In this document: piece by piece, positions 1-64,000 of the stretch
How positions within the stretch are numbered: the first letter of the stretch is position 1
Layout of the letters: every line of letters begins with the position of its first letter
Assembly: GCA_965113315.1 (NCBI GenBank)
Contig: OZ220379.1
Direction: 5' to 3' (one strand)
Source of the DNA: Podarcis vaucheri
Taxonomy: Eukaryota
Length of the DNA: 64,000 bases
Position numbers and translations under genes: made by a program
The notes under the pieces: model-generated
What the model was told of the DNA's origin: nothing
Database searches by the model: none
The model's input: only the letters and a program-made list of their open reading frames with translations

Positions 1-72
1 GTGGAGGAGCAGGGAATCGAACCCAGTTCACCAGATTACGAGTCCACCGCTCTTAACCATTATACCACACTG
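1..72 (-). mobile_element. 5' tRNA-derived head of a SINE (Squam2/MIR-like), cut by the window edge
   Basis: Reverse complement shows A box TGGTATAATGG and B box GGTTCGATTCC. Confidence 0.7.
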
Positions 73-1562
73 GAAAAAGAATGTATGACTAGATGGGCCT
101 TCCGTCTGAAGCACTAAAGCAAATGGTGCTTCTTATTCTCCAGACGAGCTCTATAGTTGCCCCATTGTGGATGCATTAGGTACTGGCTGATAAATGCTTC
201 CTTTCCAGGGGCACTTTTACAGAGGGGAAGGGGAATGAAGTTTCAGGACAGAGGAGCAAGATTCTCAGTAAGATTCATTATATTCAAGATTTAAGTTTTA
301 TTAATATTTTTCATTATTCATCAATTCCACCCTTGAAATATTGTTTTCCCCTGGGCAGCTTCCACAAACAGCATTTTGCTTTCAAAAGCATCCGTTGAAT
401 TTTTACACCTCCTAACACGCTTAGCTATGTGCTCCACATTTTGCTGCTGGTGGTGCAGTTGCCAGTGAAGCAAAAGGAATTTGCTGTTTTGGTAGGTGCA
501 CGCAATAGTCGTCTGTTTCATTGTTTCTAGCAGTATTCAGGAATACACATGGCCTTGAGAAATAAATCTTATGAGATCTGAAACTCGGAGTGTGGAATGG
601 AAGAGGGATACTTGGAGTCAGCTTCATATTCCCCCTAAATTGTATGCCGCCGCCACCCAACTATCTAAGGAGTATGAACTCCGAAGTTACATACTAAGGG
701 GTCAGTGGAATCAACTGGTTGGGGAATAATTCTTTATGGGCAGAACACAGATCTATTTGTCAGTGGAGACTGGTCCATTAGAGTGAATGGGACCCTCCTC
801 CACCAACTGCAGCCTCCATGAGCCAATGAGACGCTTGTTTCAGAAACGACCAATGCCGTGTTTACCCTTCACAACTGTTGGGACACCTCCCATCATCCAT
901 GGCCGGTGGCCATGCTGTCTGGGGATGATGGGAGTGAAGCCCAGCCACACCGCTGCTTTATGCAAGAAAATAATAATCACCGCTGCCCATCCAGCTCAGA
1001 TGCGTGGTAACGGGCACTGCTTACCAAAGGAGGAAAGGGCACTTGCGCTGATTCACAAGCTCTGGGGCTGAGCTTGGAGCGATTCATTAGCAATGAGAGC
1101 TTGTTCAGGCTGAACCTCAAGCCTGGAATCAACTCAGGGGCTTCAACATTAATGTGCAGGATTGGAATTCTCCTCTCGTCATTCAGCAGCACAGCACATG
1201 AATACTAGTAAGGAGGGAATTAAAATCCTTTTCTTTTTGTGATTGCTATGGATTCTCCACGGTTTGGAAGCTCCATCCATAATAGGTAGGTAGACTACCT
1301 ATAAGGCAAACATGGAGCTTGCTGTTTGCCTTACGCTCCCTGCCCCAATACACTGTCAAATGAAAATCCCAGTGGATAGCAATACACTTCTCACAGGCAA
1401 CAAATCATAGATAATCCGACACATTGGTGGACTGAATTCATCCCTATCAAAACAGTGCCATCTGCATCACAACGTACCTCACATTAGCTTGCTTCAATTA
1501 TTTTACTCATTAAACGCAGAAGGGGATTTTTTTTGCTATCTGGTAACATCACATCACATTAA

Positions 1563-1822
1563 GGGACGCGGGTGGCACTGTGGGTAAAACCTCAGCGCCT
1601 AGGGCTTGCCGATCGCATGGTTGGCGGTTCGAATCCCCGCGGCGGGGTGAGCTCCCGTCTTTCGGTCCCAGCTCCTGCCCACCTAGCAGTTCGAAAGCAC
1701 CCTTAAGTGCAAGTAGATAAATAGGTACCGCTTTATAGCGGGAAGGTAAACAGCGTTTCTGTGTGCTGTGCTGGCGCCGGCTAACCAGAGCAGCTTCGTC
1801 ACGCTGGCCACGTGACCCGGAA
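1563..1822 (+). mobile_element. Sauria SINE, 3'-truncated
   Basis: GGGACGCGGGTGGC head, B box GGTTCGAATCC, conserved GTGCAAGTAGATAAATAGGTACC core. Confidence 0.9.
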
Positions 1823-2027
1823 CAAGAGCTGTTTGAAGAATCGCTGTGTTGTCTGATATGTTCACCCACAACTTAACAGGAACTGTAGTCCAAAAACAGC
1901 TGGAGGCCCAAGTTTGGGAAGCCCTGCTCTAGGGTACCACCACATCTTGCCATCTTCTGTCATTTAAAGTGGCCCAAGCTTTTATTATGGCATCCTCAAG
2001 GATAATCCAAAGAGATCAATTAAAGGT

Positions 2028-2070
<43 letters not shown>
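2028..2070. repeat. (CA)n(GA)n microsatellite
   Basis: Seen directly; a similar compound repeat lies at about 58880-58950. Confidence 0.95.
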
Positions 2071-2411
2071 CAGTCCAACTTCGATGGCCACCTTCCTCCC
2101 TCTGCTTGGCTCTGCCTCGCCTGCACAGCCCCCACCTGCCATTCTTGAAGGGCTTGGCAGCCCTGCAGGTGCAAGTCTCTCTCTCCAGCGTGGTGAGAGC
2201 TATGAATAGTAAAGGTTTTTAGCTCAAGCACATGGAGGCTGTTTAGCAGCCACTGGATAATCCCCAGTTAATCAGATTATGCAAATTCTTCCTTCAAGCC
2301 CCCTTGCCCTTCTCCCCCACTTTCTAAAATGAGAAATTTAGCCCTGCTAAAGAAAAACCCCAAGTAGCACGAAGATTCAGCTCTGCTAACTCCATGCTTT
2401 CACCCACAAAT

Positions 2412-2601
2412 NNNNNNNNNNNNNNNNNNNNNNNNNNNNNNNNNNNNNNNNNNNNNNNNNNNNNNNNNNNNNNNNNNNNNNNNNNNNNNNNNNNNNNNNN
2501 NNNNNNNNNNNNNNNNNNNNNNNNNNNNNNNNNNNNNNNNNNNNNNNNNNNNNNNNNNNNNNNNNNNNNNNNNNNNNNNNNNNNNNNNNNNNNNNNNNNN
2601 N
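2412..2601. other. Assembly gap (190 N)
   Basis: Run of N. Confidence 1.
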
Positions 2602-3230
2602 AGAGACATAGTAGCCACTCTATAAGAACGAGCAACTGGAAGCCTTGGGGGGGGGGAACCCAGTCCTATGGTTTGTGCCCGAGCTGTGAGACAGGAGACA
2701 AAAGAGGTGCAAGGCAGGGGTGATGTCTATATTGTCATTAGTTGCTATTTTAAAAAAACAGATTTTAAAAATTGCTTGGCACAAGTTATCAACGGAGCAC
2801 ACAAGATAAAACACAAAAGGTACAAAAGTCTAAAAAGACACACATACCAAAACCCATCTCTATAGCTCTGCATCTAATATTTCACAAATGGCTACGCCTT
2901 TCTGAATAAGAAATGGATACAGTACGCTCCTAAACATTAATTCACTTTACACCTATCTGGCAACTCGTCCCAGAGTGCTGGAGCTGCAACACTAAAAGCC
3001 CAGTTTCTAATATAAACTAAGCACATCTCTGGGATATTTGGTACTCTCAGCAATACCCTATCTCAGGGGTGTACCTGCTGGGCAGGGAGGCAGTCCTTAA
3101 GGTAACTTGGTCCCGAGTTATAGCACTGGAACTGGCAAACAGGATACCTGGAGCCCATTACGCCCAACTCATTTCTCAAAGAGTTACTCTGGCAAAAGTA
3201 GTTCCAGGAAGAGATCGCTACAGTATAAAG

Positions 3231-3366
3231 CAGGCCTAGGCAAACTCTGCCCTCCAGATGTTTTGGGACTACAACTCGCATCATCCCTAGCCAACAGGAC
3301 CAGTGGTCAGGGATGATGGGAATTGTAGTCTCAAAATATCTGGAGGGCTGAGTTTGCCTATGCCTG
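3231..3366. mobile_element. Palindromic hAT-type MITE
   Basis: Long imperfect hairpin; 8-bp TSD GTATAAAG. Confidence 0.9.
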
Positions 3367-4279
3367 GTATAAAGATTTAGATGTGGCTGAAGGAGATATT
3401 ATTCAGCTTTGTTTTACAGAACTTCTCAGATGACAGATCTATATCTTTATATCTATCAATATCCATATCTGTTCCTGCTTATTTCCCCGTTGTTTATTTA
3501 TTTGGGGAAAGATGGACAGTGTTCAAAGAATAACTAACTAACTAACCGAGACGAGGTGAGCCCTGCATGCTGTGGGTCCAAGAGACTCCCCCCCCCCCCC
3601 GTATCATAATCTTGATTTGGTAGAGTCGATAACATTAGGATTATCACGTCAAAACTTGGAGATTATCCCCGTATTTCTTGAAACAGGATGATCAGACTGG
3701 TATAACAATCTCCCCCTACCCCTGATCCAAGTCATTTCCACTGCCCAATCCTATGCCTGTTCATATACCTGCTTGCAACAGCAGGTGGTGGCTAGGCAGC
3801 AAAAGGTGAAGTAGATACAGTTTCTTCATCTCCTGATTTCAGTACTAAAGAGCTATAAGGGGAATCTCCAGATTACGATCTGGCAACCCTAACCAACCCA
3901 AATTCTAATCAAAAATAGAATGATAATTGTGCACACCTCAGACCAGTGGCCAAAATGATAGGTTTCTGTGCCTGGAAGGTGAGTCTGCAAGACTTGAAAG
4001 GGTCAAAATAATCCAAAACCATTGCTTAAAGCACACCTGCAACACCCACGGGTGAATCTACAAGGCAATTGATCAAAAGATGTTTTGCATGTGCCAAAGG
4101 ACAGTTGTCCCTTTGATTCGTTTTTCTTGTTGTTTTGCAAGCAGCTATACTTTTTCCGTTGTGCATGAAAATGTCCTTTGGTGTTGCGGTAAATGACTGG
4201 AGGGGCTACAACAGGGGCGGTTTGCAAATCCTGAGGTAAAGAGCCCTTGTTTTTCCTCCTATTACTAGGAAAGCAGAAA

Positions 4280-4301
4280 TGTGTGTGTGTGTGTGTGTGT
4301 G

Positions 4302-4345
<44 letters not shown>
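4280..4345. repeat. (TG)11(CG)3(CA)19 compound microsatellite
   Basis: Seen directly. Confidence 0.95.
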
Positions 4346-4348
<3 letters not shown>

Positions 4349-4946
4349 GTACCTGTAGAAACACCCCTGCACTTCAGTGCCAGATTACCAAATAGGCAGA
4401 GTTGACACTGGCCTTCGGGCCCCACTCCTTTTGGGGCCCCACAACAACAGATCTAAATAATATTGATTGGCTCTTGGAAGAAAATTACTATCGAGTTTTC
4501 TTAGTTCAGTGTTATCCCACTAGAGCATGCGCACAAGAAACCTCCAGATACAAAGCTTTCTGTCAGTCTGTCGCGAGTTCCCCTCGACTCCAGATCCTAG
4601 TAGAATATTCACGAGTAGAAGCATAAATATTGTTTGTCGTCGCTCTTGCGAGCACCCCCCCCAAAAGATTTCAACTGCCTAGGGGCCTTCGCAGGGTTTA
4701 ATCTGGCACCCCTGCACTTGAATATAAAGAATCTTTCTTACTGTAGTACAGATCAACAGCTGCCACCTGCCTGAAGTGACTCTTTGGATTCCAGCTAATA
4801 TACTTGCCACAAACCCTCCAACCTTCCTCAGTTAAGCCACCTTCACAGCATTTCCTATCAGAAGAAGAAGGGCAAATGACACCAATGGGACACAGAACAT
4901 GCACACTGTCCTGAGAAAACCCCATGACCCTGATTTTATTTTATTA

Positions 4947-5446
4947 TAGTGGTACCTCAGTTTACGAACATTTCGGAAGTCGAATGCTTCAGTTTTCAAA
5001 TGCCGAAAACCCAGAGGTAAATGCTTCCATTTTCGAACGCACCTCAGAAGTCGAACGGCTTCCGCTGAGTCCCCCCCCCATTTTCTCTATTGAATTTGCA
5101 GGCCGCCCTTTGCGCCTCAGTTTTCAAAGGTTTTAGAAGTCAAACAGTCTTCTAGAAATGAGTACAGTGGCACCTTTGGTTGCGAACAGGATCCGTTCCG
5201 GAGGCCTGTTCGCAACATGAAAAGAACGCAACCCGCAGTGGCGCATCTGTGCACGCGCGATTTGCGATTCGTCGCTTCTGTGCATGCGTGTGACGTCATT
5301 TTGCGCGTCTGCGCATGCGCGAGCGGCGAAACCCGGAAGTAACCCTTTCCGGCAGTTCCGTGTCGCCGCGGGACATAACCTGAAAGAAAGTAACATGAAG
5401 CGGACGTAACATGAGGTATGACTGTACGTTCGAAAACCAAGGTACA
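4947..5446. mobile_element. Tc1/mariner (Tigger-like) MITE with a second MITE (5165-5424) nested at a TA
   Basis: Outer TA|TAGTGGTACCTC ... AAAACCAAGGTAC; inner TA|CAGTGGCACC...GTATGACTG|TA. Confidence 0.8.
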
Positions 5447-5980
5447 AACCAAACAACAAACCAAAACAAAAAGGGAAACACACACCATTTTAGAAAGGGG
5501 CAAGATAAGACGCGTAAGCACAAAGCATTTAAAATAATTATCATCACAACTCCTTGCACTCTGCCCATTCTTCCCGCCCAGGGTGGCCCTGCCCTCAACC
5601 TGCCCCTCATGTGGCTGGCACATGCTGTGGGGCTGGGGCTTAGTGGCAGCAGCCTCTCCTCCCCCTGGCCCACTCTCCAGGAGCTGCTACAAGCTGCTGA
5701 AGGGAAGAGGCCTGCCACAGCAGCCGTGGAGAAGCAAGGAGATGCTCCCTCGCAGTGACTGGCATCATCATGGTTCTCACTTGGGACAAACGCCGGCTCC
5801 TTATCCTCCCCGAGCTCAGTGCTGGTAGCGCTGGCGGGGAAAATAGGGACATCCCTAGATCAAACCAGAAGCCAAGATGGCTTTGATAATTCCAGGACTG
5901 TCCCTGGAAAATCAGGACGCTTGGAGGATATGTTGTTCTATGCTAACTGGTTCGTGCAGGAAAAGGATATGTTTCAGTTA

Positions 5981-6206
5981 CAATGATACCTCGGGTTAAG
6001 TACTTAATTCGTTCCGGAGGTCCGTTCTTAACCTGAAACTGTTCTTAACCTGAAGCACCACTTTAGCTAATGGGGCCTCCCGTTGCCGCCATGCCGCCAG
6101 AGCACAATTTCTGTTCTCATCCTGAAGCAAAGTTCTTAACCCGAGGTACTTTTTCTGGGTTAGCGGAGTCTGTAACCTGAAGCAGATGTAACCCGAGGTA
6201 CCACTG
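5981..6206. mobile_element. Tigger-like MITE family A
   Basis: TA TSD; TIR CAGTGGTACCTCGGGTTA (left end degenerate); copies at 13983-14224, 60251-60492 (inverted) and partial at 56823-56939. Confidence 0.9.
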
Positions 6207-8200
6207 TACAGTTGTCCCATGCCACTTAAAGGTCGAAGCCAACACTTTTAACGGCGCTCAGAAATGCTGGAGATCAGTGCCGCTGCCTAACAACCAGTGA
6301 GATGCTACCTATAGCCAGACCCAGTTGCTGTATTGTGCACTAACTAAACAACCCTTACAGGCAGCTGTATGTCCAGGGCAGGGCACTAACCTAAGCAAGA
6401 TGTTACCAGTGACTGTGGCTCTATCCGGCAGCAAGTACACGTTGGCTGAAATTAATTCCGTTCAAAAGAGCAGATTTTTCACTGCTCGTTGAGAGGCTAA
6501 CAGCAACTGGGTCAGGACAGAGGGCATTCAAAAATCACAGCTCCACTGAGAAAGTTCTCTGGCAAGATTTGACTTATAATAAAATATCCATAAAGCTAGG
6601 GCCCTACCAACCGGGTAGGTCTATAATGGATGACATGCTCTTGTATTAAGCTTCTCCCCGCATCTTTTTCCATGCTAAATGCCAGCAACTTGCACATAAA
6701 AGGGGGAAAGGCTCCCATTGCTATTAAATAAATGCTGTTGGGCGGTGTATTATGTGTTTTCTGAGAAGTTCTCAGATGTCTTTTTATCCTCGGCCTCCCG
6801 CCTCCGATTGAGCCGAAGCCTACACAAGAGGCACAAAAACCGCAGCAGATAAATAAAAGATTCCCTCGAACAGCAGGTACTCTTCGCACCATAAATTCTC
6901 AGCCCATGAAAAGCTGCAAACAACAGCCGTTGCTTCCTCACACCGCACAGACACAGTCACACACAAAGCAGAGGTTGCCCTGCCAAGAAACAGAGGCAGT
7001 TGCCAGCCAAGGGGTGGGCTTTTTCAAAGGGCATTGGCCAAACAGCAGCGTTTGTGAGCTGCTCCTGTAATGCTGAAAACTGTCATTATTCCATTCCTGA
7101 AGGATTTACGTGTAAAGGTCAGCTAGCATAAATCCGTCACCTGTAAATCTCGGTTCAGTCCTCTGCTAGGGTTGCGGTTTGAGTCCGGATCTGAGAAATT
7201 GCTGGATGACTATGAAGCAAAGTTGTCTCCGGGCAAGTCACAATTTCTCAGCCCAGCAAGGCAGGGTTATCGTGAAGCCTTGGAGAAAAAGCGGAATATG
7301 GATATAATAAATACCTACATGTGTAAAGGAATCAGACATCTAACTGTTCTCAGACTGTTTGAATTAGCTAGGTTGTAAAACTGTACTTTTCACATTCCTA
7401 AATCCTGTTTTGAGGATTAATTTCCCTGCAATGCACAAGCCAGTTCCTCACATTTCAGTAGCAATTGCGTAGTATTCCCCCTACTTTACAATTATCAGCT
7501 TCGCTTGTCATATTTAATGGCTCTTAACGCTTGCAAGTAATATTTGCATAATCAATGCAGCAACATTAATGCAATTAACATGAACATATGGCCTATTCAC
7601 ACAAAATTCCACAAACCAGCCTTCATAGGGAGAAGCCTCCAGGTGGCTGTAGCAGCTATCATAAGGTATAGCTAATACAGTAGCCTAAAGAAAGCCCTTT
7701 TCCACCCCTCACTCAGGAGCATCTCACTTGCTTGTTCATCAGCCATTCACCTTCCAAGAGCATCTGGCTCCCTGAAGCAGGAGACAGAAATAAGGACATT
7801 TCTGCAGCTTCCTTTTCACTGTGACGTTCTTGTTCTTCTCTGCTTGCTACTGCCACAAGAAGCTGCATGCAACTCCTGAGCTGGTGCTGCCAGAGGTTAA
7901 GTAAATGGATAAGTGGCAGCACTGCCAATGGCTCTCCATGTGCATGTAGAGCAGCTGTCCAAACCAGTCACTGCTACAGTCACTTAGAGCCTTCTTCACA
8001 TGTGAACCAGCCGTAGTGACAGAGTGATAAGGAGGCTGCCTGCTCTAAAGTACAGGAATTTCAATGGGAAACTGGAAAATGGGAATTGCACGGACATCCT
8101 GGAAGCAAGCATGCAAATAATGAGATAGTTCAACAGTGATATTAGCACTGTAGATCATATACCTTTAAACGGATTACTATGTTAAATACTATGTTAAATA

Positions 8201-8547
8201 CAGTGGTGCCCCGCAAGACGAATGCCTCGCAAGACGGAAAACTCGCTAGACGAAAGGGTTTTCCGTTTTGGAGGTGCTTCGCAAAACAAATCTCCTATGG
8301 GCTTGCTTCGCAAGACGACAATGTCTTGCGAGTTCCTGCTGGTTCCCCCCCCCCTTTGTCTAAGCCGCTAAGCCGCTTATCAGCTGATCTGATCAGCAGA
8401 TAAGCCGCTAAAAGCCGCTAAAAGCCGCTAATAGCGCTAATAGCACTAATCCACTAATCCATCAATGGGCTTGCTTCACAAGACGAAAAAACCGCTAGAC
8501 GAAGAGAATCACAGAACGGATTCTTTTCGTCTTGCGAGGCACCACTG
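8201..8547. mobile_element. Tigger-like MITE family B with internal AAGCCGCTA repeats
   Basis: TA|CAGTGGTGCCCCGCAAGACG...CGTCTTGCGAGGCACCACTG|TA. Confidence 0.92.
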
Positions 8548-9421
8548 TAAGTAAATGTACAAGTGAGGGTTATTAAACATCAGCACTAGTGCATTTTGGA
8601 GGAAATGTGAGAGAATTTACAGTTAAATGAACAAAATGCACCCGCCATTTGGTATTAGAAGGAATTTTAAATATTTGCTTCTCCATTCTCTGTTGCTGAC
8701 TAGAACAAAATAGCTGTGGAAAATAAACAAGTGTGCCTTTAACTGCAATCCATAACCCACACTGGCATCCTAATTGATGAATAAACTTAAGCTTGCAACT
8801 CTTAAAAAAAAAACCTGACTCTTATAGCATGTCAGCTATGATACTGTTCAATCCAAAAACAGATGACATGGCTTTGCTTTGGTTGTATGAGAACTAAATG
8901 TGATTTTAAGAGATTCTGTATTTATTCCACTTTTGCCTCTGATGAACATTTTTGAAGGTTTATGCACACAGGTGCCCCAAGACATTTTTGCTTTCTGAAG
9001 GACACGCACATACACACACACACACTCCCCCCCAAAAAACACACACACTCCCCCCACAAAAAAACCTCCCACAAAATTACAGCACATAGTACCCAAACCA
9101 ATCAGTGAATTTTGTTACTTGAGGTAGACAATTTGATCAAATTTCTGATTTGATCCTGGAATGTCCCACTTTTCCTTAGGACGTCCCTATTTTCATCGGA
9201 GAAATATTGGAGAGTATGGAGTTATGTGACCCCCCAAGCCAAGGAGATAAGTAACTATGCAACCTTTAGAAGACATCTGAAGGCAGCCCTGTATAGGGAA
9301 GGTTTTTTATGTTTAATGTTTTATTAAAATATTTTTTATATGTTGGAAGCCGTATAGAGTGGTTAGGGTTACCCAGCCAAATGAGTGGGGTACAAATAAA
9401 ATTTAAATAATAATAATAATA

Positions 9422-9637
9422 CAGTGGGACCTTGGTTCTCAAACTTAATCCATTCTGGGAGTCCATTTGACTCCCAAAACCTTTCCACAACCAAGGCATG
9501 GCTTCTGATTGGCTAGCTCCTGCAGCCAATCGGAAGCCGCAGAAGCAGTGTCGGATGTTCAGCTTCCAAAAAACGTTCACAAACTGGAACACTCACTGCC
9601 GGGTTTGCTTAGTCGTTCGAGTACCAAGGTACCACTA
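9422..9637. mobile_element. Tigger-like MITE family C
   Basis: TA flanks; CTGCAGCCAATCGGAAGCCG core; related copies at 43999-44218, 21995-22129 and 17050-17204. Confidence 0.85.
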
Positions 9638-10567
9638 TACTATTATTGAATAGGACGTCCCTATTTTCATCGGAGAAATGTTGGAGGGCCTTCATTCATA
9701 TGTCTGGCTCCTCTTGTTTCTCTGTCTCATCCTTTCCCCATGAAAATGCGAAGCGACTGTTCAGAAAGCGTAAGGCAGGCCTCGTGTTATATGACTTGAG
9801 AAATCAGAATCCCCGTTCAGACCGTTGCCAGTAAATGGCAGCAATTGCTAGGGGATTTGGAGAGCGGGGGCGGGAGGAGGAGAGAGAATGGAGGAAGAGA
9901 AAGAGTGGAAGAAAAGGAGGGGTGGAAGAGGGTTTGCGTTTGGCTCTTCATTCTCTATTCATTGTGAAATGGGGATCACTCTAGCTAACTGGCCCAGAGA
10001 GATAAGGGTTTCAGACAATCTGCCTTAGGCTGATAAGGACAGCTTGCATTGCGGAAAGATTATTTGTTAAGAACCTTGGTGGAGTAAAATATACAGTCAA
10101 AGGCCTTATCGCTGGAACTCATTACCCATTCACACACATGGTCACCGTCACCAATTTTGCTATAAACACAAATCATCCGCTTGTAGCTGAACAACACAGG
10201 GATGATATACATGCATTGGTTGGGGGGAGGGGGAGACCAGAGATGGGGAAAGGAGGAGAAGAAATGAGCACATGCTTAGGACTCCTACAGCCACCACCAT
10301 TTGTCCCATTGTTTGAAGCCGCCATTCTCATTTAGCCATTTTTTAAAATAAAAGAGGACATATTCTTGTCCATCCTCAATGCTTCTTAACCACAGAGCTA
10401 GCCAAAGCTGAAGGTTGCTTCTCACTATTCAGTTTTATCTGAATGGTATAGCTCACTCCAGGGGCAGTTATTTTTCCTTGTGGCAAGAGTGAGTGCTAGA
10501 GATTTTCGGCATTTTACAATATCTGTTTCCTTATACAAGCTAATAGCTATGTCCTACCTCCCCTGGC

Positions 10568-11100
10568 TTGGGAGAAAAGCAATGACAAACCTAGACAGCA
10601 TCTTAAAAAGCAGAGACATCACCACCTTGCCAACAAAGGTCCGTATAGTTAAAGCTATGGGTTTCCCAGTAGTGATGTATGGAAGTGAGAGCTGGACCAT
10701 AAAGAAGGCTGATTGCTGAAGAATTGATGCTTTTGAATTATGGTGCTGGAGGAGACTCTTGAGAGTCCCAGGGACTGCAAGAAGATCAAACCTCTCCATT
10801 CTGAAGGAAATCAGCCCTGAGTGCTCACTGGAAGGACAGATTGTGAAGCTGAGGCTCCAATACTTTGGCCACCTCATGAGAAGAGAAGACTCTCTGGAAA
10901 AGACCCTGATGTTGGGAAAGATGGAGGGCACAAGGAGAAGGGGACGACAGAGGACGAGGTGGTTGGACAGTGTTCTCTAAGCTACCAGCATGAGTTTGAC
11001 CAAACTGCGGGAGGCAGTAGAAGACAGGAGTGCCTGGCATGCTCTGGTCCATGGGGTCACGAAGAGTCGGACACAACTAAACGACTAAACAACAACAACA
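10568..11100 (+). mobile_element. BovB (RTE) LINE 3' fragment
   Basis: RT C-terminus (KLRLQYFGHLMRREDSLEKTLMLGK...RWLD), (AAC)n tail, 12-bp TSD ACCTCCCCTGGC (10556-10567 / 11101-11112). Confidence 0.95.
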
Positions 11101-11452
11101 ACCTCCCCTGGCAGAGGCAGTATGCTTCTGAGTACCAGTTGCTAGAAGCAGCAAGAAGGAAAGGCGCAGTCGTGCTCAGGTTACAGCTTGCTGGTTGTGC
11201 ATGCGCAACTGATTACGCACGCTGAACCAGGTGGCTACTGGTCTGAACCCATAGGCTTGTCTTATCTCCACAGGATTGCGAAGTTGGGCACCGCTCTACA
11301 GTGCTGATGGTTCTCATTTTGAGTAGGTTTTGCCAATGTTATCAGAGGTAGCAAGGCAACATGGACCATCAGCTCCCTGCAAAGTCAGTAGAGATTGCTC
11401 CATTAGGGTGAATGTGGCACTGCCCCACCAATTCAAGTTGTCTTCAGCCAGT

Positions 11453-11590
11453 GCTGTTGGTTAGAACATGGTGCTAATCATGCCAAGGTTGCAGGTTCGA
11501 TTCCTGCATATTCCTGCCTTGCAGGGGGTTGGACTATATGATCCTCAGGGTCCCTTCCAACTAAAAATTTACCGTATATTCTATGATTCT
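11453..11590 (+). mobile_element. tRNA-headed SINE with CR1-type tail (Squam3-like)
   Basis: TTGGTTAGA A box, GGTTCGATTCC B box, CR1-like 3' end TTCTATGATTCT; minus-strand copies at about 45596-45735 and 59131-59270. Confidence 0.75.
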
Positions 11591-12126
11591 TACAACCCGA
11601 CAGACCTCCCAAGTGTCCCGATTTCCCTGGGACAGTCCCAGACCTACAGAAGACATCCCGGTTTCTGATCTGATCCCGGAATGTCCCACTTTTCCTTTTT
11701 CTTCCATGTCTTGATCCTGAGTCAAAATGCTTCCTCCACGTCTCAGGGAATAATTAAAAGTGAACTTTGTGTAGGTGCAAAAACGGAGTCTGTTTATCCT
11801 AGAGATAAAATCCCCACACCAAATGGTGAAGCTGGCGCACAAAGCCCTTCCTATAATTTTGAAGGAAAATGTCACCAATCCGCTTTAAATTATTTCATTG
11901 CAATGCTTCTGCCATTTCTTAGGAAACACAGGGAGTGTTGAGTCCTTTCTTGTAAACAGAGACTTACACTGTCTACACAGAAGTAAGTCTCACTGTATTC
12001 CATGGAGCCGACTCCCACGTAACTGGGTCGAGACTGGGGAGCCTTACACCGCAATCTGAAGCATTTTGACTCAGAATCAAGTCTCACTGAGTTCCTTAGG
12101 ATTTACGCTCTGGTATGTTCCTGACT

Positions 12127-12468
12127 GGGACGTGGGTGGTGCTGTGGGTTAAACCACAGAGCCTAGGACCTGCCGATCAGAAGGTCGACGGTTCGAATCC
12201 CCGCGACAGGGTGAGCTCCCATTGCTCGGTCCCTGCTCCTGCCAACCTAGCAGTATGAAAGCACGTCAAAGTGCAAGTAGATAAATAGGTAGCACTCCGG
12301 CGGGAAGGTAAACGACGTTTCCATGCGCTGCTCTGGTTCACCAGAAGCGGCTTAGTCATGCTGGCCACATGACCCGGAAGCTGTACGCCAGCTCCCTCGG
12401 CCAGTAAAGTGAGACGAGTGCCGCAACCCCAGAGTCGGTCACGACAGGACCGGGGGTGCCTTTACCTT
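12127..12468 (+). mobile_element. Sauria SINE, full length
   Basis: Head to TTTACCTTT tail; 13-bp TSD TATGTTCCTGACT (12114-12126 / 12469-12481). Confidence 0.95.
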
Positions 12469-13453
12469 TATGTTCCTGACTCAAGGTAGCTTACAACTAC
12501 ATTTTTATTTCATTCCATGTGATAGGTCTTTTGAAAATTTTGATACCTCTATGGTAGTTTTGGTTTTGCGTTTTCGGAGCTCCGATTGGGAACCACCGTG
12601 CTAAACAACCTGGCTCTTTGACAACCTTTCAAGCTCAGCTGCATAAACCAACCAACCAAGAGGGCACTATATCTCTGCCTCGCAAATGTACAAAACAAGG
12701 CCAGAGTCAACAATATGAGCTGTATCCACCTTGAAACGTTTTTGTTCCTTTTCATGCTTATTTTGCCGATTTCCTATAGAGAAGACGGGCGATTTGGGGA
12801 ACAGAAGCTGAAAGGCAAATAAATTCCCCAGGAGACCTGGCACCATATGCCTGATGAGCCCACAGAGTCAAACCTTGGACCTGTCCAAATGGTCGGGCTG
12901 GGCTTTTGTCTTTGGTGACATCTATTAAAAGCGGCTCTCCAATGTTTGCTCAGAGCATCCTCTTTCCAGGCAGCTGGGCAAAAACACGACAATGCGGACA
13001 ACCCAGGCCGATTAGAGGAGTCCAAAATGTAAACATGGAGACTTTTCATCCAAGAGAAGCTGCTACAGAAGTGCAGATGAGGCTGCTAACACAGAGAGAG
13101 AGTGTGTGTATAATTGGGGTATAATGTCAGTTCAAGATGAGAGGCTACAAAAGTCAAACAAGCAGTTTGGTGCTACTATATAGCTGCACTTAAGGGCCTT
13201 GACTTTCTATACCGCCTGAAAGACCAAAAGCAGCATTAATTAGCTAATTTAGAAAGGGAGCGAGGTGGAGGGGCAATTCAATTTTGAAACAAGCCTAGGA
13301 AAGAAGTTAATAGGGGCTTTATATTAGGACTGCCATTTCAAAGTTTCGTTGTAAGGGTGGAGAGATTTCTGGGCGAGGGATCCACTCTTAAAATGTTATG
13401 GGAATTAAAAGGGCCTTCAGAAAGTATTGGCTGCCTTTGATAGCTCATAACTA

Positions 13454-13868
13454 CAGTGGTGCCCCGCAAGACGAATGCCTCGCAATACAAAAAACTCGCT
13501 AGACGAAAGTTTTTTCCGTTCGCGATTTGCCTCGCAAGACGAATTTCCCCTATGGGCTTGCTTCGCAAGACGAAAACGTCTCGCGACTTTTTTTCTTTGA
13601 CTAAAAACAAAGACATGTTTTGTTTATAAAGTTAATTTATTTTCCCTTAAATTTTTGAACTGCTCTTTACAGTATGTGTGACTTTAAAGAGCAGTTAATA
13701 AACTGTTGTTGTACCAAATTTGGCTTTGTTTGGACTTTTTTTGACCATAGGAACGCATTAATTGATTTTCAATGCATTCCTATGGGATTTCGTGCTTCGC
13801 AAGACGAAAAATTCGCTAGACGACAAAAATTGCGGAACGAATTAATTTCGTCTTGCGGGGCACCACTG
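13454..13868. mobile_element. Tigger-like MITE family B
   Basis: Same ~22-bp TIRs as 8201-8547, different internal segment; TA TSD. Confidence 0.92.
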
Positions 13869-13982
13869 TACCAAATAGATAGGTGTTCATGAGATCAGCT
13901 ATGTGGGTTCACTGAAAAGAAAGGCAGTGGTGGCAATGTTGGGTTGCCTCACCTAAAATGACATCTTTGGGCATTGCCACTA

Positions 13983-14224
13983 CAGTGGTACCTCAGGTTA
14001 AGTACTTAATTTGTTCTGGAGGTCCGTTCTTAACCTGAAACTGTTCTTAACCTGAAGCACCACTTTAGCTAATGGTGCCTCCCGCTGCAGCCGCGCCGCC
14101 GGAGCACGATTTCTGTTCTCATCCTGAAGCAAAGTTCCTAACCTGAGGTACTATTTCTGGGTTAGCGTAGTCAGTATCCTGAAGCGTATGTAACCTGAAG
14201 CGTACGTAACCCGAGGTACCACTG
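13983..14224. mobile_element. Tigger-like MITE family A
   Basis: TA|CAGTGGTACCTC...GAGGTACCACTG|TA. Confidence 0.92.
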
Positions 14225-14609
14225 TACTTGAAGAAGACATCTCCGTAGCTTTCGAGCCAACATCCTGCACAGAAAGGCAAGGTTTTCTAAGCAGAAGTAG
14301 GGCAGCCACCTCAGGCGCCATTGGGGTTTGGGGTGCCATTGAAGGGTGCAGAGTACACCTGACAGAACTGCCTGCTCCATACCCTCCAACATTTCTCCGG
14401 TGAAAATAAGGGCGTCCTAAGGAAAAGTGGGACATTCCAGGATCAAATCAGAAACCCAGGCAACTTCTGTAAATTCGGGGCTGTCCCTGGGAAGTTGGGA
14501 AACTTGGAAGGCCTATGAATGCACATCGGTATACTGTATAGCAGAGCCACAAAATCTTCTGCTACTCAGATCCTTTGAAATTCAATATAATTCTCCCTCA
14601 CTGCAACAA

Positions 14610-14835
14610 GTGAGGTTACAGGGCCTTCTCGGCAGTGGTGCCCTCCCTGTGGAACGCCCTCCCATCAGATGTCAAAGAGATAAAGAATTACACAACTTCT
14701 AGAAGACATCTGAAGGAAAGCCCTGTACCAGGAAGTTTTTAATGTTTTACTATGTTTTTACATGTGCTGTGCTGCCCAGAGTGGCTGGGAGAACCCAGCA
14801 AGATGGGTGGGGTATGAATTATAAAATTATTGTTT
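14610..14835 (+). mobile_element. L2-clade 3' fragment
   Basis: Same tail family (TAGAAGACATCTGAAGG...CCCAGAGTGGCTGG). Confidence 0.85.
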
Positions 14836-15130
14836 TATTAAATATTAATATTATTTATTAAATATTAATATTATTAAATGTTGTGATATCTGTAGATATC
14901 ACAACATAAGAATACAAAATTTAAAAAAAACACAATAAGAGAGTCTTAGTCCTGTTCCGTTTCTAAGGAACTGAATAAAAACTGGTTTACGGAGGGGTCC
15001 CTTCCAAAAAGAGCACCCCTTTCACAATTAAATTGAGTCAACATCTGCATCAGCTGATGATGTAACCACATGCATGGGCTCCTGCTTTATGTCAATAGTT
15101 AGTGCAAGCAGAGAAATGTACACAATGACA

Positions 15131-15500
15131 TAATTAATAATAATAATAATTTATTTCTACCCTGCCCATCTGGCTAGGTTTCCCCAGCCACTTTGGGCGG
15201 CTTCCAACAAAAGATTAAAAATACATTAAAACATCAGTCATTAAAAACTTCCCTAAACAGGGCTGCCTTCAGATGTCTTCTAAACATCAGATAGTTGTTT
15301 ATTTCCTTGACATCTGATAGGAGGGCGTTCCACAGGGTGGGTGCCACCACTGAGAAGGCCCTCTGCCTGGTTCCCTGTAACCTCACTTCTCGCAGTGAGG
15401 GGACTGCCAGAAGGCCCTTGGAACTGGACCTCAGTGTCCGGGCTGAACGATGGAGGTGGAGACGCTCCTTCAGGTATACTGGGTCAAGGCCATTTAGGGC
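15131..15500 (-). mobile_element. L2-clade LINE 3' fragment
   Basis: Reverse complement of the 16.2-16.7 kb element. Confidence 0.88.
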
Positions 15501-16160
15501 ATCACAACATGGGGCAGGGGAAACATTTGTACAGACTTCTGAGGGCAGAAGGGGAGAGATTTTGGTGCACGGGTGACAGTAGTAGTAGCAGCCATGCCCT
15601 AAATTAACTGCTCCTGAATCCTCCCTCCTTTCAGTCCATTTGCTTGGTCTTTACAGAGGGCAGAAGTATTTTTAGCAGGACACTGGAAAACCCCAGCAGT
15701 ACCGTATATTTAGATCCTGGACTCAGATTTGCATTTATAGCCAGCCTGTCTAAAGCATCTGGCATCTCATGACAAATGGAAGTGTCGCTGTGCGCTGTGT
15801 GTTTTGCATAACCTCTCTCTCTCCCCGGAGCACCATTTTGAAATTCCTAGCAAGAAAGCCTTGTCTGTGGATATCAGATGTAAGCAAAACATGTGTACAT
15901 CTATAGTAGATACTGAGAATACTGATGAAAATCAAAGCCAGGATACCTGGTTTCTTTACTTATTTGTATGGCGTTGCTCTCAAATATTTAGCATTCAGAA
16001 TGAAACGTTTTCAAATTATGCCAGGACGTATTCTATTACCTGTGCTAGTTTCTCCCAGTACAGCTGTGGCGCAACAGAAATGGCACATACCAAACTGCTC
16101 AGATTTTGAGGTGCTGTTACATTTTTCTCCAGTATTGAGATCATTTTCTCAGTTCCTCAG

Positions 16161-16671
16161 TTGAAGGTGACCCGGAAACTACAACCAATCCAGAATGCGG
16201 CATCTAGACTGGTGACTGGGAGCGGCCGCCGAAACCATATAACACTGGTGTTGAAAGACCTACACTGGCTCCCAGTACGTTTCTGAGCACAATTCAAAGT
16301 GTTGGTGCTGACCTTTAAAGCTTTAAATGGCCTTTGTACAGTATACCTGAAGGAGCGTCTCCACCCCCATTGTTCAGCCCAGACACTGAGGTCCAGCGCT
16401 GAGGGCCTTCTGGCGGTTCCCTCACTGCGTGAAGGGAGGTTACAGGGAACCAGGCAGAGGGCCTTCTCGGTGGTGGCGCCCGCCCTGTGGAACGCCCTCC
16501 TATCAGATGACAAAGAAATAAACAACTATCTGACATTTAGAAGACATCTGAGGCACTCCTGTATTGGGAAGTTTTTAATGACTGATGTTTTAGTGTATTT
16601 TTAATCTTTTGTTGGTAGCCGCCCAAAGTGGCTGGGGAAACCCAGCCAGATGGGCGAGGTATAAATAACAA

Positions 16672-16728
<57 letters not shown>
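16161..16728 (+). mobile_element. L2-clade LINE 3' fragment with (ATT)n tail
   Basis: Translates to KLQPIQNAASRLVTG...LKDLHWLPV..QFKVLVLTFKAL...RAFSVVAPALWNAL, typical of the L2 ORF2 C-terminus. Confidence 0.9.
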
Positions 16729-16729
<1 letters not shown>

Positions 16730-17574
16730 CTAAGGTTCCAGATTGCATAGCTGCCAAAACACTGCATTTGAGTATTTTCTGGTTTTAATTCCCCCCTGAA
16801 TTTCAGCATAATTGCTGAATTATCCTCACAAATATACTACCAAAGCTGAACACGCTTGGCTCCAGGGAGTGAGCCACGGTACCACTGCTGAATCCTCACC
16901 TGTCAGCATCATTTGCCTGCCAAACAAAACAGAGAAGGCCTTCAAATATGTAAAATAAACCATGTTGGCAGGCTATTATTTCGAATCTGGGAGACACCGA
17001 GCTCTACTTCAGTATGGTATGATTTAAAAAATGGCTTCACTTTGAAACACAGTCATACCTTGGTTTTCAAACAGCTTAGTTCTTGAACGTTTTGGCTCCC
17101 GAACGCCACAAACCCGGAAGTGACTCTGTTCTGGTTTGCGAACTATTTTTGGAAGCCGAACGGACTTCTGGAACGGATTCTGTTCGACTTCCAAGGTATG
17201 ACTATAAAAGCAAGGAGGCTTCTTGAGGCCTGCCTCATGGGGGAAGTAGCTGTTGTAGTTAAAACTGGTTGCATAGTGAAGATGTGGAGAGGATGTCATA
17301 GGTCACATGCATGGAGCAGAGTTCATATGCACAGGTACTCTCAGATTTTCTCAGCCGGGTTACTAGGGTTGCAGGGGTGTGGCCAAGTTATGCTCTTTTC
17401 TGAGTCCTCCTTCCTTGCAAAGACACTGTGCATACTTGAGAATTGCAGCTTTACAAAAAGCTCAGCACCCAACTAAACTGAAGTGTCTTACTTTGGTGAA
17501 ATTCATACAGAGGCCAAAGTCAAAACGCAAGTGCTAAAGACACCAGGTCTCTATGTCCAGATCATAAGTGTCCA

Positions 17575-18323
17575 GATCAAGGGAAATAATAGTACCACTC
17601 TATTCTATCTTGCTGAGACCACACCTGGAATACCATGTCCAATTCTGGGCACCATGATTTAGGAAGGATGCTGACAAGCCAAACTGTGTGCAGAGAAGGG
17701 CAACCAAGATGATTGAGGGTCTGGAAACCAAGCTCTATGAGGAGCGCTAGAAGGCAGCTGGGTATGTTTAGCCTGGAAAAGAGGAGACTGAGAGGACAGA
17801 CGAAAGCCACCTTCAAATATCTCCACGGCTGTCACATGGAAGAGGGAACAAGCTTGTTTTCTCCTGCTCTGGAGAGTAGGGTTCAAACCAGAACTTTCTG
17901 ACAGTAAGAGCTGTTCAAGAGTGGAACGGTCTCCTTTGGGAGGTTGTAGACTCTCATTCCTTGGAGGTTTCTAAGCAGAGATTGGATGGTCATCTGTCAT
18001 GGATGCTTTAGCTGAGGTTTCTTCATTGCAGGGGGATTGGACTAGATCAGGGGTCGACAAGGTTTATCTTGCCTGGGCCCGATCGGTCCTGCGGAGATCC
18101 CTCTGTGGGCTGGATCATGCGTGCATGCATCTGCGCGCCCCTGATTTTCGGTGTCTGCACGCCTGCGATTTTCGGTGCCACAGAAGTGAGTCCCTGCGCT
18201 ACGCTGCACTGGTTTAGCGCAGTGTGCAAGCAGGCATTAGGGCATTAGAGTGAGCCTTAGGTTGGTGACCCCTGGACTAGATGATCCTCAGGGTCCCTTC
18301 CAACTCTACAGTTCTATGATTCT
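17575..18323 (+). mobile_element. CR1 LINE 3' fragment interrupted by a hAT MITE
   Basis: SREIIVPLYSILLRPHLEYHVQFWAP..., ending TTCTATGATTCT (CR1 terminal repeat). Confidence 0.9.
18048..18274. mobile_element. hAT-type MITE nested in CR1
   Basis: TIR CAGGGGTC...GACCCCTG; perfect 8-bp TSD GACTAGAT. Confidence 0.9.
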
Positions 18324-19181
18324 GTATCAATGCCATTCTCTAAGACCAAACGCTCCAATTCTCCCATCTCAGCTCAAAGGCTTCTAGCATTAGTGGAGAA
18401 ACACATGCATGCCTTCTCTCTCTTCAAGTGTCACAATCCATACTTCCAAATACTCATAAAAATCCAGTCATTAAATTAACAGCAAGGCAGTCCTCATTCA
18501 ATCATCAAAATATATCCATTTTTGACTCTTGATTTAAACCAGTCGGTTAAATACAGTTCATTCGGCAATTTCCAAGGTTAGATTAAATTAATAATTCAAA
18601 ATTGACCGGCAATAATAAATTCTTCTGCTATTAAAGTTCATCCAGAAATTAATTTCCTCATATGGATTTACTCTACAAATTCATTCATTCCATAATGGGC
18701 TCAGAAACCCTCAGCCAAGTAAATTAACTGAGCTCATTTTACCTGACAATCAAACGGAGGTGAGAAAAGCAAGATTTCTGTACTCTGCCTTGATTGGTTC
18801 TTAGGAACAAAAATCTATACCTTGTTTTGAAACACACTATATTTTTAAAATAGAAACGCAGTATTGCAGCTGCATTGGCACCAATAGCTGAAAAGGCAAG
18901 CTGGTTAAAGGAAGCCTGATCTCACTTAGCATTATATTTTCAGAAATTAAGAAGATAAGGAGGACATATACAGGCTATACCAGGATACATAGAAGTTTAA
19001 CCATGTTGTTGTCTATCATGCTTGCATTGTTGCTGTTTTTGTATATATGACAAATGTAACCTTAAAGCAAGAACATTGTTGAGCACCAACTGTACATTAT
19101 AAACATATTTGCCAGAGGCATAGATTTTGATCTTCCATATTCTGAATAAATGTGACATTTTCCTAAGTCTCTTTTCGTAAG

Positions 19182-19187
19182 TTTATT
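19182..19187 (-). terminator. Candidate FKTN poly(A) signal AATAAA (implies ~2.4 kb 3'UTR)
   Basis: First canonical minus-strand AATAAA I found after the stop codon; downstream GU-rich element is weak. Confidence 0.45.
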
Positions 19188-19907
19188 TAAAAAGTTCAGA
19201 ACATATGTATTAATTTTAAAGCCTCCTTCAGATTATTTCGTACTGAGTAACATCCTTAAATCTAGGTTTAGTACATTAAAGTACATTAAAACCTTCGTCC
19301 CGAATCCAGAAAAGTTACTCGATACTAACTTGTCACATTGACTTCAATAGGACAGAAGGAACAACCAACTTTTCCTTGACAGGAGCCACCGACAAGAAGA
19401 GCATCATCATACATTGTACAAAACAGCAAACAACTTCATCAATAAGTTAAAACACAATATTGTACGTGGATCATTTAAATACTATTTGTTTTAGTGAGGG
19501 GACATGCATTAGTACCTTCTGTCTTTTTCCTTATCTACACAAGATAAACAATAGTGGTTTTAAAAAAAAAAGTATTCACATTTTCTGCCCACAAATAGAA
19601 ATGTCTACATTATTGTGCTTTGTATAACAGAGCTCCCAACAATGCAAAACAGACTTCAGACCACAGTGAGCCACGTACAAATAAAATATACTACAAGAAC
19701 TTCTTCAGAGATAACAGTATTTCACATCGTCCTGATCGTCAGTTTCAAATCTCTTTGAACTGCTGCCCATAATAAGGTATGTGACAAATTATTTTTGATT
19801 ATATTTTTTTGTACAATGCTCCCCCCTCCCCAGTTATCTCCTAACGATGGGGACATGGCAGGAAAGTCTTGAACTATGGTTAAAGGTCAATGATACACTA
19901 TTAAAAG

Positions 19908-20030
19908 CAGTGCTATTTTTCTAGAAAAATAGATGCCCGAACTCACCATGAACTCACCTCGTTCTCTTAGAATGGCAATGGTGCCCACCTGAGAGTTCCG
20001 GTGAGTTCCAGCTGGGGGGAAAAAACCCTG
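19908..20030. mobile_element. hAT-type MITE (in probable FKTN 3'UTR)
   Basis: CAG...CTG ends; 8-bp TSD ATTAAAAG. Confidence 0.85.
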
Positions 20031-20560
20031 ATTAAAAGTAGTATGGGTTGCTATTTTCCCATGAGTGAAATCCCACTGGGAATATCTGTAAAAAGGAGCC
20101 ATGTTGGGATGTGGTCCCCTTTTCAATGCTCTATGAGAATAAGAGGAATTGCTCTTCTGCCTCCGTGAGTCACCTACCCTTACATCCTATTTCCTGTAAT
20201 GACCAACTGGGAACCTCAAGGAAGTCCACAAGCTCTTCTTAAATACTTAATGCAATAGACCAAGGATGGCCAGCATCTGTATTCTGAGCGGCCATACTGC
20301 ATTACCAATGAGTAAGCTGCGAAGGGCTCTCACCCGCCAGCAAGACTCCCTCAAAAGTGGTCCTGAGTGGGGGCTTCAAGAAAAACCTGGACTCGAGAGG
20401 TTGGAAAGAAGCTATGAGCAATTTAGGTGAAAGGGGACCATTTGAGTCAGATGGCCATTCGAGTAGGTGACATCATTTCCTCCTACTTTCAGATCCATTA
20501 GCTGCTAAAGTGATACCGGACCCTGTAGATTCAAACACAAGTTTTAACTAACAACCCATC

Positions 20561-21129
20561 TGTGGGATGTGATACATAGATAGCAGTCAAATGCAACATT
20601 CCTTGTTTTCCGAGAGTGGACTTGCAAGGGAATGTTTGGTCCAGCCACTTCCTGTTTCCTCCTGGCCTGGGACATACTTCCTCTTGCATGTGACCAGAGG
20701 TGGGGATGACTTTACCTGGGCAGGTAACAAAAGCACAAGGCACGCAACCCTCCTCCCTCTCTTTTCCATCTTCCTTTTGTTGTGTGAACTGCGGTCACTG
20801 GGATTAACCCCCCCCCCTTATGGGGTAGTTCCATATATATATACTTTGTAACTAAGTCTGCCTTCAGAGATCCATCTGTGAACTGAATGCGTGAGTAAAC
20901 TTATACACATTACACAAGACTGTGTCGTGTCTATTCTTTTAGGAGGGATATAAAAGGGTCTTACCAGGAATCTAATATTGAGAAGCTTAAACAAGCTTGC
21001 AACAAGCTATCCGCTGTGCATTTAAAAGGGGAATGTAAAACTCTGCTGAATTACAAAACTTGCTAGCACAAGTTAGGAAGGATATTATTAAACAATATAT
21101 CCTCTCCTGCCTCCCTGAACATTCCCACA
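20561..21129 (+). mobile_element. Solo-LTR-like element (boundaries uncertain)
   Basis: TGTGGGATGT...ACATTCCCACA terminal inverted repeat; internal AGTAAA followed by GT-rich TGTGTCGTGTCT. No TSD found, and the left end may extend further. Confidence 0.5.
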
Positions 21130-21562
21130 AAAACTTCCATTTCAACTGCTAAATAGCCCATGGCTTGCCATACAACTGGTACCACCCACCTGTGTTTTTC
21201 AGTGAGCTGTGGTGTAGACATTAATGGTGGGCTGTATTTGGTGACCCCTAGTTTGGGCAGAATAGGCAGCTTTTTTCTTGACTTAGGGACATTTGCTGCA
21301 ACAAATGTTCAAAATGGCCGCCCAGTATTACTTTTTCCTTAAATACAACTTTTATGTAGCTTATTCCCCACCCCACCCCCCATCCTCAGCTGTAGAAAAG
21401 AGTTCTTCAGAGTTCCTGAAGCAGGACATCCATTTGCTTGTGCGTTGACCAACTGAACAGTGAATATACCTTTTACAGCATCTCCTTTGGAAATGGCTGA
21501 AGCATTCCACAGTCGACGATGCCTTGTGGGCAACATAAATACATGTATTTGCTTTAGATTGA

Positions 21563-21776
21563 TCAGTAGAGTTGAATGACTTCTTCCCATTCGTTGATAG
21601 GCCAGATCCCATTGGGCTGGACGTTGGGTGGAGAGTTTTTCCAGTCCCACATCTTCACGGGTATCTTCCACTCTTTACCGTAGTTGGCTTCAATGTAATG
21701 GAGAGTTTCACATGGCACACGTACCTTGAGTTCTACGAACTCAGTCCAACATAGTGTAAATTTGGGAAACAGATAC
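21563..21776 (-). CDS. FKTN: Fukutin last coding exon (TGA at 21565-21563)
   Basis: 214 nt, [13 protein letters not shown]...[13 protein letters not shown]. The nine exons sum to 1386 nt = 461 aa + stop with consistent phases. Confidence 0.97.
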
Positions 21777-22558
21777 CTGTGTCGCAGAAAAAGAACAGGA
21801 AGGTCAGTGATGAAGGAAAGGGGCTTTGTAATCCAATCAGTGAAATGTGGTGCGACTTCATTGACTCTGCATACACATAATGTTGTAAGAATTCTGGGAT
21901 TGAGTAAAAGTGTCTGCATCCAGATTGCATATTGCAGAATTTGGGCTAAAATGGCTTCTACAACTACATACTAAACACCTTTGCATGACTTATACAGACG
22001 TACCTTGGTTTTCGAACAGCTTAGTTCTGCTTCCTGCAGCCAATCAGAAGCCGTGCTTTGGTTTTTGAATGTTTTGGAAGCCGAACGGACTTCCAGAATG
22101 GATGCCGTTCAACTTCCAACGTACGACTGTACTGGCAAATTTGGGTTGAACAATTATAGTTAACCAAGAGGGTCCTGAACAACAAACCCGCTTCCCCAAA
22201 ATGCCTGCATTTTTGCAATGGGAAAACTCACTAGAAAACGTGGGGAAACGCTTGTCTAACCTCACTGCAAACCAATCAGAATGAAATGCTCATTAAATAG
22301 CCAACACTGTCCATTCTCCCTGCGAACAAATCAAGATGAATGCTGAACAGGTCCCCTAGAACCACACCCAGTTTTATCCAAAAAGTGGTTTGAAAGCCAC
22401 TGGTGGTTTGAAAAAGTGGTCTGCAATTCCCTCGTGGTTTATCGTTTTTATATTGGTGGTAGAATGAAGCTGCACTACACTAATTGCTAAGATTATCTCA
22501 TATTGCAGTTTGTCAAGCTCTATTTCCTTCCCCCACAGACGCCAAGTCTGACTCATAC

Positions 22559-22686
22559 TTGAATTTCTTGCCCGATTTGGCCTGAGTTCCGCCATTCCAC
22601 ACGTGGTCATCCTCTTCATAGAAGAAAAATATATCGAGCTTTACTTCATCCTCTCCTTGAAAGGAGAGCTCCAAGCTGTCTTCAAC
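22559..22686 (-). CDS. FKTN: Fukutin coding exon 8
   Basis: 128 nt, [42 protein letters not shown](K). Confidence 0.97.
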
Positions 22687-23608
22687 CTGTAAGGTAGACA
22701 GGGGGAAAGCACCTTATATGACACAGATAATATTAAAAGAGGCTGCAAAAGTCAAACACTGCAAACATACAAGAGGGACACATGCCAGGTCTTTGCGCAA
22801 TGATTTTTAGGCACAAATGACATGATACATGTTTGAGTTTTCTTTATTTTATTTTTTTCTGTTACTAAAGCATGCTTAAAATAAAGCAGCATCTGCTGTA
22901 GAGAACCCAGTCTGCACCACGCTCCCAATCTGGATTGGGGATCCTGCACCAAGTCTCCTGTTGAAAACCTTCCCAGACGACTTGCCTACCCAAGTATTGC
23001 TTGCACTATATGGCACCCTAGGGGTTGGGGAACTAGCAACCGTGGCAGAAAAGGGTATGCTTTGGCAGGGAACAAGAAGCCAGTTGGGACCTCGCTCCAG
23101 ACTGAGAGCTGGCGCATCTTCAAAACAAGGAAATAGTTTAAGCATGCATTTTTTAAAAAAATTATAACCGGTAACTGGGCTTTGTAAAGAAAACCAAGAC
23201 TGTTCCTAACCGTTTGGGCTCTTTAGTCACACCAGGATTTAACGGCCTGTTTGAAACCACCTTATCCATATACAAATAAACATTTATTCATGGTTATCAG
23301 GTATACTGTATGAGAAGACTATTTATATATCCAGCCTTTCCCCCAAGAAGCTCAAGGTGGCATACATTTTTGCCGGGCCTGATGCTCAGGATGCCTAGAG
23401 GTCTGTGGAGTGGGGTGTGTCGTTTAGGGGTTTGTGTTAAGGTCAAGTTTTAATTTCGGAGCGACTTCATTTTTTGCTGTTACTGGTATGAATGCTTTGC
23501 ATCATTATTGCTGGACTTTATCATGACTTATGTAACGACTGCTTACTTTTATTGCATGCTTGTTTTCATTTATGGCTTATGACTGCTTTTGCAACTAAGT
23601 AAATCTTT

Positions 23609-23968
23609 TGGTGCTGGAGCAGACTCTTGAGAGTCCCATGGACTGCAAGAAGATCAAACCTCTCCATTCTTAAGGAAATCAGACCTGAGTGCTCACTGGA
23701 AGGACAGATCCTGAAGCTGAGGCTCCAATACTTTGGCCACCTCATGAGAAGAGAAAACTCCCTGGAAAAGACCCTGATGTTGGGAAAGATGGAGGGCACA
23801 AGGAGAAGGGGACGACAGAGGACGAGATGGTTGGATAGTGTTCTGGAAGCTACCAGCATGAGTCTGACCAAACTGCGGGAGGCAGTGGAAGACAGGAGTG
23901 CCTGGCGTACTCTGGTCCATGGGGTCACGAAGAGTCGGACATGACTAAACGACTAAACAACAACAACA
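23609..23968 (+). mobile_element. BovB (RTE) LINE 3' fragment (FKTN intron)
   Basis: Near-identical to the 10.6-kb copy; (AAC)n tail; TSD AAATCTTTTGGTG / AAATATTTTGGTG (23601-23613 / 23969-23981), whose 3' end overlaps element sequence. Confidence 0.95.
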
Positions 23969-24365
23969 AAATATTTTGGTGTGGTAAGCTGTGATATATC
24001 AATATATTGCCCAAAATCAGTTTGAAGTCCATATCGTGATATTGGTTCCATAATTTTTGACCCGGCAATATATCATGAATCAGTATGTGTGTGTGTGCTC
24101 TATTCAAAAATCACAATGTGAGGGAAGCTTTTAATGTTTGATGGATTACTGTTATTTTAATATTTTGTTGGAAGCCGCCCAGAGTGGCTGAGGAAGCCCA
24201 GCCAGATGGGAGGGGTATAAATAATAAATTATTATTATTATTAATGCCTCTACATAGCTTCATCCTTATTTCAGACATCGTGGTATATCAGTATATCACA
24301 ATGTTTAGTTGCTGATATATCACGATGTTGAAAACCAGAAATTGCCCAGCCCTATAAGCCTATAA

Positions 24366-24710
24366 GGGACGCAGGTGGCGCTATGGGTTAAACCACAGAG
24401 CCTAGGACTTGCCGTTTAGAAGGTCGGTGGTTCAAATCCCCGCGATGGGGTGAGCTCCAGTTGCTCGGTTCCTGCTCCTGCCAACCTAGCAGTTCGAAAG
24501 CACGTCGAAGTGCAAGTAGATAAATAGGTACCGCTCCGGCGGGAAGGTGAACGGCATTTCAGTGCGCTGCTCTGGTTCGCCAGAAGTGGCTTAGTCATGC
24601 TGGCCACATGACCCGGAAGCTGTACTCCCTCGGCCAATAAAGCGAGATGAGCGCCGCAACCCCAGAGTCGGCCATGACTGGACCTAACAGTCAGGGGTCC
24701 CTTTACCTTT
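24366..24710 (+). mobile_element. Sauria SINE, full length (FKTN intron)
   Basis: TSD TATAAGCCTATAAG (24353-24366 / 24710-24723, edges overlap the element). Confidence 0.95.
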
Positions 24711-25038
24711 ATAAGCCTATAAGCCGGTTTGAGCATGGAAAGGCAGCATACAAATAAACAACGCTGTTGATACATGGTTCTGTCCTCCCACCCTTTTTGT
24801 CCTTACAACAATCCTGCAAGGTAGGGTGACTAAGAGTGATAGTGACTGGGACCCTGGGTCACTAGGCAACCTTCATGACTGCAAAGAGATCTGAACCCAA
24901 ATCTCCCCAGTCCAGCATCCACTGCTCCACGGTAGCTCTTCCAACACACAATATTTTCTTCCTGTTAAGAGCCTAGAAATGCACACCCTGGAAAGGAGGG
25001 GTTACAAACAGGGCAAAGTGCCCAAGTCAGGTGTGTCA

Positions 25039-25260
<222 letters not shown>

Positions 25261-25642
25261 CTATGAAGATTTCTTCTAGTTTGCTGGGGACTTGCAGAGG
25301 AGGGGTTGGCAAAGGCTGTAAGGATATGGTGGCGAAGTGGGGTTAGGGAGTGGAGCAAGTTAAGGGTCGCAGTGCCTAGTTCTCTCCCATCATTACATAA
25401 AGAAGACTGGTGACCTTCTTTCCAGGGACATTCCAAAATTTCGGCGAGTACTGGGGTGTTTAAGGCTTAAGCCATTTAACCATACATGTTTCAAGCTGTT
25501 TTGGTTCATATTTCAGTTTTGGAATATGAAAATGTGTCTTTGCATGTTTGTCGGTTTCGCAGTACCTGTTAAGACACCCCTGAGTAACTGAATGCATTCA
25601 GTTCTCAATCTTAGCGACCAAACGTGACCACAAGCTTCTTAC

Positions 25643-25772
25643 CCAGGCAAGTTCCACTGCTCAGCCAGAATCTGACTCCTAAACTGTTTAATGTCAGAGA
25701 AGCAAGATGCATCAAGGCCTTGGCTTTCTTTCTGAATTCAACAGCATCCAGAGATACATCATCAGGGTACAG
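25643..25772 (-). CDS. FKTN: Fukutin coding exon 6
   Basis: 130 nt, [43 protein letters not shown](G); not in the ORF track, read by hand. Confidence 0.96.
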
Positions 25773-26563
25773 CTAAAAAATAAAAGGGAAATTGTAAACG
25801 ACTCTTGCATTATTTTCATACAGTCAACTGTTTACAGCTCCCACCAAACTACTTTTTTCCTGCTGTTTCAGTATTTTAACTTTTGTTATGTTTTAAAGTA
25901 GGGTTGTAATTTTCCTTGATTTTTCTTGTTTTATCTTTTTGTGTATCGCTTTGAAGTCTTTTACAATCAAGTGGTATATACATTTTATGAAATAAATCAA
26001 TCAATATTTAATGAACTTCAAGATATATTCAAACACAGGTAAATAACCATTTTTAATACAGATTTTTTTCTATGCCAGTATCTACTGCCGTGGCACAGAA
26101 GATACTATTATTTTCCTGCTTTCCTGTATAAGATAGATTCACCTTTGTTTCCATGCACAGGATTTTCATTCTTTGGCGCCACCAAGTGTTAAAGGATTAT
26201 AGCAAAATTATTTATCCGTATTGTTCTGTGGCTGGCTTCGGGACTATAACATTAAACTACCAGTGGGCTGGATGGGTAAAAGGGTTCATAGGTTTCAAGC
26301 TATTTCCATTAACATTTAAATCTGAAACAGGACTCTGGGGTCAGGAAGCAAAGAACCATGCAGATACTTCTATGTACCAAGGGGAGCTTTGACTTGTGAT
26401 TCATGAACAGCACTCTTCCACACTTTACAGCAAACAATGTTTCCAACTGTAGTTCATTGGACCTTGGAATACATATAAGTAAACAATTATTTAAACATGA
26501 GCCACGTAAGAGATCAGAAGCTAGCTTCACCACCATTGCTTATCTCTGGAGGTAAAAAAAAAG

Positions 26564-26940
26564 AAGGTAAAGGAGTCCTGGTTGGTTAAGTCCAGTCAAA
26601 GGTGACTATGGGGTTGCAGCACTCATCTCCGCTTTTAGGCCGAGGGAGCCAGCATTTGTTCATAGACAGCTTTCCAGGTCATGTGGCCAGCAAGACTAAA
26701 CTGCTTCTGGTGCAGTGGAGCACTGTAACGGAAACCAGAGCGCACGGAAGTGCCGTTTACCTTCCCGTCGCAGCAGTACCTATTTATCTACTTGCACTGG
26801 CGTGCTTTCAAACTGCTAGGTTGGCAAGACATGGGACAGAACAACAGGAGCTCACCCCATCGTGGGGATTCGAACTGCTGACCTTCTGATCAGCAAGCCC
26901 AAGAGGCTCCGTGGTTTAGACCACAGTGCCACTCATGTCT
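26564..26940 (-). mobile_element. Sauria SINE, older subfamily (FKTN intron)
   Basis: Reverse complement of the same core (GTACCTATTTATCTACTTGCAC) and AAGGTAAAGG tail. Confidence 0.9.
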
Positions 26941-27229
26941 TACATCTGTAGGATCCGTATAGCATATATAAATCAGCAAGGCAGGAGGAGTTAAATCAGG
27001 ATTGCACAAATCACAATCCAGCCATGCACCGAAACAGCTCACTGTCTGCTTGACTACAACTCTCTCCTCTTATTTTCACAATCAGAGGCAAGCCGTTTAG
27101 TAGGCCACTGCAGGTTGTTCATAGGCAGCATTGGGCTTGGTGGGTCATAGGGTGTGCAAGTCTGCAGCAAGATATTTTCATATGATTCTATAGTCTGGGA
27201 ACAAAGGCATCCATCCACACAGTCTAGAT

Positions 27230-27408
27230 CAGTGTTTCCGAAACTTGGGTCCTCCATCTGTGTTTTTGGTTGTTGTTTTTTTTGGGGGGGGGACTACAAC
27301 TCCCATCATCCCTAACTAGCAGGAGCAATGATCAGGGATGACTGGAACTGTAGTCCAACCCCCCTCCCAAAAAAAAACCAGCCAGGCAGCCAAGTTTGGG
27401 AAACCCTG
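27230..27408. mobile_element. Palindromic hAT-type MITE
   Basis: TSD GTCTAGAT/ATCTAGAT; GGACTACAACTCCCATC core. Confidence 0.85.
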
Positions 27409-27556
27409 ATCTAGATATACTAGCATTCCCATTTAAGCATGTTAACTCTGACGACAACAACAACCATTTTAACCCTGGGGTGGTGGGGGAAACCAGGCAA
27501 GCAACACTGGAAAATATTTCACATTTTGGGTGAAATGCTACTTGATAGCCACTAAC

Positions 27557-27689
27557 CTGGAAGAAAGATCGAGCTTCTCTGTACCTACATTCAATAAACC
27601 TGGAGTGGGACCTTTCCTCTAGGAACTGAGATGGCTCTTTTGGAATCTGGACTGTCAACCCATCAATGGAAACACTTATTAGTTCTAGC
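27557..27689 (-). CDS. FKTN: Fukutin coding exon 5
   Basis: 133 nt, [44 protein letters not shown]; donor GTTAGT. Confidence 0.96.
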
Positions 27690-28000
27690 CTGTTACAAAG
27701 GAGGAAAGAGTCACATTAACCTGGCCAGAAAACAAGAGCAACTTTCATGTCCGGAAGGTGAAACAAAATGAAACACAGGAGCAGCTGCAGTCGCTTCATA
27801 TGCAAAGGCTGCAAATTATCTATTCTCACCCAACTACTCCAAAATAACTCATTCCATTTGGACCAAACGAGGTGTTCTGAAGCTGTTCAGCCCATCTGCA
27901 CCAACAACAAACAAATGCCTACGATGGGAAGGCGGAATGGAAAAAGTAAAACAGCACCAGGTGAATCCCTTTAGCCAAATGGATCAGGGACTCTGCCATA

Positions 28001-28175
28001 CAGTGGACCCTTGGGTTACGTAAGTTTCGGATTGCGAACACAGCAAACTCGGAAGAGCGCAGAAGCGTTCTATCGCGCCGCACACGTGCACAGAAGCAGT
28101 GTCTCTAGATGCGGACTTTTCAGGGTACATAAGGAGCCCAGGAATGAATTAAGTTTGTATCCAGAGGGTCTGCTG
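28001..28175. mobile_element. Tigger-like MITE
   Basis: TA|CAGTGGACCCTTGG...CCAGAGGGTCTGCTG|TA. Confidence 0.8.
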
Positions 28176-28691
28176 TACTAGAAACAACCCATCGGATACA
28201 AGGGCAGAGGTACATTACTTGCCTAATGAAAGATTTATCCGAGTGCCTTTTCCCCTTGGGGGACCATATACTTATTTTCAGCTACTTGCATTTAAGGATG
28301 TGTTGCAACATGATGAGCAACAAGCTGTTTATTTCCCAGCTATTTCTTCTGTTTGGCCCCATTTTGAAGCCTCACAGCCCAGTGGCAACCACATCCTGGT
28401 GGTAAAGGATTTCCGAAGTTTAAAATGCATTTATTTGTCCTGTCCTGATTTTATAGCCAAACATCATCACTGCACGATTCCCTGTTCTAGTGTCATGCAT
28501 CAGGGTGGGAGAAGAATATTGTCGGATCATGAATGTAAAACTTTTCTCCATTGCTGTTATCTCATTGACTTCAGAAACCCTTTTCATTTGTTGTTCAGCA
28601 AGGATACAAGGCAAGCCGGACAGCTGTGTGCTTTGCATGAAAAACTCATGCATCAAATAGAAACAGAATACACTGCCTTGCCATTTCTTAC

Positions 28692-28969
28692 TTGTCGTAG
28701 GCTCCCGGGTAGCGGCCAAACGGCAACTTCCGAAAAGGTACAAACTTCCGGTCCATGTGTCGCTTCAGCCGCAGCTGTCCATGCCAGAGGTAGTTCCCGC
28801 TCCTCTCATAAAAGACCACCAGATGGATGGCATGCGCTGCCAGTCTGAAAATGTAGTGTAAGGGAATCTCCATCCCAGAGAGGTCGTCCATCCCTTCTAG
28901 ACGTGGGTCTTTGCTCTGCAGCTTTAGCCACTGGAAACCCATTCTCTCAGCAGCTCGAAACAGGCCCAC
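28692..28969 (-). CDS. FKTN: Fukutin coding exon 4
   Basis: 278 nt, [24 protein letters not shown]...[10 protein letters not shown]...GRYPGAYD(K). Confidence 0.97.
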
Positions 28970-29603
28970 CTGAAATTGACACGCTGCATTTTGGCTCAGT
29001 ACATTAAACACACACACACAGTCCTGCTTTGCAAAGCACTTGCTCTTCTGTTTCAAAATGAAACAGAACCCCCTCTTTGTGGGAATGCAATTATTCTTAC
29101 AATCTCCTTTTTAGTTAGTTCATAGCTTCTCTGAGTTATTCAAGCCCCTTCGCCACTGCAAGGCAGTGATCCATGAAGGAGAGTTCTAATAAATACACTT
29201 AACCAACTTATTTGGCTTCACACAGTTCTCTGAATACCACTTGGCATTTATTTTCATACCCTTCTTTAAGTGTAAGAAGCGTATTAAAACCTCTTTTGTG
29301 CTTTTCTGCAGTTTTCCTCCTGAGTAACAATACATTCTGTTAAGATATGAAGGCCAAAACAAACAAAAAAACCTTCAAATACGAACCACAGAGAGACACA
29401 CTCCAAGAGATCTGTTGCTGTTGTGAGGTACCTTCTAAGCAACATTTGCCTTGTGGTCAAGTCACTCACCCTGTGACTCCCCCTTTCTCAAAAATTCCTG
29501 AGAAATGCACCATAAATGTTTTGATATTTTGTCTCTATGCTTACTTGATCTAAAAGTTGCAAAGTTTAGCATAGATAGGTAAATAAAGATGAGACAAATT
29601 TAC

Positions 29604-29807
29604 CTCAAGTTTCCAGGCTTTGTCCAGGACGGCAAAGGTGGTAAAGTCCCGTCGAGCACAGAGGTATCTGCATTCTGAGTGGCTGCTATCAGGAGAGGTC
29701 CTGAGCTGCTTCAAGTCTGTGTCAATTAGTCCCAGAAGCAATGGATCAATCAGATGCACAGGTATGTTGTGACTGGACATCAAACTAATGAATTTCTTAA
29801 CAACGTG
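29604..29807 (-). CDS. FKTN: Fukutin coding exon 3
   Basis: 204 nt, HVVKKFISLMSSHNIPVHLIDPLLL...RRDFTTFAVLDKAWKLE; AG/GT boundaries. Confidence 0.96.
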
Positions 29808-29937
29808 CTGTGTAAAGAGACAGGAAAGGGAAAAAACATCTTTAAAAAGCTTTTGAAGACCCCTAAGTCAATAAAGTAACAATAACGGGTATCATACTGA
29901 TCAAAGCAGCAAAAGAGATCTTATACATCTTATACTC

Positions 29938-30470
29938 AGGGCTGCCTCTGAAGACGGTTCAGAAACTTCAGCTAGTGGAGAATTCAGCGGCCACGCTGCT
30001 CACTGAAGCAAGATGGTTTGGGCATATTACACTGATCCTGGTCTGACTGCACTGGCTACCAATTAGTTTCTGTGCCCAATTCAAAGTGCTGGTTTTGACC
30101 TATAAAACCTTAAATGGCTCAGGACTGCAATACCTCTTTCATGTGCCTCCTCCTCGAGAGGTCCAGAGGGTGGCAACATGAGAACAGGCCTTCTCTGCAG
30201 TGGCTGTGGAATGCTCTCCCCAGGGAAGTTTGCCTGGTGCCTTCATTATACACCTTTAGGCGGCAAGCAAAAACATTCCATTTTAACCAGGCCTTTAGCT
30301 GACCTAATCAACACCCTATACCCTTTAAAATGTGGCTCTTTTAGGGGGGCGTTATTGGGTTATTGTTCTTATTTTTATTTCATATATTGTGACCTTTTTA
30401 GTGACCTGCCCTGAGACCACCGGGTGTGGGGCGGTAAATAAATTCAATAAATAATAATAAAATAATAAAA
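29938..30470 (+). mobile_element. L2-clade LINE fragment, second subfamily
   Basis: LPLKTVQKLQLVENSAA...LHWLP...AQFKVLVLTYKTLNG; (AAT)n tail; related piece at about 50680-50850. Confidence 0.85.
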
Positions 30471-30495
30471 ATACTTTCAGTGCAAAAGTACTTAC

Positions 30496-30555
30496 CCACC
30501 GACTACCGTCTTGCCCTGCTTTGTTCCCTTTAACCTTGGGGAAAACAGCTCCATT
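30496..30555 (-). CDS. FKTN: Fukutin coding exon 2
   Basis: 60 nt, TTAG|...|GTAAGT, NGAVFPKVKGNKAGQDGSRW; phase 0/0. Confidence 0.92.
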
Positions 30556-31036
30556 CTAACAAAACCAAACAACAGAGAAGAGGCTTTGCAAGTCAAGTCC
30601 TAGTGCTACCACCAAGACAAATGAGAAGTGAAGCTTTGGTGATATTTTTCAAAAATATTGCATTTTTTAATATATATTTGAACTAATCTATTTTCAGCTC
30701 AAAGAGTACACACTTCCTCTGTTGACTAACCTTCTGACATACTACACTGGAATCAAACTATAAAGATAGCAATGGAGCTAGAAAGCTCCACTCCACTTGA
30801 CCAGAAAATGGCCAGACCGTAACTTGGAACATATGAAATCTGACTTTAACCATGTTTAAGCCATATTGATTTCATTGGAATTTACTACCAAGCAAGAATG
30901 TTCAATACCAAGCAAGTTTCAATCTCGCGTCTCCCATCTTATTTTAACAAATCACTATAAACACTTGTTTGGATTCGTTCTGCTGAATGTAGCTGTGTGG
31001 TGTTGTTGTTTTTAAGTGAGCTGCCAGAGTTCTTAC

Positions 31037-31141
31037 CCTTGGTGATAAATAGTATTTATAATAGTACAGCTGGAACAGGAGAAAGACTGAGCTTGTCAAA
31101 GTAAGAAGGCCCAAAACCACGTTCTTGTTAATTCTCTGCAT
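31037..31141 (-). CDS. FKTN: Fukutin coding exon 1 (start codon; cytoplasmic tail and signal-anchor TM)
   Basis: Encodes [35 protein letters not shown] (105 nt), then donor GTAAGA. The exon extends 5' as UTR to an acceptor (CCCCTCCCTTTTCCCCCAG), first exon base 31240. Confidence 0.97.
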
Positions 31142-31197
31142 TAGTCTTCAGGGCTCTCTTGACTATCAGTTGAAAGCAGGAGCTTTGTTCTTCTCAT
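31141..31197 (-). promoter_or_regulatory. uORF in FKTN 5'UTR ([18 protein letters not shown]), stop overlapping the main ATG (TAATG)
   Basis: ATG AGA AGA ACA AAG CTC CTG CTT TCA ACT GAT AGT CAA GAG AGC CCT GAA GAC TAA, within the exon starting at 31240; the last A of TAA is the A of the FKTN ATG. Confidence 0.75.
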
Positions 31198-31968
31198 CTT
31201 TTCAAGTAGCCTACCAAGTTCTCTCCAGTGGAAAATAAAGCTGGGGGAAAAGGGAGGGGGGAACTTGAATTCAATGAAGTGTTTGTAACAGTTTTATATA
31301 AGCGAAAATCATTGTTTTGTGCAAAGCACATTAATGCTTGTTCAAATTACTTTTAAGTCTCTTAACAATGAGAAACAGCAAAGTGCTTGTGTGAATCCCT
31401 GTTGGTTAGTAGCATAACACAGCTAGGTTCTCAGATTCACCCCCCCCCTTTCTCCCAAAAGTGTTTGAAAAAGGAGGAGCTAACCTTTTTCAGGTGCTTG
31501 AAGACAGCATCCCTCCAGGGAACTGCACTAATCAGGGAGTTATATTCCCCTCTTGACTCATTCAGTGATCAATCTGATGACAGGGACAGAGAATTTGCAT
31601 CCTTATCAGGGTGATGGGAAGAGCAGAGAGGGATAAACCTCTCCACCAAATCCCAGTGCCATGTCTACTTTTAATCACTCCCTTTTAAATTATTACTGTC
31701 TCTGCTAAAAATCAATGGGGTTTTGCTGGCGTTAGGGTCACACTGAGTAATTCCTACCTGCAACACACTATCAAAAGTACAAAGCAATCATAAACTAAGT
31801 TTGTTCTTTCGGGGCTTGTCATGGGCTCCCACATCCGGTGCTTAAAGCACATTCAATGCACATCTATCCCCATGCCTCCAAAGAATCCTAGGAACTGTTG
31901 CTTAAAGGCGCTGGAAACTGTAGCTTTCCCCTCAGAGCTACAGTTCCCAGCAGCTTCTCACATACACA

Positions 31969-32385
31969 CGCCCTCCCATCAGATGTCAAGGAGATAAAGA
32001 AGTACACAACTTTTAGAAGACATTTGAAGGAAAGCCCTGTATCAGGAAGTTTTTAATGTTTGACGTTTTACTATGTTTTTATATGTGCGGCGCTGCCCAG
32101 AGCGGCTGGGGAAACCCAACCAGATGGGCGGGGTATGAATTATAAAATTATTATTTTATTTTATTACATTTGAATACCGCCCTTCATCTGCAGATGCCAC
32201 AACTTAAGAATACGAGATAAAAAAAACAACCAAGAGGATAAACAGCTGCACAACTTTAAGAAGACATCTGAAGGCAAAGTTTTTAATGTTTTATCATGTT
32301 TTTAATATTCTGTTGGAAGCCGCCTAGAATGGCTGCAGAAACCCAGTCAGATGGGCGGGGTATAAATAATAATTTATTGTTATTA
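31969..32385 (+). mobile_element. Two adjacent L2-clade 3' tails in FKTN intron 1
   Basis: 31969-32165 and 32252-32385 match the same tail family. Confidence 0.8.
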
Positions 32386-32569
32386 CTAATAAGCCAAATG
32401 GCTCCTTGAACCAGGGTTACAGTGGCCAAAACACAATGCCTAGTTGCCATTTTGGAGCCGGATATTTCCAATACAACTTTTTGGGGTTTCCAATTGCGCG
32501 GATAAAAATATTGTGGGTAGAATTCGACAGGATGTGTTGTTAGTGTGTGGAAACTGGCAAGATCCAAGG

Positions 32570-33360
32570 ATCCCAAGGCAGGCAGGCGCCTCCAAGGCGG
32601 CAAAATGCGCCTGGCGAATTTCGAACGCTGCCCGGGGGGGGGGCGGGGCGGGGTTGGGCTAGAGATGACCCTCGCAAACCTCCCCGTTTAACTTTGTTTA
32701 GCAGCTGCCTTATTTAATCTTGTCCTCGTCCCCCAACCTTGTCCCTGGGGCAGCGTTAAAAGAGGAGCCTAAGGCGAACCCAGCAAGAAAGCCGCCCCAC
32801 TAAAAAAACAACAACACGCCTCACAGGAACTGCCTTCCTCCGCGTCCCTCTTACCTGACGGCGCGCCAGGCAGGTAGGAGCCGAGCGACGGGCTTCTGCC
32901 GTAAAGCGAAGCCCGCCCTTTACGGCACCGGCCGCCTAAGGGAGGCGCGAGGAGAACATAGAGTTAAGACGGGGGGGGAGGGAAGGCGCGCAGGTTGCCT
33001 TTTCCCCGCCCTTGAAACCTCATTTCCGGTTCCCGTTCGAAGGGCCTCTCTGTTTGCAAGGAGGGACGGAAAGCGGGGGTGGGGTTGTGCCCCGCACTGT
33101 TCGGTGGGGAGCCGGAGGTGTTGCGTCGCTTCACTTGAGGCTCCGACCCCCTTTGGGGGGGGCGGAATTAAAGCCGGCGCCCGGTGTGCGCGTGCGTGGA
33201 AGATGCTGCGTCCTCAGCTGTTCCCAACAAGCCGCAGCTCCCAACGTGTCTGAGGCTGCTGGGAGCAGAAGGGGAGGGAAGGTCCCTTCGGTTTGACTTC
33301 CCCTCCTGGAGGTGCACTGCGTTGCCTCTCGACGTAGAAGGAGGCAGACATCGGGCCGAC
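32570..33360 (-). promoter_or_regulatory. FKTN: CpG-island promoter and probable non-coding first exon of FKTN (donor CAG|GTAAGA, last exon base 32855)
   Basis: The clearest CpG-dense non-TE stretch in the window. GC boxes, ETS-like CCGGAA near 33025, NRF1-like TGCGCGTGCG near 33187, and a strong minus-strand donor. TSS not locatable. Confidence 0.8.
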
Positions 33361-33424
33361 CTTTTGGTTACTTTTCATAGGTGTTCGACAAATGGATACA
33401 CTAAAAATAAATTGCTAATGTAGT

Positions 33425-33426
<2 letters not shown>

Positions 33427-33471
<45 letters not shown>
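33427..33471. repeat. (TAA)n microsatellite upstream of the FKTN CpG island
   Basis: Seen directly. Confidence 0.95.
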
Positions 33472-33472
<1 letters not shown>

Positions 33473-34998
33473 GTAAAGTTAAGAGGGGGGGACACCCATC
33501 CTGCAAACTTGCACTCAGGAGGCATGTGTGTTATTTTTGCACGTGCTGTGCGGTGTCCTGCAGCTCCTTTAACACGGTGGAAGGCACCAGTTTGAAAATG
33601 GGGAGACACAAACTGAGGCAGCTACACCTCAGTTCATTCATTCATTCATTCTGGCCCTAGAATGTTATGAGTTGGTCCCGTTGGAAGGGACCCGGAAGTT
33701 CTATTCCAACCCCCCCGCAATGCAGGAATCGACTAAAAAGCATCCCTGGCAGGTGGCCATCCAACCTCTGCTTAAAAAAACCACCAAAACAACCTTCAAG
33801 GTTTTTTTCACCACCTTCTGAGTCATTATTTTGTCATTTCATACGATTTTTATACCGCTTGACTTAAAAACAAACTCACCTCAAAGTGGTTTACTAAAAG
33901 ATGAAAAAACATGGGGGGGGGAGGAGACACCACCACAGCCCTACTTTAAAAGCATTGCAAGAGATAAAATACTGAAACAGATTAAAATTACTTAAAAGTT
34001 TCTAAGGTAGGCTTATCTGGACAAAAAATTTCCAGAGGCATCAAAAGGAGCACAGCAAAGGGGCCTGCTTTATTTCAATAGGCAGAGTTTAAATTTATCA
34101 GGTGAGGTTGCAGCACAAGGACTGGAAATGCTATTCGTAACAACTATTTGCAAAAACAAAACCCACACCACCATCCTAGCAGCTGTTCTAAATTCAGGTC
34201 AAGCAGGACAGCTTCATCCTAGGCTAAAAAATGGAAGTGTCTAATCTACACTTCATTATTGACAAGCTGTGCCATAAGTGTGGTAAAACAAAACAACAAC
34301 AACCCGCTTGGAACTAAATTGATTTTTCTCATCTGAGAGCTACTGGAAGGCTGATCCAGCACTACCACCATACAAATATATGGTTCCCCAATTCATATCT
34401 TTAAAACAGTTAAGCCCTATGTCTGAAAAGATTGAATATGAACACAGCAGCCTCATTGGCAATTACTATTAGCCCAACAATGTTTCGGTTGTTTCCCCTT
34501 CACTGTTACCTATGTTACTACCAATAGCAGTATATATATTAAGTACCAGATCAATAACTCACATACATTAAAGACAGCAAGTGTCACTCTATTTTCAGAT
34601 AGTTGCCCTCTCTAGTGAAAGAATTAAAAGGTGAAGGAATAATTTGACTAAATATTACTAGCCTCCCTGTTATCTAAGTTTGCTTTATACGTCTGCTAAA
34701 ACCGCCCAAGAGTTACAGCATTTATATTGTTTTTCAGGCAGACCTCCCAAAGCAGTTTACATAAACATATTTTATTGTAACTTCTAATACATACAGATAT
34801 AAATATATGAGAACGACTTGTTTGTTTAGGAAAAGCTGTTACTGCTGCTTCTCCCCTCCCAAGGCAAGAACCTCCAGAGGCCCTTGTTTCCCCAGCAATG
34901 TTCAGGCAAAGATCTTCCATACCCAAAGAAAGCCACTTCTCTATAGCATACTATCCTCAGAAAAAGCACGACAAAAGATGTATACGAGTTTTCAAAAG

Positions 34999-35004
34999 TT
35001 TATT
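34999..35004 (-). terminator. Candidate distal FSD1L poly(A) signal
   Basis: Minus strand TGTATT-AATAAA, CA about 20 nt downstream, then TCTTTTGTCGTGCTTTTT (GU/U-rich). Other AATAAA at 37207, 36805, 35873 and 34771. Confidence 0.5.
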
Positions 35005-38000
35005 AATACAAAACCCCTGCAAGATGTGTTTGACTTAAAGACACAGCAAATTAAAACACTCCATGGGCTCTAAGGCACCCCAGTTGTACAGTGTTGTGGT
35101 AGGTAGGGTTGTTGTCCGAGGGTACTTGACAAGGATGAAGAGCAAAGCACTGGGTACCTGAGGTCAGTGCACAATTTCCCCATTTAGGAAGTTCAGTGTG
35201 ACAGCAGAATATCAATATGCTTTCTTATCTCAATACCTTACACTAGGAGAGTAATGATAAGAGCCATTTTGAAAAGGCACATGCAGAAGTGTTTTACCGG
35301 TGGTGAAAACGAGCAGCCCACTTGCAGAGAAAAGCCGCTGATTTGTACAGTACTACGGGAGGAAAACGCGGCTTAAGTTTCCCTTTCAAGTCAGTAGGCT
35401 TCCAGAACACTTCAGTTTAATTCCAAGGACAAAAGTAACGACCAGAAAATATAGAGTCAACCAAGTCTGCCAACCGCATAGTAACAAAGTCAGTTGATAT
35501 ACCACACAAAGTACTCACTTGCATAATTAAAATGCCAACATTTGCCGAATTAGTTTGCCTCAAAACTGTTCCTACATCACAGAAAGGAATCCTGTCCTAA
35601 GAGACAAGGGAGAGAACAAACAGACTTATAGGAGTATTTCTGCTTCCTTTAATAAAAGGAGAATGTATTATGTTCATTACATAGCCCTCAAACTTAAACT
35701 GAATTATTAAGACTGTATTGTATAGTCACTGTATAACCATTCCACTCTTACACCCTTAAAATACCATTCATAATACGGTTTTGTGACTTGGGCTTTCAGC
35801 TGCTCTTCAAAAACCTCTAAGCAGATTCACATAGTTTTGGATTTAAACCAAATTGTGAATTACATTTGCTACTTTATTATACAAAAGGGAGTCAAGTTGT
35901 GTTACATGATTATGTCACAGTAGACAATTCCATAATTTCTGTAAACTAAATTAACAATACACATTTTCTTCTTGCTGTAAATATACAAAAAAACCCCACC
36001 TTTCATTAGCTACAAATACAAAAATACTTCAAATTTTACAATGAGTAAGCAGACAAATTATATACACACTATGCCTTGTTTGTAACCAATCTAGCATATC
36101 TACCTGAAGAGTAAACACAATCAAATAATTGTTTTGCTCAAAACCATCAAACTGAGTAATTTGCTTTGCTCAATTGCACCAATTTCTGCATGCTTGCCAC
36201 AGAATGCAAACCTATCAATGTTGTTAGTTCAAGTTTCATAAACAATATCTAAAGTGCTTAAGGCATTTCCTCATGTCACCATACTCTAATTCCTTAAACT
36301 GATATGGAACTACCCAGCTGGGTAGCCAACAGAAGCACCTATGCCTCAGATTGTTCCACTAGCAGTAATGTTCCTCCGATAGGGATAACCCACCACTCCA
36401 AATGTATGTTTCCCAATACATGTCAAACCTCTAAACACTAGTACTGCATCTGGAATAAATATTGCAGATCCACTGAGTTGTGGAGAATTCACAGAGATGC
36501 CTGCATAATTCAGTAGAACTTGCAACTGTGAAGTATTCAGTCGATTCAGAGTCTGGATCACACTTGACAGTCAGCAGATGCAACCATTTTAAGACAGTTA
36601 AGTGCCTCTATTAACTGTACATAGAACAAAGGCCTTGCTCCAAAATATGTAATTCCGAGAGTATAGCAGCTTGATTCTGACTAGTTAGAAGCCCATTTAT
36701 ACTGGTCAAAGCATCATAAAGGTATTTACCACATTATATTTTCTTCCTAGAAGTAGTTGGCATGTTATCTGCATTGGGCATAACAAGCCAGTTATCAAAA
36801 CATCTTTATTTCACAAATCAAATATGCAAAGAATAAAAATGTGAACTTAAGTGCTGCAAATACAAAGGTATACGAAGCAGAACTACATGAAGGGTCTTAC
36901 AGAACAAACACATCATTACAATGGGATAAATACTGGGTTCCTTGATTGTTAGAAAACATGGTAAGACTGGGTAGAACATGGTATTTAAGGAGTTCTTAGA
37001 ACATGAGACATTTTACTGTGATTTGCTACTCTTTTGCAAGAGGGACAATGGAGTAAACAGATTGGATTAGCGTAGCCATTCAGCGATTCTGAGGAAGCAA
37101 TTTACATGGTTCAGTTGGGAAAGTTGAACATTCAAACTCAATTCTTAACACTTCAGAGACAACTGCAGGTATTCATTTCTCACAAGTGAAAAATGCTCAG
37201 ACGCACTTTATTAAAAAGTTTGCTTCTTACTATTCTGTGAAATTTCTCAAGAGTGAGACAGTAGATCACAGAATGTAAAAAAAACCAACACCCCCAAAAC
37301 CCTAGTATCAGGTTCTATGATGGAGAAATTAATAGGGAACCACACTCAAAATGTTCAAAGGTTGGAAGTTACCATAAAATCTGAACATGCCATCTACATT
37401 CTTAATATATGCTTCCGACATCATGGAGGAAACTCAGAACTTATGGAGCCTTTAAAACTGGAATGTACAATCCACTTTCAAAATCTACAGGAAAAGTGCT
37501 TTAGAGGTTTGAAGATAACATCATTCCGGACATTAACCATGTTACAAAACTAAGGTGTCTGATGCATCTAGCAGTTGACTAGGTACAGTATATTATTTTG
37601 AGCCTCTGGAGCAGTTTTCAGGGCACAGCCTAGAAACTAAAGATGTGGCAAGAAGCCATTAGCTTACAGATAAGAATGGCTGGCGAAACATGACTTAATT
37701 CTGAGCATACACTTAACCCCAAAAAAGTGTACCATGTGAAGTACACACTGAAACTGGCTGACAATACAAAAAAATGGGACTTAAACTGCCTCATTACTGA
37801 GCTCAGGTGATTTAACAGAGGAAAATGGAAGCACTTCGAAAAGCTCCTTAAGCTGACTGGTCAGAAATACTACAATCTCTTCCATTCCTCAAAGCATTTT
37901 TCATGGTTAATGGACACTGTCCAAATACCAGTTTAAAATACACTACTTGAGATGACTGTGTAGTTCTCGGCAATGTTATTCATGGTGCCCAACTGCGTAA

Positions 38001-38531
38001 AAACTACCTTGAATCAAAGGACAGTGATCAAAACCTAAGTATTTGTACCACACACCACCACCTTTTCATTACACTGAGTTATGGAAAGTTAAGACTGGCT
38101 TTTTTAGATGGCTCTCATTTTTAAAGCTTCTGTGTATTACCCTCCAGCTCATCTCCTTTTCCGAGGTCAAGGAGTGAGTGTTAGAAACCTAGAGAGAAGA
38201 AAAACAAGGAAGGCCTTTTAGACCAAGATCATACTTGCCTTTGTTGCGTGTTATACTGAAGTTATCTGTCAAGAATCCGTAAGACAAGTAGTCAAACTTA
38301 GTCTAACAGTAGTAGATAGCTACAACCTCAAATACCCAATTCTCTTTTTAAAAAAGATCAGTCTATTTTCCTATTACACTGCAGATTCACAGTACACTCC
38401 TGCTAACATTTTGGTTCAGCCCCACTAGTGGTGCTTAGGCCTCAGAAGTAGCAGGAACACATTAAAGCATTGCTCAAAAGCTCTTTGAGTAACACCTGCA
38501 AAGAAAAAGCAGTTAACATGAAGTGAAAATA

Positions 38532-38654
<123 letters not shown>

Positions 38655-39781
38655 CTAGAAAACCAATATATAAAAGATGGGGGGTCATCAGTGCTCTCTT
38701 CTTGCTCAGAGTCAATTAAAATCATGGCAATCACTGTACATCACAGCATTTTTCTGTCTGTCCCTCAAGTTTGTTGAAACCCCTATCTTCTCTATAACTA
38801 GCCCTTTTTTACCAAAAAGCTGACCAGGGGAACAGTGAGAATGACAATGACTAACAGTGCTGTCACTTTTTGAAAAATTAAGAGGCTCAAATCCAGTTTA
38901 GCCATAGTTATATTTTGAAACAGTTGCTCTGAACTGCTTAAACAGTGTCACCTTTTCTACTTTTAAAATTTGCTGTTAATATAAAAATAAAACTCAGGTG
39001 AGGAAATTCTCGCTATCTATATTGAGAGGAGGCTGACAGTTTAGCATTTTCTTACGTTTCTAACACAAGGTGGGGCGGGAAGTCTAGTTTCAACAGTGTT
39101 CTATATTACACTCCAGCTCCCATTCAAGTTTGTTTTAAGGGAGAAAAATTCACAACCCTACTTTAAAAACATACAAATGTTAAAATACTAAAACAGATAA
39201 AATTACTTCAACTTTCTAAGTATCTGGGTAGGCTCATCTAAACAAGAGAAGGTCTGTGATGTATATTCAGAACAAAAACAAAATTCTGCTCCCAGGCAAT
39301 TTTGTATAAGTTATGCACATTGTTTTGCAGTTACGAGGGCTAGAGTTATAATACATTGCTTTTTAAAAAAGTGTAAGCTAGAGATTTTCAGGGATCTGCA
39401 CATCTTTGTCCTCCTCCAAATACTGCTGGACTCCAACTCCCATCAGCCCCAGACAGCACAGGCAAAGGTCAGAGATAATGGGAATTACAGTCCAGGAACA
39501 TTTGAAGGGTCACAGGTTAGAAACCTGCATTTCCCCATTAGAGGTTTCTCTTCTTCGGGCATATACAGAGCCCTGGAGCTAGTCATCAAAGTGGCTGCTA
39601 GTTTTTCCTTGAGCAACCAAGTTTAATAAGCATATAAACATGTATAGAGGTCAGACAGTGACGCATCAATAACCCAAAAGCACCTGTGGCATTCAATGCG
39701 AGTCTTTTCCACATTATGAAATTATTCCTAAAAGTAACTGTAGAAAAATAGCCCTTGAAGCAGAAATGATGGAATGAGTTA

Positions 39782-40542
<761 letters not shown>

Positions 40543-41282
40543 TCAACAACATGGGGAGAGGACCAAAGGTTTCCCACTCCAGTGCAGATCATAATGATAA
40601 AAACTAAGAAAGCTTATCCTCCCTCCCCCCCCCCCGAAAAAAAACCTTTCCCACAATGCACAAGACAAGGAACTCATAAGTCACTTACTCTCAGCAGCTA
40701 GAAATATCATAACCAGATCCTGGAAGGACCTATCAGGAGTGAACATACACCACTGGTACCAAAAAGTATGGGAAACTGCCCTACCAGAAAAATTAACTAG
40801 CATGGGGACAAGCAAAAGAGGACACCTTCGCCCCGGTGTGGCTTCCCTTTACCACATATACAGCACAACAAGACAATGACCTACCCCCCACATACAAATT
40901 AATATGGCTAATCTGGACACAACAATCCTGCCCCCCTCCAAACAAACCATACTGCAACCAACCAAACGCAAGCAATCAAACTTTGGGCCCTCACATCTCT
41001 CAACATGACAATAAAACCCCCCAAATAATTATATTAATAAAGGACCTACCCATGAGATGCTGCCACAAAAACTCTGCACTATACAATAGAATGAAAAGAC
41101 CATTATCCTCCTCAACCCTCTTCCTCTTTTCTCCCAATGTCTATGGAAATAGAGTCTCGCACCAAATGTAAACAAACTGAAAAAGATTTTATGAATTGAA
41201 AGTGGAGGTGCTATATCTACTTTTCCTTGTGTGTGTGGGTTTTTTTTTTTTGTATCACAAAAAAATAATAAAAACTAATTTA

Positions 41283-41522
<240 letters not shown>

Positions 41523-43431
41523 TTAAATCCAGTTTTAGACTGTTTCACAGAAGCATTTATGGTCACAGATGGCTCACATGCTGTTAGAGGGGTCTGTTCC
41601 GGTAGCCATGCTGAAAGTCTCTATATCTATACAAATAGCCATGCACAGAAGAGGCTACCAGTAGAAGAAGAAAAAAAAAACATGCTAAGACAACAGAAAA
41701 GTTACTATTACTGAAGACTAGGAGGGATATGTGCAGGATAGGAATGAGTGAACTTGAAGTGTAATTCTGGGGGGGGGGGGGAGTGTCCCATTGATCCGAT
41801 TAGAAATGAGTTATTTTAAAATAAGATAGAAACCCAGTCCCAATACATTAGCCATCTTCCCCACACCTCTGGTGGCATGAATGTTGAAGTGGCATGAATA
41901 TAGCAGATATAGCATTTACTGTTTTCAGAATGAAGTTCTACTGTGAATTCTTAAGACATTTAAACGCAACACTGAAAAGGCCTTTGAACAAACGAAACGT
42001 ATTAAAGGAAAGTTACTTACCAAAAGAAAAAAAGAAATAAGTGAAAGCATGAAAAGACAGCAAAGCCAAGAAATTAAAAGCATATATTGGGGGGGGGGGA
42101 GGAAGGGGACACACCACAGTGTTTGACCCTACTCCAAGTACATTGTTACTAGGAAGCCTGCTACTTTCTGCTTTCTATCATAAAAGCAACACGTTAGGTT
42201 CACTGCCAGGTTATGTAGAAAAATAGCATGTTTGTTCAAGAGATGCTGCAATTGATACAAGGAAGGCACAAACTCAGAATAACTTCCCACTTCCACCAGA
42301 TCTACCAAAATGCTGACATGCTATTTTTCAGGTAAGTGCTCCAAGTTCCCTTCACCCAGAAGATGTCCTTAATATTAGCAGCCTTTACAGGTACACAACT
42401 GAATTTAAAATATTTTATATTTGGTACATTTGAAGACATGATTCAATACAAGCCGAATTCTCTGCGTTTAATTGTACTGTTGCAATGCCAACATGCATGC
42501 CGGTTTTGTTTTGATAAGCCACTGTGGAACTAACTAATGCAATTTCTATGGTGTTTTATCTGTTCATGTAAAATCAAAGAATAGCAAGTTCTTTGGACAA
42601 CGTGTATTCTCCAAAGGAAAACACACATTGTAGTTGCAAAATGCCAAAATACTTGTTTGGCCCGGAAACCCAGTCTAACTTCCAATTCTGTATGCCTAAC
42701 TCAAGTACCTGCATCTCCAGAGGGAAGAATACACAAGGGCTGAAATCTATACTGCAGGTGATACACGGAGACCAAATAGCCTTGTCCCCTTCTCCAGTAA
42801 TGCTACAAAAACAAAGCACCATGCTGCAAAATGATCCTCCTCACTTGATTGGCTACTGCTTGCAGAGGCCAGGACCAATAAGTGCAAAAACTCAACGTTC
42901 CTTCTTGAAATAAAATTACTTAATGCAGAGAACGTAAGACTGAGAGAAAAAAACCAGAATCTGCCTTTAAAGATTGTGAAGGATTTCTGTATTTAAAGGA
43001 TGCAGTTATGTTTGTTTAGTACTGGAAGAATCAAATATCCCCATTTATTACTACAAAGTGACAGACTAGGCCTATGGTCCCATTACAACTGGGGACACAG
43101 CCCAGTGTGTACCATAAAATACAAGAGGCATTAGCTTGTTGGCAACTGGTGCATTTTACGTTGCCTAATTTTAGTGTTAGCGGTTCTCATTTCTGTAAAT
43201 TGTCAAAACTTATATACAGGCTTGGTGATTTTACAGAAAGGCAGTTTGAACGGTAAATACAAAAGATGACAAATAAGTGGGGGAAAGAAGGATCTAAACA
43301 ACAAACAGTGGCTTGTCTACTGGTAAAGGCTGCTGGATTGATTCATGCTAACTCTAGAGAGCAAGAATTGAAAGGAAAATATTGGAGAGTAAAAAGCTGA
43401 ACCCTATGGCTATGAAGAGGCACACTGTCAC

Positions 43432-43464
43432 CTTGTATTGTTCTTCAGAAGGGTAATCTGGCAA
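43432..43464 (-). CDS. FSD1L: Candidate FSD1L 33-nt alternative cassette exon (S-CQITLLKNNT-R)
   Basis: TTTTTGTCTGACAG|TTGCCAGATTACCCTTCTGAAGAACAATACAAG|GTGACA; symmetric phase 2/2, no stop; resembles an insert (SVHVTSLKKHTR) I recall at this position in mammalian isoforms. Confidence 0.65.
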
Positions 43465-43799
43465 CTGTCAGACAAAAATAGGTAATTAAAAAGCTACTTC
43501 GTGGCTACACACAGACTTATTTTTTAAAAAAATATATTAGTATTTAAAACCACTACAAAACTGTTCTGATAACTATTAATAACTGTATGCTGTTCACAGA
43601 CTTACAAACAGAAAACACCCACTTGCTTACAAATTGAAATGTAACCAAAATGGTTTAAGAAGTCTGCATAAAATAGGTTTGGAATCTATTAAACCCTGTT
43701 TGAGTTTTATAGCCTTTTTACCTCTTGAACTTAATGTGTTACCAGCTCCCTGTTCACAGCTGGGGTGGGGGTGACATGAAATACGTTCCTATTACTGAG

Positions 43800-44575
43800 A
43801 CTACGGGAGTATAAAGTTTCCAAGGCCTGGAGTCTCCTCCTCCCTCTTACGGAAAATACTTCATGGGAAGTAAAAAAGTGGTCCGGGTATTTGGACTCGG
43901 CAATAGCTCACTTGACAACAATACATCTACTTGCTCCCAGACAATACTATTCCTATAGTATAGGAGAGCACATCCCTGTCACCTATGAACCGGCAATACA
44001 GTGGTGCCTTGGTTCTCAAACAGCTTAGTTGTTGAACAAATCAGCTCCCGAACACCGGTTTGTGAACATTTTCCAGAAGCCGAAGATCCGATGTGGCTTC
44101 CGCTTGAGTGCCGGAAGCTCCTGCAGCCAATCGGAAGCCGTGCCTTGGTTTTCGAATTGTTTCGGGAGTCAAACGGACTCCCGGAACAGATTAAGTTTGA
44201 GAAACCAAGGTACCACTGTATTTTGGTATGTGGCAATTGTGGAAGCTTACGGTATGCCAACAAACCCCCAACATTTAAATCCACCTTGGAGGAGGAGAGG
44301 AGAGTGAAGAAAGAGCCGTGAGTGGAGACGGAGCCTTTCCACATCCTCAGGACCCTCTGGGAAACTCAACTCACCTGGGTGGGGAGAGAACAGCTGAATG
44401 GGACACAGGATGAGAGTGAGGATGTGCCAGAAGGAAAATGAATTGATATTGATTCATATATGTTAGTAACTTGGTACTAATGTAACCTTTTCATATGTAA
44501 CTGCGATTTTGTAATATTTTGTTTAATTGGCTGTCGCTGCTCCGTTTTTTGTACAGCACTTAATAAAGGTTTTTA
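43800..44575 (+). mobile_element. Degenerate L1-like 3' fragment interrupted by a MITE
   Basis: With the MITE removed it reads IHLLAPRQ...FWYVAIVE(KLT after frameshift), resembling L1 ORF2 C-termini; T-rich 3' region and AATAAA near 44562. Confidence 0.4.
43999..44218. mobile_element. Tigger-like MITE family C
   Basis: TA|CAGTGGTGCCTTGGTTCTCAAAC...GTTTGAGAAACCAAGGTACCACTG|TA. Confidence 0.9.
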
Positions 44576-45244
44576 ATATATTAAGTGGTGTAGAAGTTAA
44601 ATAATCTAATCTATTTGGACAACAGAAATTATTCTTTAGACCAACACAATCATCTCAGAAAAGCTCCCCAACAGATTTTGTTTTTACAGGCCAGACTTTC
44701 TAACTTGCTAGAAATATATCAAATGATTTTTTGTAAAAAATAAATAAAAATCATTTGATAAATTTCATTTTTCTAATTTACATAGAAAAAGATGCTTCTA
44801 GAGAGCTCATGATTTGTGCATAGGTCATACGACTGAATCACATAAGGGCTAAATACTTAACCCTAAGAAGAATATGACTGCTAGTATTATTTTTCAGCAG
44901 GGGGAATTGTTTTTAGTAATGTACCCATGTTAGGGGAAAAACAAAACCAGAGCTACCTTGCAACACTGTCACTTTTTCCAGAAAAAGAAATTCCCCATTT
45001 CCAACACAGGTTTCAAGGTTATTCTCTTCAATAGATGCCTCAAAACTTTACCAGCAAGTATGCTATACTGCCAAATACATTAAGTTTAGTGTGAATAGAT
45101 TCATTAAGTTTATAGCAATATGAATAATCTCTTTTGCACAGGAAGACTTCCTACCTGATAGACCAAATTTATATTTGCTGAAACAGCCTTTAAATATGAC
45201 ATCTACAAGTTAACTTGATCGGAGGAGGAGCTCAGTTTCCCTTA

Positions 45245-45397
<153 letters not shown>

Positions 45398-48300
45398 TCA
45401 AAAGGTTTGTCACACCTTTTCTGAATGCAAAGAGTGAAGAAGTTAACATATTTAGATAGGCTGCCCAGGTTCCCTACCTAAGACAAGTCTACTTCTGATG
45501 CTATACTTCTAATTATTGTTTTTTAAATGCTTACTCCACCTGCCTGCTTTTATTTTAGAGAAAAATCAGCCATAGTGCCCAATTCAGAATATTGCATCAT
45601 AGAACCACAGAATTGTAGAGCTGAAAGGACTCCCAAGGGTCATCTAGTCTAACCCCCTGCAATGCACATGGCCTGTATGGGAATTGAGCCCATAACCTTG
45701 GCATGAACAGAACCACACTCTAACCAACTGAGCTAACTGCTGCTTGCTTTTGATCTGGATTGCATTGATTAATATTGCTCCCTCCCACTCTGCTCTGAAC
45801 CCGCCTCCCCCCCCTTAAAAAAACCCCCGATATCCACTACAAACAGCACCTTGGGTGCAAACAGTCTGGAAAGTGGTGTTTTCTGCAGTAAATCAGCACT
45901 GGAGCATGTTCTAGATTAGGGGCCCTTGGCTGCTTTGTCTCCAAAGTATGAGCATGGTTTTTGAAAATGCTAACTAATGTCCTGTGCAGTTTGGCCCTTA
46001 ATTTACAGTGCCAGGGCGTGCATCTTTTTCTGAAAGGCAGAGCCTGTTATAGTTCTCAATTTTAATCTGTGGAGGGGGGAAAATCCGTATGTAGGGCAAT
46101 TCTTTCTGTTAACTGTCAAGGCTGTCAGTGTGCCAGTAGAGCTGTACAGCAGGGACGGGGGAGCTGGGTCCAGCCAGGGAACCAGATCGTTATCTCTCCC
46201 ACTGTCCAAGGGTCCATCTGTCAATCACCTGACATCACAATGCCAGGTGACCCTGCTTTTGTTCGCACGGCTTGAAATCAAACTGAGTAGGTAGAGATAC
46301 AGCCCACAAAGCAATGCTGATCAGCAGCCCCTGCAAAAACCCTTTCAGCTTAGCTCCACATCTGATATCATATATGGACACCAGGTACTGGGCAAATGGC
46401 CATGGCTTGGCTAAAATGGAGGCCTGCAGGCTTGATGTCCCACAGCATTCTTCAAGTAATAGGTTTCCAAAAGTTCTTATGACTAAAGGCAGAATACAAC
46501 AAGTTATTTTCAAAGCTAACTAAGAGATGCCACTGTAAGCAAGCATGGTAATTTCCTCGGCAGAGCATTAGAAGATACATACAGGTTATAATAAATGTAT
46601 TATCATCAAATCTTTCATGGGTGAAGCCAAATGTGTAACAGGCATATATGGAGAGAATATAACAGAAATAGCTACGTTTTACCCAAGAGATATATTCAAG
46701 AAGCTTTCCAGCTTTTACTGACACTCAGAAAATGACAATGAGGTAGGTAGTAACTCTTCCAGAGAGTTTTTAATACAACAAAGCAGTCAGACTGAGTCAC
46801 TGCTCCTCGCTGGAATTTGTAGTGGGGTAAATTTAATCTTTGTTACTGCCAACTAAGCAGAATAATTGAGGCTATGTTGCTGTGTTTGCCTTCATTTTTG
46901 GAAGCTAAACAATATGTGTCACACTAAACAGACTCTATTCAACTAGAATGCATTAGACACGGTTCTTTAGTATTTCACAGAATACAAGAATTGAAATTCC
47001 GCTGTGAAAGGTCAACAGTATGTTTAAGCAATGCCGAACTTGATGATTCTACCAGGCAAATGCTCAATAAGAGCACTGTAAACGCATAGTGTTTTGAAGG
47101 TCAACTAGAAATGCTCACCTATCACCAAAATGGGAATAAGGTACAGCTCTAAGAGTGGCATACGTTGAAAAGGCTTGAATAGTTCCAGTTGTTATATAGC
47201 AGACATGGAAAGTTTTCCTAATGCCCAAAGATGTAGATGTGGAGCTGAGCAGTGCAACTCCTTAAAATGTATGGCAATAGTTCTAATTTTAGAAGTGCAA
47301 CATTTGGTGATACAACCCATTACAAATATACATCTGCAAGCTCATTTGCCGACAAGCCAAGTTCTTTTTAAATATGGAGATTGTTATGGAGATTGTTGCC
47401 TTGCACTCTGTTTTTGCCTTGCTAGGATTATAATCCAGTGCTTCAAAGATGTCCTCTGACTTAAAAATTAAGAATGCTTTTTAATACACTACAGTAGCAA
47501 TTTACCACTAAAAGCTTTCTAGAATTTTTCTTTCACCAATGTGCAAGTACAGAGACACAACTGGTAATTTCATACGGCATAAGTAAACTGATCTGACTGA
47601 TCTGTGCATTAGCCCTCTGCTGATGACATCTTTAGCACACTCACATGCAACCCAGGCTTGTACAAGTTGTCATAAATTGAAAATAAATCCCAAAGCTGGT
47701 TGGGAGAACTGAACCTTATACTAGTGGTGCACTTTGCAAGTCACTCAATGACATCATTAAGAACACTTCTCATCTACTGGACTACACTGGCAGTGCTTCT
47801 GCATTTCAATGAATTGTCCTGCTATTTTTAAAAATATAAACATTAAAATAAATGAGCAATATTCGATCCGTGGGCAAACAATCTGCAGCTTCTTGACTTT
47901 TCTGAAGAAATATCCTGAGCATGATTCAATATGCTGCTTGCAACACTTCTGATAATATTTATGCAGCCATATTATGCCACTCAGGTGGAACTGGTGATAT
48001 ATGTGTTTATGTCACTCACAGGGTGAAAGGCATTTTAAGAATCAGCAGAACATAAGGTTTCAATGCTTACGACAGAAAATGATCCCAATCTCTATCATGG
48101 GATAGGAAGAAAAGGTACCAGGCTCTTCACTGTTATATCAAATGCACCAATATGAGGCCATAGCAGGATAAAAGTCTGATAAAGAATCAGGAACATCAGC
48201 AAAAAGCCATGTTGTTTTATCCGTCCTCAAGTAAGTGAGCTAACAGTGTGAATCTGCTTTGGCAACATATTCCAGTCTGCAGCACTGAGACTTCGTAAGA

Positions 48301-48917
48301 TGGCAAGAAAGCCACTGATACCTCCCTAGCAGCTGACTAACTTGCAGGCCAGGAAAGCTAACAAAATCTTACTACTGTTTTGGCTCAAGTATCACACCAA
48401 GAAAGCTAAAAAAAATTATTGCTGCAGGGCCACAAACAAATCCGCCTCACAATTGCTATCAAAGTGGTTAAACGGTTGCATGGCTTTAAATTGATGGCTT
48501 AAAATTGGTAAATTTTTGTCAACTGCGTATCACAGCAGAGTTAGTTAGTGAAGGGGTTTAGGATGAAAAAATCTGCACTGTTTATCAAGTGGGAGTGGCA
48601 CTATTTAGCACTTCCATCTCTAATCAGTGCCATCTCCCTATGCTAGAATTTGTTTAGAAGGTGTATGTGCCCTCAGGTTAATGTTTCTCCTGGTACCATG
48701 TCAACAATTTTAAATAGCAGCCCTTTAGACAGTGCAAATACTATAGTCCTCTGCTTCAATCCTTTCCTCCAATTCACTTAAACCGGCTTTTGGGCCTAAG
48801 GACTGGAGGTACATTAAGGTACACAGCTGCTGCTCTAAAACAACACTGTACATTTTATAGCCAAGATGGCATTTGAGCATGCATTCTATATCCAAGCCAC
48901 TATATAGTTCTTAGCTA

Positions 48918-49088
<171 letters not shown>

Positions 49089-49308
49089 CTATAACTATAC
49101 TGTTTTAAAGTGCTGCTTCTCCCAAGCTACAGACAAATTTAAGTACTATATCAATATTAGCTGAAGTCGAGGAAAGTGAATGAGATCAGATCTCCATTTA
49201 TCATGCTGGGAGTGCAAAACATTTGCAAATGCGGGCTTCACATTAGATGGAGCTGACATTAAAAGATTCCCATGAAAAAGTATGAAGCTCATGTTACAAC
49301 TCAAGTCA

Positions 49309-49641
<333 letters not shown>

Positions 49642-50871
49642 TTAAAAACAAAATCCTATGGCTAAGGTCTGACCTGATCACTTTTATGTACTGCCCGATC
49701 CTATGCATTCATATTTAGAATTAAGTCCAGTGGGATGGCATGTACACAGGATTGCAGTTCTAAACTATGTGCATTCATTCTGTGATGAGTCTTAAAGTGT
49801 TTTTGCCTGCCTTTGTTATTGACTTCTGTTTCAGGTTGACCTTTTTAAAAAACGCAATCAAGTAAGGCTTGTGCTTAAGGGATCAAACAGCTACTGGAAC
49901 AAATATGCAATGCCAAGGAACATTCCCCAAAACAGTTTTAAAGGTTTGGTGTTTGAGTGCCACCATGTGTGAGGAATGCAACATCCAACTCTCATTCTCT
50001 CTCACACACAGAGAGGAAGAGGAGAGGTAGATGGGGAGGAGGAGGGAGAGAGAGAGCAAGGTTCCCTACAACTATTATAGCACAGCAAAGTAAGAGTGTC
50101 CCCTTCTTCAGGGGTAAAAGCCCCAAGACTTTTAGACTAGCTAAATATTTAATCCCAGAGATTACTATTTTCTCTTAATTGGGAAAGCTGAAAAAGAAGT
50201 TTGCTACATTCAAATTCAAACACGGGGTGGATAAAGGTCTGTTTCTGATATACATATTTTTATTTTTTTGCTAGGAAGGGGGAGAAAGAGAAGCAGGAAC
50301 AATGAGAATCAATAAGTACTTTGACATTCTGGACTGAGGTGTCAGCAAGACAGTCAGCATGAAATGTCAAAAGTTGGGAATGTCAGAAGACTCACTTCGG
50401 GTTTCATCATTTAAAGCTGAGCTGTTTTAGCCATCAGTTAGAATTAGTGTCCAATGCAAACACTCAGAACTGCACAAAGTCTTTATGCCAAAAGATCCCA
50501 AACAATTCATCATCCACAAGATAAAATCAGATCTGAAATCCTGACAGTTTTAATTTGATACTTCAATACAAAGTCTTAGATTATCCTTGCATGAGCAAAC
50601 TCAGGCACAAAAATACTACTTGCAAAGTGGCTGTGCAGAGGGAAACCTCTGCAAAAGTACATTTGCAGCACCCCGAGTCTCAGTGGCCCGGAGTGCCTTC
50701 CATCAGCTTCGGCTGGTGATCCCGCTATGCCCCTATACACCTTTAGGCGGCAGGCAAAAACGTTCCTTTTTAACCAGGCCTTTGGTTGGTTTGATTTTAA
50801 AATGTGGGGGCGGGTTATTGGGTTGTTATTTTGGTTATATATTTTGTGGCAACAGTATTCCAAAGACCTCA

Positions 50872-51030
<159 letters not shown>

Positions 51031-52413
51031 TCAGGTAAAAATCATTCAGGCAGGAGCCAAAAACAACAGACAGGGAAGACAGGTGTTTCAATATTTTAAA
51101 GTGTCTAGATAAAAAGTGAAGCAGATACTGGAGCTTGGCACTTCACCAAACTATAACAAAACCTTTATTTAGATCGACTACTGATGACAAGTTGAGAGTC
51201 AGAACAAATCTTTTGCGGGGGTTCAGGCTGGGGGATTTTCTGTAGACCTCTCAGCCACCCAAGCTACGGGTTTGTCTTTGTAACTATCCACTTCTGCTCC
51301 TGCAACATCTTAAGGATAGAGTGCATCATACAAAACCTCTCTGTGGAAGTTTTACAAGGCTTATAACTTCTGGACGCCTGCTGATGCTATGAGCAGCAAC
51401 TTGGAAGGTTTCCAGAACCCCACTCTAAAGAGGCATGAAGGGGCTCAATGTGATGGTCAAGTTGCACACAATGCCTCTAACCCATTAACATAAGGTTGAA
51501 TATCATCAGCTGGTGGGTTTTTGACAGCATGCTCCTGGTAACCAATGCCTAGTTTGGCCCTTAATAGTCAAGACTCATTTCAGAAAGAGGAGTCCATACA
51601 TGATAAAGCTTAAACATAAAAGTGAGCATATGAAATAGCAGGGAGCCTTGGTGCTGCATTCATATAACACAGTAGTAAGCTGAGAAATGTTCTTGAGTGC
51701 TATTGGAAGTCTTCTCATTCCCTGCCCAAATTTGAGCATAATTCAGGTGTATGACATGGAAATATTATGTCTTATATATAGCCTATCTTTCTCTATTCTT
51801 TGCCTAAGGTATTAGAATAATAATGAAGGTGAACAGTACAAGTTAAAACTGAAAAGTTTTACATTTCTGCACTTTGGATGTTTGGGGGCTGCACCAAATT
51901 CCAACTATACATATGTGAAAGTGCTTCAACTGCTTTGGGAACAGATAAGGGACAAGTGTACCATTTTCTGATTTTTCTAGTAACCATGCTGTTTTAGATA
52001 ACTAAAATCCAGCTCAAGTTATGTTATCCCATAACTGATATCCCATAAGTGAGGCCTACATACCATATAAAGCATACCAAACATTTTGGCCTCCTGTGCC
52101 ACTTCCAAATTAAATTTGAAATGGCACCTATTTTAAGGGATCAGCATTAAGAATTATTTCCCCCCCCTTCCAAACACATTTGTTTTAAAACGTGCCTCTG
52201 TTCTTTTGTCGCTGAATGAAAGTTCACACACCACACAGGGAGAAGGAAGTGTAAAGCCACAACACAGCAGTGTTGTCTTATCAGCATGCAAAACTTAATT
52301 TTATCTTTTAGTTGCATGAATCTTAAGTGAAAACTGTTAAGAATTACTTAGCCAGAATCTTCAACGACAATTATGGAAGACTAGGAACAGAAACAAATAA
52401 GTTGGTACTGTAC

Positions 52414-52436
52414 CTATCCTTGATCTGTCTGGCAGC
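52414..52436 (-). CDS. FSD1L: FSD1L 23-nt microexon (AARQIKD-R)
   Basis: AAG|GCTGCCAGACAGATCAAGGATAG|GTACAG; needed to bridge phase 0 to phase 2 between the flanking exons; matches the AARQIKDR I recall from FSD1L. Confidence 0.9.
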
Positions 52437-55294
52437 CTTGAGGTGCATCAGGAAGAAGAGAGAGAAGGTAATTAATAGTTTCATGCAAGTTTCATCTGCA
52501 GTAACATGCAAGAAAGAGTTAGAGTTATCAATCTCACAGATGTCCAGCTTGGTTTCAAAACCAACTCAGAATTTTACCACTGAAGACCTGCCTCATAAGC
52601 CATTGTTAATACAAAGTTATTAGAAATTCAGCAACAAGCAAAAAAAAAAAAAAGGAATTTCAACAAGCCACACTAAACTAATTCCGTATGACACTGTCAT
52701 CAAATCTCTGTGCTCTATTTTTAATGTGATCGGGCCAAGTGACATTTGAGTGTTTTGTTGGGCATGTCAGCAATTAGGTAGTGAGTAAGTGTTAGATTTG
52801 TGCCAGAGTTGAACCAAATTCAGGGAGTTTTATCATTCAGCTGGCCCTAGGCAACAAAATGTTGTTATCGGTGGCAAGAAATACTGGAATGCACCCCAAA
52901 TTCTTACACTCTAGTGAAAATGCTCAGGCCTGGCTAGTTAGGGTTTCTTGTCTGGCCCACAGATAATTAATGTTTCAAAATAGTATAACAAGTAAGTGAC
53001 ACAACATAGAATCTGAATTAAGAAACTAAAACATCAGCTTCATATACATTTAAAAGTTGTTTGCTATTACAACTATCACAAATACAGTAGAAATTAGGAC
53101 ATTGCCATCTCTGTTTGCCAACAAAAATTAAAGAGTTTTAAATTTTGATCTGTGGTCCCTTTCATGGCACGGGGGGGGGGTACTTTGCAAACATTTTTAT
53201 CTTCATTCCTTATGTACTGAACACAGGAAAAGACTATGTATTAAGATTTTATATCTTATCACCACAAACAAGTGTCTTAGGTGATAAGATGACCAGTCAG
53301 AACAAAACAGAAAATAAAACATCCTCACCTGCTGTCTGAGATACTGTGAACCACAACAACCTGCCCAAGATCACGAACTTCAAATTAGGGAGGCTGTTGC
53401 TTCCTGCATCTCAAACTCAATGCTATCTGCACCATGAATGAAAATGCTTCCACAACGTTTTCCTCTCCTATCTCCAACCAGACCATCTTAAAATGCAAGT
53501 TACAAAACCAGAAGCAGATATTCTAAGTAAAGTCCCCCTGCAACCACCCAGAATGGTTGCTTAAGTTGCTTATTGCATAAATAATTAAAAGTTGTTAGAT
53601 CAAAGTAGAGATTACTATAATGAATTTAGCTGGAAGGGAATGCAGTCTTCTGCAACAAGCATTGTGTGTCTGCTACCTCAGCAGTTATACGTAGTGCAGC
53701 ATCTTTCATGGCAAATTTATTCACCATTTACTTTGATAGTCACAAGGTAAGGCTGGAGAGCAGCAATTATACATGACCATTGAAAGGTATATAAAGTCCG
53801 CTTTCATGATAAGTCTTTACTCTGACCACAAAAGCAACAGCAATCCTTTTCTCCCTGAGCTACCCTATCCCTCAATTCAACCCAGGTCATTTTCAGAATT
53901 GCTTCAGAAAATCTCAGTATGAAATGGCTACCCTGAGAATTATTTGAGAGCCAAATTAACCTTGTTACAGCAGGCAAGTATAATTTGGTCATGGTCCACA
54001 AATAACTTGCTAGTACAGAAAAGGCTGAAAAGCAACTTTTCAAACATGCAGACATGTATTTAAACAGTTTACAAATCCAAGCTATTTTGTATCTATGGCT
54101 GTTTGGCAGGCACAAAAACATAGGGCAAAAAAATCCAATAATTAGGATTTGTTGTCGGGCATAGCAAGGTGGAAACAATCCAAGAACTGAGAAAAAGGAA
54201 CCTAGATGAAGTCCAGGGGAAACAGTGTAACAAATGGAAAGGAACTGTGATGAAACAGTGTAGCATCAGTTAACCCTAGTCAAAAACTAGGATAGGCATT
54301 AATGGTGAACAAACAGAACCTGAGGAGCAAGTTTTATAATTCTGTTTTTGCCTTGGGTTTAATTTCCAGGGAAATAACGCAAACAACTTCAGATGAGCTT
54401 GTTAAAAGTATAAAAACAAAGTTCAAATGCAGCCCTTCAACACAAAGAGCAGAACAAATTCAGATTTTGATGGATCATTTGGAATTCTTTCATATTATCA
54501 GTTTAAGCATTGCCTGCCCTTGATTGGATCATTCAGCTTCCTTTCCAACCAATATACAAGGAACATGGTTCGGAGTCAATGTAGCATTGCTAATGCACAT
54601 CAGCTGGAGGCATGATGCACTGACTGGCAAAGCCAACGTAATAAATCTATTTAACACACAGAGGCAACTTAATGCATTGCCAAGTTTGTGTTTCTAAAAG
54701 TAGATTATTTTGCCTACTATATTCCCATTTAGCAGTTAGTCAATCATTTTATTAGCTGGATCTACAGAAATGCCAGAAGGGGCCCTCTCCCTAAGGTCAG
54801 AAGATTCTGCTGTTTTGAGAACCATCAAAAATATCAGGCAGAGACACTTTCCAAGAGTGGAGAACGCAGTCACAGAGGGTGGCTCTGCCTAATTTGGGGG
54901 ATTCCTCCTCCCTCCATTCATGAAGGTTCCCTGATCCTGGGAGGGTAGGCAGAGGGTTGCTGGGAAGGGATGTGGCAAAAAAGTCATTCCCTTCTACCAG
55001 TGTTTCTCTGGATCCAACCCTATAGCAGAGACAAGACTGATGACCTAATATTGACCCCAACATGCTTGCTGTGTATAAATTTTCAATCAAGTATGTGAAC
55101 GGACATAATTCTCTGCAGGTACCTAATAAAATTATGCAAGCATTATGTCATCTTAATTTTCCTCTTAATTTTTTTTAGCAACTAAGCACTCTTAAAACTC
55201 TCTGAACTATAATAGCACAGACCAATTCAGTTTCCATCGGTATTAGCCTATGGACAGTATAAACAGTTCCACAAGCAAAGCACTTTTGGCTGTA

Positions 55295-55530
55295 CAGTTG
55301 TACCTCCGTCTGAGAACAGTCCTGTTAACAAACGATTCAGGCAACACACTCTACAAAACCAGAAGTACGTGTTCCAGCTAGCGAACTTTGTCCCAGAAGA
55401 TGAACGGAAGCTGACTGGTGGAAGGGCACCGGTGGCAGGAAGTCTCATTGGGGAAAGTGCACCTCAGTTTAAGAACGTTTTTGGTGTACGAACGGACTTC
55501 CAGAACAGTTTGTAAAAGAAGGTACCACTG
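55295..55530. mobile_element. Tigger-like MITE
   Basis: TA|CAGTTGTACCTC...AAGGTACCACTG|TA. Confidence 0.8.
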
Positions 55531-55825
55531 TACAATATAACTTCTCCTCCTGCTCCTCAAACACACCCTATAGTTCTCATTTCATTCATGAAAACTACTA
55601 CCTACTGATTACAAAACCAGTAATCGGAATAGTACTATTATCCTGGGGTAGTCTGAATACATGTACTTGAAATGCTCAGAAGGTAACGATCACTCCAGAG
55701 ATTCTAATCAGCTCCACAATAAGTCCTCCACAATGTTTACTACACAATCTATAAGTGGTTGCAGGCAAATGGCATGCAATTAAACAGCATCTCTCCTTTT
55801 CTTCTTCATGTCAGGCACACTTTTA

Positions 55826-55930
<105 letters not shown>

Positions 55931-58342
55931 CTAGGAAAATAACAGAAAGCTGTTCAGTAAGCCAGTCCATAGCATGAGTTATTAAGAGAACACAGGGGTA
56001 TCTTCTCTCCACCCCCCCCCCAAAAAAAATTCCAGATGCCCATTACTGGCAAATGGATGAGGCCCTTATGGAACACATGCTAAAGAAGGTCTCAAGTTCA
56101 ATCCTTGGCGTATTTAGCGTAGAGTGTAAACAAAAAGGTATTAGCATGAAACACAATAAAAAAAACGAACATGCAGTAATGGGGAAAAACACCTTTCTGG
56201 CAGAGGAAAATAAGACAGAGTTCTCTCTGTGGGACTCAGCCCCCTCAGGCCTCTGCAATCAGTTGTACATCCACCCAGGTTTATTCCCCACCCCCCATAA
56301 ACATATGAACATAAAAAGACACTCCCGGCTGAGTACTATGTACTTTGGCACGCCAAGTTCAAGGTAACACAGCTATTTATCTTAGCCTATGAAGAGTGAG
56401 GCTCAATAAAAGGTGTGATCTACTCCAGGAAGTGCACCAAGTGTAGGCTGGAGAAGTGGCTCTTAATTCTGAAGAAGTGTGTTCTAGAATGCCTGTTCTT
56501 GAGTTTGCACAGTTTTAGACCCCAGCGTCTTTACTCCCTTACGTGGTACTGGATACGCGACTATAAGGTTCAGGGGGTGTCATTGGCTATTAGGTGACAG
56601 TATAGTCATACAATATTAAGGTTCCATGTCATGTTGCTCAATACAACAGTACAGTGTTGACAAACAAGGTTTCCAACTACCTGAAAGTCTTGGCAATTCA
56701 CGAAGCAGAGTTCTTTTTCCTTGCATGGTGAGATTACCAGACATTTTACTACCTAACCCAGGGTGGCCCAACTCATGGCCCACGAGGACTTTTTTGGTGC
56801 CCTCGGCAACATTCAAGAGCCAGATTTCTGTTCTTATCCTGAAGCAAAGTTCTTAACCTGAAGCACTATTTCTAGGTTAGCCGAGTCTGTAACCTGAAGC
56901 GTCTGTAACCTGAAGCGTATGTAACCCGAGGTACCACTGTATTGTTTTACATACACAGTGAAGCTGTAGACATGAGGAGCAAGAGCAGCACAAATTAATC
57001 TCACATTTACTAATTCCATACTGTACTTCCATCTGCTGGCCATACTTGAACTTCCAGCCCTGTGTCCATAAATCTCTGCATCCATTCAAAAATAAGTTGG
57101 AGACATTAGGGAAACCTCCTTTCCTCACTTTCTGCCCAGCCTATATATTAGAGCAATGCTGCTCCCTGTAGAAAACTGAAGAGTGTGCTTTCTGGACAGC
57201 CTTGTTTAACCACTATTGCAGGGGAAAAAAACTGGACTCCAATATGCTTTTTCCAAAAAGTTCTAAGCAGTTTTTTGTTTTCTGCCTTTTGTGGTTTGTC
57301 ACATATTTTATTGAAACATGGGAAATGAATATTTTAGTAAGACAAATAAAAATAGTTAAGGAAATCTAGGCAACTAAGCATCTGAATCAATTTGCTCCAA
57401 AAATTAAACATTACACGGAGCAGATTGAAGATAACTACCTCCCTGGATAGGTTACATGTGTAAAACTCAACTCAAAGAACAGAACTGGATGCAATCAATT
57501 TAAGTCTCACATCAAACTCTTAAAGCATAAGTGCTAATCAGAAGTCTGGAAACAGCAACTGCTTTTCATATATGAAAACTGAACTGTGCAAGCTATCCAA
57601 GCCCACTGGCTTCTATTTCATTTAATTAATGTGCTGACAAAGCACGTTTGGTACAGAGAAAGGCTTTATACAATCTAATATTGGCAACTTAGTGTTGTTG
57701 GCTGCTTTGGTTACTGCTGTATTTTCCTTCAAGGATAATGCAGCATCAGCCAAAATAATTTGATTGAGATGTTAAAAATATGTGTATAAACCATGTACAT
57801 TCAAACAGAAAACATTCTGCACACTATGCCTATTAGCTAGCATTTTCCTTCATTTTTTAAGTCTGCCACAAGGCTTGAATTCAGAGTCCTGTATTGTAGC
57901 CCAGCAACTAAAGAAACAAGAGTTACACATTCCTGCTGCCTACATGTAGCTGACAAGTCTTTCATACAAGGCACACAGGGCCAAACCTGAATGTCAATTT
58001 TTAAGTTTGCTCTCTGCGCTTGTTGGTAGAAATAAAAACTCCAGGAGTCTAACAGGAAGAGGCATGCACCAAGGCACGTGAAGTGATCCAGGAATTCCAA
58101 AGAACTGAGAGGCATTGTGTTGTCATTTGCATGTCAACATTCAAAATGCAGCCTACTTTTACAGAAGTACCACGGAGAAGGTTGGGACAAGTGCAAAGCG
58201 AGTGAAATGTTTGCAGAAGCTTACAGAATTTAAAGTGTTTTAGAAAGCAAACTTGTGCTGCGTGCAAAGCTAATTAAGTGACAGTCTACTAATTTAATTA
58301 GCCCACATTTCCCTATCCTGACAGAGCTTGAGAGTTCTACTA

Positions 58343-58516
<174 letters not shown>

Positions 58517-58877
58517 TTATGAGTTGTGCTGTCAAGATTTCGTCACAAACTATAAAATGTAATAAGCATCATAGAACTTTGTTCTTATCACAGTAGCATA
58601 TTTCCATTTCCTTGATATAATAAAAAAAAATTAAGGATACTGCAGATCAATATCAATACATATAGTAATATGCATAGGCTTGCCCTTTTTCTTTAGTCAT
58701 CCTGGCCCAAAGAAATCACTATCACACTTGGGTCCCCGGCTGTTGTTGAACTACAACACCCATCATCCCTAGCTAGCAGGACCAGTGGTTAGGGATGATG
58801 GGAGTTGTAGTCCAACGACAGCTGGGAACCCACTTGACTTAGCAGTATTATTGAATTAATTTATTTTGACACATTTT

Positions 58878-58955
<78 letters not shown>

Positions 58956-59514
58956 AGTAAGAGGCATTTAAATTTAATTTAAAATTTTCTAAACTGCTTG
59001 ATATAAAAGGAAAATCTTGGTGCTTGCTCCAATAATACAAATGCCTCATTTACACATGTAGCGCATTTGTATCCTCTTGCCCTTCTTCAAGGGGCTTTGG
59101 GAAGTGTGCATGGGGGTTATCCTCAGATATAACCACAGAACTGTAGAGTTGGAAGGGACACTCAATGGTCATCAAGTCCAACCCCTGCAATGCAGGAACC
59201 TTTTTGCCCAAGGTGGGACTTGAACCCATGGCCCTGAGACTAAGATTCTTGTGCTCTACCAACTGAGCAAGGCTGGGGAAAGATTTGAAGCCACTTCTCC
59301 CCAGTTTAAGAGCAACGCAACAACCAACACAGAAAAAAAGACTTTAATGTGAGGCGTGCTGACAGTGCAGCTCACTGGCTTCAAAGAATGAGGATGTGTA
59401 CCCATGAATAAACTCACATGACTTGCACAGCCATTATCTAGGTTTGGCCCTTGGCCTATATGGTTTGCAATTGCAGTATTAAAGAAAACGACACTGTTTA
59501 GAGAAGCCCTTTCA

Positions 59515-59640
<126 letters not shown>

Positions 59641-60250
59641 CTAGAATTAGAAGAGTAAATTTAATTAATATATGCAAGGTCATATTACTTTGGTGTATAT
59701 ACCATTCTTGCTTCTGTACTGTGCTTTTGCACTGTACAAGCTTGTAACTGAAATAATTTCATTTGGTTACATTTATTGTTTGCAATGTTTAATAATAATA
59801 ATAATAATAATGGCAAAAACTTCGACGCAGCAACACTGGTGAGGTCAGACAGACTTGCATGTTTAATAGCAAGTGGCTTAATAGCTACCATAGTCAGGTG
59901 TAATTGGAACAAAAACTATTCAGAGTTATTGACTTGTTTGTTTTTTGCAAATGATTCAGTCAAGACCTTTTTTAATTTAAAAGCATTGATAAACTGCTTA
60001 ATATTTTAAAAATCTCTAAGCACCGTAGAACAAAAAAATTGTATTATTAGAACAAATGTGGCACATAACTAGTAATATAAAGGCATATAAACACAAAAGC
60101 AAGAAGTCAGTGAATTCAGGCAAAGAAAGACAGGGACCAATATTAAGCATCAGGGAAAGCCTGGAGCAACCCGATGTGCTTTTACAAGACTTCTGAAGCA
60201 ACCGACAGTTGTTGCTGCATGTATGTTGGAGACAAGGGAATTCCACAATA

Positions 60251-60492
60251 CAGTGGTACCTCGGGTTACATACGCTTCAGGTTACATACACTTCAGGTTA
60301 CAGACTCTGCTAACCCAGAAATAGTACCTCGGGTTAAGAACTTTGCTTCAGGATGAGAACAGAAATTGTGCTCCGGCGGCGCAGCAGCAGCAGGAGGCCC
60401 CATTAGCTAAAGTAGTGCTTCAGGTTAAGAACAGTTTCAGGTTAAGAACAGACCTCCGGAATGAATTAAGTACTTAACCCAAGGTACCACTG
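60251..60492. mobile_element. Tigger-like MITE family A (opposite orientation)
   Basis: TA|CAGTGGTACCTC...AAGGTACCACTG|TA. Confidence 0.92.
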
Positions 60493-63400
60493 TACAGTGG
60501 CAACTGTGGAAGATGGCCATTTTGGGGTCAGTGGCATATTATATCCTACAGGGTGCAGAACCAGTAGCAGAATTTCCCCAGGTGATCTAAGTGATATTAC
60601 AGGTCTATACACCTCTTAGGTTAAGCCTTAGATCCTATAAGCATAGCTGTCAGTTTGTGCAAGTCAGAACACGCTCATCTGTTCTTATTTGGATTTATTA
60701 GAACCCATTTAGTCTTACAACATAGAAATAGTTTTATGTCCATATACAGAGAAGCAATAGCTAATTTGAGGGCAAAGATTTCTATTTGAAAGGTGCCAAG
60801 ACAGTTCATTGCACAGTCAACTCCTAAAATACAAACATACCATGTTGTGTTATTTTCACTTACCAACTGTCTCACCCTAAACAAGGTTTGAGAATGAAGC
60901 TTAAATTAGAAGATGAACTTCATCAAATAAAAGTAGACAATGAAGAACAACTTTTAAATTTCAATGCTGGTTTACTGTGAAAAACAGATGGAAATCCTAC
61001 AAATAAGTGCTACTTAAGCAGCAAGTGTGGTAATCTGTCATTTTCATACATGTAGTAAAACAATTTTTTATAACAAAATGTACAGCATTATAAGCATATA
61101 GTTCTTATTCTCTTAAATAGATCCAGCAATATTTTACTAGCTAGATTAGCACTGAAGTTATGTGTTCTAAATACAAGAAGCCATAAGTTAAGAGTGTCCA
61201 GTTCCCTCTTGACAGTTTGAGAAGAAAGCGATTACCTCTGGATGTATCTACTACTACTCATGCATTATGCTAGTAAGAGAACCAAGAAATTCATTTGAAA
61301 AACCAGACATCAACCTCTGTACATGGGACCAGTCTAGGTTCTAATTCTAATTATTCATACTAAATATTAACCAAGGCTTAAAATTAATCCATATATTCAT
61401 GATCACTTCCAGAACAAAAAACTAGAGTTGTAGCCAATTTTGACATTAACTGGAATACAGAAACAACTAATACTTTTACAGTATAGAAAGTCATGCAGCT
61501 AGTATCAGACAGCAACTCACTTGATGTAACTATGCTTTTACCTGGGCAATTCCCAAGTTACATCCTCTTCCGGGGGTCTGATGGTAGCATATTTCTTCCT
61601 CTAGATGCACACATTTAACCTTGCTCAACTTGCTTTATACTGAATTATTAATAGGAGTTTCTTCTGTTGCCTAGCGCACTGTCCTACTTTATCAGGTCAG
61701 TATATTCACATATAAACATGAGATTTAAAAAGATTTTGTAGGATTATATATGCAATGGTCTCCTTCACTGTGCAACTCAACTCTCACAAAATCTACCCCA
61801 CACAGCTATATATAGTTATTTGTCTCATAAAGCCTCTGGGTCAAAGGGAATCAGGATAGACATTTAATGTACTGTGTGTTTCCGAGACTATCATACAAAT
61901 AGTTCATTCCTTTCTAAATTACAGTTTGATGATGTATCAAATATAAATGGATTAGCAAATGAGTATTTTTCTTTATCCCAAAGTATCGGGCTCTCTTCCA
62001 CCTCTTGATCTAAGACAATAACCATAAATTCTGCGCTCTCTGTGCATATTGCACTCTTTGTTGGCCAAACACAGTAACAGCTAGGAAACATGTTTTATTT
62101 AAATACATAATCACTACAAGATCTACTATGATGTGTGGTTAAGTAGGAAGGAAACGGCATCCTATACAGAGCCTAGCAGCACAGGAATCTTAACCTTTTT
62201 CTATGACTTTAAAAGGATATTGCCACTTTGAGATGTAGCGTTTTCTCCTGTGTACAAGGTAGAGTAGCCAACCCCACAAGTACTCTACTGGATGCACAAT
62301 CATGATCAGTCAAGAGAAAAAAATTAAGCCAGTGCTGTATAGTTGAGCAAGTATTAGGAAGAATCCAGTATTAGAGGTTTCAGGTGAACTGTCTAAATAT
62401 TCATTTGGTAGGTTATGAAGTGATTCACCTATATTCCCCAGCCTATGATGTCAGATGGTTGAAGGCAACATAAGCAGATTCATTTACCAGAAAGGTTATT
62501 GACATATCTAACTGCTCTTTCCCCTACTTCCCCCTTTCCTTCTTGAAGAGGCAGAGTAAAGCATCTTGGAACTGAATGGTTCAGAACTGAACAAAATTAG
62601 ACAATTAGATGTTTCAGGAGTCATCCCCCCGCCAATCCAGTCTACATCCACTTACTCTTTCCAACGAACTTCAAGCAGCATATATTAAGTTCTTAATACA
62701 AAGCAAATCCCTGTAGTACAAATAGAATGCAAATAAATTTAGAGTAGTTGTTCATACTACAGAGCAAACCGATGTGGGAATAGAGAGGATGTCAAGCACC
62801 CATTTTTCCAGCCACCAAAATTCACTTTAACATTTGAAAATTCTTACCCTCCTCTTCAGCTAAAAGGCTCCCAGAGTGGCTTAGATAGATCAATTGCAAG
62901 ACAATACGTATTTACTTATGTGCTTTAAAACACTGCTTAAATAATCTGCACAAAACACTAGTAACCCTTTGGTGTGTCCTTTCACCGGAAGTCTATATAG
63001 CCCCGCTTTGCTGACCTTTTAAGGATATTCATTCTGGTCTGCCTTTGGTTAATGTTAGTTCACCCTGTATGCTTTTACCTGAGGCTGTATCTGCTGCTAT
63101 TCCAATATAACTATTTGTTGTTTTAATGTTTCATGTATTGAATTTTTACTGTTTTTAAGGTCTGTTTTGTATTTTAAAGTGTGCTGTGATTTCCTTTGTG
63201 AGGACTTTTACCCTAAAAAGTAAACTAAATTTCTATTCAATAAAGAGACAGCCAGCTGTTTCGAGTACAGATGTCCTACTTGGGATTCACTTACCCCCAA
63301 ATAAGAATGTTATCCTCATTATACGCTGTATGTTTGAGAAGATTTATCTGTAATGAGGTTACAGCCAATTTTCAGTGCAAACCCAACATTCTGGGTTTAA

Positions 63401-63625
63401 GTTTACAATACCTTGTTAACCCACAGATTTCAAGTCACGCATCCAAATATGAATGTTTTGGTTTCACAGCCTCAATACAGCTACAGTCTGCATTTCTTGC
63501 CAATGGTTTAAATGAAATGCAAGGTGAATGGCTCTTACTGTAGGACAGAACATATGACTGGAATGCTTGGGAAATTAGAGAAAGTCCTATTTAATATTAA
63601 AAAGTGTTTAATAAGTACTTTAAGG

Positions 63626-63760
63626 CAGGGGTTGTCAATACCGGCCCCTGCAAATGTTTTGGAATACAACTAATCAGACTCAGTCAACACATCTGATGAT
63701 CAGGAATGATGGGAGTTGTAGTTCAACAACATCTAGAGGGCAACACATTAGCTACTTCTG
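63626..63760. mobile_element. Palindromic hAT-type MITE
   Basis: 8-bp TSD CTTTAAGG. Confidence 0.85.
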
Positions 63761-64000
63761 CTTTAAGGTCATAAATTAATTCATGCGAGAAGTGAAATTA
63801 GAACCAGTACTTCCTATCTCGTGGCTCATTTTCTTACCCAGTATATTAAAATAACAGGTCAAATTACAGTTCAGTCCTATGCATGCCAACTCAGAATTCT
63901 GTTCCACTGAGTTTACTTCCAGGTAGTGAGTACAGGATTGCAGCCATACGTGAAATATTTGTATGCTGCTTTAAAAAAAAAAACCACAAATTAAACTGAC

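Follow-up and report, generated by a model that had tools for sequence, protein, structure and literature searches.

The window, by which we mean the whole 64-kb stretch of Podarcis vaucheri DNA analysed, carries the coding exons of FKTN and FSD1L on its minus strand. The FKTN exons lie at 21563..31141 (minus strand), where eight tblastn pieces (31141-21566) align to Zootoca vivipara fukutin at 62-100% identity and Pfam reports the FKTN_N domain; the last exon is closest to the Z. vivipara protein (93%), which identifies the host DNA as that of a lacertid lizard. FSD1L lies upstream of FKTN on the same strand (38535..59640, minus), where 11 tblastn pieces were recovered with a guinea-pig FSD1L-FKTN read-through protein as the query and Pfam finds fn3 and SPRY domains. 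About 7.4 kb separate the last FSD1L piece from the first FKTN piece found, and FSD1L-FKTN read-through models occur as several mammalian database proteins. Between the two genes, the stretch 32001-34000 is CpG-richer (o/e 0.81 and 0.66) and is likely the FKTN promoter.

The coding sequence of FKTN ends in a stop at 21563, and the first AATAAA downstream of it is at 19182. This puts the paired TAL/GATA sites that are the subject of this analysis 11.5 kb beyond the stop and about 9.2 kb beyond the signal. The original prediction placed TAL2 next after FKTN in human, and this part stands: the human gene order is FKTN, TAL2, TMEM38B (PMC8183635), with TAL2 described as the upstream neighbour of TMEM38B (PMC8594701), and FKTN is present in the window. 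TAL2 itself falls outside it, as neither the ORF lists nor a six-frame regex for the bHLH motif finds a TAL2 ORF in the 64 kb. The assembly has a gap of 190 N at 2412-2601, which is too short to conceal the gene. Read from the human gene order, TAL2 would come after FKTN in P. vaucheri as well.

Two composite sites in a locally unique block

Composite site 1 (9989..10007, plus strand; motif 9989-10005) reads CTG-N8-AGATAA followed by GG, and composite site 2 (10020..10038, plus strand; motif 10020-10036) reads CTG-N8-TGATAA, again followed by GG, with starts 31 bp apart. A weak third site on the minus strand (10104..10121) consists of TG-N8-CGATAA (10106-10121) followed by GG, its GATAAGG lying at 10104-10110; it has no W before GATAA, the base preceding its TG is A rather than C, and 72 bp separate its GATA centre from the one in site 2. 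The letters, coordinates, strand and 31-bp spacing originally given for sites 1 and 2 all match the sequence, as do those of the third GATAAGG, with TG at the same spacing and a CGATAA core. TG is thus found at N8 upstream on the same strand at all three sites and CTG at two, while the WGATAA core is present at sites 1 and 2 and absent from site 3 (CGATAA). All three cores read GATAAGG, a 7-mer with 11 occurrences in the window, these three included. Sites 1 and 2 are the only strict CTG-N8-WGATAA matches in the 64 kb (just 2/94 WGATAA have CTG at N8), and in a simple ranking of the window's GATA cores they share the top score, 6, which is reached by five sites.

The identity claimed for these motifs also agrees with published work, in which TG-N7/8-WGATAA is shared by TAL1 and GATA1 genome-wide in mouse erythroid cells as their co-occupancy grammar, with CTG-N7/8-WGATA cited as a form of it (PMC4702602). 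Neither main site contains a full E-box: the upstream hexamer of site 1 (9986-9991) differs from one by a single base and falls outside the (MA/BG)N2TG refinement, and that of site 2 (10017-10022) matches (MA)N2TG. In vivo, the full E-box is found at a minority of TAL1/GATA1 sites, and WGATAA by itself is a poor predictor of binding (PMC4702602).

The sites lie within a block, 9689..10575, defined as locally unique by self-blastn (word 7), nhmmer, Rfam and protein search. No second copy of 9680-10580 is found in the window by blastn (word 7) or nhmmer, save for one weak purine-tract match, and Rfam has no match in 1-24000. A 109-codon stop-to-stop frame over the sites (10006-10332) yields one candidate protein and none at E 0.01, in a comparison with near lengths only; a plasmid collection gives no match, which is uninformative for vertebrate DNA. 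The block is non-coding and single-copy within the 64-kb window. The lack of a second copy also bears on whether the region is a transposable element, a check raised with the original prediction, and speaks against it, as a weak test confined to the window. There is no CpG island at the block (o/e 0.45-0.47 at 9800-10200) and no RUNX or ETS match within 9900-10200.

On the left, the block is flanked by interspersed-repeat fragments with several window copies (9142..9688, self-comparison), and on the right by an interspersed repeat (10738..11101, plus strand) that is 94.8% identical to 23606-23969. Translation from about 10576 resembles the 3' end of a LINE that we take to be of the RTE/BovB family; Pfam reports no family there. 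Immediately left of the sites is a purine-rich low-complexity tract with two GC-box-like matches (9866..9930, plus strand), and a consensus scan of 9960..10168 gives a SOX-like match (9960-9965), a K50/OTX-like TAATCT (10057-10062, minus strand) and FOX-like matches (10061-10067 and 10162-10168). The SOX, OTX, FOX and GC-box consensus strings and factor labels are those we presume to apply, and because counts in the block are near the window averages, these matches serve as leads only.

Chance expectation and other GATA clusters

The strict CTG-N8-WGATAA motif is not enriched in the window, with two matches observed against means of 1.86 and 2.05 in order-2 and order-5 Markov simulations. A strict pair no more than 50 bp apart arises in 1/150 order-2 and 1/150 order-5 simulations. 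When the gap is widened to CTG-N7/8-WGATAA, a pair within 50 bp appears in 3/500 simulations of the whole window and in 4/2000 dinucleotide shuffles of 1-19180, the stretch beyond FKTN. Pairs of the looser published TG-N7/8-WGATAA are seen in 55/500 whole-window simulations and 36/2000 interval shuffles, and pairs of TG-N7/9-WGATAR in 278/2000 shuffles of the same interval (1-19180). A triple of TG-N7/8-NGATAA within 130 bp is obtained in 8/500 simulations and one of TG-N8-NGATAAG in 0/500, the latter being a pattern tailor-made after seeing the data. As a forking-paths control, 143 of 131,072 same-shape patterns give a pair 17-50 bp apart, at 95 loci in the window; among trimer-gap-WGATAA grammars, the proportion with such a pair is 13/512, at 5 loci. 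The only distinction of this pair among same-shape pairs is that its grammar was already known. For a pre-known grammar, P is about 0.5-10%, varying with the grammar, and the clustering is suggestive, not decisive.

The 31-bp spacing corresponds to 2.95 helical turns, 17 degrees off register, and simple arithmetic places about 3/10 of spacings within 1.5 bp of a whole turn, so a single spacing does not demonstrate helical phasing. The two 31-bp units are identical at 16/31 bases. Outside the motifs, identity is 7/14 in the first 23 bases (binomial P 0.047) and 6/20 (P 0.42) if the trailing GG is counted as motif; with the latter figure and no pair reported by two repeat finders, a 31-bp tandem duplication is unsupported.

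A grammar scan also picks out a second TAL/GATA cluster, at 53256..53343 in an FSD1L intron, which is not repeated within the window. Its 53256-53287 portion has a full E-box (53269-53274) and, at N7 from it on each strand, a WGATAA, in arms of 18 nt that are 83% complementary, and supplies the only two CANNTG-N7/8-WGATAA matches in the window, such a pair arising in 2/500 simulations. An E-box-N7-AGATA follows at 53326-53343, and RUNX-like matches lie at 53261 and 53350. Going by these motifs, the intronic cluster looks like a stronger candidate than the pair at 9989-10036, and one more of the blood type (TAL1/GATA/RUNX-like). At least two TG-N7/8-WGATAA pairs per window occur in 4/500 simulations, which slightly favours real TAL/GATA regulation somewhere in the locus. 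Mouse G1E ChIP-exo data have no chr4 row at coordinate prefixes 5369 and 5370, the only ones at which Fsd1l was searched, and no mouse r1 target feature beginning chr4-536 is among the rows listed in PMC12431775.

Further GATA matches lie on the TAL2 side of FKTN. At 1409-1551, three WGATAR fall within 130 bp, one of them overlapping an OTX-like TAATCC, and the minus strand carries CAGATG-N9-WGATA and TG-N8-WGATAG composites. Inverted WGATAA pairs are found at 8377-8404 and at 19531-19547, the latter within the likely FKTN 3' UTR; the former is probably repeat-derived, as it sits between repeat fragments (8195-8334 and 8472-8549) beside a 10-bp tandem repeat. Two non-repeated stretches on the TAL2 side, 2255-2290 and 7480-7620, are dense in what we take to be homeodomain (TAAT, TAATCC) and octamer (2279, 7542) matches, and appear to resemble neural conserved non-coding elements.

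TAL2 regulation in mouse and zebrafish

In mm10 coordinates, we take Fktn to end near 53.766 Mb and Tal2 to span about 53.780-53.787 Mb, which would place the mouse feature chr4-53770714-53772135 between the two genes and chr4-53796712-53797800 downstream of Tal2. Both belong to a file of mouse r1 targets, a target requiring a conserved, footprinted motif that lies under a CUT&Tag peak within an accessible feature linked to the gene, in which at least 20 rows, from these two features, name Tal2 (PMC12431775). The downstream feature is assigned to Gata2 and Gata3 with a Tal2 link z of 4.74. The intergenic one is assigned to Gata3, with conserved footprinted motifs below a CUT&Tag peak; Tal2 (z 6.88) and Tmem38b (z 8.1) are among the genes linked to it, and it has negative links to Slc44a1 and Rad23b; among the rows listed, its 16 rows are all in the Gata3 sheet and none in the Tal1 or Gata2 sheets (PMC12431775). 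At least 80 rows begin with chr4-537, the first of them coming after the Tal1 sheet (PMC12431775), and the target scores of Tal2 are 0 for Tal1, 1 for Gata2 and 1 for Gata3 (PMC12431775 supplementary file 8).

Mutant phenotypes vary with tissue. In zebrafish tal1 mutants, tal2 is lost in V2b cells, where gata2a and gata3 are retained, and in the KA' region it is lost in tal1 or gata3 mutants; the number of tal2 cells is unchanged in gata2a mutants (PMC5884927). Tal2 expression in the mouse midbrain survives conditional mutation of Gata2 and is not altered by loss of Tal1 (PMC3798194); in the Gata2-mutant midbrain it is no more than modestly reduced, on the dorsal side (bioRxiv 2022.01.05.473755). 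Since Tal2 is kept without Gata2 or Tal1 in the midbrain and tal2 cells are kept in gata2a mutant fish, an element of this kind cannot account for the onset of TAL2 in the midbrain. The TAL/GATA feedback on TAL2 proposed in the original prediction accordingly finds uneven support: the targeting of Tal2 by Gata2 and Gata3 in mouse r1 and the zebrafish requirement for tal1 favour it, whereas the Tal1 score of 0 and, for the midbrain, the persistence of Tal2 in the Gata2 and Tal1 conditional mutants (PMC3798194) speak against it.

The mouse Gata3 feature is not assignable to the lizard block from GATA sites, given the rival GATA clusters at 1409-1551 and 8377-8404 and the absence of a GATA-site excess: WGATAR density is 2.35 per kb in 1-19180 versus 2.43 in the FSD1L region, and composite density is likewise no higher. 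Either rival cluster could equally be the counterpart of this feature. Elsewhere, the available passages of PMC4432502, PMC4248312 and PMC10691053 contain none on Tal2 regulation, the PMC10691053 supplement has no Tal2 or Fktn rows, and the rows listed in the PMC12589128 supplements include no peak-level TAL2 links. A search of the TAL2 literature, mostly outside subscription papers, found no described TAL2 distal enhancer of this kind.

Mouse G1E ChIP-exo data were covered for all rows at prefixes 5377 (8), 5378 (12), 5379 (5), 5380 (12), 5369 (9) and 5370 (8), and for 2/6 rows at 5376 and 2/9 at 5381. Among the rows listed on chr4, 53,787,192, 53,799,958 and 53,800,014 are TAL1 calls by peak-pairing only, 53,806,774 is a GATA1 call by peak-pairing only, and 53,809,939 is a TAL1 call by MultiGPS only. 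The high-confidence GATA1 and TAL1 columns contain no chr4 row between 53.77 and 53.81 Mb. With an mm9-mm10 offset that we take to be about 12.9 kb here, mm9 53,809,939 would fall in the downstream Tal2 feature, and no listed row in the intergenic one, 53,787,192 being about 2 kb outside. Against the erythroid alternative offered with the original prediction, there is no high-confidence GATA1/TAL1 location in what would, by this offset, be the matching mouse stretch.

A candidate TAL2 element, its alternatives and known systems

The motifs, their spacing, the local uniqueness of the block and its place past FKTN are directly seen in the lizard DNA, and the grammar, the complex and GATA binding near mouse Tal2 come from the literature. 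Taking these together, we tentatively favour, at somewhat short of an even chance, a TAL/GATA maintenance enhancer for TAL2, and perhaps TMEM38B, in GATA2/3-positive inhibitory neurons of the hindbrain and spinal cord. In each unit, WGATAA would be occupied by a zinc finger of GATA2 or GATA3, and the half E-box, lying about one turn upstream of the GATA, by a TAL-E-protein heterodimer, with an LMO protein and LDB1 bridging the two. LMO2 is reported to bind TAL2 as well as GATA1/2/3 and to bridge an E-box to a GATA site one turn apart (PMC4632508), GATA1 dimers can occupy tandem GATA sites (PMC5220053), and losing the half E-box impairs BCL11A enhancers (bioRxiv 2023.05.27.542323). Two units three turns apart, together with the weaker third GATA site, could then be occupied co-operatively, with GATA as the anchor, and loop to a promoter, most likely that of TAL2 and possibly that of TMEM38B too. 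The cells would be post-mitotic and GATA2/3-positive (r1, V2b and CSF-contacting inhibitory neurons), and the role would be to maintain or boost TAL2 expression, not to start it. That TAL2 follows in the lizard, that the sites are occupied, and the cell type, target and any feedback are what we infer.

Such an element would be of an ordinary regulatory kind, and its action as a switch for TAL2 is plausible but unproven. TAL2 is a selector of midbrain and spinal inhibitory neurons, and the element, if real, would provide 140 bp of testable sequence for studying how the Tal/Gata circuit takes in TAL2. It could also reconcile the need of zebrafish spinal tal2 for tal1 and gata3 with the independence of mouse midbrain Tal2 from Gata2 and Tal1. 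Both the grammar and Tal/Gata cross-regulation, as a concept, are already established, and a 2025 supplementary table includes Tal2 among GATA targets. There is a version, which we consider rather improbable, in which the block corresponds to the mouse Gata3-bound feature, conserved across amniotes, and TAL1/TAL2 act with GATA3 to turn TAL2 on, or keep it on, in V2b and CSF-contacting neurons; the two half-E-box/GATA units would dock two TAL-LMO-GATA modules on one LDB1 dimer, and a TAL2 feedback loop would be in use caudally and bypassed in the midbrain.

It is unlikely, yet a prospect to be taken seriously, that the sites are a non-functional chance pair of common short motifs, arising possibly through an old 31-bp local duplication and singled out by a famous grammar and a suggestive neighbour. 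The strict-match count equals expectation, loose-grammar pairs are common (55/500; 278/2000), some same-shape pattern pair is present at 95 window loci, and WGATAA alone predicts occupancy poorly (PMC4702602). The resemblance of the 31-bp units (16/31; 7/14 outside the motifs, P 0.047) would suit a duplication, but it falls to 6/20 (P 0.42) with GG as motif and no repeat finder reports it; the CTG pair (3/500) and the relaxed triple (8/500) are rare, and Gata-bound, Tal2-linked features lie nearby in mouse (PMC12431775). Less probable is that the block is a genuine neural GATA2/3 enhancer of TAL2 or TMEM38B, its CTGs being incidental, with SOX, OTX or FOX factors as the partners of GATA and no part for TAL feedback. 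The mouse feature is indeed called for Gata3 alone and Tal2 is not a Tal1 target among the entries of PMC12431775, the filtered motifs for human TAL2-positive midbrain GABAergic neurons include OTX2 and GATA3 (PMC12589128), and OTX-, SOX- and FOX-like matches lie beside the lizard sites. Against incidental CTGs stand the CTG at an equal N8 in both strict sites and the TG in the third, when only 2/94 WGATAA have CTG there; moreover, the accessory motifs are close to window averages, and a Tal1 antibody presumably need not report TAL2.

We give a similarly low probability to a TAL1-GATA1/2 enhancer of erythroid or blood/endothelial type whose target would be FKTN, TAL2 or some other nearby gene. 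Erythroid cells are where the grammar was established (PMC4702602), the human TAL2 P2 promoter, which is not conserved in mouse, is bound by GATA1 in K562 cells (PMC3784441), and weak TAL1 and GATA1 calls occur elsewhere around mouse Tal2 (e.g., mm9 chr4:53,809,939). Against a blood element stand the G1E results above and the lack of RUNX and ETS matches in 9900-10200, unlike the FSD1L-intron cluster. Least probable is that the block is part of an old transposon, or an upstream (P1-type) TAL2 promoter or non-coding first exon. The first would suit the flanking repeat fragments but leaves the block without a second copy in the window, one weak purine-tract match aside; the second has a precedent in mammalian Tal2, whose ATG is preceded at about 6.5 kb by a non-coding exon (PMC3784441), but there is no CpG island at 9800-10200, the sole TATA match (10161, plus strand) faces away from the expected direction of TAL2, and the TAL2 ORF, if indeed it comes next, would be more than 10 kb off.

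The proposed TAL/GATA maintenance enhancer for TAL2 can be set beside several known systems. In the TAL1/E2A-LMO2-LDB1-GATA1 element (PMC4702602), of which the half E-box/GATA motifs of BCL11A +58 and +55 are examples (bioRxiv 2023.05.27.542323), the arrangement is that of lizard sites 1 and 2, namely C plus TG-N8-WGATAA with the same orientation and spacing. Unlike the erythroid composite, the lizard case has two tandem units 31 bp apart, lacks a full E-box and is known from sequence alone, and the setting proposed for it is neural, with GATA2/3 and TAL1/TAL2 instead of erythroid TAL1/GATA1. The autoregulatory GATA-TAL cCREs of mouse r1 Tal1 and Gata2 likewise have a composite motif near a Tal/Gata selector gene, but they come with footprints, conservation and CUT&Tag, and for Tal2 the same source finds targeting by Gata2/Gata3 and not Tal1 (PMC12431775). 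The mouse feature chr4-53770714-53772135 (PMC12431775 supplementary file 7), a putative counterpart of the lizard block, carries one or more conserved GATA motifs and, by the gene coordinates assumed above, would lie in the Fktn-Tal2 interval; it has no Tal1 call and is a table entry only, with Tal2 undiscussed in the available main text (PMC12431775). Finally, the lizard pair is a tandem with separate half E-boxes, as opposed to GATA sites placed symmetrically around one E-box; for several GATA sites sharing bHLH input, the closest likeness is the second cluster at 53256-53287. Judged by its letters, the pair at 9989-10036 fits the TAL/GATA composite.

Follow-up and report, generated by a model that had tools for sequence, protein, structure and literature searches.

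The FKTN locus and its spliced leader

The window, a stretch of 64,000 nucleotides from Podarcis vaucheri, carries the fukutin gene FKTN on its minus strand. Nine exons, running from 31141 to 21566, match the Podarcis fukutin P0266, and the closest named proteins to the fukutin of the window are from lacertid lizards. The exons of FSD1L lie upstream on the same strand, at 59640-39800. The fukutin start is preceded by a non-coding first exon and by the leader part of exon 2, which contains a uORF (upstream open reading frame; Table 1). The 3' end of exon 1, with the donor CAG/GTAAGA, lies inside a CpG island located by a CpG scan at about 32500-33500. A second CpG-rich patch (5001-5750) is possibly the promoter of another gene. 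Intron 1 holds, at 31968-32390 and 31905-31956, two adjacent copies of an interspersed repeat and a 21-bp inverted repeat, and further copies of the interspersed repeat are found at 14654, 15124, 16492, 24123 and 9240. A run of 190 N lies near 2400-2600.

Table 1. Features of the 5' part of FKTN in the window.
Feature	Positions	Strand	Evidence
FKTN non-coding exon 1 as assembled, no ATG	32855..32902	-	Loose ends behind 31243 match this exon in X23, X13 and X14
Exon 2, 5' part, leader before the uORF	31198..31240	-	Acceptor use in RNA reads and contigs
FKTN uORF, ATG and TAA included	31141..31197	-	Start and stop the same in three related organisms; human counterpart c9riboseqorf63
TAATG stop-start overlap	31139..31143	-	Read from the sequence
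End of exon 2: fukutin codons 1-35 with the start and the hydrophobic anchor of the N-terminus	31037..31141	-	100% to residues 1-35 of P0266
FKTN exon 3, 60 nt	30496..30555	-	RNA joint and match to P0266

RNA was mapped on positions 30480-31880, from raw runs of a close relative (X23 with 14 reads, X24 with 5 reads) and from contigs of two further organisms (X13 and X14, for which the RNA origin is a guess). Four raw reads of X23, together with a contig from X13 and another from X14, run through the acceptor at 31240 into exon 1, and the joint between exons 2 and 3 (31037/30555) is present in all four runs. The contigs of X13 and X14 include 46-48 nt of exon 1 and do not mark the cap site. The uORF is part of the spliced FKTN mRNA, with minor splice forms possible at this low read depth. 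The preliminary description had placed the uORF in the mRNA and proposed RNA as the check on the acceptor; the reads and contigs that cross this joint bear it out. An alternative acceptor, 3' of the uORF start codon (uATG), was rejected: no such joint occurs in the four runs, at their low depth. In the Podarcis lilfordi model P0267 (33268-31037, minus strand), the promoter region is read as coding and neither AUG of exon 2 is included. This model is likely a prediction error, and no joint of its type was seen in the four RNA runs at that depth.

The uATG (31197-31195, context AAG ATG A) is the first AUG in the spliced mRNA, and the assembled leader of 147 nt has no other ATG. Further upstream, the next one, at 32959, is beyond the 5' ends of the assembled contigs. 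The uORF comprises 18 sense codons in a frame different from that of fukutin, and ends with a TAA (31143-31141) whose last base is the first base of the fukutin ATG (31141-31139, CTA ATG C). The distance between the uORF stop and the main AUG is -1 nt, without a spacer for reloading initiator tRNA. Without the TAA, the frame would extend by 15 codons into a 33-codon frame overlapping fukutin. This anatomy, as originally described (uATG at 31197, 18 codons, a base shared by TAA and ATG), was recovered in full when the minus strand was read again. The fukutin frame of the leader contains four stops, which rule out an N-terminally extended fukutin as the cause of the conservation described below. 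Three Myotis myotis models (P0121-P0123) have FSD1L fused in frame to fukutin by way of this exon's leader part, a fusion that the same four stops would prevent in the window.

The first AUG past the fukutin start (30554-30552, minus strand, +107) is out of frame, just inside exon 3, and a likely sink for ribosomes leaking past or resuming after the uORF. Lacertid models of 441 residues (P0001 and, by their length, P0260 and P0271) leave out exon 3 without a change of frame, and this form would lack the out-of-frame AUG as well.

When the 99-nt leader part of exon 2 was shuffled 20,000 times, a uORF ending in TAATG or TGATG arose in 1.4% (dinucleotide) and 2.9% (mononucleotide) of the shuffles, equivalent to one genome per 35-70. 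An overlap in a single genome is within the reach of chance, and many such cases are expected per vertebrate genome. Because this chance is not tiny, conservation must carry the claim.

Conservation of the upstream frame

The leaders of other vertebrates were read indirectly, from database fukutin models that are extended upstream and print the leader in the main frame. Among 434 proteins, 346 have the N-terminal motif, of which 302 start at the motif and 44 are extended (26 mammal, 7 frog, 5 fish, 3 bird, 2 caecilian and 1 salamander records). Many of the extended records are isoforms, the 26 from mammals representing about 15 species, and the leaders visible by this route are those with an open main frame. 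Amino acids also leave codons open, as Asp may be GAC and Leu may be CTY.

All 26 mammal records have an Asp-Glu pair, with room for gATGa, 15-18 codons before the Met. This is the sole pair common to all of them that is able to hold a uATG, and it is always preceded by Lys or Glu, which fixes an A at -3. The window has Lys-Asp-Glu 19 codons before the Met. The length of the uORF changes in whole codons, by plus one in the window, minus one in one bat and minus three in a mole rat. Directly before the start, 22 of the 26 mammal records have Leu, which puts TAA or TGA on the start if the third base is a purine. In the four mouse-type records this codon is Pro, and Met-Ser would bring a TGA one codon later (AUGA) if the Ser is AGY. 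A Val codon pair could conceal an earlier stop in nine of the ten mammals tested.

Outside mammals, the seven frog records begin with Met-Met, a certain TGATG, and the uATG is not visible in them. Leu precedes the start in all five fish records, both caecilian records, the salamander and one of the three birds, and the salamander has an Asp-Gly, at -15 codons, with room for a uATG. In two waterfowl, Pro precedes Met-Gln, where no stop is possible. Asp-Glu is absent from the three bird models, which may use other exons.

The leader of the window was aligned to 14 of the 44 extended records, one or few per lineage, and compared with 2,000 shuffles. The extensions of frogs, fish and caecilians are too short to align, hence outside the 14. 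The p values were 0.0005-0.042 for all ten mammals and 0.53-1.0 for the three birds; at 0.19, the salamander was not above chance. By this alignment, the leader is homologous between the lizard and mammals, and the mammal records fit the same uATG with a stop on the start, outside human at the amino-acid level. The conservation throughout amniotes that was initially proposed fits the lizard, human and all 26 mammal records, and breaks down in birds, where three of three models are without the layout. A mouse translatome supplement has no 'Fktn' row, which is neutral as to mouse. When metagenome and viral contigs were scanned for the fukutin-start pattern, a single unrelated match was found (L001, with no fukutin frame), and thus no leader DNA of a relative.

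The human ORF is already known as a catalogue row. Table S1 of PMC10032668 lists c9riboseqorf63 in FKTN (chr9:105574980-105575033, 54 nt, 17 residues) with the biotype 'uoORF'. The same coordinates stand among the hand-curated ATG uORFs of PMC9943669 (data S1), whose criteria include an initiation peak, as 'non-overlapping'. As these two published lists record, the human counterpart is translated. Both biotype labels, the final Asp and the length make a one-base overlap with the human fukutin start very likely; the final Asp excludes an AUGA arrangement, and 54 nt agrees with the 18 codons found in horse and bats. The human and lizard uORFs occupy the same exon position of the same gene, with 17 versus 18 codons; aligned by eye with a single gap of one codon, their peptides agree in 8 of 18 columns, and both frames end in Asp-stop. 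A similar human uORF had been mentioned in the preliminary description; this was essentially right, c9riboseqorf63 being translated and its one-base overlap deduced as above. The human leader additionally has an exon with a second ATG uORF, of four codons (chr9:105573675-105573689), which is missing from the splice pattern of the lizard; the curated human set also includes three non-ATG uORFs (PMC9943669). Two ClinVar variants of uncertain significance fall within the human uORF, with the start and stop unaffected. The uORF offers a way to interpret 5' UTR variants of FKTN.

In the same catalogue, c9riboseqorf63 is labeled 'primatomorpha - young' and 'de novo' (PMC10032668). A primate de novo ORF should have no ORF structure outside primates and colugos, and the lizard frame is intact and homologous. 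For the 'young' label, ORF structure was scored within primatomorpha only, and age was assigned by a BLAST cut-off (PMC10032668), which, we infer, a 17-mer can hardly reach. The label reflects the method. That a catalogued 'primate de novo' Ribo-seq ORF is homologous to an intact lizard frame shows concretely how the age of very short ORFs can be underestimated. Our literature search, outside of which most subscription papers fall, retrieved no functional study of the FKTN uORF and no homologue from a non-mammal. Likewise, no publication was found that describes the homologue in the lizard, the retention of the overlap or the clash with the label 'de novo', the conservation supplements PMC7530721 and PMC13275300 (Table 11) lying outside the search.

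Among the close relatives, eight differences were placed, all of them in the 99-nt leader part of exon 2; the 105 coding bases are free of placed differences, and there are no indels. Four further differences were counted, with positions unassigned. Four sites vary within the uORF, and three of them alter a residue (Pro16Leu, Leu6Phe and Thr4Met). The uATG, its -3 base and the TAATG are untouched by the placed differences. One contig, from organism B, has two changes that make codon 4 of the uORF an ATG (31188-31186, minus strand), a second in-frame start that would end at the same TAATG overlap.

The uORF peptide of 17-18 residues could itself act, by stalling or as a microprotein, and its 8 of 18 residues matching human, the final Asp included, would agree with this. 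We find such a function scarcely credible. Purifying selection on the peptide, which defines a CPuORF, is not apparent, as three of the four variable sites replace a residue (a small sample) and the human PhyloCSF is negative (-72 in primates, -280 in mammals), with 0 mass-spectrometry studies listed (PMC10032668). The mole rat, moreover, has a deletion of three codons. As far as the compared sequences tell, the start, frame and stop position are kept and the peptide is not.

The conservation might also be passive. The purine-rich stretch at the uATG would then be retained because it enhances splicing, and the bases preceding the ATG for their role in start context, with the uORF as a by-product of little effect on output. 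The uATG does lie within an A/G-rich run, and such runs are typical of splicing enhancers. Leader positions outside the uATG are likewise conserved across mammals, the overlap occurs by chance at the rate given above, and birds appear to manage without the layout. Nevertheless, we consider this explanation quite unlikely. Upstream AUGs are generally selected against, most strongly close to the main start, so that a uATG retained with its -3 A and its frame from lizard to human is unlikely to be neutral, and the human uORF draws initiating ribosomes. Overall, the FKTN uORF is real, spliced, homologous between lizard and human, and probably regulatory.

Translation of fukutin behind the uORF

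The uATG had been described as stronger than the main start. In the table of a FACS-seq model (PMC4299517), the order is reversed, with 75 (68-82) for the uATG context and 91 (84-98) for that of fukutin, on a scale where the consensus is 100 and with values from mammalian reporters applied to a lizard. The uATG is ahead only by the -3/+4 rule of thumb. According to this mammalian model, the intermediate strength of the uATG would be leaky enough to let ribosomes by, and the main start would be adequate for those that scan on. A hand calculation of leaky scanning with the constant 0.86 (PMC4299517) estimates initiation by about 65% of the ribosomes at the uORF and by about 28% at fukutin, compared with 78% at fukutin without the uORF. 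The predicted cut in fukutin is 2.8-fold (2.4-3.4 across the stated interval).

We favor, with moderate confidence, the reading that the old lizard-human uORF is a conserved, peptide-independent repressor bypassed by leaky scanning. The uATG would capture most scanning ribosomes, which would then not serve fukutin, and the fukutin made would come mainly from the smaller share that leaks past. Ribosomes stopping on the TAA would sit on the fukutin AUG and, because there is no spacer in which to reload initiator tRNA, would mostly be released or restart at later AUGs, the first of which is the out-of-frame AUG at +107. The mature mRNA has an out-of-frame AUG before the main start, as expected of a repressive short uORF bypassed by leaky scanning, and the spacer of GCN4/ATF4 uORF1-type reinitiation is missing here, at -1 nt. 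Two reviews, one of them PMC5972666, describe leaky scanning as the usual route left when a uORF overlaps the main start; reinitiation of the ordinary kind depends on a spacer, and a one-base overlap likely precludes it (PMC5972666). The proposal that fukutin must depend on leaky scanning or reinitiation is supported.

Several points weigh against a brake. Plain repression needs no stop exactly on the start, and the 33-codon frame without the TAA should repress too. The overlap appears kept in the lizard, human and most mammals and, as TGATG, in the seven frog records, and a brake explains least why the stop remains on the start. By analogy, the bornavirus X protein, made mostly by coupled reinitiation, would also speak against it, as would the three bird models without the layout, and B7H6, which has the same layout without stress-linked translational control (PMC6952340).

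A tentative possibility is that ribosomes finishing the uORF retain their initiation factors, move back to the AUG beneath them and produce a substantial part of the fukutin without a viral-type tether. The uORF would then meter or feed fukutin and not merely block it. The persistence of the stop-on-start geometry as the sequence drifts is consistent with such a coupling: TAATG in the lizard and, by deduction, in human, the Leu codon of most mammals, fish, caecilians, the salamander and one bird, the TGATG of frogs, and the AUGA that the mouse-type records would have. In the X/P mRNA of Borna disease virus, the uORF ahead of X has 8 codons and a one-base overlap, and about 70% of X is attributed to coupled reinitiation (PMC2766071); a coupling for which no tether is known is therefore possible. 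A review names coupling as a possibility for SLAMF1 (PMC5972666). On the other hand, exons 1 and 2 contain no exact match to the UGGGA of viral couplings, the two one-mismatch sites being at -75 and -55, the latter the uATG itself. As for the stem (motifs 2/2*), 181 of 200 and 192 of 200 shuffles fold better than exon 2 itself (z +1.25 and +1.55), and there is no spacer. The T at -2 may be retained for start-site strength alone. Furthermore, the uATG is not demonstrable in frogs or fish, and the geometry differs in mice and is absent from the two waterfowl models. With neither UGGGA nor stem and no spacer, leaky scanning past a repressive uORF is the best reading.

Still more tentative is a relay as old as vertebrates and free of TURBS, in which fukutin would come largely from ribosomes that have read the uORF and restart on the overlapped AUG, the overlap being swapped in evolution among TAATG (lizard and most mammals), TGATG (frogs) and AUGA (mice) with the coupling retained. 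If the relay is true, a disease gene would provide a clear cellular example of reinitiation coupled to a preceding short uORF.

The choice matters for FKTN dystroglycanopathy. If the uORF is an approximately threefold brake, weak alleles could be made to yield more fukutin by blocking or editing the uATG; the same step would lower fukutin if coupling dominates. Because these effects are opposite, the mechanism must be settled before therapy. The natural lizard, human, mouse, frog and duck variants form a ready mutant series.

Comparison with known stop-start systems

Conserved uORFs are common; the FKTN case, in a disease gene, opens cellular stop-start coupling to direct testing. It is a test case for whether such coupling acts on cellular mRNAs without a viral tether, a question left open by a 2018 review. 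One-base overlaps in cellular mRNAs are in print for SLAMF1 and embryonic GAD (PMC5972666) and for B7H6 (PMC6952340). To call stop-start coupling poorly documented for cellular mRNAs, as the preliminary description did, was overstated in view of these published overlaps. We do not count Shank1 as a parallel, as its UGAUG overlap joins two uORFs and not a uORF to the main start.

The likeness to influenza B BM2, suggested at first, did not hold up. FKTN has the UAAUG pentamer in common with influenza B M1/BM2 and the calicivirus TURBS, and its stop and start overlap, where the viral type has them overlapping or within about 20 nt. Coupling of the BM2 and calicivirus type follows a long upstream ORF and requires UGGGA (motif 1) and a stem (PMC5972666, PMC10275272), whereas FKTN has 18 codons upstream, no UGGGA and no stable fold.

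Among the known systems, the Borna disease virus X/P uORF resembles that of FKTN in its shortness (8 codons), its one-base overlap and its reading by mammalian ribosomes (PMC2766071). It differs in being viral, with a coupling that was shown by mutants and is regulated by P and DDX21 (PMC2766071). The uORF in the B7H6 5' UTR has its stop overlapping the main start in a human mRNA, like FKTN, and a B7H6 reporter is described as having no translational control under ER stress (PMC6952340). A cellular match is the last uORF of the SLAMF1 long isoform, with 29 codons and the same one-base overlap (PMC5972666). There, the overlap is UGAUG, the uORF is one of four, and a TURBS-like sequence is present (PMC5972666). 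FKTN, in comparison, has a single uORF in the lizard leader, no UGGGA, and a deep conservation.
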